From Rebecca billardiae RCC1528 (lineage: Eukaryota > Protista > Haptophyta), in NCBI GenBank assembly GCA_965240325.2, contig OZ251231.1, positions 1,860,001 to 1,924,000 of the forward strand: DNA of 64,000 nt, given 5' to 3'. The translations under genes and the position numbers were made by a program. Position 1 is the stretch's first letter. Each line of letters begins with the position of its first letter. This document shows, one piece after another, positions 1 through 64,000 of the stretch. The notes under the pieces are model-generated. The model was not told the DNA's origin. It searched no databases and saw only the letters and a list, made by a program, of their open reading frames with translations.

Positions 1-1985
1 AGGGCAATGCAGATGCGCAAAACAACCTGGGCGCGCGCTACGAAGGAGGCGGGGGCGTGCCGCAGGATATGGCCGAGGCGGTGCGCTGGTACCGGCTGGC
101 GGCCGAGCAGGGCAATGCAGCTGCGCAGTACAACCTGGGCGCGTGCTACGAAGGAGGCGAGGGCGTGCCGCAGGATATGGCTGAGGCGGTGCGCTGGTAC
201 CGGCTGGCGGCCGAGCAGGGCAATGCAGCTGCGCAGTACAACCTGGGCGCGCGCTACCGACGAGGCGAGGGCGTGCCGCAGGATATGGCCGAGGCGGTGC
301 GCTGGTACCGGCTGGCGGCCGAGCAGGGCAATGCAGAAGGGCAGAAAAGTTTGGGCGCGCTGTATGCACGCGGCGAGTGTGTACCGCAGGATATGGCCGA
401 GGCGGTGCGCTGGTACCGGCTGGCGGCCGAGCAGCGCGATTCGGCTACTCAGGCCTATTTGGGCGCACTGTATGCTCGAGGCGAGGGCGTGCCGCAGGAT
501 CTGGCCGAGGCGGTGCGCTGGTACCGGCTGGCGGCCGAGCAGGGCAATGCAGATGCGCAGTACAACCTGGGCGCGCGCTACCGACGAGGCGAGGGCGTGC
601 CGCAGGATATGGCCGAGGCGGTGCGCTGGTACCGGCTGGCGGCCGAGCAGGGCAATGCAGATGCGCAAAACAACCTGGGCGCGCGCTACGAAGGAGGCGG
701 GGGCGTGCCGCAGGATATGGCCGAGGCGGTGCGCTGGTACCGGCTGGCGGCCGAGCAGGGCAATGCAGCTGCGCTAAACAACCTGGGCGCGTGCTACGAA
801 GGAGGCGAGGGCGTGCCGCAGGATATGGCTGAGGCGGTGCGCTGGTACCGGCTGGCGGCCGAGCAGGGCAATGCAGCTGCGCAGTACAACCTGGGCGCGC
901 GCTACCGACGAGGCGAGGGCGTGCCGCAGGATATGGCCGAGGCGGTGCGCTGGTACCGGCTGGCGGCCGAGCAGGGCAATGCAGAAGGGCAGAAAAGTTT
1001 GGGCGCGCTGTATGCACGTGGCGAGTGTGTACCGCAGGATATGGCCGAGGCGGTGCGCTGGTACCGGCTGGCGGCCGAGCAGGGCGATTCGGCTACTCAG
1101 GCCTATTTGGGCGCACTGTATGCTCGAGGCGAGGGCGTGCCGCAGGATCTGGCCGAGGCGGTGCGCTGGTACCTGCTGGCGGCTGAGCAGGGCAATGCAG
1201 CTGCGCAGTACAACCTGGGCGCGTGCTACCAACGAGGCGAGGGCGTGCCGCAGGATATGGCCGAGGCGGTGCGCTGGTACCGGCTGGCGGCCGAGCAGGG
1301 CAATGCAGATGCGCAAAACAACCTGGGCGCGCGCTACGAAGGAGGCGAGGGCGTGCCGCAGGATATGGCCGAGGCGGTGCGCTGGTACCGGCTGGCGGCC
1401 GAGCAGGGCAATGCAGCTGCGCAAAACAACCTGGGCGCGTGCTACAAAGGAGGCGAGGGCGTGCCGCAGGATATGGCCGAGGCGGTGCGCTGGTACCGGC
1501 TGGCGGCCGAGCAGGGCAATGCAGCTGCGCAGTACAACCTGGGCGCGCACTACCAACGAGGCGAGGGCGTGCCGCAGGATATGGCCGAGGCGGTGCGCTG
1601 GTACCGGCTGGCCATCGACGGCGGCCAGCCACATGCCCACTCGGCATTGGCGCTCCTGCTGCTCGCAGGTGAGGCCGTGCAGCGCGACGTGGCGGAGGGA
1701 GTGCGGCTGCTGCGCCGCGGGCACGAGCTTGATGGCTCCGTGGTGGATCCGAGCAAGGTCCTCGGCGACTATGCCGGAGATCGCGAGGTGGCCGCTGCGT
1801 GCTGCATGGTGTGCGCCAAGACGGGCCGGGGCGTGAAGAAGTGCGAGCGGTGCCTCGTGGCGGTCTTCTGCTGCCGCGAGCACCTGCGGAGCGCGTGGAA
1901 AATGCATCACAAGCAGCACTGCACGAAGTGGCACGCCGCCGCGGCGGTGATGACTGCCGCTGCCAATCAGCAGCAGGCTGAATAA
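1..1985 (+). CDS. Sel1-like repeat protein with C-terminal MYND-type zinc finger (5' end outside window)
   Basis: About 15 near-identical 36-aa repeats (AQYNLGxxYxxGEGVPQDMAEAVRWYRLAAEQGN), then CMVC...CERC...CCREH...HKQHC. The frame is open from the window start. Confidence 0.9.
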   Translation, partial: GNADAQNNLGARYEGGGGVPQDMAEAVRWYRLAAEQGNAAAQYNLGACYEGGEGVPQDMAEAVRWYRLAAEQGNAAAQYNLGARYRRGEGVPQDMAEAVRWYRLAAEQGNAEGQKSLGALYARGECVPQDMAEAVRWYRLAAEQRDSATQAYLGALYARGEGVPQDLAEAVRWYRLAAEQGNADAQYNLGARYRRGEGVPQDMAEAVRWYRLAAEQGNADAQNNLGARYEGGGGVPQDMAEAVRWYRLAAEQGNAAALNNLGACYEGGEGVPQDMAEAVRWYRLAAEQGNAAAQYNLGARYRRGEGVPQDMAEAVRWYRLAAEQGNAEGQKSLGALYARGECVPQDMAEAVRWYRLAAEQGDSATQAYLGALYARGEGVPQDLAEAVRWYLLAAEQGNAAAQYNLGACYQRGEGVPQDMAEAVRWYRLAAEQGNADAQNNLGARYEGGEGVPQDMAEAVRWYRLAAEQGNAAAQNNLGACYKGGEGVPQDMAEAVRWYRLAAEQGNAAAQYNLGAHYQRGEGVPQDMAEAVRWYRLAIDGGQPHAHSALALLLLAGEAVQRDVAEGVRLLRRGHELDGSVVDPSKVLGDYAGDREVAAACCMVCAKTGRGVKKCERCLVAVFCCREHLRSAWKMHHKQHCTKWHAAAAVMTAAANQQQAE

Positions 1986-2639
1986 GCAATCAGGCTGCTG
2001 ATGACACTTCTGGATCGCGTGACGTCCGGACTGGGCCACATCCGGATCGTCGGAGGTGACGTCGGCCCCGGCACGATGGCGGATGCGGGACCAACCCCTG
2101 GCTCTATGTGCGAATCAAGGCCTATATGGCCGGCCATGACCGATGATATTGGCCGCTAGGCGGCCATGGCCGATGGTTAGCGGTCGACCAGCCATCTCTG
2201 GCCGATGGGTATTGGCCGATGGCCGTCCGGCGGCCGGACCGCCGAGGCCGCGCCGGACGCCCGGACGGCACGGCCACGGCGCCGGCGCGTGGCCGCGCGT
2301 GCGCACGCCGCGCGGGCTGCAGCAGTGTCCGACTCTGCACGGTCGTAGTCCGAGAGGGCTGCCCCGGGGCTCGGCCGACCCAACTGGTGGACTTGATGAG
2401 CCCCATCAGCGGCGGTCTCGACCGAGCTAGTGGCAGGTGTGTGTGTGTGTGAGTGTGTGTCGGTTAATCTGATCTCGATCATCAATTATTAAGCTACAGG
2501 TCTACGACTATGTCTATTGTATTCTGCGCGCCGGCCCGGAGGGTGAAGGACGCGAGATGCAGGCGGCGAGCCCGGCGCCGACTCCGACGAGGGCGAGTCA
2601 GCGGCCGCACCCGCGCCCGCGACCGCGCCCACGCCCGCG

Positions 2640-3037
2640 CCCACGACCCCTACTTCTGCCACGGCTCGCGCTTGCACTGCCGCAGCAGCGCTGCTGCATC
2701 GTCTGCCGACGCTGCGACTGCGGCAGCCTCTCAGCGGCGAGCGGAAGAGCGGTGGCTGCCGCAGCGCAGTAGTCGGCTGCAAGCAGCTTATTCTGCGACG
2801 AGATCATGCCCAGACAGAGTCAAGCCGACCTCGTTGGGCCCACGACCCCTACTTCTGCCACGGCTCGCGCTTGCACTGCCGCAGCAGCGCTGCTGCATCG
2901 TCTGCCGACGCTGCGACTGCGGCAGCCTCTCAGCGGCGAGCGGAAGAGCGGTGGCTGCCGCAGCGCAGTAGTCGGCTGCAAGCAGCTTATTCTGCGACGA
3001 GATCATGCCCAGGCAGAGTCAAGCCGACCTCGTTGGG
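2640..3037. repeat. Tandem duplication, 199-bp unit x2
   Basis: ccacgacccctacttctgcc... at 2641 and 2840; both copies end cctcgttggg. Confidence 0.9.
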
Positions 3038-3158
3038 GTACTACCATAGTCCATACGTTCGTCTGCCTTCGGAGTGGTGAATAATATATATTGCGCCGAA
3101 AAATAAAATAAATTATGATTGAATATATTAACGGCGTGGTATGCAACGGGCAGGCGTC

Positions 3159-4873
3159 AGTGGCGTTATTGGCACAATAACTGAGTGTCTAAGAGCGACA
3201 CCAAGATCCGGCTCGCTTGGCATCATCAACCAGCTGTCCGGCCGGGGCGCCCGCCGCCCAGCGCGCGCAGTCCTGGTCGGACCCCTTTTCGGCAGCCAAT
3301 CCGGTCGGCACCGGGCACCGCCTGCAGGACTTGCTCGGCGATTCCTGTTCCATCCGAGGCGACTCTTCTGGCCTCGGCGCGGCTCGGCCCAAGGTACGGG
3401 GGCGCCATGACACAAGGCGCCGAGCCGAGCAGGGGGCCCACGACACCGCACGCTACACTCTCCTCCGACCACTCTTGTGAGCTCGGCACACAGGAGGTGT
3501 ATACGCTGCTTTGGTAGTCCCCTCTGCTCGGTGAGGTTGCTGCTGTCAGCGCCTCCGCCCTGCAGCGCCGCACCGCAGCCGCGTCGTCGCTCGTCCGGCA
3601 TCACATTCTCGTCCAGCAGCTCACGTGCTGCCGCGTCAGCTCCGCGGCGGCGGTTCACTGTTTGAGATATGCGCACGCCTCGCGCACGCGCGTCGCGCCA
3701 TGTGCCGCACGCTCTCGCTCAACACGCTGCACACACCGCGCCACCGCGCGCGCGTGAACGCTACGCGCAGTCCCCAATCTTTCTCTTCTTTTTAACGGGA
3801 TTCATCAGCAACCACTACTTGGACGCCCGCTCTAACTTATAAACGGGACTCACGGGCGCCCTCTCGACCACGGGCAGCTGCGCCTCCGCACTGCCCGCGC
3901 CCGTCGTTCGTTGGTAGAATCCCGACCTATGTAACATGATCGTGTCCCAATCATGATCATCATCGTGGACTGTCCCAAGACGCAGTTCACGCCACGACCA
4001 TCCAGCTCTCGGTCGTGCTCGACGCTTCGAGCGAGCAGGGCATGGCGGAGTGGTTAGACGTGGCGTTATTGGCACAATAACTGAGTGTCTAAGAGCGACA
4101 CCAAGATCCGGCTCGCTTGGCATCATCAACCAGCTGTCCGGCCGGGGCGCCCGCCGCCCAGCGCGCGCAGTCCTGGTCGGACCCCTTTTCGGCAGCCAAT
4201 CCGGTCGGCACCGGGCACCGCCTGCAGGACTTGCTCGGCGATTCCTGTTCCATCCGAGGCGACTCTTCTGGCCTCGGCGCGGCTCGGCCCAAGGTACGGG
4301 GGCGCCATGACACAAGGCGCCGAGCCGAGCAAGGGGCCCACGACACCGCACGCTACACTCTCCTCCGACCACTCTTGTGAGCTCGGCACACAGGAGGTGT
4401 ATACGCTGCTTTGGTAGTCCCCTCTGCTCGGTGAGGTTGCTGCTGTCAGCGCCTCCGCCCTGCAGCGCCGCACCGCAGCCGCGTCGTCGCTCGTCCGGCA
4501 TCACATTCTCGTCCAGCAGCTCACGTGCTGCCGCGTCAGCTCCGCGGCGGCGGTTCACTGTTTGCCCACCCTCCCACCCTCTGTCTGGGATAACGGTGCT
4601 GTGCAACCCGTGCTGTCTGGTCAGCCAGATCGGTCGTCGACCTCCGTGACTGACGGACCTCACGGGCGCCCTCTCGACCACGGGCAGCTGCGCCTCCGCA
4701 CTGCCCGCGCCCGTCGTTCGTTGGTAGAATCCCGACCTATCACCTATGTAACATGATCGTGTCCCAATCATGATCATCATCGTGGACTGTCCCAAGACGC
4801 AGTTCACGCCACGACCATCCAGCTCTCGGTCGTGCTCGACGCTTCGAGCGAGCAGGGCATGGCGGAGTGGTTA

Positions 4874-4877
<4 letters not shown>
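3159..4877. repeat. Interleaved direct duplication A-x-B-A-y-B
   Basis: A (~505 bp) at 3159-3664 and 4059-4564, offset 900. B (~210 bp) at ~3849-4058 and ~4659-4877; the second copy has a 7-bp cacctat duplication. Confidence 0.85.

Positions 4878-4918
<41 letters not shown>
4877..4918. repeat. (AT)n microsatellite
   Basis: About 21 perfect AT units. Confidence 0.95.
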
Positions 4919-4920
<2 letters not shown>

Positions 4921-6345
4921 TCATTTATTAATTTATTCGTCGTAGTCGGCCACTGGCCGATGAACGGGCGAAAGTGGGCATCCTGTGGCCGACGGGTTGG
5001 CCGACGCCCGTCGAGGCTTGATTCGCACACAGCCGGGCCTGGCTGGCTGCGAGCGCGCCTGCACGTGCCTCCGGGCCCGCCTCCCGCTTGCTGCTCACGC
5101 AGTCAGCTGCGACCGTGGCGCATGATCGCAGAAGCAGTGCCGGCAGTACGGCCTGCATCAGCTAGTGCCCGCGCCCGGTCGTGGCGCGCGCGGTAGTTGC
5201 GCGTTTGCAGCGCTCGCCGCTCGGCGACGGCACGCGCGTGCGGCTCAGGTGTGTCAAATGCGGTCTCGTCGGCGCGCTTTCGCCTGCCACCTCGTGCACC
5301 CGTGCCGCCAGTTTCATCGTCTTCATGAGGACTGCTGGTGCTGTCGCCATCCGCTCTCCATCACCCCGAGTCGCGCGGCGCGCGCGCGGTAGGCAGGCGG
5401 GCGTACGGTCACTCACCCGTCCGTGCAACGGGTCAAGTGGCCAGAGTACGTCTGGTCGATGGCTGGCACGGGCCGCAGCGCTAAAGCACCCTGCTGTCAC
5501 AGCCGACTCCTTCAGTACTCCGAGCTCCGCGGCACGACTCACTCGGCACGATCGCGGACGGGTCAGATCCGAGCTGATCAGCCGCAGAGTTGGACAGCAG
5601 TTTGGCAGCTACTAGTAGTATATAATAGTTGTCAGACGGACGTCCGATTTGACGACCGGTGCCGGGTGCGGTCTCAGGTCCGCTGCTGTGATAAATAATG
5701 TGATTGTGTGAAGTGTGAATGAGTCTCGCGGTCGCAGGCAGGGCGACGGTCGGACTAATAGCTTCAGTCATCTCAGAACCGACTTCAACTGGCGAACTGC
5801 CACTACGGCGGAGAGCCACGATTGCACGGCCACCGCGGGCCCCCAACTGCGTTGATTCTATGCAGAAAAGGACCGCGGAACGCGGTCATATCTAGACAGC
5901 AGACGACACTAGATGACGACTAAGCTACAGGACGCGGACCCTGAGTCTGATGAATGGCATATCAGAATTGTCAGCAATTATTGAGTGACGAATTGATGAG
6001 CAGTAGACAATATATTGACGACGAATCCGGAATCGCCAACATTTGGCGGCAACCGTGATCCGCCCCTGCGGCCTGGCGGCCCCTGCCCCTGGGCCTGGCC
6101 ACGCCGCCTACGCTGCTCATCCCTAGGATTGCCCGCGCGGGGCTCCGACGCTTCGATACTACAGCTGGAATCGTCATTCCAGCAGAGGTCGGTGCGTGAT
6201 ATCAATATAACTCTCGGAATCGGACTGCCGCTGCTCGTAACAGCCGCTCACTGAGCGGCTCACTCGCTGCGGAGCTGATGATTGGCGCTCGGCCGCGAGT
6301 AGATCCGATGCTGATCATCATTGTCATGTTCATGCGCTGAGCTCG

Positions 6346-7038
6346 TCAGGCACGCGCATAGATGCGCATCCAGTCGTCGATCTCTTCAAAGTGCCCCAGG
6401 CGTCGCTCCTCGACCAGCCGCCAGTCGCGCTCGAGCGCGTCGAAGAAGGCGTTGTCGGCCGTGCACCCGCCGCGCGCCTCACCGACAAAGGCGAGCCGCG
6501 AGCCGCCGAAGCGCGCGAGGGCGCTCTGCGCGAAGCGCGCCTCAACATCCGGCCAGCACAGCAGGAGGGTGCGCGCCTGGTATTCCGGCTCGGCCAGGAC
6601 CTCTTCCGACCCCTTGCGCACGAGCGAGGCCCACGGCCACCGCGCCCACGTCGTGAGGAAGGTCGTGTCCTTGCCGTCTGCACATCGGTCGAACGCGTCG
6701 ACCAAACCGCCCGCGTCCAGGATCTGGTGTGCGACAAAGCCGCCACCCGCGCCGAGCTCGATGAAGGGGCCGTGCGCAATGAGCGCGCGCACATCGTCGC
6801 CGTGGAGGCAGGCCCACCCGAGGTTTGCGACAAACAGGTTGCGCTCAGGATCGTCGAGCAAAACAGTCTGTCGCACCGACGCCTGTGGGACGTAGCCGCG
6901 CAGGTGCGCGTCGAAGACGGCGCGCAAGGCGCTCGTGGAGAGCCCAGATGCGATGAGAAAGTTCAGGAGTGAAGTGCGCTCGTCGGCGTCCTCCACAAGC
7001 TGCGCGTGCAGCCCCTCGTGCACGGCAGCGACGTCCAT
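6346..7038 (-). CDS. Putative class I SAM-dependent methyltransferase-like protein
   Basis: Motif I-like FIELGAGGG, followed by VDAFD, TLLLCWP and FVGEARGGCTA. Likely ATG at 7038 (MDVAAV); no intron evident. Confidence 0.6.
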   Translation of the reverse strand: MDVAAVHEGLHAQLVEDADERTSLLNFLIASGLSTSALRAVFDAHLRGYVPQASVRQTVLLDDPERNLFVANLGWACLHGDDVRALIAHGPFIELGAGGGFVAHQILDAGGLVDAFDRCADGKDTTFLTTWARWPWASLVRKGSEEVLAEPEYQARTLLLCWPDVEARFAQSALARFGGSRLAFVGEARGGCTADNAFFDALERDWRLVEERRLGHFEEIDDWMRIYARA

Positions 7039-7070
7039 TGTCGTCAATTGTGGGTTGTGACGATTCGGCA

Positions 7071-7102
7071 CCCGGAATCCCGGAATCCCGGAATCCCGGA
7101 AT
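7071..7102. repeat. (CCCGGAAT)4 minisatellite
   Basis: cccggaat repeated four times upstream of the 7038 ATG. Confidence 0.8.
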
Positions 7103-7118
7103 GGAATGGCCCCGCCCC

Positions 7119-7142
7119 GGGCTTATCCCACAAACCCACGGG
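7119..7142 (-). promoter_or_regulatory. 24-bp motif, exact inverted copy at 8714-8737
   Basis: GGGCTTATCCCACAAACCCACGGG is the reverse complement of CCCGTGGGTTTGTGGGATAAGCCC. Each copy lies just upstream of one of two divergent genes. Confidence 0.45.
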
Positions 7143-8713
7143 CGGCGCCCCCAACCGCACAGCGACACGATGGCGGCCACGCGCGGCGCGCTCGTTCGCT
7201 CACATACGGCCGCTGCGGGTGCGCGCGCGCTGCGGGCGCGGGTCAGGACACCTACCGGCCTCATTCGCGCGCGCTCCCGCCCTCCCTCGCCGCCCTCGCC
7301 GCGCGCAGGCACCATCTGCTTTGCGTGCAACGCATCACGCCCGCCCGCCCGCCGCGCCGCAACGCGCGCGCGCGCGCGCAGGAGGGCTTTTAAGGGCGAG
7401 TTCTCGCGTCTGCCTGGTGCGCATGTGTTTGGCGTGGATGCGCAACGCTCGCTTGCCGGCGTGCGCGGACGTGCTCGGCGGCAAACACGGGTTCGGCACC
7501 TGCAACAGGCTCGTTCTCCCACCGGTGTCAAGGTATGGATGTTTCGAGCAAAACCGGCCAAAATGGCGGATTTCGCAGGCTGCGGGCTGGTCAGAGATTG
7601 ACGATGTCTGATTGCTGATTGACGATCTGTGTGCTGACTGCTGGGCGCATATGTAGTGTTACTATGCTGCTGCTGTCAGACCTTCGCCGCCGGGGCATAC
7701 GACTACATACACCGTGTTTGTATACACGCATCGTCAGCAACCTCTCGCGCTCATACCCGTCAGTGTCACTCAGCGTCATGTCAGCTGTCAGGCGCATCAG
7801 CGGCTCGTCGCTCGCCACCGACCGCCGGCGCCAATTCGGTCATCAGGTCGTCAAGATCCACCGCCGCGTCGTCGTCGCGTGCGCGTGCAGCCTGGCCGAG
7901 ACGGCCGTCGTGCCGACAGCTTTCCTGAGCCGGCACCATCGAGCGCCAGCGCGTCTCCGTCTTGACCGCTGAGCACTTCATCGCCGACGCGAGCGCAGAC
8001 TCGGTCTTCGGCGCGTCGGTGGGTGCCGCCTCGCCCGTCGCCGCGGCTGCTGGTCGGGGGGCGCTATGATGACTGATCGAGCAGTCATCATAGCACTGCG
8101 TAGCGGGCGGGAGAGTTGACTCACGTGCTGACTTGTTTATCTCCATGCCGCGCGGCGCTGACCATAGACGCATCAGGCAGCGCGCGCGTGTGAACGACAG
8201 ATCCGCCTTCGCTGATCATCAGACCAGCTGAGTGCCAAGGAACAAGTTGGGCTGCCCGTGTCAGGTGAGCCGCGTCGACGCGTTGCACAGCGCAGCAGAC
8301 GGCAACAGTATCAACAAGGACAGGCACACGCGCAGCATCAGTGCCGCTTCCTCCGTGCACGATGCCGATGTGCGCTTGCGGCAATCGGCCCGGCCAAGCT
8401 GACATTCGGCTCGCACAGCGCCGCTCTGACCGATGACGCGAAGCGAGCGCCCAAGGAGCAGGCTTGGCGGACGAAGAGATGACGCATGCGGTAGTGATCT
8501 GTCACTAGCGCGTGCGTGACTAGCGCGCGAGGCGCCAAGATGCGCGTTCAGCGCGCGCAACCGCGGCGAACGTCGCTTCCCTGGGCTCACCGCCGGTCCG
8601 CCGGCAGAGCGCCGGCACACCCCGCGCACGCGCGAACCGTATGAAAGAGCGCCCGGACCGCAGCGATCTCATGAGATCGCTGCGGTCCGGGCGCTCTTTC
8701 AGCCGACCGCCCT

Positions 8714-8737
8714 CCCGTGGGTTTGTGGGATAAGCCC
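8714..8737 (+). promoter_or_regulatory. 24-bp motif, exact inverted copy at 7119-7142
   Basis: CCCGTGGGTTTGTGGGATAAGCCC ends 33 bp upstream of the ATG at 8771. Confidence 0.45.
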
Positions 8738-8770
8738 CGGGCTTGGAGGCTGGTCGGCTGGAGCAGGGAA

Positions 8771-9757
8771 ATGGCGGCTCCGCACCTGACGCCCCACGCC
8801 TTCACAGCCGCACTGGCGTTGGCCGCACTGGCCACGGGCGGCGTGGGCGGCAGGTCGGCGTCCAAAGAGACGCGCCACGTGTATTACTACCCGCACTGCC
8901 CGAAGACGGGCGGCGCGAGCTTTGCGAAAGACCTGCTCGCCACGATTGATAAGCGCCGGCACGGCGTGCGCCCGTGCGCCCACGACATGCACTGGTGCTG
9001 GGGCGAGAACATGAAGCGCACGGACACGGTGCTCGATAAGATGCGCGAGGCACAGCGGAATCCGAGCGCCACCTCCTGCAACTACGCCACATGCGAGCTC
9101 CACATGCGCCCAGCGCTCAGGCGTGCGGGCGTCCTTCTCGGGGCGCCGCGAGTGCACGTGCTGCTGCTGCTGCGCACGCCGCAGGCGCACGTGGTCAGCC
9201 AGTACGCGCACGCCGTCAGCCGCAACCCGGTGCTGGCCCGCGAGTGCCCCACCTTCAGCTCGTGGCTCGCGCGTAAGCAGCGCGAGCTCCAGTTCACCAA
9301 CCACTCGGGGTGGTTCCCGTACAACATGCAGACCTCGCACCTCGTGTCGGACGGCCCCGGCGCGGGGCGCGGCTCGGGCTACGGGGCGCCCCAGCTGCCG
9401 CCGGACGCGCTCTCGAAGGCCAAGGCGGTCGTCGACCAGGCGCTCCACGTGGGCGTGCTCGAGCACTACCGCGCGCAGTACTGCCTCGCCGTGTACCACA
9501 TCTGGCCGATGATGCCAGTGCCGGTGCCGATGTGCAGGTGTGGCAACGACCGGCGGCAGAGGAAGGCCCTCAACCACGATGACCACGGCACGGACTCGCA
9601 TAAAAAGGTGCCCACGATCAGCGCGAGCGACCGGCGCATCGTCGATGGGCTCACACGGCTCGACGCGCAGCTTTACAAGCACGCCCTTGAGCGCTTCACG
9701 CGCGACATGCGCGCCAGCCCTCTCCCGCGCTGTCTCATGAACGCAACAACCAAATAA
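8771..9757 (+). CDS. Golgi-type sulfotransferase family protein
   Basis: N-terminal hydrophobic anchor, 5'-PSB-like HCPKTGGASF, 3'-PB-like LLLRTPQAHVVSQY, VGVLE, and C-terminal LDAQLY. Confidence 0.75.
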   Translation: MAAPHLTPHAFTAALALAALATGGVGGRSASKETRHVYYYPHCPKTGGASFAKDLLATIDKRRHGVRPCAHDMHWCWGENMKRTDTVLDKMREAQRNPSATSCNYATCELHMRPALRRAGVLLGAPRVHVLLLLRTPQAHVVSQYAHAVSRNPVLARECPTFSSWLARKQRELQFTNHSGWFPYNMQTSHLVSDGPGAGRGSGYGAPQLPPDALSKAKAVVDQALHVGVLEHYRAQYCLAVYHIWPMMPVPVPMCRCGNDRRQRKALNHDDHGTDSHKKVPTISASDRRIVDGLTRLDAQLYKHALERFTRDMRASPLPRCLMNATTK

Positions 9758-10095
9758 TGTAGTAGATGGCAGAGTCAGCAGCCCGATGATCCTTTCTCAG
9801 TCAGTAGTAGTCGTCGCGCGTCAGTGCGCAGCGTATAGTAGCGCAGTCACTGCGGCGCATCAGATGTACCCTGAGTCGCGGCGCGGCCCCGCGACTTGAT
9901 CAGCAGATTCAGCAGTCAGCGGCGGCTCACTTGCCGCCGGCTCTGACACTACATACGCGGCGGTATACTGTCTATATATATATACTGATATGCTGTCTAG
10001 TCTACGACGGTCGATAGCGCGCGACTCACTGCATGGTCACCGATCGACGTCGAATCATCATCTGCTTATATTAATTATAATATTAGCGCGCCTGC

Positions 10096-12702
10096 TTACG
10101 ATGAGCTCGCTTTCAGCGTGCGATCACACATGAAGCTGGGCGCGGCCACAGCGCTTGCGATCGCGTCCAGTGTCCCAGCCCAGCGCAACCGCGGCGGATC
10201 GTTCGCCTGCTCCGCCTCCGTGCCGCCCGTTGCTGTCGCACTCGCAGTCGCCCCGGGCGCCGCGCCTCTGGGTTCGCTATGGTGCGCCGCGCACGCCGCC
10301 ACGTAGCTGCCACTGCTGAGCTCGTTCGGCCGCGGCGGAAGCCCAGCGAGCAGCGCAGCGCGTATTGCCGCGTTGTGCGCGGCGTACTCGCGCGCAGCAG
10401 CGGCCACGTCACCAGCGGTGCGCTGTTGCAGAGTGGTGAACGTTTTCTCCGTGATCTCCGACTCCGTCCGAACGCACGCGAGCGGTGAGAGCGGCGACAG
10501 GTGTGCGCGCGCAGCCTGAGGAGGGCAGTGCTCAGCTGTGACGACGATCGCAGCCGCCGATGTCGCCGTGAGATTGGCACCAGCAGGCGGCGGTGGCGGC
10601 TGCTGCGCCGCCCAGCGCTCAGGCCGCTGCGCAACGTGCACGAGCACAGCGCGCGGGGCGAACCACGCGAGCTCGAGCAGCAGCTGGCCGTATGGCGCGC
10701 CCACGAGAGCGTGCACGCCCGAGCGCGTGAGGGCCACCACCCCCTTGACCACGTGGGAGGCAGTGCGCTGCACTTCGATCCGTCTTTGCTTGGTGGTGGC
10801 GGCGCGCACGAGGTTGGCCCACGAGTGCAGCAGCGCGTCGTGCACCGCGTGCGTGCTGTTGCTCACGTGGCAGCGCACGCCCACGCCGATCGTCTTCACG
10901 CCGCGCGCGCACAGCACGCGCGCGACCGCTGCCGCCGTGCCGTCACCGTCTGCGCCGGTCCACGCGACGACGAGCCGGAGCAACGAGCCTCGAGGCTCAA
11001 CCGATCGGAGCATGCCGGGAGGACCGCGCGCGTTCCGCGACGTGTCATGCGTCTCCGGCGCCCCGCTGAACGCAGCGGCGCAGCCCGCCGGAGGCGGGCG
11101 CGTGCCCGCCGCCGCGTCGTGCGCTTCGGCTGCGCTCACGACGAGCGGCGTGGCACGCCCAGCCGCGCTGCGCACGGCCATCGGAGGCCGGCGCTCGGCT
11201 GCGAACGGTGCGCGCTGCTCGCGCATGAAGCTGTCACGAACGTCGAGCCGGTTGGCGCGCCCCACGTCGTGGGACTCATCGGACACGCGCTTCAAGCTCA
11301 CGCTGCCGCCCCGGTTGCTCGCAAAGTAGCGCGAGGCGAGCGGGAACTCGTTTGAGCGCTTGGCGCGCCACCGCACCCAGCTGGTGACGCGGTAGTGCGC
11401 TACGGCGAGCGTGAGCGCCGGCACCTGCGCCTCGAACTTCACCACGTTGAGCAGCCGATTCTTGCCGTGCCCGGAGACGACGAACACGAACGAGTCGTTC
11501 CCGTTGGCGCTCCTGCTCGGCGGCGACGTGCTCTTCCGTGCCATCTCCCCGCCATCGAGGAATGTGCGTGGCTCCCAGTGTCCGGCGGTCTTCGCCGAGA
11601 GGAGACGAACGCATGCCGCGCAGCGCGTCACCTCGCGTCCCAGATCATAGCGCCTGCGGAAGATGGGAGTGTGCACTCGCAGGCGCAATGTCGAGTTGAC
11701 GCGCGTCACGTACTTTGCGTAGTCTCCTGACGCGTCGAATTTCACCGCACTCATCGGCCTCCTTCCTCCTCCCTGAGCGGGGGCGCCCTTGGAGAAGGCT
11801 CGCCAGCGCCACTCGAGTGCCGTGCGCACGCGACCGCATGGCTCGGCCTGCTGCTCGCCGAACGAGTAGAAGAGCCACGGCGCGTAGACCGCGTCGCAGT
11901 AGCTGAGCTCGTTGCGCAGCAGCGAGACCACCGAGCGCCCAGGGCACGCGCGCGAGTGCAGATACTCGTCAGAGTCCATCTGTGCGAGCCAGCCCCAGCC
12001 GCCCTCGGCCTGCAGCCGGCGCAGGACGCACGTGATGGCTTTCTCCTGCGCGACGTGCCACTCAGTCCAGTCGCGCTCGTCCCCGCTCGTCGAGAGCGTG
12101 GGCGTACTCGTATTCTCGTCGTCGCCGTGCGACGAGAAGCGGCCCCCGCCAGGGCGGTTGCACGCCTCGCGCAGCGGCGTGACCTCCCACATCCGCGGGT
12201 CGACGCCACTCAGAGCCTCGCGCAGCCACGTGCCCTGCTCGTCAAATGCGTCGTTGGCGACGAAGAAGACGCGGTCGAAGCCCTCCTCGACGTAGTGCTC
12301 GACGAGCTCGACGGCGTGCACGCTCACGTCGCTCTCAGCGAGGATCACCACTGCGGCGCGGTCGTCGTCGCGCACGGGCCACCGGCGAAGCAGCCCGGTG
12401 CTTGGGTCCACGTCTGCGAGGGCTGCGCGCACGGACGCCGCGGCAGGGTCGTCTGCTTCGGCATCGTCGGTGGCACGGCAGTGCACAATCGCAGGCGCGG
12501 TGCCATCTTTCAAGGCGCTGCTTGGCACGCCGGCGAGTAGCGCCAACGCGACGACGTGTGCCATCGCTACCTTGAGGCCGACGGCGCGCATGTGGCGAGA
12601 GCCACCGCCAAAGGGCAGGTGGCGAGCACGCACTTCGCGCGACAGCTCCCCGGGCAAGCGGAATCCCGACGTGGCGTATAAAGTTATCACACGCGCTCCC
12701 AT
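10096..12702 (-). CDS. Glycosyltransferase-like protein (GT-A fold, GT92/GT2-like) with degenerate C-terminal sulfotransferase-like region
   Basis: Hydrophobic N-terminus, VEHYVEEGFDRVFF, WLAQMDSDEYL (DxD motif), AVAHYRVTSW. The true start may be a downstream Met (MRAVG or MAHVV). Confidence 0.6.
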   Translation of the reverse strand: MGARVITLYATSGFRLPGELSREVRARHLPFGGGSRHMRAVGLKVAMAHVVALALLAGVPSSALKDGTAPAIVHCRATDDAEADDPAAASVRAALADVDPSTGLLRRWPVRDDDRAAVVILAESDVSVHAVELVEHYVEEGFDRVFFVANDAFDEQGTWLREALSGVDPRMWEVTPLREACNRPGGGRFSSHGDDENTSTPTLSTSGDERDWTEWHVAQEKAITCVLRRLQAEGGWGWLAQMDSDEYLHSRACPGRSVVSLLRNELSYCDAVYAPWLFYSFGEQQAEPCGRVRTALEWRWRAFSKGAPAQGGGRRPMSAVKFDASGDYAKYVTRVNSTLRLRVHTPIFRRRYDLGREVTRCAACVRLLSAKTAGHWEPRTFLDGGEMARKSTSPPSRSANGNDSFVFVVSGHGKNRLLNVVKFEAQVPALTLAVAHYRVTSWVRWRAKRSNEFPLASRYFASNRGGSVSLKRVSDESHDVGRANRLDVRDSFMREQRAPFAAERRPPMAVRSAAGRATPLVVSAAEAHDAAAGTRPPPAGCAAAFSGAPETHDTSRNARGPPGMLRSVEPRGSLLRLVVAWTGADGDGTAAAVARVLCARGVKTIGVGVRCHVSNSTHAVHDALLHSWANLVRAATTKQRRIEVQRTASHVVKGVVALTRSGVHALVGAPYGQLLLELAWFAPRAVLVHVAQRPERWAAQQPPPPPAGANLTATSAAAIVVTAEHCPPQAARAHLSPLSPLACVRTESEITEKTFTTLQQRTAGDVAAAAREYAAHNAAIRAALLAGLPPRPNELSSGSYVAACAAHHSEPRGAAPGATASATATGGTEAEQANDPPRLRWAGTLDAIASAVAAPSFMCDRTLKASSS

Positions 12703-13060
12703 GCTGATTCTTCGTCCATGGGCATGCGCCTCGTCCGACCCTCACTCGGAACTCGGTCGGGAGAACCCTCACAGCGAGAAGTCTATCCCGTGTACGTACA
12801 GTACGACAGTTGACTACTAAGAATATACTGTACACTCATCATGACGAGTCGTGTGTTCAGTCGTAGTCGTAAGTCTCGTAAGAGACGCACAGCAGACGGC
12901 ACAGCTCAGGCGGCGAGATGGACAACGTACTACTGCACATGCAGCAAAACTCCCACCCGCGCCCGCGGCCGACGACGGACGGTGAGCTGGGCGTCATGAG
13001 ACGGGCGTCATGTCCAGCCACATGACAACTCCACGGCGGTTCGCGATCAGGCAAGGGGCA

Positions 13061-15172
13061 TCAGCTCGGGCTGCCAGTCCGGGCAGCACCTGCACCGCCC
13101 TCGCCCTCGCGGCCGCGCGGAGCCGGCGGGGCCGGGACCACCGAGTCCATGACCCATGCCCACGATGACGAGCGAGCTCGCGGCGCGGAAGGCGTACTCG
13201 GCGACTCCGCCCAGCCTGCGCTCCAGATGCTCGCCAAGCTGAAAGAGCGCGGGGCAGGGCTGTCTGCAGCCGGCGCGGCGGCCGGTGCGGCGGCCGGCAC
13301 GGACGCCGGCAGCGAGAGGCGGCGCGTCGGGGCCTCTGTCTGCTCGCCAGCGCCCCAGATGCTTGCCAGTGAGAACGAGCGTGGCGGGAGCGCGGAGGCT
13401 GGGGCCGGCTGGCCCGAGGGCGGCGCTGCAGAGCTGCGTGGGGCGGGGTGCTCTGCGGGCGGAGCCAGCGGCCGCGAGCGGCGGCGAGTCGGCTGCCCTG
13501 CCGGCTCGGCCGCCGTAGCGGATGGGCTTGGCGGCGCAGGCTCAGCCGGCGTGTGCGCAGGGCGCGTGAGCGTCGGCTCGGCAGGCGGCTCAGCGCCCCA
13601 GCCAAAGCTCCAGGTCCATGGGCTGGTCCAACCGTCCCAGGGCCACGATGCCGACGCCTCAGCCACAGCTGCAGCCGGGGAGGCGGCCGTGCTGCCGCCC
13701 TCTGTCGCGCCGGCCCCGGCTGGTGGCGGCTCGGCAGAGGCGGCGGCGGGCGGCGCGGCGACACTCCCCGACCGGCCTTCCTCGGCGCGGCTGCTGCGGA
13801 CGCCGCCGCTGGACGCGCGGCGGACCATCGGGCGCACCTCCCCTGCGCCAGACGTGCGGACGGCTGCGACATCCATCTTGCGACTCTGCCACTGCGGCCG
13901 CAGGTAGAGCCACGCAATGCAGCCGAGCGCGCAGCAGCCGAGCACGCCGCCGGCCACGCCGATGATCACCGTCATCAACGCCGTCGCGTCCTCGCTGCCG
14001 AGCGAATCGTCGCCGAGCGTCACGGTCGAAGCGTCTCCCAGCCCCTCGCCATCCTCCGAATCCGCCGAGCCGTCGCCGCCGCCGTCCGTCCCACCTGCAT
14101 CCGTCTCGGCGCCGCCCGCCGGAGTGGGCGAGGGCGAGGGCGAAGGCGAAGGCGCCGGCGCGACCGCGACAGAGCCCGCCACCGGCCGCAGCCCCGTGGC
14201 GACCTCGACGGCGGCGAGCAACGCCGTCACTGTCTCAGAGCCCGGCGCCTCGAGCCGCTGCCGGATGCTCCCGGACTTGTCCTGCCTGTACTCGCCCACG
14301 ACCTGCTGCACCTGAAAGCTCACGCGCACGGAGGCGGCGGCCACCTCGGTCACCTGCACGCTGGCGGGGCTCACGCCCAGCGTCTGCGCCGTCGCGTTCA
14401 CAAAGCGCGCCGTGCGCTCGTCGTCCCAGTCCGACACTTCGCCCTCCATCTCGACCGAGGCGGCAACCACGTCCGTGACGATGCCGTTGGGCGGCGGCGG
14501 CGAGGGCGGCGGCGAGGGCGGTGTGGACGGCGGCGGATGCGGCGACGGGGGCGGCTTGGGGGGCGGCGGGCTCGGCGGGGGCGGCGAGGGTGGCGGGCTC
14601 GGGGGAAGGCTTGGCGGCGGCGGCGGCGGAGAGCTCGGCGGCGGCGGGCTGGGCGGCGGTGCTGGCAGCGGGCTCGGCGGCGGAGACGGCGAGGGCGGTG
14701 GTGGCGACGGTGGCGGGCTCGGCGGTGGCGGCGGCGGTAGGCTCGGCGGCGGCGGGCTGGGCGGCGGGCTCGGCGGCGGCGGCGGCGGCGGGCTTGGCGG
14801 CGGCGGGCTTGGCGGCGGGCTCGGCGGTGGGCTCGGTGGCGGCGGTGGCGGCGGGCTTGGCGGCGGCGGGCTCGGCGGCGGCGGCGGCGGCGGGCTTGGC
14901 GGCGGCGGGCTCGGCGGCGGGCTCGGCGGTGGGCTCGGTGGCGGCGGGCTTGGCGGCGGCGGGCTCGGCGGCGGCGGCGGCGGCGGGCTTGGCGGCGGCG
15001 GGCTCGGCGGCGGCGGCGGCGGCGGGCTGGGTGGCGGGCTCGGCGGCGGGCTTGGCGGAGGAGGCGGCGGCGGGCTCGGCGGCGGGGGGCTCGGCGGCGG
15101 GCTCGGCGGCGGTGGCGGCGGTGAGCTTGGCGGCGGCGGGCTCGGCGGTGGCGACGGCGGCGGACTCGGCGG

Positions 15173-15205
<33 letters not shown>

Positions 15206-15349
15206 CGGAGGCGGGCTCGGCAGCGGGCTGGGTGGTGGTGGCGGCGGCGGGCTCGGCGGCGGGGGGCTCGGCGGCGGGCTCGGCGGCGGTGGCGGCGGGG
15301 AGCTTGGCGGCGGCGGGCTCGGCGGTGGCGACGGCGGCGGACTCGGCGG

Positions 15350-15382
<33 letters not shown>

Positions 15383-15526
15383 CGGCGGCGGGCTCGGCAG
15401 CGGGCTGGGTGGTGGTGGCGGCGGCGGGCTCGGCGGCGGGGGGCTCGGCGGCGGGCTCGGCGGCGGTGGCGGTGGGGAGCTTGGCGGCGGCGGGCTCGGC
15501 GGTGGCGACGGCGGCGGGCTCGGCGG

Positions 15527-15559
<33 letters not shown>

Positions 15560-15704
15560 CGGAGGCGGGCTCGGCAGCGGGCTGGGTGGTGGTGGCGGCG
15601 GCGGGCTCGGCGGCGGGGGGCTCGGCGGCGGGCTCGGCGGCGGTGGCGGCGGTGAGCTTGGCGGCGGCGGGCTCGGCGGTGGCGACGGCGGCGGACTCGG
15701 CGGT

Positions 15705-15736
<32 letters not shown>

Positions 15737-16220
15737 CGGAGGCGGGCTCGGCAGCGGGCTGGGTGGTGGTGGCGGCGGCGGGCTCGGCGGCGGCGCGCTC
15801 GGCGGCGGGCTCGGCGGCGGGCTGGGTGGTGGCGGCGGCGGTGAGCTCGGTGGCGGCGGGCTCGGCGGCGGGCTCGGCGGCGGGCTGGGTGGTGGCGGCG
15901 GCGGTGAGCTCGGTGGCGGCGGGCTCGGAGGCGGGCTTGGCGACGGGCTTGGCGGCGGTGGTGGCGGTGAGCTCGGCGGCCGCGGGCTGGGTGGCGGGCT
16001 TGGCGGCGGCGACGGCGGTGGGCTAGGGGGTGGCGGCGGCGGGCTCGGCGGCGGGGCCGGCAGTGGGCTGGGTGGCGGCGGGCTGGGTGGCGGCGGGCTG
16101 GGCGGCGGGCTGGGCGGCGGCGGCGGTGGCGCGCTCGGCGGTGGCGAAGTCGGCTGCGGCGCAGGCGGGGGACTTGGTGGCGGGCTTGGCGGCGGCGGCG
16201 GCGGCAGGCTCGGCGGTGAG

Positions 16221-16251
<31 letters not shown>

Positions 16252-16786
16252 GCGGCGGCGCAGGCGGCGGGCTGGGCGGGGGGCTTGGCAGCGGCGGAGG
16301 CGGCGGGCTCGGCGGCGGCGGGCTGGGCGGCGGCGCAGGCGGCGGGCTGGGCGGCGGGCTTGGCGGCGGCGGAGGCGGCAGGCTCGGTGGCGGCGGGCTC
16401 GGTGGCGGGCTCGGCGGCGGCGGCGGCGGCGGGCTTGGCGGCGGCGGGCTCGGTGGCGGCGATGGCGGCAGGCTTGGCGGAGGCGCGCTTGGTGGCGGTG
16501 GGCTCGGCGGCGGGCTCGGCGGCGGGCTCGGTGGAGGCGGCGGTGGCGGGCTCGGCGGCGGGGGGCTCGGCGGCGGCGCAGGCGGCGGGCTGGGCGGCGG
16601 GCTTGGCGGCGGCGGCGGCGGCAGGCTCGGTGGCGGCGGGCTCGGCGGGGGGCTTGGCAGCGGCGGAGGCGGCGGGCTCGGCGGCGGGGGGCTCGGCGGC
16701 GGCGCAGGCGGCGGGCTGGGCGGCGGGCTCGGCGGCGGCGGCGGCGGCAGGCTCGGTGGCGGCGGGCTCGGCGGCGGGCTCGGTGG

Positions 16787-16819
<33 letters not shown>

Positions 16820-19082
16820 CGGTGGCGGCGATGGCGGCGGGCTTGGCGGAGGCGCGCTTGGTGGCGGTGGGCTCGGCGGCGGGCTCGGCGGCGGGCTCGG
16901 CGGCGGCGGGGGCGACGGCGGCGGGCTCGGCGGCGGGCTCGGCGGTGGTGGCGGCGGCGGCGGCCGTGGTGGTGGGCTGGGCGGCGGGCTGGGCGGCGGT
17001 GCGGGTGGGCTGGGCGGCGGATTCGGCGGCGGCGGGCTCGGTGGTGGGCTGGGCAGTGGCGGTGGCGGGCTCGGTGGCGGGCTCGGCGGCGGAAGCGGTG
17101 GTGGCGACAGCGGTGGGCTCGGCGGCGGCGGCGGCGAGGGCGGCGGGTTGGGCGGCGGGCTCGGCGGCGGCAGGCTCGGCTGCGGGCTCGGCGGCGGCGG
17201 GCTCGGCGGCGGGCTCGGCGATGGGCTGGGCGGCGGCGGCGGCGGTGGGCTGGGCGGCGGCGACGGCGGCGGAGGCCTATAGCCGAGGGTGAAGTAGGTC
17301 ACCTCGTAAGCGCCGCTGAACTCTCCACCGCTCGCGACCACCTGCCCGTCCACAGTGACCGTGTACGAGCCCTGGCCCCTGCGCGAGGGCGCCGCGCGGC
17401 GAGCGGGCGCGGCGGTGCGTTACGCGACGCCCCCCCCCCGCGCGCGCGCACGCACGCGCGCGCTCCTGCCGCTGCCGGCGCGGGGCCGTGCGCGCCGCGT
17501 CGCACCACTCGCAGCAAAGACCGTCACCGTAGTTGTCATAGATCACGAACGCGTACGTCTGACCGCCGGTGACGCAGCCGGCGCCGCCCGTCCACGGCCC
17601 CGAGAACTGCTCCACGCCGTCGAGGAAGACGGCCCACGAGTTGTCCTCCGCCGCGTAGTCGTCCGGGACGATCTCGACGTCGACGCTGAATACGCACGGC
17701 GGAGGGCTGGGCGACGGCGGCTGCGGCGGCGACGGCGGCTGCGGCGACGGCGGCTGTGGCGGCTGTGGCGGCGGGCTCGGCGACGCGGGCGGGCTGGGCG
17801 GGCTGGGCGGCGGGCTCGGCGGCGCGGGCGGCGGCGGCGACGCGAACTCCGACACCGCCTGCAGCAGCACGTTGTTGATCGACGCCGCCGGGCGCGAGCC
17901 GATGCCGACGACGTCGCGCACCGCCGAGCGCTCCATCAGCTCTTGCACGCGCGTGGGCGTGGCGGCGGGCAGCATGTGCAGCACCTGCGCCGCGACGCCC
18001 GCGACGTGCGGGCACGCCATCGAGGTGCCGGACATCGTCCTCGTCGCCGTGCACGCCTGCGGCGACTCCGCGCACGGGTACGCGCTGAAGATGTTCGTCC
18101 CAGGCGCGTAGATGTCGACACACGTGCCGTAATTCGAAAAGTTGGGCATGGCGTCGTCGGGCGCGGTCGCGCCGACGGTGATCGCCTCGGGCGCCGAGGC
18201 GGGGGAGAAGACGGTGCCGCCCTCGCCGATGCAGCAGTTCGTCCCGTCGTTCCCCGCCGCCACGACCACCGTGATCCCCGCGTCGTGCAGCGTCTTCACG
18301 GCCGAGTTCACGCTCGCAGAGTAGCCGCCACCCAGGCTCATCGACACGACGGCCGGTCGCAGCGAGGTCTCGCCGAGGACCCAGTCCATGCCGTCGATGA
18401 CGGCGGAGTACGAGCCCGAGCCCGAGTCGGTGAGCACCTTCACGCCGTGCACCGTCGCCTGCGGCGCCACGCCGTAGCTCGTGCCCGCCGCCGTGCCCGC
18501 GCAATGCGTGCCGTGGCCGTTGCCGTCGTGCTGCACAGAAGTGCCATCGTACGCGTTGTACGACTCGCCGACGCGGCCGGCGTAGTCCTCGTGCGACTCG
18601 TCGATGCCCGTGTCGAGGATGAAGACGTGCACGCCCGCGCCCGTGAACGGCGGCTCGTACGGCTGGCTGTCGATGGCGCCGTCGATGCGGTCGAGGCCCC
18701 ACGACGCGGGCGCACCCTGCAGCCGTCGGCGCGCCGGCCGCTGCCGCCCGGCCGGGGGCGGGTCGAAGGCGTACACGAGCCCGTCGGGCTCGGCGCGCAG
18801 CTCGTTCTGCGCGGCATGCCACTCCAAAAACGCGCGCCCCTCGGGCGTCGCCTCGACAACGGCGCCGCCCGTCAGCACGTGGCTCACCTGCCGGCGCAGC
18901 GTGATGGTGCCGATGGGCGCAATCGCCAGGATCTGGTCTACGGACGCCGCGTCGTGGCCGTCGGCGGCGGAGAGAATGAGCGTGGTGTTCTGCGCGGGCG
19001 TGGTCTGCTCCTGCGCGCCCACCGACGCGCACGCCGCCAGGAACAACCAGGACAACACCGTCGCCACGGCGGAGGGGCCCAT
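13061..19082 (-). CDS. Membrane-anchored subtilisin (S8, proteinase K-like) with long Ser-Pro(n) stalk; intron 17379-17505
   Basis: Signal peptide, WGLDRID, catalytic ILDTG / HGTHCAG / [17 protein letters not shown] intron joins CCEW to [11 protein letters not shown]. Then ~930 aa of SPPP repeats, a TM segment ([23 protein letters not shown]) and a cytoplasmic tail. Confidence 0.88.
14488..17275. repeat. Coding low-complexity repeat (extensin/pherophorin-like SPn)
   Basis: GGC/GGGCTC-rich tract encoding [11 protein letters not shown] on the minus strand, with internal ~180-bp block repeats. Confidence 0.9.
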
Positions 19083-19513
19083 GTGGGGCTCGCGCGCCGT
19101 CGCTGTGGTGCAGATCGAAGGCGCGCCGGTGGATGCTTGGAGAGTGGTTTATGATGATTTACGGGTAATATACGCTATTTGGCTATATTTGGCACCATTG
19201 GCAGTTGACTATCTAGATAGTTGAGCGCGATGAGGTTTTATTGGGCTTTTGGCGGCGCCGGAAGGGAGCGGAAACGTCGACTGAGAAGCGAATTCGACTT
19301 TCTCAGCGAGGTCGCCGCCTCGCGGATCGACGCGAGGTATCTTTTCCACGCGCGAGTCCACAAAGCGGCCGGCCGGCCGGCACCAGAGTTAGAGGGGCGC
19401 CCGCCGCGCCGAGCGCGTCCGCAGGCAAGGCCGAGGTGAGGCCGTGCAGCGGCGCGCATCCGACCGTCATCGGCGACGACGGCCCCAGCGAGTGCAGCCG
19501 GGGCAGATGGCCA

Positions 19514-20977
19514 TCACGACGCGGGCGCGCCTGCGCGATTCGTCTCGGCGGCGACGGGCGCCGTGGGCGGGGCCGCATTGGGCGCGGCCGCGGGCGCGGC
19601 GGCAGCCGCAGGCGCGGGCGTCGGGCCCGCGGCGCCGCTGGAGTCGAGGTACGCGACGACGACGGTGATGTCGTCCCGGTAGTCCCCCTCCACCGCGAAC
19701 CACCGATTGGACGCTGCGGTGATCAGGCTGAGCGCGGCCAGCTCCGCCGCCAGCCCAGACTCGTACGCGGCGCCGACGATGTCGACCGCGTCCTGCGACT
19801 CCAGGAACTCCCAGACGCCGTCGGAGGCGACGACGACGAAGCGGTCGGCGGGCGTGAGCGTGCGCCGCGTGACCTCGGGCTCGGCGTTCAGCCCCACCTT
19901 GTGCGCGCCCCAGTCGCCGAACGCGCGCGTCATCGTCAGCCCGGGGCCGAGCGCGCGCCGCGCCGGGTCCTCGTAAATGCGCGCGGGCGTGAAGTCGCCG
20001 TTTGCATCCGTGACCGACGGCGTGACGTGCGCGCCGCACATGCGGACGCGCGCGCGCTCGTCGGGCCGGTCGGCCTTGTGGTCGTCGGTGAGCGTGTACG
20101 CGACGAACGCGGGGCGCGCCGCCGCGCCGCCGCCCGCCGCGGGCTCCGCCGCGTCCGCCGCCAGCACCGCGCGGCAGTCGCCCACGTGCGCCGCCCACAG
20201 CTCGAGCCCGTCGAGCAGCAGCGCGCAGCAGCACGCGCCGGACTCCTCCGAGACGGCGTTGAGCATGACGTTGGACTCGAGCTCGGCCTCGGTCTGCGCG
20301 AACGCCTCGGTGAGCGCGGCGTGCGGGTCGTCGCGCAGCCGCGGGTGCGCGCGGAGCGCCGCCTGCACGTTCTTCGCCGCGGCGCGAGATACAATCTCCC
20401 CGCACTCGCCGTGGCCGTCCAGGACGCACAGTAGCGCGGGCTGCCTGCTCAGCGCCGCCGGGGCGGGCGGGGCGTCGGCCGCGGGGTTCTGCGCCGGCGC
20501 AGCCGCCGCGACGGCCGGCGCCGCGGCGCGCGAGCCCCCCGCGCCCTCGTCGGCGGGCGCGGGCGCCGACGCCGGCAGCGTGCACACGATCGCGCAGTCC
20601 TGGTTCGTCTTCAGGCGGAGCTGGCCAAAGATGGAGCGCGCGCCGGGGCAGGTGTACGCGCCCAGCCGCTTGGCGAATGGCGAAGGCGACGCGTCGGCGC
20701 CCTCGCCCGGCACGAACGCGCCCGCCAGCTCCTCGGGGCCCTTCACCTCGCTCGCCCACACGGTGGCATCGTCGGCGTCGATGGCCGGGCCGACCGGCGG
20801 CCCGCGCACGGGGCGGCGGCGATTGGCGAGGTGCGGGTCGGACGCGAGCGAGGCGCGCCGGATTGCGCCAGCGCGTGCGGCCTCCTCCTCCGCGGTCAGC
20901 TCCTGCTCCGTCTCCGAGTGGCCAGCGTCATCCGACGAGCCACTCGCCCGATCAGACGACGAGCCACGGTCCGCCAT
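19514..20977 (-). CDS. PP2C / PPM-type protein phosphatase
   Basis: NQD, CVLDGHG, AHVGDCRAVL, LTDDHK, MTRAFGD, VASDGVWE, DDITVVV. Likely ATG at 20977. Confidence 0.92.
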   Translation of the reverse strand: MADRGSSSDRASGSSDDAGHSETEQELTAEEEAARAGAIRRASLASDPHLANRRRPVRGPPVGPAIDADDATVWASEVKGPEELAGAFVPGEGADASPSPFAKRLGAYTCPGARSIFGQLRLKTNQDCAIVCTLPASAPAPADEGAGGSRAAAPAVAAAAPAQNPAADAPPAPAALSRQPALLCVLDGHGECGEIVSRAAAKNVQAALRAHPRLRDDPHAALTEAFAQTEAELESNVMLNAVSEESGACCCALLLDGLELWAAHVGDCRAVLAADAAEPAAGGGAAARPAFVAYTLTDDHKADRPDERARVRMCGAHVTPSVTDANGDFTPARIYEDPARRALGPGLTMTRAFGDWGAHKVGLNAEPEVTRRTLTPADRFVVVASDGVWEFLESQDAVDIVGAAYESGLAAELAALSLITAASNRWFAVEGDYRDDITVVVAYLDSSGAAGPTPAPAAAAAPAAAPNAAPPTAPVAAETNRAGAPAS

Positions 20978-21238
20978 CGCGCGAATAAAAAGAGTTGCAC
21001 GTTGATGACGCGACGGCGGCGCGAGGGAGCGCCTCAGCCTGCACGGGTAATCCTGGTCGAATTCAGTCAAGAATCTCCCGTATTCGGCCCCGACGATCAC
21101 GCCTGATCGCGGTTCAGCCGGCCAATCTCAGAGGCGCGCAATAATCGAGTCATTGGCTGAAAAGGTATCATATCGGCCGTCAAGGGCGAGGACGGTGCGA
21201 GAAGCAAGGGCTCGCGCGCGAGCTCTCGCTCGGCCGCG

Positions 21239-24200
21239 ATGCGACGGCAGGCCAGCCTCGCGTTGGCGGTGCTGGCCGCGGCGGTGGCGGCGGCGGGGCT
21301 GGTGGGGCCCTCGCGCCCCCTCGCCAGCCCGCTGCGCCGAGCCGCGCCGCTTCGCCCGCCCCCGCGGATGCAGAGCTCGGCGCCGGCCGGCAAGGGCGGT
21401 TGGCACGGGCGGCGCAAGCCGCCGCACGCCGCGGCGGCAGCAGCGCCGGCGGTCGAGTCGAACGAGGCGCTCGGGCTGCACTCGGCGCTCTTCGAGCACC
21501 CTCGCGTCGTGCGCGGCTCGCTGCGCAACGGGCTGCGCTACGCCATCCTGCCGAACGAATCGCCCGAGGGCCGGTTCGAGGCGCACCTCGAGATGCACGT
21601 CGGCTCGTGCGAGGAGGCGGACGACGAGCAGGGCCTGGCGCACCTGGTGGAGCACGTGACGTTCATGGGCTCGCGCAAGCGCGAGCGCCTCTTCTCCACC
21701 GGCTCCAAGTCGAACGCGTACACCGACTTCCACCACACCGTCTACCACTTCCAGTGCCCGAACCGGGACCAGTCCGGCCGGCCGCTGCTGCCGCTCGCGC
21801 TCGACGCGCTGCGCGAGATCGCGTTCGAGCCCGAGCTGCTCGGCTCGCGGATCGAGAAGGAGCGCAAGGCGATCCTCTCCGAGCTGCAGATGATCAACAC
21901 CATCGACTACCGCTGCTCCACCATGCACCTGCGCGAGCTGCACTCGGACAACCCGCTCTCGCGCCGCTTCCCGATCGGCCGCGAGGAGCAGATCTTGCAG
22001 TGGGACGCGACGCACGTGCGCGCGTTTCACGCGACGCACTACCTGCCCGACGTGGCGGACCTGTACATCGTGGGCGACGTGGACCCCGCCCAGGCCGAGC
22101 GGCTCATCGCCGACGCCTTCCGCTCCGTCCGCGGCCGCCCGCGCTCGCTCGCCGGCCTGAAGCGAGACGAGCGGCGCGCAAAGCCGCAGCTGTCTCACAC
22201 GTGGACGCTGGCCGCCCTGCCGCCGAGCACGGCGTGGCGCGGCTCGGTGGATCCGTCGGCGGACTTGCCGCCGCCGACCGTCTTCAAGCACGAGCTGCTC
22301 CAGTCCTTCTCGCTCACGCTCTTCGCGAAGGTGCGCGCGCGGGCGCGCCGACGGACGCCGCGCCGACCGCCGACGCCGCGCCGCGCCGAGCTGCGCGGCG
22401 GCGCCACGCGCGTGCGCGCTCGCTCTGGCTCCGTGTGCGCGCCGCGCGCGCGCAGGCGGCGGGCCGCGCGGCCTTGCTCACCCCGTGTGCCACTCCCGCG
22501 CTGCCGCCCCACCCGCCGCGACTCTCTCTCTCGCTCGCGCGCAGGAGCCCGTGGCCAAGCGCGCGCGCGTCTCGGACCTCGCTGACTTCCTGACCGACCG
22601 GATCGTAGCGTGCTGCGTCGCGCGCCGGCTCAACAAGCGCGAGCGGCCCAACCCGCCGTTCACCGGCGTGGAGTTCGACGTGAGCGACGCGCCGTCGGAG
22701 GCGTGCGTCGTCTCGACCTTCATCGTCTACGCCGACGCCGCCGCCGAGCGCTGGGAGCGCACCGTGCAGCGCGCGCTCGGCGACCTGCAGCTGCTGTCTG
22801 CGCACGGGCTGAGCTGCGCCGAGGTGGAGGCCATGCGGGCAGCCATCCTGGCAGACTCGCGGCTGCGCGCGCAGCAGGGCGCGACGCCGTCGGCGGAGCT
22901 GCTCTCGGTGATGATGGAGTCGGACTGCCTGGGGCACACCTTCGTCGAGCCCTCGCACTACGACCAGGCGCTGCAGCTCGCCTCCGAGGCCGTGGACGAC
23001 GCGCGCGTCAACAGCCGGATGCGGGATCTGATCTCGCACATCACGAGATACGGCGAGCCCGACGCGCCGCGCCCGGCGGCGGTGGTCGTGTGCATGCCCG
23101 AGCGCGGCGGCGACGGCGTGGTGGACGACCGGAAGCTGAGCGCGAGGCTCGACGCGATGCTCCGCGCGCGCGCCGCCACCGCCTCCGCCGCGCTCGACGT
23201 GCCCACCCCCTCTGAGCTGATCCCTCCGGATGTGCTCGACTTCAGAGCGCGCGCCACGCCGCCCGCATGGGCGGGCGGGCCGGCCGAGGGCGGCAAGGAG
23301 CTCAAGTGCGTGGACGAGCGCAGCGGCGCGGTGATCCAGCTGCGCCGGCTGGCGAACGGCGTGGCGGTGAGCACCGTGCGCACCGCGAGCGAGTCCGACG
23401 CCGTCGTCCTCCGCCTCTGCGCCCCCGGCGGCCGCGCGGCCGAGGATTCGTCGCTGCCGGGTGCGCTGCTCCTCGCGACGGCGACCATGCTGCATGGCGG
23501 CTCTGTGGGCGCGCTCAGCCGCGAGCAGGTGGAGCTGTACTGCATCTCACACCTGATCGAGCTGAACATGGAGGTGCGCCGCCGCGCCGCCGCGCCCGCG
23601 CCGCGCCTCCTGTGCGCGCGTCCCACGCCGCGCGCTGACCCGCCGCCCCTCCCGCGCGGACGCACGCCGCCGCGCGCGCCCGCGCGCCGTGCCGGCGGCG
23701 CGGCGCCCTCAGGTGACGGAGGAGGTGGTGAGGTGGGACCTGCACTGCCCCGTGGGCGAGCGCGGCGCCGGCCTGGCGGCTGCGCTCGAGCTCGTCCACG
23801 CGCTCATCGCCGACTTCCGCTGGGAGCCCGACGCGCTCGAGTACACGCGCGAGCTGTACGCCGCGCAGCATGACGCGCGCGCGAAATCTCTGGAAATGTC
23901 CGCGACGAGCGCGCTGCAGGTGCGCGCGCGGCCGCGCGCGCCGCGCCGCGCCGGCCGCGCGGTGCGGTAGGGTGCGGCGCGAGGCAGGGTAGGCGGGGCG
24001 GCGCCTCGGCCGCGGTGTGCGGTGTGTGCGCGCGAGCGATCTGTGTGGAGCGAGAAGCGCGAGGGCGGTCCACGTCGCACACACACACGGCCGGCCGCGC
24101 GGGCCGCGCGGCGCGCGGCGCGCGGCGCGCTCTCTCCAACCCTCCCCGCCCTCCGCCGCGCGCGCACTCGCCTCGGCGCCCGCGCAGACGGCCGTGTGGG

Positions 24201-25204
24201 GCGGCGACGCGCGCTTCCTCGAGCCCACGCCCGCGACGCTGCGCCGCCTCGGCCTCAAGCAGCTCGAGCGCGCGATGCGCCGCGCCCTCGCCACCGACCG
24301 GATCGAGCTGACCGTGGTCGGCGACTTCGAGCCTCGCGTGCTCGACGCGCTGCTGCTGCGCTATGTCGGCACGCTGCCGCCGGCCGGGCAGGCGGACGGC
24401 GGCGGCGGGCCGGCGGGCGCGCTCAGCCGGCTCGCGGGCGGCGGCGTCGGCCGCCGCGCCGCCGCGCCCGCCGCCGCGCCGCTGCTCCCCGCCGACGCCG
24501 TGCCGCGCCCGGACCGCTCGCGCCCCGTGCAGCGCATGGCACTGGTGGACTCGGAGCCGCGCGCCATCGCCTACATCTGGGGCGCGTGCACGCCCCGCTA
24601 CCCGCGCGCACCCGGCACGCCGGCCGCGCACCCGCTGCGCATCGCCGTCGCCCTCGAGCTGCTCACCGAGCTGATCAACTCGCGCCTCTTCTCCGTGCTG
24701 CGCGACATGCTCGGCCTCGTCTACGAGTCGTGCGTGCGCTTCTGCGAGTACGAGCTGCTCCCGGCGAACGGCTTTGTGGTGACCATCTCGGCCGCGCCCG
24801 CCAAGGTGGACGCGGCGCACGAGGCGGCGCTGAGCGTGCTGCGCGACCTGAGCTCGGGCCGGCAGCCGCCGAGCGAGTACGACCTGAACAAGGCGCGCCG
24901 CGCGGTGCTCGCCACCTACGACTCGCACGCCAAGGACAACAGCTGGTGGCTCGCCAAGCTGCAGCACGTGTGCTCCGGCGCGGCGCCCGGCAAGGACGTG
25001 CGCTGCGTCACGGACTACGTGCAGATCGTCGAGGCGATGAGCGTACACGACCTGCGCGAGGTCGCGGCGACGCTCGAGGTCGACGATGGCGAGGCGTTGT
25101 CCGTCATCATGGCGAGCGAGCCGCACCCGGAGGCGGCCCATGGGCACGGCCGCGGCGGTGGCGGAGCCGACGCCGCAAATCCTGACGGCGCACATGGCAG
25201 GTGA
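21239..25204 (+). CDS. SPP: M16 metallopeptidase, stromal processing peptidase-like; introns 22331-22544, 23574-23712, 23920-24187
   Basis: HLVEH (HxxEH), RFEAHLEMHVGS, SNAYTDFHHTV, RFPIG, INSRLFSVLRDMLGLVY. Signal-peptide-like N-terminus followed by a basic transit-like segment. Three frame-consistent GT-AG introns. Confidence 0.85.
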
Positions 25205-25878
25205 CCGGAGTGACTACGCCCACGGCTCAGGCTGCGTTCCGCTGTACATACTTCCTGCCAGTCGTCCGGGACGGACTCCACTCACGGACCGCCTGAATCC
25301 GTGACGCTGTCGTGTGGTGACATGGACCCTGACAGACCGCAGCATGAGCCTCAGCGTCCGAGCGTCGCACTGTACACTAGCATCGGCTGCCCGGCCTGTA
25401 GTGTGCGCCTCGGCCCCGCGGGAGGCCGGTCACGCGGACGCACGGCTGACCAAGGGTCGTCACTCGACGTAATCTGAATCGATGATTATGACGATGATGA
25501 CGATTAGTACAAACAAAGTCGGCGAGTGGGTAAAGCGGGTACTGTACATGGGTACTTGATGAGGATGGACAGGTGAGTGAACGAACGAACTATGGGCCTT
25601 AAACGAAAACTGAGCGCGATCAAGACTTAACGACGGGGTAACCACTGGTGACTTGACGAGAGCTTTCGTAGAGTCCCCAAAACCGGCTTAAGGAAGTGGA
25701 AAGTGCTCGGAAAAGTGCGATTACAGGAGTAGCCGGAGCGAGGCTAAAGTGCGTACGGGGGTAGCACTCAAACGCAGCGCCAGCCCTTGTCCCTTCGGTT
25801 GACGGAATATTCGAGACCGATCCGCCTGGGGCCCCCAACCCTTCCTCCCTCGGTCCAGGGAGCGTGAACGGCAACGCC

Positions 25879-27088
25879 ATGACAAAGCGCGGCAGCTCCG
25901 GCAAGAAGTGGGCAAAACAGGCAGATAGCGGCGACGCGGCTCTCTATCCGCATGGAGAGTCTCGCGTCGGCCCCGAGTACCAGGCGGTGCCCCCGATGTG
26001 GCACCCATTACCCGACACGGACGTGAAGGTTCGGTTCCTGCACACGGGACGGTCGGCGTGCGAGCCGCTCCCGGGCTCTTGGTCCACGGACGCGGACGAT
26101 CACAAGTGGACGCAGGAGGAAAGGGCCCTCTTCTTCGCCGGCTTCGAGCGGGTCGGCGAAGACTTCCGAGCCTTGTGCGTGCTGCGCCCCGCCATGCCCC
26201 GCGGCGAAAGCGGACAGCGCGCGAACCGACCGCTCACCCGCCTGCCGGAGCGCCTTGCGTCGCGCAGGAGAAAGCGCTTCCTGCCGCATCTCGCCGTCGG
26301 CGACTTGGTGTGCTTCTATTTCCTCAGCCAAGGCCGAGGTTGGCAACCACTCCGTGGCACACCGCAGGCCGTGTGGCCGAAGCGCACTCCGGCTTCGCGA
26401 AGCAGAAAGTGCGCGCGGCAGCCGTGGGCGCGCGCGCAGCGACGCAGACGGAGCGGCATGCGATGCTCACTCACGCGCGCGCGTGCCACCTATCCCGCCG
26501 CGCGCATCCTCCAGGCGCACTCCCTTCGGCGCACGTGCTCCCAAGTGGAGGCGCACGCCCACCCGCGAGCGCGTGGCCGCGCCGTCGTGCGCGGAGGAGG
26601 ATTCCGTCGTCGTGGACGTGCTGGGCGACGGCGGGGACGCGGCGGAGGCGAAGCCTGCGGATGTCTTGCCGCCGCCGTTCAAGCGCCAACGACTCGACTC
26701 CTCGCCTCCTTCGACCGCCGTGTCGGCGGTCACCGCCGCCGACTCGACGATGCGCTCCTTCGATGCGGCCACGTCGCACGCCGCTGCCGCAGAGGGATGC
26801 GAGCACATCAGCGCCGGCGCCACGGGCGCTCGCGCAGGCGGCAACGCGAGCAGCGGACCCGTGTCGGCGGCAAGCCGACCTTCCTACCCCGCCGTTACGG
26901 GTCACGATCCGCTCATCCTCGCGGCCATGGCGGCGAACGATCGCAGAAAGCAGTGCACACGCCGGCCGTGCGCGACCGCTGGCTGCCTGCTGCATGAGCA
27001 TCATGAAGGCGAGCACAAGGTTGTGCCGCCCCGAGCCAAGCAGAGCGAGGCGAAGGTGCCGCGCTGGCTACTGGCGCTCGCGCAGTGA
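25879..27088 (+). CDS. ELM2-SANT/Myb-like nuclear protein; introns 26175-26267, 26409-26514
   Basis: SRVGPEYQA (ELM2-like) and WTQEERALFFAGFERVGEDF...LVCFYF (SANT). Splicing joins the frames through to the stop at 27088. Confidence 0.7.
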
Positions 27089-27253
27089 GGGAGGGGTCGC
27101 CTGCGCGGTCGCGCTCCTTGGGGCGCCTTGGAGGTGCCTTTTGGTCTGCGCGTGGGCGGCACGGCAAGTCATCGGATGACGGATCCGGGTCCGGGCGGGG
27201 GAGTCGTCTGCACTCCGCGATTCCGACTTCATCAGACCTCAGGGGTCTGGCCG

Positions 27254-27725
27254 TAGTGGGGTCAGAGCTCCGACCGTTACACTCCCGAGTGACACAATCT
27301 CCCGAAATCTCGAAATATGAAATATCTCCTGGCGGAGTTAGACTTAGTCGAGTAACTGTTTGATTCCGCCGTTTATTAAGTTCGTTTTTAAATTAGGACT
27401 TATAGTAATTCCAGGCGGTGTAGAATCCGCCTGTGCCAATCAAAATGTGATCTAGACGGTGCGATTCTGGTGCAAATAGCGAGATCACCTTGGAGATCGT
27501 GTATCTCCCCTACTAATGTTTCCGAGATCGCGTCGAGATTGAGGTCGTATATATCTCCAGTATGTGACATTTTTATTCGCTAAAAACTTGTCCGGCGTGA
27601 CCCAGCTCATTTCAGATTTTCAGGCGAATTATTGACATCCCGAAGTTTGAGAACCTCATCTCAAGACGACAGGAAGTTGGATTTTATTGGGCCACGCACC
27701 CCCCAGTGGGGCTCTGACCCCTCTA
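27254..27725. mobile_element. MITE / non-autonomous relative of the 52021-58150 transposon
   Basis: TIRs TAGTGGGGTCAGAGC ... GCTCTGACCCCTCTA, AT-richer non-coding interior, and subterminal gacatcccgaagtttgag resembling gatatcccaaagtttcag of the large element. Confidence 0.8.
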
Positions 27726-28109
27726 GGGTCTGGGACGATTTGTGATTTTGTCCGCGCAACGTGAGTCGTGATTACAGTCTGTGACCGGGAGTTCCGGCAG
27801 TTCCGCCTCCGCGGCTCTGGACGTCAATGAGTTATGATTATTCAAGCACTTAATCTTATAATGTGGCGGCGGAAACTGAAACGGCTGCGAGTGCGACGGC
27901 GCCGGCACTCCCGCACTTCGCATGCAGACAGACTACCACACTGCGCGCGGCCGCGTCGTCGAGGCCTGTAAGAGTAAGACTGATGAACGTGACATGTGTC
28001 GAGTACTCGTACGGGCTGTAGCGGGGCGCGCGTGAGGCTCTCCGGGCCTCGCGTGAAGAGTCGGAAGCCCGCGCCCGACGCGGGCAAGGTGGGGCAGCGC
28101 GATGCGGCT

Positions 28110-28950
28110 CTACTTCTTCTTGCCAGCAGAGCCCCCTCGCGAGCCCTTCTTCCCGCTGCCCCCCTTGCTGGCGGTCTTCCCTTTGCTGCTCGAGCCCTTG
28201 ACCACCGGCGGTGGCTCCGGATCAGCAGATACGGCGGCAGCTGGTGCCGCTGTGGGCGCTGCCGCTGGCGCCTCTGCCGGAGCGAACTCCTTCGTCGCCA
28301 GCAGGTCGGGCTCGGGTGGCGGCACGTACACGCCGCAGTCCACGATCAACACCTTCGACGTTGGGCTCCCCGAGTACGTGCCCACCGACTCGATGCGCTT
28401 GACAACGTTGAAGCCCTCGACGACGAGCCCGAACGCCACGTGGATGCCGTCCAGCCAGTCCGTCTTTGTGAGCGTGATGAAGAACTGCGAGTTGTTGGTG
28501 TTCGGGCCCTTGTTCGCCATCGAGACGACACCAGGCACGCTGTGTTTGAGCTCGAAGCTCTCGTCGGGGAAGCTCATGCCGTAGATGGATCGCCCACCCG
28601 TGCCATCGGCATGTGTGAAGTCTCCTCCGTGCAGGCAGAAATTGGGGAGAACTCGGTGGATGGGCGAATTTTTGAAGCCGAAGCCCTTGATGCCCGTGCA
28701 GAGCAATCTGAAGTTCTCACACGTTCTGTTCCGCGCGGTGGTGTGTCGCACGCGCGGGGTTCGTGAGCGGTGTGATCGTCACGTATCAGGGTCGTCATCG
28801 GCCAACCGTGCCGCGCGCTGTGCAGCGCGGCCCGCGGGCGCACTTTGGGCATGCAGGAGTGTTAAGCTCGATGACTATTCGGCCCGCATCGAGGCCTCCG
28901 ATGGTGATGTCCAAGAACACCTCATCGCCTGTGCCAATTCTGTTCGGCAT
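28110..28950 (-). CDS. Cyclophilin-type peptidyl-prolyl isomerase; intron 28726-28843
   Basis: [16 protein letters not shown], spliced [47 protein letters not shown]; Lys-rich tail. Confidence 0.92.
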
Positions 28951-29138
28951 GCAGAGATGGAGCCCAGAAAGCAAGCCGCCACCCGTCACGCAGCGAGGGC
29001 AGACGCCATCGCTGGGCGTTCGATGAAGGACGCGCTCGCCCGCGGGAAAGTAACGACGACGGTCCCAGACTGAGCAGTTGCGGCAAACAGTGTCGGGACC
29101 TGGTCTCCTGGAGGCTCGCCCCCGCTGCTCGCGTAAGC

Positions 29139-30266
29139 ATGTTTCGCGCTGGTGCGCTCATCGTCGCGACCCTGGTCGGGTATGTCGCGGCGGACAACCA
29201 CGCCGGTGTCACGGCGAATCCGCTCCCTGCGGGCTTCTTCCCGGAGGGCGTCGCGGCTGGCGAGCCTGGGATGCTCTACATCGGCTCGCTCGCCGGCTTT
29301 GGTATCGTCAAGGTGGAGGTAGCTACTGGCACGGTGACGCAGTTTGTGCCCCCGGCCTGGAGCGGCGGGCCCACGACTGTGGTCGGCCTGACGTATCACG
29401 ACGGCTATCTCTACGCGTGCGCTGGCCCCGCGATGTCCTCCAACTCGCTCCTGGTCTACGACTCGGACGGCGCGCTGGTGAAGACGCACGAGCTTGGTGC
29501 TTTGTTTGCCAACGACGTGATCGTGTATGGCCACCACGCGTACGTGACGGACTCGGTCGTGCAGCAGTACTACCAGGTGCCACTCGCACTCACGGAGGGC
29601 CCGGTCGTGACCAAGACCCTTGGCGGCTTTTGGGACAGCAGCGAGGGCGCGTTCAACACCAACGGCATCGAGGTGTCGCCGACCATGAAGTCGCTGCTGA
29701 TGGTCAACATGCCGTCGGGCGACCTGTTGGAGGTGTGCCCGATGACGGACACGACGACGAAGGTGCCGCTGACTCAGAATGGCGAGCCCTTCGCCCTCAC
29801 GGGCGGCGATGGCCTCGCGCGCTGCGGAAACTCTCGCCTCATTGTCAACCAGGGCAACAGCATCGTCATCGTGAATTTCGAGGTGATGACATCGAGCGGC
29901 GGCGAGGAGCAGCTCGTTGGCGCGGTCGAGCGCGTGATCCAGTCGTCACTCTTCGACACGCCGACGACGAACGCGCCCATCGGTGACGGCATCTACACCC
30001 CGAACGCGCGGTTCGGCATCCCCGATGCGGAGCGCACCCCCGACGTGAGCTACGACCTGCTCAAGGTGCCGCTCGGCGAGATCTCGTGCGAGTACGTGTG
30101 TCCAGACGGCTGCGTGCCCCTCACGGTCCAGGCGGCGATGCGTGACATGGACATGGACATGGACATGCGCCGGCGCGCGCGCCGTCGGCTCCTCTTCGGA
30201 AGCTTCGAGCCCAAGCCGGTGGAGATCGAGTGCCCGCTCGGCTGCATGCCGCCGCCCCAGGACTGA
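29139..30266 (+). CDS. Secreted beta-propeller protein (SMP-30/gluconolactonase-like) with Cys-rich C-terminal module
   Basis: Signal peptide, FPEGVA, FANDV, YVTDS, NTNGI, GGDGL, DTPTT; C-terminal CPDGC...RRRLLFGS...CPLGC. Confidence 0.7.
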   Translation: MFRAGALIVATLVGYVAADNHAGVTANPLPAGFFPEGVAAGEPGMLYIGSLAGFGIVKVEVATGTVTQFVPPAWSGGPTTVVGLTYHDGYLYACAGPAMSSNSLLVYDSDGALVKTHELGALFANDVIVYGHHAYVTDSVVQQYYQVPLALTEGPVVTKTLGGFWDSSEGAFNTNGIEVSPTMKSLLMVNMPSGDLLEVCPMTDTTTKVPLTQNGEPFALTGGDGLARCGNSRLIVNQGNSIVIVNFEVMTSSGGEEQLVGAVERVIQSSLFDTPTTNAPIGDGIYTPNARFGIPDAERTPDVSYDLLKVPLGEISCEYVCPDGCVPLTVQAAMRDMDMDMDMRRRARRRLLFGSFEPKPVEIECPLGCMPPPQD

Positions 30267-32744
30267 GTAGCTTAGTGTCTCAGTGCGAGTACGGCCTGCG
30301 GACCGAGCAGGTCGGACCGGCGTCGCGCCGCACGAGCAGCACCACATCTTCTCCGCCTCGCTGCGCTTCCAGAGCCCCGCCGAGCAGGAGGAGTACATCC
30401 GCTGGCGGGGCGAGACGAAGGGCTCGCTGCCGAATCTCGACTTTGAGTTTGCGTGGTATCCGGGCTATCCGGACGGCCACGCGGCTTTGACGAGGTGGCC
30501 CGAGCGCCCCGAGCCGGACAGCCGGACAGGGCCCCGTGTCGATGGGATATGGGCAACTCGCAGCGGGCAAGTGCGTTACGAGTGAGCTTAGCAGGGCTCA
30601 CTAACTCAGTCAGAATAGCTTATTAGCTGGCGCAGCATGAAAACATTCTGATGACGATGCGTGATTGAGTGACGATATATATCTCGGTCCGACTTCAAAG
30701 AGTCGTAGTAGAACGGTAGACTTGAGTCACGATACAGTTACTAAGTACAGTATAGCCGTACCGGTACCCGCGCGGGCCGCGCGTGGTCACTCACCGTGGA
30801 CGTGGTGTACAGCTAGACTGCATACAGTCCTGACTCGCCCGCCCCGGGCTGACCGAGTCACCGAGTCATCCGAGTGCCAAATCCGGTAGGGCGGTAGTAT
30901 GTAAACTATCAGTAGGATGATGTGACACTGACGACAGAGTAGTCTGACGCCCGATCAGTAGACAGACAGTAGCTACTCTCACGTCTCTCGAGACTCGACC
31001 GTCTGGGCGTCTGGCGTCTCGCTCAACACGCCACGCGGCCATCACGCGCCCACGCGGTGCCGCCGCCGTGCGCGCCGTGGCGCGGTGCCGCGGGTGCCGG
31101 GTCGGCGGCGGGCCGCCGTTCCCGGCCCGCCATTTTCCGGCGCACGGCCACGGGCGCAACCGTGGCTGTTCCGTAGTCATAGTTCCGAATGAAGCGGCGA
31201 CGAATCAGTACTCGAAGAGTATATAGCTAAGTAAGCTACTATCGCCATTACCAAATACCGATTACGCGGTCCGCGCGTGACCCGGCCTGCGCAGCTGTCA
31301 GTCCGTGCGCTCGGGCGCGCGGCTGCGCCGCCGCTGGTGCCGGGCCGGGGCCCGCGGGCGGCCCGCGTCCGGCGCGCTGGCCCCGCGGCCGCGCGGCTGA
31401 TGGCGGCGGCGCCTCGCCGCCCCCTGACGGGGCGGCGCACTGTCTGTCCGACCGACTCCGCGCGGGACTCATTCCGGGTCCGACAGTCAGTCAGTCAGGC
31501 CGTCAGGCGCGCGGACAGACAATGGTGCTGCGGCCGGAACTGCCAGCCAGTGCCCGACGGTCCGACTAGTTAGTCAGTCAGGCGGCTGGCGAGTGGCGGG
31601 CTGGCGGCCCGCCGAGAGTGTCGCGGGAGTGCCGCACCGGCCCCGGTGGCCGGTGCGGCACTGCCGACTGCGGCCGGCCCGGGGCCGGGTGCGCGCGCCG
31701 GCGCGCCGGCGCGGCCGCGCGGGCCAGGCCGGCCGCCCGCCGCCGGGCCCTGCGCCTGTGGCCCGCGGCCTGGCCCCTGCGCCGGCGCCGGCGCTGGCGG
31801 CCGCCGGCGCGGCCGCCGGCGCCCGCTCGGCCCCGCCCGCCCGCCCGCCCGCCCGGGGCCCGGCCGGCCCCGCGGCGGCCCGCGCCGCGGGCCTGCCGGA
31901 GTGAGCCTGCCCCGGGCAGCCCCGGGCCGCGCCGGGCGCCGCGCGGGGCGCCGGGGCGGCGGTGGGCCAACGGTGTGACTGACGCCGAGGCAATGATAAT
32001 GCCAGGCGGGCTTGAGGGGAAAAACGATCTCCCTATGTGGGTCACACAGGTTACTATGATCTCCTGAATTACGATAACTAAATCCTGGAACATGTAGCAC
32101 ACGGGTACATGCGATTAAATATGGATGCACACCTATGTGCCTATACGTGTAGTATTATGATACATCAATAATCCAATATCGATATGAGTGATAATACACG
32201 TATTTAATAAATTATTTAATTTTTACAATGGTGCATGAACGGATTTTAATTTTAACGGCCGCATATTTTTATGCCATTCAAAATATGCCATTCAAAATAT
32301 TTAATTGTTTTCAAATAAATTTTAAGACTGCTCTAGTACTTACAATTTAAGACTGCTCCGAAGTTTTATAATACAATATCAGTGTATAATTCGAACGTAT
32401 TTTAATAATGCTGCGGAATAAAATATATTATTATAGACTGATACGCACATATTTTAATAATGCCGCGGAATAAAATAGATCGATGTTTTAAGACTACTCG
32501 GGTCTTTATTTAATTATAATATCGCGGTGTAGTTGAAATATATGTTTTAAGACTGCTCCGGTAGTCGAATTATAGTCGTCTCGCCGTGGTCGGGTTTTAT
32601 TGTCTTGGTGCTGGTATATTCGTTGCTAGTTGTTATTATTCGAGTGGTTACCCAGCATGGAGGTGTTGCGCTTTTTTGGCGAGGGTAAGTCGAATGGCGG
32701 TGGTTACAGGTTACATCGCCTTATCTCGCTGAAATTTGGCGAGA

Positions 32745-33112
32745 GATTCTGAGCTGCTTCGTGTACAGGCGCCCAGAATTTCGGCAGGATATTCTGAACG
32801 GCTGCATGGGTTGACGCCCAAGATTTTGGCGGGAGATTCTGACCGGCTGCATATGTTCACGCCCAGAATTTTGGCGGGAGGATTCTGACCGGCTGCATTG
32901 TTTCACGCCCAGAATTTTGGCAGAAGGTTCTGAGCGGCTGTATGTACTGGCGCCTGAATTTCGGCTGGAGATTCTGAGCGGCGGTATATGGGTTCACGCC
33001 CAGAATTTTGGCAGAAGGTTCTGAGCGGTTGTATGTACTGGCGCCTGAATTTCGGCTGGAGATTCTGAGCGGCGGTATGGGTTCACGCCCAGAATTTTGG
33101 CAGAAGGCTCTG
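32745..33112. repeat. 45-bp (90-bp dimer) satellite, left part
   Basis: gcccagaatt(t/c)ggc...ttctgagcgg units, interrupted by the Copia at CTCTG. Confidence 0.9.
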
Positions 33113-33443
33113 TGTCAAAGGGTGAAGAGAGCGACGGGGCCGTGAGGCCCGAGGCCGAGGCGTGACGCTGAGGCTCGTCGGTGCGGACGACGAGGAGTTG
33201 GGAGTTCGACTCGAGGTGCGGTGAAGCGACACGGAACTGAACTGCCCTGGCGAGGAAGGAATCCCGAGCCGTCTAAGACTGTGCTGGAGGCACTGATAGC
33301 CATCAACGGGTAAGTCGGGAAAGTGGCCATGATGGGCGCGTGTATGATCCCGACTCGATAATGAATGTCGGTGTAGTGTGACGGTTGGTGATCCGGGTGT
33401 GTACGCACGGGAGAGCGAGTCCGGGTAACGTTGGATCTTGACA
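33113..33443 (-). repeat. 3' LTR (331 bp)
   Basis: Matches the 5' LTR apart from an extra 6-bp cgaggc. Confidence 0.95.
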
Positions 33444-33709
33444 CCCCCACCCAATCGCAGCGGTGGTCGTACGAAACCTGGTCGACCCGAAGGGACTGGG
33501 TGTAGACGTGTGACCATCGTGTGATTGTAGATGATGCGATGTTGCCGTATGGGATGCATGCGTCGGAGCGGTTGTCCGAGTAGACGATGTAGAAGTCGGG
33601 CGAGTCGGTGCCGGCAGCGTCTCCGTTCAGAAGAGACAGCGTGAGGTCAATGTGCGTCCGACGAGCGGCGACCGATGTAGCACTGGGACTTCGTGTGTGC
33701 GGCGAGGCC

Positions 33710-35560
33710 TTACATGCCCAGGATCTGAGCACGAAGTTTGAGGAAGGCGGCCGGGCCGAGCGGCTTGGTCATGATGTCGGCCGGGTTCTCGGTGCCGGGG
33801 ATCAAGAAGAGCTTGAAGGTGCCGGCGCGGACGTGCTGACGGTTCCAGTGGTACTGGACGTCGATGTGCTTGGTGCGGTTGTGGTACTTCTCGTTGTCCG
33901 TGAGGTCCACCACCGCCTTGTTGTCCTCGAAGAGCTTGGTCGGCGCGAGCTGCGGGTAGCCGAGGTCGGTGAGCAGCTTGCGCATGAAGATGATCTCCTT
34001 GCCGGCGGAGGTGACGGCCATGTACTCAGCTTCGGTCGAGCTCAGAGCCGTCGTGCGCTGCTTCTCGCGGCGGCCGCTCACCGTCGAGCCGCAGAGGTGC
34101 ATCACGTAGCCGGTGACAGACTTGCGCTCGTCGTGGAGGTCGTTGGCGTAGTCGGCGTCCACGTACGCGACGAGCATGACGTCCGAGCCCGAGCGGAAGA
34201 AGAGGCCGTGGTTCGGCGTGCCGGCGAGGTAGCGGATGACGCGCTTGGCAGCCTCGAGGTGCTTCTTGCCCGGCTTGGACATGAAGTGGGTGAGCGTGCC
34301 GACGGCGTAGGCGATGTCCGGGCGAAACTGCGTGATGTGGATGAGCGAGCCGACCACGGAGCGGAAGAACGTCGTCGTCTCCGCGTCGAGCGCGTCTGAC
34401 TCGGAGCACGGGCCGAGCTTGAGGCCCTCGGTCATCGGCGTGTCGGACGTGTTGCAGTTCATGAAGCCCGTCTTCTCGAGGAGCTCGAGGATGTTCTTGG
34501 TGACGGTCACCATGATGCCGTCCTTGGAGCGCGTGAGCGTGGCCGACAGGTAGCCGTCGATGTCGGCCGTGATGGTCATCTTGTACGAGGATGTGATCTT
34601 CGAGATGAAGTTGTCGCAGGCGGTCGGGTCGTCGCTGTCGTCGAGGATGAGCATGTCGTCCACGTAGATGCACACGGCGATGATGCCCGACTGCGTGTTG
34701 AGGACATAGAGGCACGGGTCGGCCTGGCTCTGCGCGAACCCGTACTCCTTCATCCAGTCGTCGATCATGAGACGCCAGTTGCGGCCGGACTGCTTGAGAC
34801 CGTAGAGGCTCTTGAGGAGGCGCAGCACGACGTCGCCCTTCGTCTTCGGCTTGTACCCGAGCGGCAGCTCGAGGTAGATCTCGTAGTCGATCGGCGCGTT
34901 GAGGTACGCCGTCGTGAAGTCGCCGTGGAAGAGGCGGCGCTGCTTGGCCGCGGCGATGGCGATGATCATCTTGAGGGTCTCGTAGCGGACGACCGAGGAG
35001 AAGGTCTCGTCGTAGTCGATGCCCTCGATCTGCGTGAAGCCCTTGCCCACGACGCGGGCCTTGAACCGCTTGATGTTGCCCTTCTTGTCGCGCTTGATGT
35101 TGAACACGGGCGCCGCCTTCAGCGTGCGCATCCCCGGCTTGCGCGGCACCTCCACCCACGTGTCGTTGGCCAGGATGGAGGCGTACTCGGCGTCGAGAGC
35201 GGCGGCGAACTGCGTCGCATGCGGGCCGTTGAGTGCTTGCACCGCCGTCGGCGTGTCCGAGAGTCCGATGGCGAGCAGGAGCGCGTAGATGCGCGGCAGC
35301 TTGGAGTAAGTCGGCGACGCGACCGAGTTGACGTGTGCGCGCGCGCGCGTGCGAGATGAGGGCGGGTCGTCGTCGTTGAGCGCGTTGCCGACATCGAGGG
35401 AGTCCTCGGCGCCGGCGGCGTCGTCGTCAGCGTCTCCGACGTAGGCGTGCGGTGCGTCCCCCACCCGCTCAGCGTGTCCGAATGCGCCGGCGCCATCGCG
35501 GCGCCGGACGGCGCCGTGGGAACTTCCCCCATTACCCACATCGGCAGCATGGAAGGTTGA
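33710..35560 (-). CDS. pol: Copia reverse transcriptase - RNase H
   Basis: KARVVGKGFTQIEGIDYDETF, LLKSLYGLKQSGRNW, IYVDDM, YVDADYA, SSTEAEY, FEDNKA, NPADIMTKPL. Lies in the +1 frame relative to the upstream ORF. Confidence 0.95.
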   Translation of the reverse strand, partial: STFHAADVGNGGSSHGAVRRRDGAGAFGHAERVGDAPHAYVGDADDDAAGAEDSLDVGNALNDDDPPSSRTRARAHVNSVASPTYSKLPRIYALLLAIGLSDTPTAVQALNGPHATQFAAALDAEYASILANDTWVEVPRKPGMRTLKAAPVFNIKRDKKGNIKRFKARVVGKGFTQIEGIDYDETFSSVVRYETLKMIIAIAAAKQRRLFHGDFTTAYLNAPIDYEIYLELPLGYKPKTKGDVVLRLLKSLYGLKQSGRNWRLMIDDWMKEYGFAQSQADPCLYVLNTQSGIIAVCIYVDDMLILDDSDDPTACDNFISKITSSYKMTITADIDGYLSATLTRSKDGIMVTVTKNILELLEKTGFMNCNTSDTPMTEGLKLGPCSESDALDAETTTFFRSVVGSLIHITQFRPDIAYAVGTLTHFMSKPGKKHLEAAKRVIRYLAGTPNHGLFFRSGSDVMLVAYVDADYANDLHDERKSVTGYVMHLCGSTVSGRREKQRTTALSSTEAEYMAVTSAGKEIIFMRKLLTDLGYPQLAPTKLFEDNKAVVDLTDNEKYHNRTKHIDVQYHWNRQHVRAGTFKLFLIPGTENPADIMTKPLGPAAFLKLRAQILGM

Positions 35561-38500
35561 GCGGCGGCGGCGTCGGCGGCAGCTGCGGCGCGGCGGCGAG
35601 CGGGTCGCGCGCGATGTGAGCGGCGTCGGGGTGGTCGACGTAGAGCGTGTCCTCGTCGAAGCGCACGTGGTGCGAGATGATGAACATGTCCGGGACGATC
35701 TGGCCGTCGCCGGGCACGCGCACGATGATCGCCTTCGTGTAGCGCGTGCGGTTCTTGGGCGGGACGTTCACCATGTGGCCGTCGTCGCCGTGGCCGACGT
35801 AGACGCCCATGACGGCGCGCGGGTCGAGCTTCTTGAAGTGCGTGTTCGGCGGCACGACGTAGGCGACGCAGCCGAAGACACGCAGCTGAGCGAGATCTGG
35901 CGGGAAGCCGCGCAGCAGCTCGAACGGCGTCTTGTCGAACGTCACCGGCGTGGCGATGCGGCGGATGATGTACGCGGCGTGGCGCAGCGCGTCCTTGGCG
36001 TAGGCGTCGATGCGCAGCTTGGAGTGGAACAGGATCGAGCGCGCCGCGTTGAAGAGCGTCTGGATGAAGCGCTCGGCGATCGGGTTGTGCTGCGGCGTGT
36101 CGGGCGGCGTGACCTGGTTGGGGGCGATGCCGTGGGCGCGGCAGATGCCCTCCCACTCGGTCGAGTTGAGCTCGGGGGCGCCGTCGACGCGGAAGCGGCT
36201 GACGGTGTGGCCGTAGACCGACATGTCGTCGATGAAGCGTCGCATCGCCTCCGGTGCGTCCGAGCGGCGGTCGAGGAAGTAGATGAAGCCGGCCCGGGTG
36301 TAGTCGTCGACAAACACGATCACGTAGAACTTGGCAAAATCGTCCGGGTTCACGATGAACTTGCCGTCGACGTAGCCGGCGACGTCGACATGGACGAGCA
36401 CGAACGCCTTCTCCGAGCGGGGCGACGTGGACGTGAACGAGTTGCGCTTCATCTTGGCGAGCGCGCACGAGCAGTCCGACTTGAGGTTGCGCGCGCCGAG
36501 GTGCTTGGATGCGGCGAGCGTGCGGTTGACGGCAGCGGCGTGAGCGTGGCCGAGGCGGAGGTGAGCGACGCGCGAGAGCTCGTCGGTGTCCTTGAACTCG
36601 ACGCAGCACTCGTCGCAGAACGTGTCGTCGTCCGGCGCGAGGTCGGCGGTCTGCGAGGCCTGGTCCATGGTCACGATGACGAGAGCGCCGTCGGACGTGG
36701 GCGGCTGCGCCGGCGGCGGCGGCAGCGAGGACTGAAGCGGGGCGGGCGGCACGTGGAGGCCGGACGCGGCGATGGTGGGCGACGGCGAGTCGTCGTCCGG
36801 GATGAAGACGGCGCATGCGAGATCGCGGCCGTGCAGCGGAACGAGCTTGTCGCCGTACAGCAGGTACCGGCCGCCCTGCGCGTGGATCGGGGTGACGCCG
36901 GACATGAAGGTGGTCGGCGCCGCGAGCGAGATGAACGAGATGCCGAGGCGGGTCAGCCAAGTGTCGCTCATGTAGAAGCCCGGGACGTCTGGAGAGAGCG
37001 GGACGTCCGTGAGCGGCAGCGTGATGAGGTCGCCGTCGATCGAGCGCATGCCGAGGGCGAACGAGGCCGAGGTGTTGATCTTGATCCGCGTGCCGTTCGC
37101 CGCGCGCGCCTCCGAGAACTGGCGGAAGGACTTGGCGGCAAACAGAGAGAACGCGGTTGAGGCGATGGTGGTGTCCGCGCCGGTGTCGATCATGATCGAG
37201 ATGCTCGCCTGGGCGATGTCGCCTGTGAACGGCGTGCCGATGGCGAAGGAGATCGTCGAGTGCACGTTCTCAATCTCCTCCGGATCGGCGAGCAACGGCT
37301 GCTGGATGCAGGTCGGGTTGATCGGGTCAAACGAGCGGGAGACGCCGCAGATGATGGGCTGGCCGGTGCGGGCGCAGCAGGTGACCGCGGCGAGGATCGA
37401 GATGATGGCGAGGACGGCGAGCGCGACGAGGAAGAGGAAGGCACCGTGCGAGGACTTGAAGAGCGCGCGGAGCCGACCCTCGTGCTTGAACCGCGGCGGC
37501 GGCGGCTCGTACTGGACGATCAGGTCATCGATGTAGGCGCCGGCGCCACCGAAAGGCCGTGCGCGATGGATCTCGGCCTCGGCCGCGGCGGCTGCGGCGA
37601 GGAACTCGTACGGGCTGAGCGTGAGCGGCTCTCCGGCGAGCTGGCCGAGGTGGCCGAGCGGGTAGGTGTGGTTGCCCGCGATGGAGACGTCGTCCAGGCT
37701 GGGGCAGTCGTCGGACGTGTCCGAGGCCGCATCCGAAGCCGAGGTCGTGGTCGAGGGAGTGCACGGGACAAGGTCCGGCAGCTCATCGTCCGTCTCCGAG
37801 GCCGAGTCGGAGGCGGAGGCGTCGCGGTCGTCCGGGGGGTTGGCGAGACGGAACGGCTTGAGGTGGAACGGCTCGTAGGAGGCGGGCTTGCGGATGGACT
37901 GGCGCAACGCCATGATGAGCACATTCTGGCCGCGCTCGAGCTCGGCCGCCGTCGCGAGCTGGATCGGGGAGCCGGCCTCAGACGCCGGCGGCGACGGCGA
38001 GTCGACCTGCGTCGGCGGCGACGGCGGGCCGAAGGGCGGCGGCGGCGAGCTGGCCTGCGTCGGCGGGTCGAACAGTGGCGGCGGCGGCGAGTAGAGCGCC
38101 GGCTGCTGGTCGATGAGCGACAGCGCCGGCTGCTGCGAGTCGGCGGGCGGCGGCAGCGGCGGCGTGTTGGTGAGCGCCGGCTGCGAGTTGGAGTGCGCCC
38201 GCGACAGCTGCGGGTCGGCGGGCGGCGGCGAGTTGGCGGGCGCCGGCGGCGGCGGCGGCGCGCCGGCGGGCTGCCGCGACGACGGCGTGAGGACGAGCGT
38301 CGGCAGCGAGTTGAAGCGCGCCCGCGACAGCGGCGAGTCGGCGGGCGGCTGCGAGTTGGCGGGCGGCGGCGGCGGCGCGTCGGCGTCGGTCGCCGCCGGC
38401 TGCGAGTTGGGGCCTGACGCCGAGCCCGAGATGGAGATGGCGTTGAGCGTCGGCGTGCCGTCCTGGATGAGCCGCACGCGCGTCGTGGTCGCCGACGGCT

Positions 38501-39467
38501 TCGCCCGCTGCGGCGTCGGCTGCGGCTGCGACTGCGAGGGCGCGGAGGGCACGCGCTGGAGCTTGTTGGACTTGTGAGTCGGGCGGCGCGCGCCGCCGGA
38601 GCGAGCGTCGGCTGCGGGCGTCGCGCCCGAGGAGCGCGAGGTGGACGTCTGGGGGCGGTTCGGGCAGTCGCGGTTCCAGTGCATGCCGCCGCAGTACTTG
38701 CACGGGGTAGGAGGCATGGATGCGCCGGGCTGGCCCTTGGAGGTGAGCGCGTTGACGGCCTGGCGGTTGGGGTTCGTGCCGTTGGCGGCGGCGGCGACGC
38801 GGTCGAGATCGTGCACGCGCTCGATGAGATCCTCCACAGAGATGGGCTGGTCGTTCATCGTCGCGATCACCGAGCTGACGAAGGACGGGTTGCGGCCGTA
38901 GAGGTTCACGAGGATGACGACGAGCGTGAAGATGTCGTCCTTGATCTCGACGCCGCGCAGCTCCGTGGCGTTGGACATCACACGAGCAGCAAAGGTGTGG
39001 AAGCTCTCGCTCGGCGACAGCTTGATCGAGAGCAGGGCGTACAGCTTGGCGACGAGCGAGGAGGGGCGGGAGCTGTTGCAGCGCACGTTGAGCGCGTTGA
39101 CGAGATGAGACAGCTCGAGCCCGAGACCCGAGTGCTGCAACTGCGCGATGATCGGGTCGAGGATGCGAGGAGCGACCGCCTTGAGAAGCAACTGCACGAT
39201 GAAAGCCTGCGTGCGCAGCTGCTTGGCCTGGATGGTGGCGGCGGCGGTGGACGGGGGGCAGACGATGGGCTTGTCCGCGCCGGTATCGTCCTTGCCCGGC
39301 TCGAGGGGCGAGGACGGGTTGGAGAACGCGAGCGCGACGTCCATGTCCGGCTTCGACGTGACCATGACCACAAGAACGGAGATGGCCGTGCGGAGGTCCT
39401 GCGGCTTGAGGACGAGAGCTCGCGGCGGGAGCTGGTCACGCATGTCGCCACCCGGCGGCTCCACCAT
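35532..39467 (-). CDS. gag-pol: Copia Gag - protease - integrase
   Basis: CCHC knuckle CKYCGGMHWNRDC, protease IDTGA, HLRLGH..CSC, integrase VHVD / VDDYTR / RVDGAPE / AER, and LRVFGC. Confidence 0.93.
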   Translation of the reverse strand: MVEPPGGDMRDQLPPRALVLKPQDLRTAISVLVVMVTSKPDMDVALAFSNPSSPLEPGKDDTGADKPIVCPPSTAAATIQAKQLRTQAFIVQLLLKAVAPRILDPIIAQLQHSGLGLELSHLVNALNVRCNSSRPSSLVAKLYALLSIKLSPSESFHTFAARVMSNATELRGVEIKDDIFTLVVILVNLYGRNPSFVSSVIATMNDQPISVEDLIERVHDLDRVAAAANGTNPNRQAVNALTSKGQPGASMPPTPCKYCGGMHWNRDCPNRPQTSTSRSSGATPAADARSGGARRPTHKSNKLQRVPSAPSQSQPQPTPQRAKPSATTTRVRLIQDGTPTLNAISISGSASGPNSQPAATDADAPPPPPANSQPPADSPLSRARFNSLPTLVLTPSSRQPAGAPPPPPAPANSPPPADPQLSRAHSNSQPALTNTPPLPPPADSQQPALSLIDQQPALYSPPPPLFDPPTQASSPPPPFGPPSPPTQVDSPSPPASEAGSPIQLATAAELERGQNVLIMALRQSIRKPASYEPFHLKPFRLANPPDDRDASASDSASETDDELPDLVPCTPSTTTSASDAASDTSDDCPSLDDVSIAGNHTYPLGHLGQLAGEPLTLSPYEFLAAAAAAEAEIHRARPFGGAGAYIDDLIVQYEPPPPRFKHEGRLRALFKSSHGAFLFLVALAVLAIISILAAVTCCARTGQPIICGVSRSFDPINPTCIQQPLLADPEEIENVHSTISFAIGTPFTGDIAQASISIMIDTGADTTIASTAFSLFAAKSFRQFSEARAANGTRIKINTSASFALGMRSIDGDLITLPLTDVPLSPDVPGFYMSDTWLTRLGISFISLAAPTTFMSGVTPIHAQGGRYLLYGDKLVPLHGRDLACAVFIPDDDSPSPTIAASGLHVPPAPLQSSLPPPPAQPPTSDGALVIVTMDQASQTADLAPDDDTFCDECCVEFKDTDELSRVAHLRLGHAHAAAVNRTLAASKHLGARNLKSDCSCALAKMKRNSFTSTSPRSEKAFVLVHVDVAGYVDGKFIVNPDDFAKFYVIVFVDDYTRAGFIYFLDRRSDAPEAMRRFIDDMSVYGHTVSRFRVDGAPELNSTEWEGICRAHGIAPNQVTPPDTPQHNPIAERFIQTLFNAARSILFHSKLRIDAYAKDALRHAAYIIRRIATPVTFDKTPFELLRGFPPDLAQLRVFGCVAYVVPPNTHFKKLDPRAVMGVYVGHGDDGHMVNVPPKNRTRYTKAIIVRVPGDGQIVPDMFIISHHVRFDEDTLYVDHPDAAHIARDPLAAAPQLPPTPPPLNLPCCRCG

Positions 39468-39791
39468 GTCAAAGGGTGAAGAGAGCGACGGGGCCGTGAG
39501 GCCCGAGGCGTGACGCTGAGGCTCGTCGGTGCGGACGACGAGGAGTTGGGAGTTCGACTCGAGGTGCGGTGAAGCGACACGGAACTGAACTGCCCTGGCG
39601 AGGAAGGAATCCCGAGCCGTCTAAGACTGTGCTGGAGGCACTGATAGCCATCAACGGGTAAGTCGGGAAAGTGGCCATGATGGGCGCGTGTATGATCCCG
39701 ACTCGATAATGAATGTCGGTGTAGTGTGACGGTTGGTGATCCGGGTGTGTACGCACGGGAGAGCGAGTCCGGGTAACGTTGGATCTTGACA
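39467..39791 (-). repeat. 5' LTR (325 bp)
   Basis: TG...CA ends, with the PBS immediately adjacent. Confidence 0.95.
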
Positions 39792-40520
39792 CTCTGAGCG
39801 GCTGTATGTACTGGCGCCCAGAATTTCGGCTGGAGATTCTGAGCGGCGGTATGGGTTGACGCCCAGAATTTTGGCAGAAGGTTCTGAGCAGTTGTATGTA
39901 CTGGCGCCTGAATTTCGGCTGGAGATTCTGAGCGGCGGTATGGGTTCACGCCCAGAATTTTGGCAGAAGGCGCTGAGCGGCTGTATGTACTGGCGCCCAG
40001 AATTTCGGCTGGAGATTCTGAGCGGCGGTATGGGTTCACGCCCAGAATTTTGGCAGAAGGCTCTGAGCGGCTGTATGTACTGGCGCCCAGAATTTCGGCT
40101 GGAGGTTCTGAGCGGCGGTATGGGTTGCGCCCAGAATTTTGGCAGAATATTCCGAGCGGCTGTATGTACTGGCGCCTAGAATTTCGGCTGGAGATTCTGA
40201 GCGACTGCATGGGTTGCCCAGAATTTCGGCGGGAGATTCTGGGCGACTGCATGGGCTGGCGCCCAGAATTTCGGCGCGAGATTCTGAGCTGCTGCATAGG
40301 TTGAGCCCAGAATTTTGGCAGAATATTCCAAGCAGCTGTATGTACTGGCGACCAGAATTTCGGCATGAGACTCTGTGAGAGTTGTATGTACTGATCCCCA
40401 GACTTTTGGCGAGGGATTCCGAGCCGCTGTATGTACTGGCGACCAGAATTTCAGCGGAAGATTATGAACCGCTGCACGGGTTGGCGCACAGAATATCGGC
40501 AAGGTATTCTGAGCTCTCTG
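39792..40520. repeat. 45-bp (90-bp dimer) satellite, right part
   Basis: Period 90 (tggcgcccag at 39991 and 40081) with 45-bp halves. Halves contain a CAGAA(T)...(A)TTCTG dyad; the array degenerates rightwards. Confidence 0.9.
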
Positions 40521-40525
40521 AATCA

Positions 40526-43500
40526 TCGTTACAGCTTGCAACCGGCCGTTACTGTCCTCACCTGCCAGCACCTGCCTCCGGAGTCCCTGGCCTCCGATGT
40601 AGCCAGTTACCTGGTTACACAGGTTACACAGGTTACATGGTTACACCGGCCGTTACAGCTCGCGACCGGCCGTTACGGTCCCCATCTACCAGCTCCTGCC
40701 CCAGACACCCTGGCCTCCGATGTAACCAGTTACCTGGTTACACAGGTTACACAGGTTACACAGGTTACAAGGTTACACCGGCCGTTACAGCTCGCGACCG
40801 GCCGTTACGGTCCCCAGCTGCCAGCTCCTGCCTCCAGAGTCCCTGGCCTCCGATGTAACCAGTTACCTGGTTACACAGGTTACTAAGGTTACACCGACCG
40901 TTACAGCTCGCGACCAGCCGTTACGGTCCCCACTACCTGCCATTGCTCCTGCCTCCAGAGTCCCTGGCCTCCGATGTAACCAGTTACCTGGTTACACAGG
41001 TTACAAGGTTACACCGGCCGTTACAGCTCGCGACCGACCGTTACGGTCCCCACCTGCCAGCTCCTGCCCCAGACACCCTGGCCTCCGATGTAACCAGTTA
41101 CCTGGTTACACAGGTTACAAGGTTACACCGGCCGTTACAGCTCGCGATCGGCCGTTACGGTCTCCACTACCTGCCATTGCTCCTGCCTCCAGAGTCCCTG
41201 GCCTCCGATGTAACCAGTTACATGGTTACACAGGTTACAAGGTTACACCGGCCGTTACAGCTCGCAACCGGCCGTCACGGTCCCTCCCACCTGCCAGCTC
41301 TTGCCTCAGACAGACAGACACTCTGCCCTCCGATGTAACCAGTTACCTGGTTACACAGGTTACAGGGTTACACCGGCCGTTACAGCTCGCTACCGGCCGT
41401 TACGGTCCCCACTACCTGCCATTGCTCCTGCCTCCAGAGTCCCTGGCCTCCGATGTAACCAGTTACCTGGTTACACAGGTTACAAGGTTACACCGGCCGT
41501 TACAGCTCGCGATCGGCCGTTACGGTCTCCACTACCTGCCATTGCTCCTGCCTCCAGAGTCCCTGGCCTCCGATGTAACCAGTTACCTGGTTACACAGGT
41601 TACAAGGTTACACCGGCCGTTACAGCTCGCAACCGGCCGTTACGGTCCCTCCCACCTGCCAGCTCTTGCCTCAGACAGACAGACACTCTGCCCTCCGATG
41701 TAACCAGTTACCTGGTTACACAGGTTACAAGGTTACACCGGCCGTTACAGCTCGCGACCGGCCGTTACGGTCCCCACTACCTGCCATTGCTCCTGCCTCC
41801 AGAGTCCCTGGCCTCCGATGTAACCAGTTACCTGGTTACACAGGTTACAAGGTTACACCGGCCGTTACAGCTCGCGACCGGCCGTTACGGTCCCCACTAC
41901 CTGCCATTGCTCCTGCCTCCAGAGTCCCTGGCCTCCGATGTAACCAGTTACCTGGTTACACAGGTTACAAGGTTACACCGGCCGTTACAGCTCGCGACCG
42001 GCCGTTACGGTCCCCACTACCTGCCATTGCTCCTGCCTCCAGAGTCCCTGGCCTCCGATGTAACCAGTTACCTGGTTACACAGGTTACAAGGTTACACCG
42101 GCCGTTACAGCTCGCGACCGGCCGTTACGGTCCCCGCCTGCCAGCTCCTGCCCCAGACACCCTGGCCTCCGATGTAACCAGTTACCTGGTTACACAGGTT
42201 ACAAGGTTACATCGGCCGTTACAGCTCGCGATCGGCCGTTACGGTCTCCACTACCTGCCATTGCTCCTGGCCCAGCCAGTCCCTGGCCTCCGATGTAACC
42301 AGTTACCTCGTTACACAGGTTACAAGGTTACACGGGCCGTTACAGCTCGCGACCGGCCGTTACGGTCGGCCCACCTGCCAGCTCCTGCCTCAGACACTCT
42401 GGCCTCCGATGTAACCAGTTACCTGGTTACACAGGTTACAAGGTTACACCGGCCGTTACAGCTCGCGATCGGCCGTTACGGTCTCCACTACCTGCCATTG
42501 CTCCTGCCTCCAGAGTCCCTGGCCTCCGATGTAACCAGTTACCTGGTTACACAGGTTACAAGGTTACACCGGCCGTTACAGCTCGCAACCGGCCGTTACG
42601 GTCCCTCCCACCTGCCAGCTCTTGCCTCAGACAGACAGACACTCTGCCCTCCGATGTAACCAGTTACCTGGTTACACAGGTTACAGGGTTACACCGGCCG
42701 TTACAGCTCGCGACCGGCCGTTACGGTCCCCACTACCTGCCATTGCTCCTGCCTCCAGAGTCCCTGGCCTCCGATGTAACCAGTTACCTGGTTACACAGG
42801 TTACAAGGTTACATCGGCCGTTACAGCTCGCGACCGGCCGTTACGGTCCCCACTACCTGCCATTGCTCCTGCCTCCAGAGTCCCTGGCCTCCGATGTAAC
42901 CAGTTACCTGGTTACACAGGTTACAGGGTTACACCGGCCGTTACAGCTCGCGACCGGCCGTTACGGTCCCCACTACCTGCCATTGCTCCTGCCTCCAGAG
43001 TCCCTGGCCTTCGATGTAACCAGTTACCTGGTTACACAGGTTACAAGGTTACACCGGCCGTTACAGCTCGCGACCGGCCGTTACGGTCCCCACTACCTGC
43101 CATTGCTCCTGCCTCCAGAGTCCCTGGCCTCCGATGTAACCAGTTACCTGGTTACACAGGTTACAAGGTTACACCGGCCGTTACAGCTCGCGACCGGCCG
43201 TTACGGTCTCCACTACCTGCCATTGCTCCTGCCTCCAGAGTCCCTGGCCTTCGATGTAACCAGTTACCTGGTTACACAGGTTACAAGGTTACACCGGCCG
43301 TTACAGCTCGCGACCGGCCGTTACGGTCCCCACTACCTGCCATTGCTCCTGCCTCCAGAGTCCCTGGCCTCCGATGTAACCAGTTACCTGGTTACACAGG
43401 TTACAAGGTTACACCGGCCGTTACAGCTCGCGATCGGCCGTTACGGTCTCCACTACCTGCCATTGCTCCTGCCTCCAGAGTCCCTGGCCTCCGATGTAAC

Positions 43501-46500
43501 CAGTTACATGGTTACACAGGTTACAGGGTTACACCGGCCGTTACAGCTCGCAACCGGCCGTCACGGTCCCTCCCACCTGCCAGCTCTTGCCTCAGACAGA
43601 CAGACACTCTGCCCTCCGATGTAACCAGTTACCTGGTTACACAGGTTACAGGGTTACACCGGCCGTTACAGCTCGCGACCGGCCGTTACGGTCCCCACTA
43701 CCTGCCATTGCTCCTGCCTCCAGAGTCCCTGGCCTCCGATGTAACCAGTTACCTGGTTACACAGGTTACAAGGTTACACCGGCCGTTACAGCTCGCGATC
43801 GGCCGTTACGGTCTCCACTACCTGCCATTGCTCCTGCCTCCAGAGTCCCTGGCCTCCGATGTAACCAGTTACCTGGTTACACAGGTTACAAGGTTACACC
43901 GGCCGTTACAGCTCGCAACCGGCCGTTACGGCCCCTCCCACCTGCCAGCTCTTGCCTCAGACAGACAGACACTCTGCCCTCCGATGTAACCAGTTACCTG
44001 GTTACACAGGTTACAAGGTTACACCGGCCGTTACAGCTCGCGACCGGCCGTTACGGTCCCCACTACCTGCCATTGCTCCTGCCTCCAGAGTCCCTGGCCT
44101 CCGATGTAACCAGTTACCTGGTTACACAGGTTACAAGGTTACACCGGCCGTTACAGCTCGCGACCGGCCGTTACGGTCCCCACTACCTGCCATTGCTCCT
44201 GCCTCCAGAGTCCCTGGCCTCCGATGTAACCAGTTACCTGGTTACACAGGTTACAAGGTTACACCGGCCGTTACAGCTCGCGACCGGCCGTTACGGTCCC
44301 CACTACCTGCCATTGCTCCTGCCTCCAGAGTCCCTGGCCTCCGATGTAACCAGTTACCTGGTTACACAGGTTACAAGGTTACACCGGCCGTTACAGCTCG
44401 CGACCGGCCGTTACGGTCCCCGCCTGCCAGCTCCTGCCCCAGACACCCTGGCCTCCGATGTAACCAGTTACCTGGTTACACAGGTTACAAGGTTACATCG
44501 GCCGTTACAGCTCGCGATCGGCCGTTACGGTCTCCACTACCTGCCATTGCTCCTGGCCCAGCCAGTCCCTGGCCTCCGATGTAACCAGTTACCTCGTTAC
44601 ACAGGTTACAAGGTTACACGGGCCGTTACAGCTCGCGACCGGCCGTTACGGTCGGCCCACCTGCCAGCTCCTGCCTCAGACACTCTGGCCTCCGATGTAA
44701 CCAGTTACCTGGTTACACAGGTTACAAGGTTACACCGGCCGTTACAGCTCGCGATCGGCCGTTACGGTCTCCACTACCTGCCATTGCTCCTGCCTCCAGA
44801 GTCCCTGGCCTCCGATGTAACCAGTTACCTGGTTACACAGGTTACAAGGTTACACCGGCCGTTTTAGCTCGCAACCGGCCGTTACGGTCCCTCCCACCTG
44901 CCAGCTCTTGCCTCAGACAGACAGACACTCTGCCCTCCGATGTAACCAGTTACCTGGTTACACAGGTTACAGGGTTACACCGGCCGTTACAGCTCGCGAC
45001 CGGCCGTTACGGTCCCCACTACCTGCCATTGCTCCTGCCTCCAGAGTCCCTGGCCTCCGATGTAACCAGTTACCTGGTTACACAGGTTACAAGGTTACAT
45101 CGGCCGTTACAGCTCGCGACCGGCCGTTACGGTCCCCACTACCTGCCATTGCTCCTGCCTCCAGAGTCCCTGGCCTTCGATGTAACCAGTTACCTGGTTA
45201 CACAGGTTACAGGGTTACACCGGCCGTTACAGCTCGCGACCGGCCGTTACGGTCCCCACTACCTGCCATTGCTCCTGCCTCCAGAGTCCCTGGCCTTCGA
45301 TGTAACCAGTTACCTGGTTACACAGGTTACAAGGTTACACCGGCCGTTACAGCTCGCGACCGGCCGTTACGGTCCCCACTACCTGCCATTGCTCCTGCCT
45401 CCAGAGTCCCTGGCCTCCGATGTAACCAGTTACCTGGTTACACAGGTTACAAGGTTACACCGGCCGTTACAGCTCGCGACCGGCCGTTACGGTCCCCACT
45501 ACCTGCCATTGCTCCTGCCTCCAGAGTCCCTGGCCTTCGATGTAACCAGTTACCTGGTTACACAGGTTACAAGGTTACACCGGCCGTTACAGCTCGCGAC
45601 CGGCCGTTACGGTCCCCACTACCTGCCATTGCTCCTGCCTCCAGAGTCCCTGGCCTCCGATGTAACCAGTTACCTGGTTACACAGGTTACAAGGTTACAC
45701 CGGCCGTTACAGCTCGCAACCGGCCGTTACGGTCTCCACCTGCCAGCTCCTGCCTCCAGAGTCCCTGGCCTCCGATGTAACCAGTTACCTGGTTACACAG
45801 GTTACAAGGTTACACCGGCCGTTACAGCTCGCGACCGGCCGTTACGGTCCCCACTACCTGCCATTGCTCCTGCCTCCAGAGTCCCTGGCCTTCGATGTAA
45901 CCAGTTACCTGGTTACACAGGTTACACGGTTACACCGGCCGTTACAGCTCGCGACCGGCCGTTACGGTCCCCACTACCTGCCATTGCTCCTGCCTCCAGA
46001 GTCCCTGGCCTCCGATGTAACCAGTTACCTGGTTACACAGGTTACAAGGTTACACCGGCCGTTACAGCTCGCGACCGGCCGTTACGGTCTCCACTACCTG
46101 CCATTGCTCCTGCCTCCAGAGTCCCTGGCCTTCGATGTAACCAGTTACCTGGTTACACAGGTTACAAGGTTACACCGGCCGTTACAGCTCGCGACCGGCC
46201 GTTACGGTCCCCACTACCTGCCATTGCTCCTGCCTCCAGAGTCCCTGGCCTTCGATGTAACCAGTTACCTGGTTACACAGGTTACAAGGTTACACCGGCC
46301 GTTACAGCTCGCGACCGGCCGTTACGGTCCCCACTACCTGCCATTGCTCCTGCCTCCAGAGTCCCTGGCGTCCGATGTAATCAGTTACCCGTGGTTACAC
46401 AGGTTACAGGGTTACACCGGCCGTCACAGCTCGCGACCGGCCGTTACGGTCCCCACCTGCCAGCTCCTGCCCCCAGACAGAGTCCCTGGCCTCCGATGTA

Positions 46501-46646
46501 ACCAGTTACCTGGTTACACAGGTTACAAGGTTACACCGGCCGTTACAGCTCGCAACCGGCCGTTACGGTCTCCACCTGCCAGCTCCTCCAGAGTCCCTGG
46601 CCTCCGATGTAACCAGTTACCTGGTTACACAGGTTACAAGGTTACA
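40526..46646. repeat. 120-bp GTTAC-rich satellite, ~51 monomers, with a 2286-bp higher-order repeat
   Basis: Monomer ccgatgtaaccagttacctggttacacaggttacaaggttacaccggccgttacagctcgcgaccggccgttacggtccccactacctgccattgctcctgcctccagagtccctggcct. Variant monomers recur at +2286. Confidence 0.97.
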
Positions 46647-48473
46647 GCCCGCGCCCCCAGGTGCGGATGGCGTGCTCCGCAGGCGGGGCGAGCGCGAGCG
46701 CACGGGGCACGGCGCTGCGGGCGCGGGTGTGCCCGCGGAGCCGGCGCATGCGGACGGGCTGTTGCGGGAGAGCATCTGACGCCCTCCTCCGCCGCTCGAC
46801 CTGCGCCACGCCTCTTTCGCCTCGGCTCGGGGCAGCGCGCACGCGCGCGCCGCCTCAAGGCCGGCATCGCCACAACCGACCGCGGGCGCGCGCACCGAGC
46901 ACGCGCGCAGTGCTGCTGCTCGAGCCGCCGGGCTCGCTGGCCCTGGCGCGCGGCGTGGTGGTGGGCGATCCGCTCCGCGGCGCGCGCGTCCGCGCCGCGC
47001 ACGTCGCGTCCGCTGCAGCGCTCGCCCGCTGGTGGTGGAGGGACAGCCGCTGGCCGGCCGGGCGCGCCACGCGCACCTCGGGCGTGCGCACGTGCGCGGC
47101 CGGCTCGGCGTGGCGCTGGACGCGGCCGGGGTCGCGTGGCTGCGCCGGGAGCTGCGGCGGCTATGCGCGCGCGCGCCGCGCCGAACGGCACCGCCGCCGC
47201 GGGCGCGCACGCCGGCGCCGAGGGGAGCGCGGCCCAGCGAGCGGCGGCGGCGGTGGCGGCGGGCGCAGCAGGCAGGGGCGGCGGCTGAGGCCGAGGCTGG
47301 GCTGACAGGCCTGCTGCGCGCTGCGCCCGCGCACGGCCTTTGCCTCGTGCGCCCGCGCGCGCCCGACGGCGGCGGCGGCGCCGACCCGCGCACCGAGCCG
47401 GCCCGAACGTGATGGTGGTTGCGACTTGCGCCTTGCGGGCGTGGCTCGTGGCTCACAGTGGCGATGCCCGCCCGGGCTGCCAGACATGATATACCGAGCC
47501 GAGCGGCCGCCGGGTGGCTCTGCCGGGCCGTGTGCGGGTGTCAGTCGTAGATCCGCTTCCGGGCAGACGGCACAAGTCCGGTCAGTCGTGGCGCGTGTTT
47601 GTGAATATTATTAGTCGTAGTGCACAGTGGCGTCAGATGCCGCAGTCTCAGTATGCGCACTTTAGTAGTTGGCACCGCGCGGCGGCCATGGGCATGGCCC
47701 CGACTCTCCGCTCCGGCGGACTGACCTCAGGCTCGGAGGATCGGCGAGCCCGCCGGCACCCAGCATCTCGCTACTTTCCAGACGTCGACCCCGCGCCACG
47801 GTGTAGTGGCGGGTTGCGCTGCGTACGCCGTACGGACAGCTGGCCGGTGCGGGTCTGCGGCCTGCGCGGCCGCGCGTGCCGCTTAGTTGGCAGTGGTGGG
47901 CTACGCGGCGCGCGGTTAGAGAGAATGAGGGGGCGCACGAGCGCGCGCGGGCGTGGGGCGCGGTGAAGATGTGCACCCAGCGTGCTTCACTGCGGAGGGC
48001 GCGTCTATGACCGCCCACAGTGGCGCTGCGGCGGGTCTCGCACTACGACAGCGGCACACAAGGGTACCGCTGCCATCAGCCGAGTGCGCCGAGCGGCGAG
48101 CGGGCCGCTGATCCACCTGGCGCGATCGAATGCGAGCGTAGTGCCGGTATGTACGCTGCACCGCGTGCACTGCTCGTTTCATACCCGATGACGTCCTGAC
48201 GTAAAGACGATTGGTGGTGAGTATGCTGGCTGTGTGCGCGAGCATGGCCACAACGTCGTGCCAGTTGCGGGGCCCTCTACCTTGAATAGTCCTTGAGTTG
48301 CGGTGCCGCGGTCATGGGTCGCGAGCAGAGTGTCGAAGGCGTGACTGTGTCGAGAGATCGGTGCGTGTGTTCGCCACCGGTTGCGTGACCGTCGGTCTTC
48401 GTCCGCAAACTCGCGTGCTTTCGCCGTCGTGCGCCATACTGTACGAGGTCGTCGCCCTTCCGCCCCCGCCTTC

Positions 48474-48803
48474 CGACGTGTTGTAACCTTGTAACCCTGT
48501 AACCGGTTACATGGCGAGCCGCCTCTCTTTCAGCGCGTTGACGCTGCTGTTTTTTTAATTAATTTTAATCATATGAAAAGCAAGCGCCGCATTATTCTAA
48601 AACAATAATGTGGCAGATGTTTTATTTATTGAAAGTCGACGTGTTGTAACCTTGTAACCCTGTAACCGGTTACATGGCGAGCCGCCTCTCTTTCAGCGCG
48701 TTGACGGCTGCTGTTTGTTTAGTTTAATCATGAAAAGCAAGAGCCGCATTATTGAAAACAATACGACTGTAGCAGACGTGTTATTTATTAATTGTTGAAA
48801 GTG
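48474..48803. repeat. Diverged tandem duplication (~163 bp) containing the inverted satellite core
   Basis: cgacgtgttgtaaccttgtaaccctgtaaccggttacatggcgagccgcctctctttcagcgcgttgac at ~48474 and ~48637. Confidence 0.85.
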
Positions 48804-49803
48804 ATTATGCTGCTATCCAAGCTACTGCGCAGCAGAAAAGTAATCTAGCAGACGGTTTATTTATTTTAATTCGTGGGATATTGAATCATAACGTATGATA
48901 CAATTAGACGCGAGGATTATTATTTATTATAATACTGTTTTCAGAATGAACGGATGTCGTCCTATTTTTCTTATTGGCCATTTCAATTCTTATTGGCCAT
49001 GTCAAGTGCGGGCTAGTTAGTTAAATGGCTGTAACCCGTCGTAACCTGGTTGAATTTTCCGTTGGTTACCAACGTCTTTGTTTGTTGAGCGTTTCCGGGA
49101 AAATGTCCCGAGTCTTACCCTTTCTGATAATAGTAGTTATTGGAATTGTAGTTATGCGATCGTAAAAGTAATTTGTTTCGGTAGAATATTTATTCGACTG
49201 TAGTGGCTGTAACCTTCCCATTTTTGTGAGGTTACACTCGAGTTTCGAATTCATGTGAATTTTCGTTCTCAATAGGAGAAGCGCGCGTGTCTACTGCCAT
49301 TCTCCGGTATGTGTACTTATGGGTGGGATACTTAGAGGGATAGCTATAGTTGACCATTGACTCCTCAAGCACCACTAATGCCAGCAGATCATTGCAACCA
49401 GCTACCCCAGGGGCGGACTGGCGTCAGAGGGCCTGTCCGGGCGGACCCACTCATCCACCGGGAAGCTGAAAGCTCTGGTCGGGGACTTTGGATGCCCGAG
49501 ACTCAATGCCAGACAATGCCAGACGACTCACGAGTCACGACAACGGTGGCATGATCTGATCGCTCAGGAGCCCACGGCGATGGGCTCAAGCTGCGGACGG
49601 GCTCGGAGGTGGAAGCGCGCTGCTGCGAGAAGCGACACCCGCTCGGCCTCCATGCTCGAGCGAGGGAGAAGCCCACCCCTCAGGTCGAGCGCTCCCGGCG
49701 CGTCGAGCGGCGGCCGACTTGACATGCGCGCACATTCGAGACAGAGGCAAACAAACAATCGCGAGGTTGGGCGTGCGGCGTGCGGGGCGGAGCGGCTCGG
49801 GTG

Positions 49804-50268
49804 TCACTGCTCCGCCTGCTTCCCCGACTGCGTGGCCTTCCTCTTCTCCTGAAGGTCCTTGATCGCCGCCTTCACCGCGTCCTCTGCGAGCATGCTGCAG
49901 TGCATCTTGACAGGCGGCAGCTTGAGCTGGCTCGAGATGTCCGTGTTCTTGATGTCGCCGCACTCGTCCAGGGACTTCCCGCGCACCCACTCGGTGGCGT
50001 ACGAGCTGCTGGCGATCGCGGAGCCGCAGCCGAACGTCTTGAACACTGCCTCCTCCACGGTCCCGTCATCCTTCACCCGGATCTGCAGCTTCATGACGTC
50101 GCCGCACGCCGGCGCGCCGACGATGCCCGTGCCCACGTTCGGGTCGTCTTTGTCCATCGCGCCGACGTTGCGAGGGTTTTCGTAGTGCTCGATCACATTC
50201 TTGTGATAAGCGCGCGCCAGCAGCGGCGCACGGCCCGCCGTGAGCACCGAGCGTCGGATGGCGAGCAT
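49804..50268 (-). CDS. ISCU: Mitochondrial Fe-S cluster scaffold IscU/ISU
   Basis: Arg-rich presequence MLAIRRS..., YHKNVIEHYENPRNVG, GAPACGDVMKLQI, FKTFGCGSAIASSS, LPPVKMHCSMLAEDA. Confidence 0.97.
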   Translation of the reverse strand: MLAIRRSVLTAGRAPLLARAYHKNVIEHYENPRNVGAMDKDDPNVGTGIVGAPACGDVMKLQIRVKDDGTVEEAVFKTFGCGSAIASSSYATEWVRGKSLDECGDIKNTDISSQLKLPPVKMHCSMLAEDAVKAAIKDLQEKRKATQSGKQAEQ

Positions 50269-50497
50269 TCTGGGGGAGCGCTCACGCCTCGCACGCGTCT
50301 GCCTCCAGCCCTGTCCGCCCGCCCTCTCAGCGCCTTTTGCTGTGCGTCTGGAGATATGAATGCGGGTATTGAACCGCCCGACCAATCAGGAAGCTCCAAG
50401 CGGATACCCAACCGGCCACCATTGAACGGAGTCCGGTAGTTTACACCGGCCCGCATCGAGCCGGGGCGTACCTTGGCCGGCCTCGCCGACGACGAGC

Positions 50498-51705
50498 ATG
50501 GCACCGAAGCGTGCGCGCGCGGGTGACACGGCAGGCTCGGACGTGGCGCCATTCGGCAAGCACGGGAGCGAGGCGGTGCGCCTGATCACGCTGCGCCTCG
50601 GCCGGATGACCGTGAAGGTCTCAACGTTTGGCGCCACAATCACGTCGCTTGCGGTGCCGAGCGCGCTCGGCGAGCCGACAGAGACGGTGCTCGGATTCGC
50701 CGAGCACAAGCCGTACGAGAGCTGCCCCTACTTTGGCTGCACGGTCGGGCGCTTCGCCAACCGCATCGCCAAAGGTAGCTTCACCCTCGAAGGCAAGCCC
50801 ATCCAGCTGCCGGCGTGCAACGATCGCGGCAACCACCTGCACGGCGGCGCGCGCGGCTGGGACAAGCGCGTATGGGAGCTGGTCGAGGCGAGCGCGACCG
50901 CGTGCACCCTCAAGCTGCGCAGCGAGGACGGGGACGAGGGGTACCCCGGCAACGTCGACGCCACCGTCAGCTTCACCCTCGAGTGGCCCTCGCAGATCGC
51001 CATCGAGTACGACCTCACGACGGACGCGCCCACGGTGGTCAACCCGACCAACCACTCCTACTTCAACCTGTCGGACGGCGGCGCCACGGACGTGCTCGAC
51101 CACGACTTGATGGTGTTTGCGGACAAGTACCTCCCAACCGATGCCACGTGCATCCCGACGGGCGAGCTCAAGCCCGTGAGCGGCCCGATGGACCTGCGGC
51201 GCCCAACGCCCATCTTCCGCGGCATCCACGCGGCTGACGGGGGCAACGGCTATGACCACAACTACGTGCTCGCGGCGGAGGCCGGTGCGCACGAGGACGG
51301 GCGCAGGCTGCGTCGAGCCGCGTGGGTGCGCTCGCCCAAGACGGGGATCGAGCTGCTGGTGCTCACCACCGAGCCCGGTGCGCAGCGCCGCGCCGCGTGC
51401 GCGCTGGCATGCGCGCCTGCGCTCACGGCCTCGCGGACGCCCTGCCCGCCCTGCTGACCGCCGCCGCCGTGGCTCGCGTCACAGGCATCCAAGTGTGCGC
51501 CAGCAACCACCTCGACGGCACGTGCACTGGCCACGCCGGCCGCGTGTACGGGCCGAACGCCGGCCTCTGCCTCGAGACACAGCACTACCCGGACTCGGTG
51601 AACCACGCGCACTTCCCCTCGACTGTGCTCAAGCCCGGGCACGTCTTCAGCTCGCGCACCGTGTACGCCTTCTCGGCGAGCGCGAGCTCGACCGAGCACG
51701 CGTAG
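50498..51705 (+). CDS. GALM: Aldose 1-epimerase (galactose mutarotase); intron 51378-51484
   Basis: GRFANRI, NHLHGG, GYPGN, NPTNHSYFNL, GYDHNY, spliced TTEPG|IQV, CLETQHYPD. Confidence 0.93.
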
Positions 51706-52020
51706 CAAGCTGGTATTGAGCGGCGGCGGCGCGAGCGGTGCGAAGTGCCCGTCCAGCGCGACCTGGCAGCCTCCAGAAGTCGAACGCAAACGCGGCGCCA
51801 CTCACGGCCCACGGCCCACTGCCAGCCAACTCGGGGCCAGGGCGCATGCGCCCGCGGCTGGCAGCGCCGGAGCGACTGCGAGTGCGAGACGAGAGAGCGG
51901 GCAGACAGCTAGCAGCGGCGCGGATCGAATTATTCGTCCGGCCGGCTGCGCCGTGCCCGTGATGATCGAGAGTAGTGATGTCATCTATATAGTCTACACT
52001 CAGTGATGGCCCGCGGTGCA

Positions 52021-55000
52021 TAGCGGGGTCAGAGCGATTTTTTGGCTAAAATAAAATCGAAAATGTTGCCGTTCCTCGCCCCATTTTCATTTTGCGCCTC
52101 GGCCGGCGCGCGGCGACCGGAAAATCCCGAGCGCGTCGGCCGGCGCACCTTCGGACGGCTCAGGGGGCTTGATGGCCTCTGGACGGTCAGGCCCGACGCC
52201 GCGCTCACGCGGCCGCGCGCGCCGCAGCGGCCGATGGCGCCAGAGCGGGGCGGTCTGGGGGAAGGCCATGGCCCTACCGGACTCCCCAACCGCCAACGGC
52301 TCTTTGCCACAGTTCAAATTTGAACGCGCGCGCGCACATCTTCAAGAGCTGCTGAGATGGTGGCGATGCAGGTTGATGAGGGAGCTCCCAGTTCAGGTGA
52401 CGCGCGCGCGATGCGGATGCGTTCATGTGCGTTCAGGGTGCTCATCGGTGAGGTTGACCCAGCCCTCGTCTCTCTCCTCCGTGCGCTCACTCCCCACCGC
52501 CCCGCGCGCGCTCGCGCGCTCGTGCGTCCGTGTCGCCGTTCGGCGCGCAGGCGCGAGCACGAACGTGTCGGCGTCTGTGCGGGTCCTCGCTGACCCGGAG
52601 GCGGTGCGGTTGCTGCTCATCGACGCAGATGCGCGCCGCCAGCCCACCAACTTCCCCGAGATCGAATCCCTCGAGCTCCCGCGCGACACGGTGCAGCAGA
52701 TCAACACGATCTTGTCGGAGGGCGAGCTCGGCAAGTTCTTTATCTCGAAGGCCGAGGGTAAGGAGCTGACGCAGCTCGGCAAGGACAACATCTGCAACAA
52801 GAAGGTGGCGTTCGGCTTCCTCATGGCGCGCGCGCTCGGCATCAAGCTCGAGCTGCCGATCGCCGGCGCGCGCGAGCACTGGTCGACAAACTGGCAGGAG
52901 ATTCTCGAGGCAGCCGGCAACCGCGTGACGAGCAAGCTCGGGCACTGGAAGCAGAAGGCGAAGTCGAAGCGCCAGAAGACCGGCTCGAAGACGCAGGCGA
53001 CTTCGTGCTCCGCGGACGAGACGCTCACCGTGCTCAGGTCCTGGTTCGACCCGGCCGCGCCGGCCGCGCGCGCGTCCACGAAGGGCAACAACTTCTCCTG
53101 CGAGCAGCCGCAGCAGGCCGAGATCCTCGCGCTGCAGCAGAATCTCGTCGAGGCGCAGCAGGCGCAAAAGATGACCGCGTCCAAGCTCGACGCCGCCGAG
53201 ACGAAGGCCGCCGAGCAGGAGAAGGCGCGGCGCGCGGCGAACTCGCGCTTCGGCACGGCGGTGCAGGAGAAGATGGCGGCCGAGCAGGCGGCGGCTGCTG
53301 CGGAGGCCGGCGAGCAGAAGGCGAAGGCGGAGCAGGAGGAGGCGCGCGCGCAGGCGGCGGCGGCCAAGCAGCTCGAGGTGGCGGCCAAGGCGAACCTCAC
53401 CGTCGTGAAGAAGGAGCTCGCCTCCAAGGAGAAGGAGGCCGCGGCGGCCGAGCGCGCGCGCGCAGCCGCTGTCGTTGCCAAGGAGAAGGTGGTGACCAAG
53501 CTCACGAAGGAGGGCGAGAAGCGCGAGGCGAAGATGACGCAGCTCGACGACAAGGTGCGCGAGCAGAAGGCCAAGCTGGACGAGTCCAAGGTGATGCTGC
53601 GCAACCTCAACACGGAGCTCCTCCGGGTGGCGCGCGCGCGCGCGTCGGAGGAGCAGGCGGCCAAGAAGGCCGCGGCCGACTTCCAGCTGCAGCTGCGCGC
53701 GGTGCGCGAGGCGCACGAGGAGGAGCTCGCGAAGGCGATGGCGGCCGAGGCGCAGGTGGAGGGCCTGGGCGCGCGGAATGCCGCGCTACAGCAGCAGCTC
53801 GACGCGCGCGCGGCCCTCCGCCACGGCGACGGGCTCCGACTCGAGCTCGAGCGGAAGACGCAGCAGCTCGCCGACGCGCGCAACGCGCTCGCCGGCGCCG
53901 AGCGGCACCTCGCGGCCGAGCAGAAGGTGGCGTCCTCGCTGCGCTCCGAGCTCAAGCTGCAGAAGACCGCTTGCAGGCAGGCCGAGGCGCAGTCGAAGGC
54001 GCTGTCGGACAAGTTGAAGGAGCTCCCGGGCGCCGAGCCCACGGACTACGTGAGCTTCGACGACCTCGACGCGCAGGCCGCGGAGGAGAAGGAGCAGCTG
54101 CTCGCGGAGTTGGCCGAGCAGCGCGCGGAGGCCGCCGCGCTCCGAGTCAAGCTGGGCAAGAGTGACGCCGAGCTTGCCAAGTACAAGGCGATCGCGGAGC
54201 CGCCCGAGTCGCGCTTCTACTCGCGCAACCAGGGGGGCTACTACACGCTGCCGCTGCAGCTGCTGTGCCTCGTCCTGATCACGTACGGCGTGAGCACGGC
54301 CAATGTCTCAAACGTGATCACGAACGTCGCTCTCTTCCTCAAGGTGCAGCTGCCCACCTACACGCAGCGCACGGAGAGCGGCATGTCGAGCGTGCAGCGC
54401 GTTCGGCTGCCGTGCGAGAGCACTGTCAAGGAGATCACGCACAAAGCGTGCATCGTGGACGACCTCTCGCACGCGATCAAGGAGGAGAAGCGCATCCTGA
54501 GCGCCTACGAGAAGGGCATCGACCCGACGCTCGACTCGGGCTTGAACGGCACGACCGACGGCGCGACGAGCGGCAAGGTCGACTTCCAGGCGATGACCCT
54601 GAGATACGATGGCGAGGAGAAGAGCCGCGTGGTGTGCCTCAAGCCGTGCGCGTCGGGCACCACGAAGAAGAAGGTGGAGCTCATCACCGAGTCGCTCAAT
54701 GACATCAAGGAGGTGGCCGAGGCCTGCCGCAAGTCCTGCACCGATCACTGCTTCAACGACTACACCAACGCCCAGATCGCCGCGCTCGTCAAGGTGAACG
54801 GCTTCACGACGGACAAGGGCGGGGCCGACTTTGCGCTTTCCAAATCCGAAGCCATGCAAACCGCCAAGCGCGAGGCGCTCCATCTCGTCCTCGGCCGCCG
54901 CCACCTCGCCACCGGCCGGGTGCTGATGATGCGCGTCTCGCCGGTCGCCGGCCGCACGGCTCTCGTCGAGTGGAAGGCGCTGCCGACGCTCGCCGCGACC

Positions 55001-58000
55001 GAGGCCAACATGCTGACGAGCCACCTGCGCGAGCGGCAAGTGACGGAGATCGTGACGACGGCGGTGAACCGGCTGCTCGCGGAGCGGCCCAGCTTCTCGC
55101 GCCACGCCGTGCGCGGCTGCCTCGCGCTCCTCATCGCCGACGTGGCGGAGGAGGTCCACGAGCGCGGCGCCGCAGGCGACGGCGTGCTGCAGGCGGCGCG
55201 CCCGCGCGTCGACGGCGGCGCGTCGATCGACTTTGACGAGGACATCAACACGTACCGCGAGAAGGTGCACCTCGACGAGGCGCTGGGGTACGCGTTCGGC
55301 GCCGCCGGGGGCGCGTGCCTCGCCGGCGACGACGCGATCAAGGCGATGTCCGAGGCGCTGCTCGACCACCACGCGTTCATGCAGGACGTTGCCGACCGCA
55401 AGGCGGCGCTCACCGACGGCTCGAAGCAGCTGCCGGCGACGGACGAGCAGGCGACGGCGATCGGCGCGTTTCTCATCGGCGGCATGTCGGCCGAGGTGGT
55501 CAAGCTCGCCCTCAGCACCGAGCACGAGTACTGCCACGAGCACGGCCTCGTCAACACCACCAAGTGGGCCGAGGACGCCGTGTCGGCCTGGCTGATCGAG
55601 AAGATCGGCACGGAGACGCTCGAGCAGATGGCCGCGCTGCAGGGCGACAAGCGGAAGACGAAGGCGGACAACGCGACGAAGTGGAAGACGTGCGTGGGCT
55701 ACTACAAGGCGCCGCTGTGGCACTTCATGTACCGCACCGTCACGCTCTGCAACAGCTACGGGCGGAATGAGAACGGGCAGGGGGTGAAGTACCGTTCTCA
55801 TCTGGTCGCCATCGGCAAGCTGGACAAGCACGGCTTCTTCAACCACCAGCTCTTCGCCAACATCTGCGGTAACCGCGATCATATCTTCTGGGTGAGCGCC
55901 TCGCGCGGCGCGCGCGCGTGCGCGCGGCGCGCGCGCGTGCGCGCGCGCGCGCGCACGTCCACCGTCCTCGCCCTTACGCCCGCCTGTCCCCGCGCGCGGT
56001 GCGCGCGCGCAGTACGAGTGCGCCGTGTTTGTGAACGAGCGCGCGAACCTGATCGACTACTTCGAGTCGTGCATCGCGTCGGACGAGGGGGCCTGCTCGA
56101 CCATGAAGTACTGCCTCGCGATGGCGAAGAACGAGCACGTCTTCAAGGCCGCGGTCGTGTGCGGCGCGCTCTACTACGCCTTCACGCTGCCCTGCATCGC
56201 GGGCCACGAGCACCTCAAGGAGGAGGACGGCTCGCTCGACCGGCGCAAGATCCGCGTGTTCGACCAGGCCGTGTTTGAGAAGCTGGTCGACTGGGAGGAG
56301 AACACGCACAAGCTCCTGCTGGGCGACAAGTTGCTCGAGGGGCAGCGCACGAATCCCGAGCTGTTCAACATCCTCGCCAACATCCAGACTCGTGTCCGCA
56401 GCGGCGGCGATGAGATCACCAAGCTCGACCCGGATGCGCTCGAGCTCGCCAAGCAGGTCGTGAGCTCGCTCGCGAGGGGATACCACCACTACCACAAGGA
56501 GTCGATGCGCCTCCCGTACGGCGTGGCGCCCGGGGACGAGGACTTCGAGCAGAAGCTCGCCGAGTTTAAGAAGGCCGGCGGCGGCTCGCACCTCGACCTC
56601 TCCGACGCCCAGATCCGCCGCGGGCGCACGATGGAGCCCACGTCGAAGGCGTCCGAGCGCGTGTTCGCCATCAAGAAGCGCGTGCGCATGCGCGCCATCA
56701 CACGGTCGCTGCTCACGATCGCCGGCCTGGCGCGCTGCGCGCAGAACGGCTCGGCGCTCGAGCTCTTCCTGATGGTGATGGATCTGCCCGTCGAGAAGAT
56801 CGAGGCGTACGAGCGCGTCATGCAGTTAGTGCGCCGTGCTCGCAAGGCGAGGGAGGGCGGCGCGTTCGAGCAGGCGCTGTCGCTCGGGAACGTGCAGCTC
56901 GCGCTGCGCGAGGCCAAGCTGGCCAAGCGCGCGCAGGCGGCCGAAAAGCTCATGGAGCTGAAGGCCAAGCTGAACGCGCTGCGCGGCGAGTTCGGCGCGC
57001 CCTCGTGGGCGCGCATCAAGGAGTGGGCGGAGACGCGGGCGAACGACCTGCTCGACCTCGTGCGCGCGTTCGCGAAGCTCGACGACAAGGACGTGCGCAT
57101 CAGCGACGCGGCCAACAAGCTCAGCCGGCTCCAGCTGCTCGTGGAGCTGTACGGGCTCGAGGTGCCCGCCGCCGAGCTCGACGCGGCGGCGGGGCGGAGG
57201 TGGCGCAACGTCGGCGACGGCGCACGCGGTGCGCGGCTCCCTTCCGAGCTCGCGGACGGCCGCCTCCGAGGGCTCGGCCGGGACATGTGGAAGCTCGAGC
57301 GACTCTGCGGGGCGATGACGCGCGACGGCGTGCGCCTCTACCTCGCGCGCTGGCTCGGCGAGGGATGGGACGAGAGCCACGACCAGCTCCTGACCTTCCG
57401 GCAGCTGTGCGCAAAGGACAAGGCGACCGGCGAGCTGATCCTTCCGTGCCCCGAGATCCAGGCGGAGGTCGAGCAGTACGACGAGATCGCCGACTCGGAC
57501 TGGCCGCTGATCACGGCGATGGAGGCGCGCGAGCAGGCCGCGCGCGAGCAGCAGCTGCAGCCCGGCGCGCGCGTCTGCTGGATGCCGAGCCGCGAGGAGG
57601 ACTTCACGGCTGGCGAGGTCGTGGCGGTCGGCCCGCGCGACGGCGAGGTGCGCGTCCGCCGTGACGACGACGGCAACGAGTCCGTCCTGTCGCGCGACGT
57701 CGTGCTGAGCTTGCACTCGCTCGAGCGCACCCTCCACGTCGGCGACCGCGTGCGCGCGGCCGTGGAGGATCAGGACATATGGTTCTACGGCGAGGTCGCC
57801 CACGTGGACGAGCGCGGCGAGCTCATCACGCTCACGTACGACGACGACGAGGTCGAGACGAGGCCCGAGTTCCGCATCCAGTGCCTCCGCAGCGCCGCGG
57901 CCTCGGCTGGCGAGCAGCAGGCACGCCGCGGCAAGCGCGGCCGCAGCAGCTGAGCGAGCCCCCAGGAGCGCGCGCGCTTGGCGCGCGTGCGCGCGTGTAC

Positions 58001-58150
58001 ATCATTTAGCTACTCCCGACGCTGTCACGCATAGCAAATGGTCCCACTAGACCCCTGATCGATATCCCAAAGTTTCAGAGCCAGAGTGCCAGTGCTTCAG
58101 GTACCTCGTCAGCTCGCCGCGACGGTCACAGTGGGGCTCTGACCCCACTA
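52021..58150 (+). mobile_element. Putatively autonomous DNA transposon (hAT-like DDE), 6130 bp
   Basis: TIRs TAGCGGGGTCAGAGC and GCTCTGACCCCACTA (14/15 match). Perfect 9-bp TSD CGCGGTGCA at 52012-52020 and 58151-58159. One large spliced ORF inside. Confidence 0.88.
52357..57953 (+). CDS. ~1773-aa hAT-like transposase: coiled coil + DDE core + chromo-like + two Tudor-like domains; introns 52397-52550, 55892-56012
   Basis: TTDGATS (D at ~54557), TTDKGGAD (D at ~54812), YCHEH (CxxH at ~55532), PTSKASERVFA (E at ~56655). WKLERL..YLARWLG is chromo-like; PGARVCW.. and VGDRVRA..WFYGEV..LTYDDDEVE are Tudor-like. Introns are frame-consistent GT-AG. Confidence 0.78.
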
Positions 58151-58484
58151 CGCGGTGCAGGGCGGAGCGCGTAGCGAATGGAGCCCCGCCGGGCCCGGGG
58201 GCCCTCACTACGTTGTCAAAAAGATCTTTTGATCAAAGAAAAGGGGATGGGGGACGATTTTGAGGGCTGTTGGAGGGTGAGTTTTCGACTTTTTGAGGGG
58301 GGGTATGCTGTCCATCACAGCTTAAAAGGCCGCGCCCGCTGCAATTCTTGTATCTACTATGGACGGACGTGGGATCACATACCCCGGGGGTGAAACAAGT
58401 GAGTATTCCTATCCCTCTTGTATGCTGAAGTACGAGTTTGCCGAGCGACGTTTGATTGTTTTGGGTCGAAAACAGCTATGAAGC

Positions 58485-58760
58485 CAGATTCTTTTGAATA
58501 GTGCTTGTTCAAATACGTTATCCGTCTGTCTCGATGGATGAACCGCCTCGTCATATTAAAAGAGATTCTTTTCAATAGCGCTTGTCCAACCAAGTTACCC
58601 GCATGCCTCGATGGATGCACCTCCTCATAATATTGAAAGAGATTCTTTTGAATAGTGCTATTTAAAGCCAGTTACCCGCTTGCCTCGATGGATGAACCTC
58701 GTCCTGTGCCATAAGCCCATAATGAAAGAGAGGCGCTTGTGAAAACAGGTTACCCGCCCG
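58485..58760. repeat. Degenerate ~76-bp tandem repeat (3-4 copies) in an AT-rich patch
   Basis: Recurring agattcttttgaatagtgc ... gttacccgc..gcctcgatggatgaacc. Confidence 0.7.
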
Positions 58761-60894
58761 CCAGCGTTTATTGCGGGAGGCGCGACACGCCCGAGGCAGC
58801 GGGCGAGGATGCCGTGCAAGTGCGCGCCGCGCCGGTGCCCTCGCGCCGGTGGCGTGGGCTGGCTGGCTGCTGGTCTCGCCCACGCGCCCCACTCGCCCCA
58901 AGCGCGCAACGCCTGCGGGAAGCGCCGGCACCATACCTAACTAACCTGCGCGTCGACGCCCGTCCTGCCGCGGCCCGCGCCCTCGATCGATCGTCGATCG
59001 GACCGCGTGCGTGCGACTCCGTCCGCGCCCGCGCGCAGGGTGGGAGGGGCTGATGCAGGAGCAGATGCAGGACTACCTCGAAATTGCACGCGACGAGGAG
59101 GTGCCCAGCGCGCACTTTACGCTGCGCGCATCATCGAGTGGTCGCCCAGCGAGCGCGGGCAGCCACCGCCGCCGGCTGACGGCGGGCGCAGCAGCGCAGC
59201 TGCCAGCTGCGGACGCGCAGCGGGCGCGGAGTGGAGGCCGGCGCGGCGGCCGGGCAGCGGCGGCCGGCGCGGCAGCACGCTCGTATACATCGCGGCAGCT
59301 ACCGCCGTCGTGCGGGGAAAGCACACGCTCTCGGCGGCTTCCAAGATGCCGACGGGCCACGGCGTGCAGGCTGCGTGCGCGCTGCAGTGGCTGTGTCGAG
59401 CTGCTGCGGCGTGTGCTCGAGGCGCGGCGCTCGCACGGGCTACGCGGGCGCAGCGGGTGCGCGCAGCTGGCGCACGCAGTGCCACGTCCTGCGGCGCCAG
59501 TTTGGCGGCCGTCCGCCCCCCCGAGCTCGAGTTCTGCGCGCTTTGCGACGGCGCGGCCGGCCGCGCCCATCTGCCTGCTTAATTGGGCACGCCAGCATGG
59601 CCGCCGCCGGGCCTGCTACGCGCGCCGAAGCTGGAGGGCGGAGGAGGGCGCTGGGCTGCTCCTACGGCGTGCTGCAGCCCGGGCAGGCTCTACCGCGGCG
59701 CGGCGAGGCCGTCGCGCCTGCTCGCCGCCGTCGAGTCGCCCGTGCTGCGTGACCCTCGGCCGCACGTGCTCGGCGGCACCGCAGCAGGCGTCCCATGACC
59801 CATACCACGGTATGCTCGAGCCGCTGTGCGCACCCAAGGCGCGAGCTGCTCGAGCGGGCCAGGTGGGCCCAGGGGGTGCGCGCAGCTGGCACACGCAGCC
59901 CCGCGTCATGGGGTGTCGGTTTGACGGTCGCCAGCCCCTGCATGTGGGCTCGAGCGCTGTGCGCTTCACCACGGAGGTGCCGGCAGCGCCCCGCGGCGCG
60001 CAACGGCGGGGCAGCATGGCCGCCGCCGGCGCCGCCGCACATGCCGCCCGCTCACGGGCAGTCGAGAGCTTGGGGCAGCACCTACGGCGCATGCTGCAGC
60101 TCGGGCGGGCTCTGCCAGCCTGCTGTGGCGTGATCGCGCATTTTCCAGACCGTCGACTCGCCCGCGCTGCATAATATTCCATTATTCGTTTGCCGCGCGT
60201 GCTCGACGGCGCTCCGCGCTGCTGCTGCCGCTACGGCCGCGCGTTGGACGGACAGCATATGCCGACGGAGGGTGCACCGCGGGCCCCTAACTACGTTGCT
60301 TCTATGGAAGGGCCGCGGAACGCGGTCATTATGATAACTGTGCCATTCGCAGCCGCGCCAGCAGACGATGACGCGCCCCGCGGGGACGGACTAGCTGTTA
60401 CTGAGACTGAGTGAGTGTTACTCGACCGGACACTGTGATGAACCCCGTTACCAAGTGAACCGCGTATATGACGAATACTACGTCTACTACTACTACTGTA
60501 GTGATGACGACGACGACTCCGTCATCAGATAATATGACGACGAGATCGATTCACGCGATATTGATGCTGACGATGAACTCATCCGTCATGCCGATGAAGC
60601 GCAGAATTAGAATATAAAGACGACTGCCTGATTAGAATTTAGATGATGATGAAGTCATGAAGTTCTGAAGTGATGAAGTGACACTGCGCGCTACTATACC
60701 GATTGACGCGCGTCAGCATCATGATCCGGCGATCCGCGCGAGGTCCCGGCGCGGAACTTTGGCGCTGGACGCGAATTGATCGATCGATGAATATAATCGA
60801 TGCAGCCGCATCTGACTGATACGCCCAGTACTCAGTAGAGACTGCGAGAGTCTGCCAGTGCCAGTCGTACGGATCCGCGGCCGGGGCGACTCGA

Positions 60895-63800
60895 TCAGCG
60901 GAGGTCGTCGGCGTCGGCGTCTTCCAGTTCCGCCTGATCACCGGACTGCTGCGCCTGGTGCTGTCCCTGTGGATCGTCCATCGCGGCCGCCGTGGGCTGC
61001 TCATTCTCAGCCGACGGCAGTGGCGCCCCGGGGGGGCCCTGCGGCGCCGGGCCGGGTCCATCACCGGTAGCCTTGTGCTCGGCCCCTGAGGCAGGGTGCT
61101 GCTCCGGCAGAGTGGGTGGGGGCGGCTGTGCGCCGCGAGCCGCCTCTGGCTGGCTGCTGCGCTGCGCCGCTGGCTGCTGCTGGAGCTGCACACGCGGAGC
61201 CGACGCAGGAGCAGCCTGCGGCGGGACGGGCTGCCCGATGCCTCCCGCCGCAGAGGAGCCCGCGCTGGGAGCTGCCGCACCGCCCGCTGCCTGCTGCTGG
61301 GCAGCGCGAGCGAGCTGTGATGCGCGTGACGTATCCGGCACCGTCGCTGCCATGCCGACGGTCTCGGCGCTCGGCGAGCCGCCAGAGCGCTGCTGCTGCG
61401 GATCCGGCGGCTGCTGTTGCGCCCTCAGCTCCACCGCGGCAGCCGCTCCTGCGATGGACGCCTGCGCCGTGGGCACCGCCTGGGCGGCTGCACTCGCCTC
61501 AGCAGGCTCGTGCACCGGCTGGGAAGCCGTTGGCACGGGCGGCGCGGGCGGCCAGGGCTGGTCGAACGGCGAGTCGGCGAGCTGCTGCTGGGGCGGCGGC
61601 TGCCAGGGCACGTCAAACGGCGAGTCGGGCAGCTCGTGCTGTGCCGGCGGCGGCTGTGGCCACGGCCCGTCAAACGGCGAGGGCAGTGACGGCGGCGGCT
61701 CTGGCTGCGCCGCCTGCTGTGGCGGGGGCTGTGCCGTCGGCGTCTGCGCCTGCGTGGGCGACAGCTGCTCACCGAACGGCGAATCCGGGAGCTGCGGCGG
61801 CGACGGCGGGGACGCCGCTGCAGGCTGCGCGTGAGACTCGTGCGGCTGCTGCGCGGCGCGCACGTGTTCGAACGGGGACTCTGGCAGCTCCGCCTGTGCC
61901 GGTGCTGCTGGCGGCGCGGCTGCCGCCGCCTGCGCCGCGACGGGCGCGGGGCTGGCGGCGACTGGCGGAGCGGCGGCGTGCTCCGCGGGAGGCGGCTGTG
62001 GCTGCGGCTGCTGCGCCGCCCGTTCTTCCGCCGCGGCCCGTGCCGCCTGCGCTGCCGCCGCTCGGCTGCTCGGAGCCGGCGCCTGGGGCTGAGGCGGCAC
62101 GTCAGCATCGGCCGCCGCGTGCGGCCAGCGCGCAAGAACGCTTGCGCGCGGCTGCGGCGGCTTGGGCAGCGCCTGCGCCTGCGCCCCCGGCGCATCGAAC
62201 GGCGACTCCGGCAGGCTCTGCTGCTCCAACGGACGCGCCGGCTGCTGCGGCGTCGCCTGATCAGCCGCAAGCTGACCCGGCGCGTCAGTCGCGCCGGCGG
62301 GCGCATGCGCTGCCGCCCGCGCGGTGGGGGCTTCGACAGCGGCAGCAGAAGGCGGGCGCTGGCTGGGGGCGTGCGCGGCTTGTGCGAGTGCGGCAGCCGC
62401 CGTCGGCTGTGGCGCGGGCGGCCCTTCACGCGGCTCGGCCGCGCCTTGGCCGAGATTGTGCCTAGCAAGGGCCGCGGCGGCGCGGGAGCTCAACGCCACC
62501 CCGGGCGCAGGCGATGCAGCGCTGGCCGTTGGTGCGCACGCGGCGACGGGGCCGGCGCACTGCGCGGGCTGCGACGGCGGAGGCTCGAGCGTGGGCTCCT
62601 GCCCCTGGGCGCGCTGCTGATCGAGCTGCCGCCGCAGCTGCTGCCGCTGCCGCCAGTTCTGCGTCTGCTGCGCGGCTGGAGGCGGCGTGAGCTTGAGTGC
62701 CTGCGCCTGCGCCGCGTGCGCGCGCTGCTCGGCTGCTGTGGCCGTGGCGGGCGCAGCTGACGCCGCGCCATCCGTGCGCGGCGCGAGCGGCGCGGCGGAG
62801 GGCTGCGCTGGGGTGCGCTCGACAGGCTGCGCGGGCTGCCGCCGTTGCGGGGGCGGCTGCGCGCCCACGTGCGCAGGTGCCTGCACGGCACCGCCCGCGC
62901 TGGGCTGCGCCCTCGCAGCCGTTGCAGCGGCCACGGTGGGTGTGCCGCCTGGCGGCTGCTGCCCTGCGCCCGTTGCCGGGACCGCGGGCGCTTCCTGCGA
63001 CGGCGCGGCCGCGAGAGCCGCAGCGGTCGGTGCACGCCCCGCGCCGCGCCCCTGAGCTGCTGCACCCGCGCTCGTCTCGACGGGCCCGCCGCACGCGGCC
63101 GCAGGCCCGGCCGGGCGCGTCTGCGGCGGCGGCTCCGAGCGCGCCGCCTCGGCCACGTCCAAGCTCACCGACTCTGGGCCGAGTGGCTCGGCGCCGTGCG
63201 TGGCCTCGGGCTCTGGCGGATCGTCGGCGTACGAGATGCCCGCCCCACGCAGCGCCGCTCCGGAGTGCGAGCTCGCCCCGCCCTGCTTCTCGAACGCGCG
63301 CGCTCGCCACTTGCTCCGCCCAAAGTACCCAGCGCACGCGCACAGAACGAACAGACCCACCAGTGCGCCCGCGACTGACAGGCCGACGGTGAGCTCGGGC
63401 GCGGTCGTCGCGTGCTCCGCTTCAGCCAGCTGCGGGCCCGCTGTGCTGTCGTCGTCATCGTCGCCGCCGCCGCCGCCGCCGCCACCGCCACCGCCACCGC
63501 CGCCGCCGCCACCCCCGCCGCCGCCGCCAGCCCCCTCCTCGTCCTCGTCCTCGTCCTCGTTGACGCGCGTGACAGCGAGGACGGTCATGTTGAGCGCCGC
63601 GCCGAGCTGCGAGCTGTCGAGCGCCGTGAGCCGGGCCTCGATGTCGTCGATCGCGTCGAGCGTCGCGTTCGGCCCCGTCGCCGCCGCGGCGCCCGCCTCG
63701 CTGATGCGCGTGCGCGCGATCACCGAGCCCGCGCGCAGAGGCAGCAGCACGGCCACCTGCGAGCCGTTCACGGCAATGGCTTCCGCCAGCCGCAGCTCAA

Positions 63801-64000
63801 AGCCGGCCACGTCGAAGCTGCCCAGCTCGCCCGCGAGGGTGAAGTCGTACAGGATGCTCGGCGGCGGCGGGGGCGGCGGCGGCGGCGGCGGCGGCGAGGT
63901 CGGCGGGGTGGGCGGCGGTGACGGCGGCGGTGACGGCGGCGGCGGCGATGGCGGCGGTGACGGCGGTAGCGACGGCTGCGGGCTCGGCGGCGCGGGCGGC
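60895..64000 (-). CDS. Single-pass membrane protein: Ser-Pro stalk, AGSV-containing juxtamembrane domain, poly-Gly, TM, long Pro/Gln/Ala tail (5' end outside window)
   Basis: Frame is open to the window end with SPPP repeats; LRAGSVIARTRI; TM VGLSVAGALVGLFVLCACAGYF; repeated LP(D/E)SPF. Confidence 0.7.
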   Translation of the reverse strand, partial: PPAPPSPQPSLPPSPPPSPPPPSPPPSPPPTPPTSPPPPPPPPPPPPSILYDFTLAGELGSFDVAGFELRLAEAIAVNGSQVAVLLPLRAGSVIARTRISEAGAAAATGPNATLDAIDDIEARLTALDSSQLGAALNMTVLAVTRVNEDEDEDEEGAGGGGGGGGGGGGGGGGGGGGGGDDDDDSTAGPQLAEAEHATTAPELTVGLSVAGALVGLFVLCACAGYFGRSKWRARAFEKQGGASSHSGAALRGAGISYADDPPEPEATHGAEPLGPESVSLDVAEAARSEPPPQTRPAGPAAACGGPVETSAGAAAQGRGAGRAPTAAALAAAPSQEAPAVPATGAGQQPPGGTPTVAAATAARAQPSAGGAVQAPAHVGAQPPPQRRQPAQPVERTPAQPSAAPLAPRTDGAASAAPATATAAEQRAHAAQAQALKLTPPPAAQQTQNWRQRQQLRRQLDQQRAQGQEPTLEPPPSQPAQCAGPVAACAPTASAASPAPGVALSSRAAAALARHNLGQGAAEPREGPPAPQPTAAAALAQAAHAPSQRPPSAAAVEAPTARAAAHAPAGATDAPGQLAADQATPQQPARPLEQQSLPESPFDAPGAQAQALPKPPQPRASVLARWPHAAADADVPPQPQAPAPSSRAAAAQAARAAAEERAAQQPQPQPPPAEHAAAPPVAASPAPVAAQAAAAAPPAAPAQAELPESPFEHVRAAQQPHESHAQPAAASPPSPPQLPDSPFGEQLSPTQAQTPTAQPPPQQAAQPEPPPSLPSPFDGPWPQPPPAQHELPDSPFDVPWQPPPQQQLADSPFDQPWPPAPPVPTASQPVHEPAEASAAAQAVPTAQASIAGAAAAVELRAQQQPPDPQQQRSGGSPSAETVGMAATVPDTSRASQLARAAQQQAAGGAAAPSAGSSAAGGIGQPVPPQAAPASAPRVQLQQQPAAQRSSQPEAARGAQPPPPTLPEQHPASGAEHKATGDGPGPAPQGPPGAPLPSAENEQPTAAAMDDPQGQHQAQQSGDQAELEDADADDLR

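Follow-up and report, generated by a model that had tools for sequence, protein, structure and literature searches.

Tandem satellite arrays as the probable fixed cargo of a non-autonomous DNA transposon family in the haptophyte Rebecca billardiae

Where base composition changes abruptly at two points of a eukaryotic chromosome and satellite arrays and a retrotransposon lie in between, the question is whether the interval is a single mobile insertion and, if so, what kind of element could have moved it. Such a locus is found in Rebecca billardiae RCC1528 (Haptophyta), in a stretch of 64,000 nucleotides that constitutes the window analysed here (GenBank assembly GCA_965240325.2, contig OZ251231.1, positions 1,860,001 to 1,924,000, forward strand); coordinates given without a contig are those of the window. 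A preliminary description had read the interval as a 17.4-kb Mutator-like, non-autonomous element that is bounded by a 9-bp duplication, moves whole satellite arrays and might seed heterochromatin or centromere-like domains. The evidence set out below indicates that the element is very probably one of four full copies of a family of non-autonomous cut-and-paste DNA transposons with terminal inverted repeats (TIRs) and a fixed satellite cargo.

Boundaries, inverted ends and target site

The element occupies positions 32005-49375, a length of 17,371 bp that falls to 10,687 bp when a nested Copia retrotransposon is left out. Both boundaries are abrupt, a flank of 79% GC meeting a subterminus of 35% GC on the left and a subterminus of 41% GC meeting a flank of 66% GC on the right. 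The word TAATGCCAG is present at 31997 and 49376 only within the whole 64-kb window (shuffle expectation 0.17, with two occurrences reached in one of 100 shuffles), and thus stands, as first described, at both composition breaks beside imperfect inverted ends with GCTTGAGG/CCTCAAGC cores. The duplication is therefore real, but its length is not the 9 bp originally proposed. In the three other full copies, on contigs C37, C7 and C3, flank identity ends after eight bases and the ninth base differs, so that the target-site duplication (TSD) is 8 bp long, as it is in all four copies. In the window it reads TAATGCCA at 31997-32004 and again at 49376-49383; the ninth G belongs to the element itself on the left, as its first base, and is a coincidence on the right.

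With the duplication set at 8 bp, both 15-bp ends align without a gap. The left TIR, GGCGGGCTTGAGGGG (32005-32019, forward strand), and the right TIR, whose reverse complement is GTGGTGCTTGAGGAG (49361-49375, reverse strand), match at 11 of 15 positions; the termini are of the GGYGKGCTTGAGG type, with the layout GGC...CAC. A TIR longer than 15 bp was considered, the signal being too weak to claim. The left sequence recurs unchanged in the ends on C7, C3 and C26, that on C37 having a 2-bp insertion, and the right sequence is identical in all six right ends found genome-wide. Boundaries of the TIRs are identical in the four full copies and in three solo ends, and the TSDs of the full copies are four distinct 8-mers (TAATGCCA, GGGAGCTG, CTTCCGAA and CGCGATTG). 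The rebuilt target site of the window copy does lie within an inverted repeat, GCAATGAT(11 nt)ATCATTGC, as had been noticed; nothing similar is seen in the C37 or C3 flanks, and the window case is anecdotal.

Internal architecture and the GGTTAC hexamer

The interior is built as the preliminary description had it, from AT-rich subtermini, a 45-bp satellite, a 120-bp satellite and a GC-rich piece, all on the forward strand. The left subterminus (32020-32730, 35% GC) carries four forward GGTTAC hexamers and four TTAAGACTGCTC repeats and is 90-97% identical in the three other copies, while the right subterminus (48451-49360, 41% GC) holds two 160-bp repeats, with nine GTAACC and four GGTTAC. The 45-bp array is interrupted by the Copia element and falls into a left part of about 8 monomers (32731-33112) and a right part of about 16 (39792-40514) with an 89/179-bp higher order. 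It is followed by the 120-bp array (40527-46646), which comprises about 47 monomers with 92% matches and an internal duplication with a period of 2,286 bp, the distance at which the self-similarity of the array peaks. The GC-rich (73%) non-coding piece (46647-48450) is a patchwork containing part of another repeat: positions 46666-46891 are one arm of a high-copy foldback-like repeat, and 46902-47394 have 78% identity to C35:453762-454324.

The Copia-type LTR retrotransposon (6,679 bp; 33113-39791, reverse strand) is inside the element as had been stated. It has LTRs at 33113-33443 and 39467-39791, a 5-bp TSD, CTCTG, at 33108-33112 and 39792-39796, and the Pfam domains RVT_2 (3e-52), rve and SH3_retrovirus. 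Its LTRs agree at all 325 aligned bases and differ by one 6-bp indel, and its insertion into the 45-bp array is very young. Outside the Copia, a Pfam search of ORFs of at least 120 aa in one copy, with short or intron-split genes beyond its reach, returned no domain in the long ORFs of the element, GC-rich piece included; the earlier statement that no DNA transposase lies inside holds at this scope. Rfam gave no match in the entire window. Because the element encodes no transposase, it would have to be moved in trans by a separate one; an exact degenerate TIR search of the assembly returned no autonomous partner with these ends.

The hexamer of the subtermini also runs through the larger satellite. 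GGTTAC or its complement GTAACC occurs 223 times in the window, three times outside the element and not once in the Copia, and beyond the 120-bp array it is restricted to the subtermini. Its positions are kept in all four copies and also in two relatives with no more than 68-76% identity. On these two grounds, distribution and conservation, GGTTAC is probably a transposase-binding motif. The 120-bp monomer is composed of GGTTAC, CGTTAC and GTAACC motifs, and because it shares GGTTAC/GTAACC with both subtermini, the satellite most likely arose by tandem amplification of a subterminal cluster of these putative binding sites.

Further copies, an empty site and changes in the arrays

The three further full copies, 7.3-8.7 kb long, agree with the window copy in their paired ends and internal satellites but not in their TSDs. 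All four share one layout, in which an AT-rich left subterminus is followed by the 45-bp array, the 120-bp array and a right part of 2.7-3.4 kb; identity among copies is 90-97% over the left 1.1 kb and 88-98% over the right part. Within the 72-Mb assembly, the two satellites and the right part have no matches beyond these four elements, except at the start of contig C25, where the 45-bp repeat runs for about 100 bp, so that this contig end is the one place where satellite was found apart from the ends. The arrays belong to the element and are carried along to new sites, and the earlier view of whole satellite arrays being moved by a non-autonomous element is upheld by the paired ends and common satellites at the three other loci. 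Four additional exact matches to the TIR pattern (one on C1, two on C26 and one on C29) look like chance because the surrounding DNA is GC-rich and coding-like and has neither AT-rich subtermini nor GGTTAC.

An empty site, which the preliminary description had proposed to look for, exists for the C37 copy as a paralogous region on C15, in which the 8-bp target is present once, judging from mapped coordinates. The flanks of the C37 copy correspond to C15:2079101-2079700 and C15:2078985-2079108, intervals that overlap by exactly 8 bp, and on one side collinearity of the two regions extends for about 1.6 kb. Because the right flank of the window copy is unique, the assembly offers no paralogous empty site for it, and none could be reconstructed for the C7 copy, one flank of which is a high-copy repeat and the other unique. 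No public sequencing run was listed for the right junction of the window copy, and scans of metagenomes for the conserved terminal words found nothing. Exact shared ends, a TSD of fixed length and varying sequence, and an unoccupied site with one target are the marks of a class II TIR transposon. The preliminary description had named unpaired ends, a lacking empty site and satellites independent of the ends as findings that would speak against the insertion; the ends are paired, an empty site is present and the satellites are not seen without the ends beyond the C25 contig end, so all three objections fall away.

The arrays themselves vary among the four elements, with about 18-39 monomers in the 45-bp arrays, 5-47 in the 120-bp arrays and lengths of 0.4-6 kb. 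Each of the 16 monomers of the C7 array is most closely related to one in another copy (0 of 16 within the same copy), and those of the window array are nearest to one another in 40 of 44 cases. Arrays have probably been resized after insertion via unequal exchange or replication slippage; in the window, the 120-bp array would have grown to about 47 monomers through the 2.3-kb internal duplication, and the Copia would have entered the 45-bp array after that expansion. Copies diverge by 2-12%, and given this divergence and the insertion at the C37 left end, the family may by now have lost its mobility.

Superfamily affiliation and proposed roles

The ends of the element match none of the superfamilies with 8-bp TSDs cleanly. 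Ends of hAT elements typically read YARNG and their targets nTnnnnAn, and the subtermini of Ac/Ds carry AAACGG clusters. A Ds-like, non-autonomous hAT element, dependent on a hAT transposase that makes 8-bp staggered cuts and binds to the subterminal hexamers, is a tentative candidate for the element described here. The 8-bp TSD, constant across the four copies and the empty site, points in this direction, as do the short imperfect 15-bp TIRs and the clusters of short motifs in both subtermini, where the likeness to Ac/Ds extends to the opposite orientation of the hexamers at the two ends and to the lack of a transposase. The genome moreover contains hAT transposases, including one in the window at a distance of 2.6 kb from the element. 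The element nevertheless lacks the usual hAT start, its termini being GGCGG and GTGGT rather than YARNG, and CTTCCGAA is the only one of four TSDs that fits nTnnnnAn. The neighbouring hAT-like element (52012-58159) starts with TAG and has neither this TIR nor GGTTAC, the TIR search of the genome found no hAT gene with these ends, and the amplification of the hexamer cluster to a 6-kb satellite is a further difference from Ac/Ds. Around a PF05699 match on C17, the 3.2 kb examined are free of GGTTAC motifs.

It is somewhat doubtful that the transposase belongs to another superfamily with 8-bp TSDs (P, Novosib, Zisupton/KDZ or Merlin) or to an undescribed one, the enzyme being diverged, unrecognised or missing from the assembly. 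The hAT and MULE loci inspected yielded no partner, and a match to the P-type TNP-like_RNaseH_N profile (PF21787) lies at C21:1533970 in an uninterrupted frame of 1,322 codons; the TIR, however, has no match on C21. TSDs of the P superfamily are 7-8 bp long. One of its members, Galileo, differs from the element here in its 7-bp TSD and its very long TIRs. It resembles the family described here in being a DNA transposon whose tandem-repeat content varies among copies (PMC4168063). Merlin elements share with the present family 8-9-bp TSDs, terminal GG and, in some copies, tandem repeats (PMC8101967), but GG begins only the left end here while the right end begins with GT, the TIRs are 15 bp long and not at least 24 bp (PMC8101967), and the Merlin transposase DDE_Tnp_IS1595 (PF12762) has no match in the genome. 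Searches with the KDZ and hAT-like_RNase-H profiles matched nowhere in the genome and are uninformative.

Some MULE lineages produce 8-bp TSDs. The original assignment to a Mutator-like (MULE) non-autonomous element had been based on a 9-bp TSD and falls with the correction to 8 bp, which leaves it improbable. It could still draw on termini that start with G, on foreign fragments in the cargo as in Pack-MULEs, on the Mutator elements of this genome and on those lineages with the shorter duplication, yet the TSD is 8 bp in four of four copies and not 9-11 bp, the TIR has 15 bp and not about 100 bp or more, and the one MULE inspected (C23:326265-330030) has unrelated TIRs of 124 bp and no GGTTAC. 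Slimmer still is the prospect that the transposase stands outside the recognised groups and that the 120-bp satellite, with about 150 binding hexamers, acts as a sponge or enhancer for this enzyme and as a source of new satellites; the idea arises because no enzyme with these ends was found in the genome and no superfamily fits cleanly.

A role in seeding heterochromatin or centromere-like satellite domains, as the preliminary description had suggested, is very unlikely. Up to 6 kb of satellite is brought to new sites, an array can expand in place, and contig C25 opens with the 45-bp repeat, but there are four copies only, on 4 of 41 contigs, with no arrays outside the elements, and two insertions are beside ordinary ORFs, that of the window being 1.1 kb upstream of an ORF for aldose 1-epimerase and a second one adjoining an EF-hand ORF. 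In place of the long array at one place per chromosome that marks a centromeric satellite, the family has arrays of 0.4-6 kb in four elements, and the centromere idea is without support. Scarcely credible, finally, is a chance match of the 9-mer in an interval that is no insertion: one shuffle in 100 did contain two matches, but the reading is already refuted by four paired-end copies with exact common boundaries, by their four different TSDs and by the empty site.

A non-autonomous TIR transposon with satellite cargo has a close parallel in the Drosophila virilis foldback transposon Tetris, also non-autonomous (PMC4079207). Tetris likewise encodes no protein, is bounded by TIRs, shows varying numbers of tandem repeats in its interior and depends in trans on an autonomous element that has not been identified (PMC4079207). 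Its 220-bp repeats, however, lie within long inverted arms, in contrast to the 15-bp ends and two central arrays of the same orientation found here, and they have spread as satellite arrays of kilobase size outside the element (PMC4079207), whereas no free arrays were found in R. billardiae. The design of a satellite-carrying transposon is thus already known from flies, and also from bivalves, and the present family opens no new question. It offers a clean, fully bounded case, with one empty site and a distinct TSD for each of four copies, of a DNA transposon carrying tandem arrays to new sites, where they would then be resized in place. It also suggests one route by which a satellite may arise, namely the amplification of an element's own subterminal motif cluster, and is of use both for repeat annotation in this alga and for the general question of how transposons give rise to satellites.

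Boundaries, related copies and an empty site

Exactly two copies of the 9-mer TAATGCCAG are present in the window, one at 31997-32005 and one at 49376-49384, with 0.17 matches expected in shuffled sequence and two matches reached in one of 100 shuffles. Both sites are adjoined by the cores GCTTGAGG/CCTCAAGC and lie at steps in base composition, from 79% GC in the flank to 35% in the subterminus on the left and from 41% in the subterminus to 66% in the flank on the right, and the reconstructed target of the window copy sits within the inverted repeat GCAATGAT(11 nt)ATCATTGC, all as the preliminary description had claimed. Searches of the 72-Mb, 41-contig assembly of the same organism, using the outermost 400 bp at either end of the interval as queries, found both ends paired on the same strand at three further loci, C37:809828-818322 (8,495 bp), C7:1793503-1800778 (7,276 bp) and C3:1788235-1796898 (8,664 bp), bearing out the idea that the ends would recur together with different TSDs and the same internal satellites. 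Read at their junctions, all four full copies share the start GGCGGGCT... and the end ...CAAGCACCAC, and each is flanked by 8 identical bases (TAATGCCA, GGGAGCTG, CTTCCGAA and CGCGATTG), the ninth flanking base being mismatched in the three copies outside the window. The TSD is therefore 8 bp; of the 9-bp duplication originally proposed, the word repeated at both boundaries stands and its length does not. The left ninth G in the window already belongs to the element, as its first base, and the element thus extends over 32005-49375 (17,371 bp), and in this register the ends GGCGGGCTTGAGGGG and GTGGTGCTTGAGGAG align without gaps at 11 of 15 positions.

The empty site that had been called for exists for the C37 copy, as read from match coordinates. 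The 600 bp below this copy match C15:2079101-2079700 (minus strand, 96%) and the first 128 bp above it match C15:2078985-2079108 (minus strand, 95%), so that the two flanks, each queried with one copy of the TSD, overlap by exactly 8 bp (2079101-2079108), as expected for a single, unduplicated target. Neither the 400-bp end searches nor the TIR pattern search found ends of the family on C15, where the empty site is a paralogous one. The collinear stretch shared by C37 and C15 reaches about 1.6 kb (92%) to one side of the site and ends after 128 bp on the other; C15 therefore carries a short paralogous segment rather than a second haplotype. For the window copy, the right flank is unique in the assembly and has no paralogous empty site; for the C7 copy, one flank borders a high-copy repeat, the other is unique, and no empty site could be reconstructed from them. 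This repeat is about 290 bp long, with more than 340 first-look candidates, and the C7 target has about 21 consecutive C on one side and about 14 consecutive G on the other (C7:1793450-1793502 and 1800779-1800840).

Anatomy of the element and dynamics of its satellites

The order of parts is identical in all four full copies. First comes the left subterminus, about 710-730 bp long and part of a 1.1-kb left segment sharing 90-97% identity with the window copy; it is followed by the 45-bp array, with about 24 monomers in the window copy and 18, 30 and 39 in the other three, and the 120-bp array, with about 47 monomers in the window copy, 17 in C7 and 24 in C3, that of C37 being split by two foreign blocks into two sections, one of about 5 monomers and one of about 6. 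The AT-rich subterminus that closes the right part (2.7-3.4 kb, 88-98% identical) contains 160-bp repeats. Within the right part, the GC-rich piece is a composite of patches: window 46666-46891 corresponds to one arm of a foldback-like repeat with more than 70 occurrences, mostly as inverted pairs, and 46902-47394 resembles C35:453762-454324 at 78%. Since the initial 826 bases of the right-part query, both patches included, match the C3 copy at 91%, acquisition of the patches appears older than the spread of the family. The foldback-like repeat has arms of about 400 bp in pairs about 700 bp apart, as at C12:1763649-1766873, and all four element copies contain a fragment of one arm.

The 45-bp array of the window copy is interrupted by a Copia, a very young insertion whose LTRs (33113-33443 and 39467-39791) are identical at 325 of 325 aligned positions, with one 6-bp indel, and which is flanked by CTCTG on both sides. 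Its minus-strand ORFs are of 609 aa with RVT_2 (3e-52) and of 1,311 aa with rve and SH3_retrovirus; these frames (RT and gag-protease-integrase) share 8 nt in different frames at 35532-35539, the overlap being a frameshift site or else a recent break. Removing the Copia leaves 10,687 bp, close to the 10.7 kb first estimated, and the reported lack of a DNA transposase is upheld, the long ORFs outside the Copia having no Pfam match. Rfam gave no match in the whole window.

Searches with sequence from both arrays and from the right part match only the four elements, except for about 100 bp of 45-bp repeat at the start of a contig (C25:2-104, 86%) with no detectable element end, and the satellites are therefore private to the family in this assembly rather than occurring independently of its ends. 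The C25 fragment could be part of a free or an unassembled array. The 120-bp monomer is essentially a cluster of GGTTAC/GTAACC hexamers: the window holds 163 GGTTAC and 60 GTAACC, of which 203 lie in the 120-bp array, four (forward) in the left subterminus and 13 in the right part (four forward, nine reverse), with 3 of the 223 outside the element and none inside the Copia. The subterminal positions are kept in all four copies and also in solo right ends (ends without a partner) on C29 and C23 that are only 68-76% identical, where the remaining 9.4 kb of each locus has one hexamer occurrence. This pattern is as expected of putative subterminal transposase-binding sites, and the 120-bp satellite would have originated by tandem amplification of a subterminal hexamer cluster. 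With the TRF consensus as reference monomer, none of 16 C7 monomers has its nearest relative in its own copy, these lying in other copies, whereas 40 of 44 window-copy monomers do, and the window array has a self-similarity peak at 2,286 bp; the array therefore arrived with the transposing element, and its expansion in the window copy came later and in place.

The mobilising enzyme

A degenerate exact pattern search for either TIR across the assembly matched both ends on C3, C7 and C14, the right end on C37, whose left end was missed owing to a 2-bp insertion, and three solo ends (C26:1260015, C29:736429 and C23:808342). Four further matches were rejected as chance, since they fall in GC-rich, coding-like DNA without AT-rich subtermini or GGTTAC clusters. 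No transposase gene with the ends of the family was found among the matches, and the conserved terminal words had no match in two metagenome scans. High-copy transposons truncate two solo ends, leaving about 75 bp of terminal sequence in C26 and 555 bp in C29, and an intact Sel1/zf-MYND ORF comes after the diverged C23 right end. The interrupting transposons (C26:1256000-1264000 and C29:732000-741999) are very young; for one, more than 1,000 first-look candidates are 98-99% identical, while copies of the other are 99-100% identical, and deeper within its locus lie internal repeats of about 204 bp and an ORF weakly matching DDE_3 (Tc1/IS630-like). The C23 ORF (808832-810832; 666 aa, 12 Sel1 repeats) starts about 490 bp inside the solo end and is either a captured gene or the result of truncation beside a host gene.

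The most likely single option is a hAT-like mechanism, to which the 8-bp TSD, the short TIRs and the subterminal hexamers point, although the termini are unlike hAT ends; Dimer_Tnp_hAT has one match in the genome, on C17. A hAT-like element 2.6 kb away (window 52012-58159), with TAG... ends (TAGCGGGGTCAGAGC and TAGTGGGGTCAGAGC) and CGCGGTGCA flanking both sides, lacks GGTTAC and is unrelated in its ends and motifs. A P-element-type RNase-H-like domain lies in an uninterrupted 1,322-codon frame (C21:1533970-1534365); the gene may be a P-superfamily transposase that is still intact, or a domesticated one. A family search found no Merlin domain in the genome. The Mutator-like assignment made initially lost its basis because the TSD is not 9 bp. 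Of two MULE transposase matches in the genome, the one inspected (C23:326265-330030) has 124-bp TIRs unrelated to those of the element; this compact MULE, whose TIRs are 99% identical and whose open frame exceeds 1,000 codons, looks recently active.

Genomic setting and relation to known elements

Two copies have an ORF nearby: that in the window is 1.1 kb upstream of one for aldose 1-epimerase (3.4e-65), and that on C3 is about 600 bp from one with an EF hand. Elsewhere in the window, 15001-17000 is 87% GC with a GC skew of +0.38 and an AT skew of -0.6, far beyond the window average. With four copies on 4 of 41 contigs and arrays of at most 6 kb, the family does not appear to resemble centromeric or heterochromatic domains, which speaks against the suggestion that it seeds them.

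Tetris of Drosophila virilis is a transposase-less TIR element whose internal tandem repeats vary between copies and can feed satellites (PMC4079207), and Merlin copies with tandem repeats have been reported (PMC8101967); reviews describe further examples. That such elements carry copy-variable tandem repeats and can contribute to satellite formation is already established; the present family is itself new, its general design known. The points of interest are small ones, namely the clean proof from four copies and an empty site, the combination of two unlike arrays within a single element that is not a foldback, and the connection of a hexamer motif with a satellite.

Follow-up and report, generated by a model that had tools for sequence, protein, structure and literature searches.

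Reader domains steer the integration of some retrotransposons, and this locus raises the question of whether a cut-and-paste DNA transposon may likewise choose its landing sites by histone mark. We analyzed one strand of a 64,000-nt window of Rebecca billardiae RCC1528 (GCA_965240325.2 OZ251231.1:1860001-1924000; coordinates are those of the window) and found a complete DNA transposon of 6.1 kb at 52021-58150 (Table 1). A sequence-only reading of this DNA had proposed an element bounded by TIRs and a TSD, and this was borne out. The 15-bp inverted ends, TAGYGGGGTCAGAGC, were identical at 14 of 15 positions, and the terminal 22 nt of the right end were nearly palindromic. The TSD was perfect and exactly 9 bp long; 8 or 10 bp abutting the element ends failed to match. 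A MITE in the window shares the ends, and a comparable end, TAGGGGGGTC(G/A)G, was found in the relative L003, flanking a 31%-identical homologue. The element is an intact cut-and-paste DNA transposon and is probably autonomous. No further copies were found in the window. An aldose 1-epimerase gene lies ~500 bp upstream of the element, and the site is not obviously heterochromatic. The transposon family is rare, and phmmer against 1.84 billion representatives returned only eight relatives. Four relatives, at 24-39% identity, share the layout of coiled coil, core, chromodomain and two Tudor domains; L002, L003 and P0007 carry the chromo and Tudor tail.

Table 1. Features of the transposon, its predicted gene and the related MITE, in window coordinates.
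Feature	Coordinates	Strand	Evidence or remark
Non-autonomous element (MITE), 472 bp	27254..27725	.	ends as in the element, interior unrelated
Left TSD copy, 9 bp, CGCGGTGCA	52012..52020	.	identical 9 bp abutting both ends
Left TIR, 15 bp, TAGCGGGGTCAGAGC	52021..52035	+	4 pattern matches in the window vs 0.25 expected
Exon 1 (tentative): ATG + 30 codons, donor GTGAGG at 52448	52357..52447	+	open joined frame
Intron 1, GTGAGG..CAG	52448-52550	+	predicted in the gene model
Exon 2: N-terminal region, coiled coil, core region with D, D, CxxH	52551..55891	+	GC3 0.93-0.96; relatives
Coiled-coil-like region, aa 212-576	53093..54187	+	74% A/E/K/Q/L/R; 305 residues without proline
Candidate catalytic D700 (TTDGATS)	54557..54559	+	D in 5/5 relatives covering the site
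Candidate catalytic D785 (TTDKGGA)	54812..54814	+	D in 6/6 relatives covering the site
Helix pair (taken to be Dpy-30/RIIa-like), within the insertion between D785 and CxxH	55220..55378	+	family profile match
CxxH motif C1025/H1028 (CHEH in YCHEHGLVN)	55532..55543	+	C in 7/7, H in 6/7 relatives
Intron 2, GTGAGC..CAG, 121 nt, phase 0	55892..56012	+	predicted; same position in L002 and L003
Exon 3: core C-terminal half, second coiled coil, chromo-like module, two Tudor barrels, stop	56013..57953	+	
Candidate catalytic E1359 in PTSKASERVF (56637-66)	56655..56657	+	E in 4/4 relatives covering the site
Chromodomain-like module, degenerate in the window copy	57276..57485	+	PDB, family profile, L002 Pfam match, model
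Tudor-like barrel 1	57549..57731	+	VIA Z 8.6, rmsd 1.8 A, 54/55 residues on the TDRD3 Tudor
Tudor-like barrel 2, tandem with barrel 1	57732..57890	+	tandem Agenet/Tudor readers lead Foldseek, E 6e-4 to 1e-2
Right TIR, 15 bp, reverse complement = TAGTGGGGTCAGAGC	58136..58150	-	paired with the left TIR
Right TSD copy, 9 bp, CGCGGTGCA	58151..58159	.	perfect match to the left copy

We examined the C-terminal tail, where a chromo-like segment (~57285-57410) and two Tudor-like modules (~57553-57890) had been placed earlier; all three were found there. By sequence and profile comparison the chromodomain is clear at the family level and weak in the window copy. The only PDB match of the window copy was the MPP8 chromodomain (E 0.05-0.14), and Pfam Chromo (PF00385) was not matched. 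The aligned segment of L002 passed this Pfam model, scoring 31.2 bits where 25.1 are required, and a four-sequence family profile matched only chromodomains in the PDB, with CDYL2 the best (E 1e-5). The structural model of the module shows strands with one helix (pLDDT 66-80). When canonical chromodomain cage positions were read from the alignment to MPP8, W1569 and W1591 fell on positions 1 and 2 and E1594, instead of Y or F, on position 3; the window copy keeps two of the three cage aromatics. The same positions read W/Y/F in P0007 and S/W/Y in L002.

Structural modelling supported two tandem five-stranded SH3-like Tudor barrels, in a C-terminal model of moderate quality only (pLDDT 58.7). 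Both barrels aligned to the 53BP1 tandem Tudor with Z 7.3-7.4 over 107 aa, and these values, like that for barrel 1 in Table 1, are to be read knowing that small barrels commonly reach Z near 8. A profile search with barrel 1 gave weak matches to PSHCP, SGF29 and KDM4A, and the Atlas SGF29_Tudor cluster matched the barrel region with a TM of 0.55. Judged by eye, RRDDDGN stands in barrel 1 in place of the FDDGY of 53BP1-type barrels, and barrel 1 has lost most of its cage aromatics; barrel 2 appears to retain W, F, Y and Y at the cage, again by eye and from a model in which side chains are not reliable.

The tail resembles histone-mark reading modules, and the element may therefore choose its landing sites by chromatin state. 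Taking all the evidence together, we consider it probable that the element encodes a hAT-resembling DDE-type transposase whose chromo and tandem-Tudor tail steers insertion by histone mark. The N-terminal part of such a transposase would bind the inverted ends, and the protein would oligomerise via the long coiled coil and the Dpy-30/RIIa-like motif. The D/D/E site would then cut and rejoin DNA with a 9-bp staggered target cut, while the tail would hold the transposition complex on nucleosomes with a particular methyl-lysine mark. This holding may bias where the element lands, by analogy with the chromodomains of chromoviral integrases, which guide chromovirus integration into chromatin methylated at H3K9 (Gao et al. 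2008, as cited in 10.1101/2021.11.30.470311). Chromoviruses (Ty3/Gypsy LTR elements such as MAGGY) resemble the element in coupling a C-terminal chromodomain to the recombinase of a mobile element. They differ in that the enzyme here is a DNA transposase and not a retroviral-type integrase, in that a tandem Tudor pair follows the chromodomain, and in that we infer targeting here from the analogy.

The cage of the window copy is incomplete, the sole insertion in the window adjoins a gene, and nucleic-acid-binding barrels are among the neighbors of the tail (a PWWP domain with ssDNA by structure, PSHCP by sequence). These observations would suit a tail that does not steer integration, and that evades silencing by recruiting or mimicking chromatin proteins of the host, or whose barrels bind nucleic acid or aid complex assembly. 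We regard such a role as rather unlikely, given that the best structural matches were the histone methyl-lysine readers AGDP1/ADCP1, BAHCC1, 53BP1 and SGF29, that the chromo profile matched H3K9me/H3K27me readers only, that the four relatives have retained the tail at their low identity, and that chromoviruses offer the precedent described above.

The transposase core was assessed for its relation to hAT. The sequence-only reading had claimed D..D..CxxH..PTSxxSERVF motifs in hAT order, and D700, D785, C1025/H1028 and E1359 occur in that order. They are conserved in all relatives covering them save for an H to Q change of the CxxH motif in P0008, and the family motif at the glutamate is (A/S)E(R/S). 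The second D and CxxH are 240 aa apart; within this insertion lies a helix pair that we take to be Dpy-30/RIIa-like, whose family profile matched the N-terminal extension of Chlamydomonas flagellar enolase (7n6g, E 5e-4). The coiled-coil feature also occurs in P0007, P0009 and L003. In hAT transposases an all-alpha insertion domain interrupts the RNase H-like catalytic fold; the AlphaFold model made of the core to look for this fold (P0007:300-1200) reached a pLDDT of only 42.8, too low to be used, and no meaning attaches to its Foldseek and VIA matches.

hAT elements carry a TSD of 8 bp and the 5' end signature YARNG, and their transposases are typically 600-900 aa long, with CxxH ~20 aa after the second D, a C-terminal consensus of SERVF after a (P/A)TS stretch, and commonly, though not universally, a BED finger. 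Like hAT elements (Ac, hobo, Hermes, Tol2), the element has short TIRs beginning YARNG (its ends read TAGCG and TAGTG), a MITE derivative, and a single transposase in which D, D, CxxH and a long helical stretch are followed by E in S-E-R-x-F near the C-terminal part of the core. It differs from them in its 9-bp TSD, its protein of ~1790 aa, the insertion of ~240 aa that follows the second D and precedes CxxH, and the addition of an N-terminal 365-aa coiled coil and of C-terminal chromo and two Tudor modules. It also lacks a BED finger (no Pfam match in the N-terminal part) and does not resemble Pfam hAT domains or Hermes at the HMM level. Neither the element protein nor any relative matched a transposase family in Pfam, and a search for the hAT C-terminal dimerisation domain (PF05699), with E allowed up to 10, gave no match for the window, L002, L003 or P0007. 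Sequence and family-profile searches of the PDB gave no match to Hermes or another transposase, and ordinary hAT proteins were absent from the phmmer matches. The closest named ESM Atlas clusters to the E-motif region all carry Dimer_Tnp_hAT at a score of 0.85, which is a weak language-model lead only. The earlier label of hAT-like thus stood at the level of motif order, YARNG ends and the Atlas lead, whereas the failed Pfam and PDB matches, the 9-bp TSD and the missing BED finger tell against it; judged from sequence, the likeness holds only at motif level, short of hAT membership. As part of the explanation that we favor, motif order and end sequences are probably those of a DDE-type transposase nearer hAT than any other kind.

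It is unlikely that the transposase belongs to another DDE superfamily (e.g. Mutator-like) or to an undescribed one, with its hAT-like motifs convergent or ancestral in the hAT/MULE/P/Kolobok group. A 9-bp TSD is found in Mutator elements (9-10 bp in MULEs), and the lack of hAT HMM and PDB sequence matches, the phmmer matches without hAT, the long insertion before CxxH and the absent BED finger would all fit that origin. However, SERVF after (P/A)TS suits the hAT consensus far better than the ES.N of MULEs, the short ends start with TAG.G, and the Atlas lead is to Dimer_Tnp_hAT only. Mutator-like membership in particular was not supported: MULEs share the TSD length and a DDE transposase with a CxxH motif, but their ends are usually long while those of the element are short, their glutamate motif differs, and the MULE transposase domain was not matched in Pfam. 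A further reading, conceivable though doubtful, is that the element founds a deep, undescribed eukaryotic DDE lineage, sister to or outside hAT, whose own combinatorial histone-mark reader and oligomerisation modules would direct its insertions to a defined chromatin state.

With one copy in the window and a degenerate chromodomain, the element could be a dead copy or a host-domesticated gene with leftover transposon ends. This is very unlikely, as the TSD is perfect, the TIRs are nearly identical, the ORF is intact with every candidate catalytic residue present, and the MITE sharing its ends is nearby. Two of the four TIR-pattern occurrences in the window belong to the element and the other two to this MITE, which is located 24 kb from the full-length copy. 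The right ends of the two have their leading 24 nt in common with at most 2 mismatches; the MITE flanks are ambiguous, with 8 matching bp but a 3-nt offset.

Three joined exons give a predicted protein of 1790 aa with no internal stop. Exon 1 is proposed only tentatively, as a prediction, since no clear codon periodicity was found there; from ~52551 the CDS shows GC3 0.95 against GC2 0.43, and codon usage of the reading frame is host-like. Intron 2 contains a (CG)n / 19-bp repeat, and its position is conserved at the same codon in three genomic loci (the window copy, L002 and L003); the P0004, P0005, P0006 and P0010 sequences end at this position. It is missing from L001, a 5.3-kb contig with a single uninterrupted 4.9-kb ORF (P0007) that runs through the junction for 1619 aa. 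The exon 3 ORF begins with 350 aa conserved in relatives, E motif included, and contains both SERVF and the reader modules; the presumed catalytic C-terminal part and the chromo/Tudor modules are encoded by the same exon. Of the spliced ~1773-aa protein proposed earlier, the single protein was upheld by the continuity of P0007 and the conserved intron position, and the size was corrected to 1790 aa. A faulty gene model, in which the 3' ORF is a separate chromatin-reader gene inside the element, is extremely improbable: although intron 2 splicing is predicted from sequence, the 3' ORF opens with the 350 conserved aa, P0007 is continuous, and the intron position is shared by the three loci.

A full-text literature search found no DNA transposon with chromo and tandem Tudor domains. 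Gypsy-10_Ec32 of Ectocarpus, which its authors describe as the first Tudor-bearing TE to be reported (2025, PMC12477816), likewise has a protein ending in a Tudor domain. It is a Gypsy retrotransposon and has only one such domain; the element here is a DNA transposon bounded by TIRs, and its protein combines a chromodomain with two Tudor barrels. In the sponge Ephydatia muelleri, hAT and Chromo gene fusions with CBX/CDY-type chromodomains and canonical hAT domains are described from Pfam domain co-occurrence (10.1101/2021.11.30.470311), and these also join a hAT-type transposase to a chromodomain reader. Our comparison with these fusions is by description; the passage considered mentions neither a Tudor domain nor a coiled coil and gives no evidence of TIRs, a TSD or a MITE. 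The view that the architecture is unfamiliar among described hAT elements is to be narrowed, as hAT-Chromo fusions are reported in a sponge, to the combination of chromo and tandem Tudor, for which the literature gave no example.

Integration-guiding reader domains are well documented for LTR retrotransposons, whereas for cut-and-paste DNA transposons there are only a handful of domain co-occurrences. The element has defined ends, a TSD, a MITE, an intact ORF and a tail conserved in very distant relatives, and it is therefore a clean system for asking if a DNA transposase picks its targets by histone mark. Should the reading as an undescribed lineage prove true, this way of placing insertions would be without precedent among DNA transposons, and the element would offer a natural template for DNA insertion addressed by chromatin. 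The element would also add to the diversity of hAT-like transposases known from algae that have received little study.

The unit at 52021-58150 and a 472-bp non-autonomous element are built like an autonomous TIR transposon and a MITE belonging to it. The sequence-only reading had described a TIR/TSD-bounded element at 52357-57953; the inverted ends and an exact 9-bp duplication bore this out, and that span was found to be the coding part of the larger unit. The flanks of the large element were identical at 9 bp only, with neither 8 nor 10 bp matching, and an 8-bp target duplication was therefore rejected for this copy. The end pattern occurred four times in the window as against 0.25 occurrences expected. 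The large element and the MITE had a common end motif (TAGNGGGGTCAG, TAGNGGGGTCAGAGC), and 24 leading bases were common to their right ends. The MITE was flanked by GGGTCTGG on either side, with the left copy offset by 3 nt, and either an 8- or a 9-bp target duplication could be read. We also noted that the right-hand 22 nt of the element (58129-58150) were nearly palindromic (reverse complement TAGTGGGG TCAGAG CCCCACTG), forming an 8-bp stem with 7 of 8 pairs and a 6-nt loop; this near-palindrome was present at the right end of the MITE (27704-27725) and missing from the left ends. The end motif recurred in part (CCCACTAGACCCC) at a subterminal site, ~58043-58055. An aldose 1-epimerase gene lies upstream, its end ~500 bp from the element, and the insertion is thus gene-proximal. 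A 77-bp tandem repeat, with 2.8 copies followed by a fourth degenerate copy, started ~330 bp past the right end.

Features of the element and its surroundings, and relative loci read in context (window coordinates unless stated)
Feature	Position	Strand	Description
Left terminal inverted repeat	52021-52035		TAGCGGGGTCAGAGC
Right inverted partner	58136-58150		reverse complement TAGTGGGGTCAGAGC
Target duplication	52012-20 and 58151-59		9 bp, CGCGGTGCA; directly abuts both ends
MITE	27254-27725		472 bp; bounded by the other two end-pattern occurrences; interior unrelated to the large element
Long ORF, 5'	52169-56278	+
Long ORF, 3'	56025-57953	+
Exon 1 (candidate)	52357-52447	+	short, source of the ATG; joined via GTGAGG..CAG
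Intron 2 (predicted)	55892-56012	+	GTGAGC..CAG, 121 nt, phase 0; joins both long ORFs
Aldose 1-epimerase gene	50498-51457		Pfam E 3e-65
77-bp tandem repeat	58486-58698
L001 (encodes protein P0007)			JGI sample
L002			Logan assembly of SRR30872631
L003	95-6622 of LKMJ01015789.1		metagenome contig

The transposon family is very rare. Among 5.8 billion proteins, word-indexed searches picked up nothing beyond the window's own ORF calls, and an exhaustive phmmer search of 1.84 billion representatives, with the N-terminal core as query, identified eight relatives and no ordinary transposase. One metagenome scan was blank and another yielded the loci L003 and L004. P0007 and the proteins of L002 and L003 were 24-39% identical to the window protein and had the same layout, in which the core is preceded by a coiled coil at the N terminus and followed by a second one, after which come a chromo-like segment and Tudor-like barrels. 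L003 contained a complete homologous element whose inverted ends, TAGGGGGGTC(G/A)G, were much like those in the window; a target duplication was looked for around it and none was recognizable. Since this accession was traced to a metagenome of hypersaline soda-lake brine (PMC4766312), this habitat has an uncultured eukaryote that also carries the family. The N-terminal ~180 aa of the window protein (aa 32-211; 52553-53090) showed coding periodicity; we detected neither a relative nor a Pfam match for this part, the whole of which was missing from P0007.

Within the core, D700, D785, C1025..H1028 and E1359 (in PTSKASERVF; numbering of the predicted protein) followed the typical hAT order, as had been claimed earlier, and were conserved among the relatives covering each site (D700 in 5 of 5, D785 in 6 of 6, C in 7 of 7, H in 6 of 7 and E in 4 of 4). 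The hAT C-terminal block is marked by S-E-R-x-F-S and hAT ends by YARNG; judged by sequence, the motif and ends of the window element fit both. A feature search of the ESM Atlas using the N-terminal 346 aa that exon 3 encodes gave Dimer_Tnp_hAT clusters as all ten best named matches, although the score of 0.85 with few shared features is a lead rather than evidence by the calibration of that resource, and the N-terminal core gave no usable match there. Pfam searches with all protein pieces and the relatives found no transposase family, and PDB sequence and family-profile searches with both halves of the core found neither Hermes nor any other transposase. The window element also differs from hAT elements in having a 9-bp rather than an 8-bp target duplication, in lacking the BED finger, and in having CxxH 240 aa past the second D instead of ~20 aa. 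The earlier designation "hAT-like" is thus upheld by motif order and end signature but not by the database matches or these three features. Membership of the core in another or a new superfamily is a rival explanation, and a 9-bp duplication fits Mutator. Because the window core is split by an intron whose length is not a multiple of 3, residues 300-1200 of P0007 were modelled by AlphaFold in its place. MAFFT misplaced the exon-3 fragments in every mode, so the alignment was limited to the N-terminal half; with that half alone the model had a pLDDT of 42.8, and Foldseek and VIA-align returned noise. Its only confident part was residues 250-400, inside the insertion that separates the second D from CxxH. 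A profile of the family over 55220-55378, a portion of this insertion, matched Chlamydomonas flagellar enolase (7n6g) in its N-terminal extension with an E of 5e-4, and we tentatively take the segment to be a docking helix pair of the Dpy-30/RIIa type, a weak assignment. One or two such helix-pair-like motifs (the second at 55022-55171) were noted in the ~240-aa insertion.

The last 267 aa, folded with two relatives as the alignment, gave a model (pLDDT 58.7) in which residues 49-111 form three strands and helices and two five-stranded barrels come next. Foldseek ranked tandem Agenet/Tudor histone readers on top (AGDP1, ADCP1, NtAGDP3, BAHCC1, 53BP1, SGF29 and SETDB1; E 6e-4 to 1e-2, TM by target ≤0.5). 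By VIA-align, barrel 1 (57549-57731) superposed on the Tudor domains of TDRD3, PHF1 and SMN over nearly the whole target (Z 7.4-8.6, rmsd ~2 Å), and both barrels together on the 53BP1 tandem Tudor over 107 residues (Z 7.3-7.4), in agreement with the two Tudor-like modules first proposed. The nearest ESM Atlas cluster was SGF29_Tudor (TM 0.55), and there was weak agreement at the sequence level with Pfam DUF4537 (E 0.002) and, using the family profile, with PSHCP, SGF29 and KDM4A. Inspection by eye indicated that barrel 1 lacks most cage aromatics and that barrel 2 retains them. The fold searches did not reach the chromo-like segment, whose matches are at the sequence level. In L002 the aligned segment passed Pfam Chromo (31.2 bits, E 2e-7), and a four-sequence family profile matched only chromodomains in the PDB, led by CDYL2 (1e-5), MPP8 (2e-5) and LHP1 (7e-5), with HP1, CBX, Polycomb, Rhino and CMT lower down. 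The window segment by itself matched the MPP8 chromodomain alone (E 0.05-0.14). Alignment to MPP8 placed W1569 and W1591 at cage positions 1 and 2 and E1594 at position 3, so the cage of the window copy is incomplete. The chromo assignment therefore holds for the family, but is weak for the window copy taken singly. The tails of L002 and P0007 are better conserved. The neighbours of the tail include readers of H3K9me, H3K27me, H4K20me and H3K4me; silencing evasion or nucleic-acid binding is a rival account of its role.

The predicted spliced product was 1790 aa with no stop, and the reading of the window copy as dead or domesticated is poorly supported. GC3 was 0.95 against a GC2 of 0.43 in each segment from ~52551 on, and the neighbouring host gene had a GC3 of 0.91. 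Exon 1, for which we looked for this codon-composition signal and found none, accordingly stays a candidate. An unspliced N-terminal extension from the ATG at 52172 was rejected, since codon periodicity was absent before ~52551. Comparison among relatives supports the predicted intron 2. L002 and L003 had a GT..AG intron following the same (I/V)FW codon, and four more fragmentary relatives ended by read-through at this point. P0007, a single uninterrupted 1619-aa ORF on a 5336-nt contig, spans the junction, and window aa 1001-1392 matched it in one piece across it. The claim of one giant, probably spliced protein is supported. Treating the 3' ORF as a gene of its own was rejected, since that ORF opens with conserved transposase sequence, and a wrong gene model is a poorly supported rival. 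A single exon carries the E motif together with the chromo and Tudor modules, so the linkage of transposase and reader is independent of splicing. Intron 2 consists mostly of (CG)n and a 19-bp GC-only repeat (55902-55954).

A survey of chromatin proteins (10.1101/2021.11.30.470311) reported hAT and Chromo fusion genes in a sponge and, more broadly, that TEs recruit reader domains. No earlier TE with a Tudor domain was known to the authors of a 2025 study of Ectocarpus TEs, who described such a domain on a Gypsy element (PMC12477816). The window element is therefore not a new category; our full-text literature search found no DNA transposon with chromo and tandem Tudor domains. The element is best read as an autonomous cut-and-paste transposon with a hAT-like DDE enzyme tethered to marked nucleosomes by its tail. 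The data establish the element itself, its ORF, the conservation of the motifs and the tail folds. By analogy with Hermes and chromoviral integrases, this enzyme would be catalytic and would oligomerise via a coiled coil, while the chromo and tandem-Tudor tail would bind histones and tether it to marked nucleosomes, which may bias insertion.
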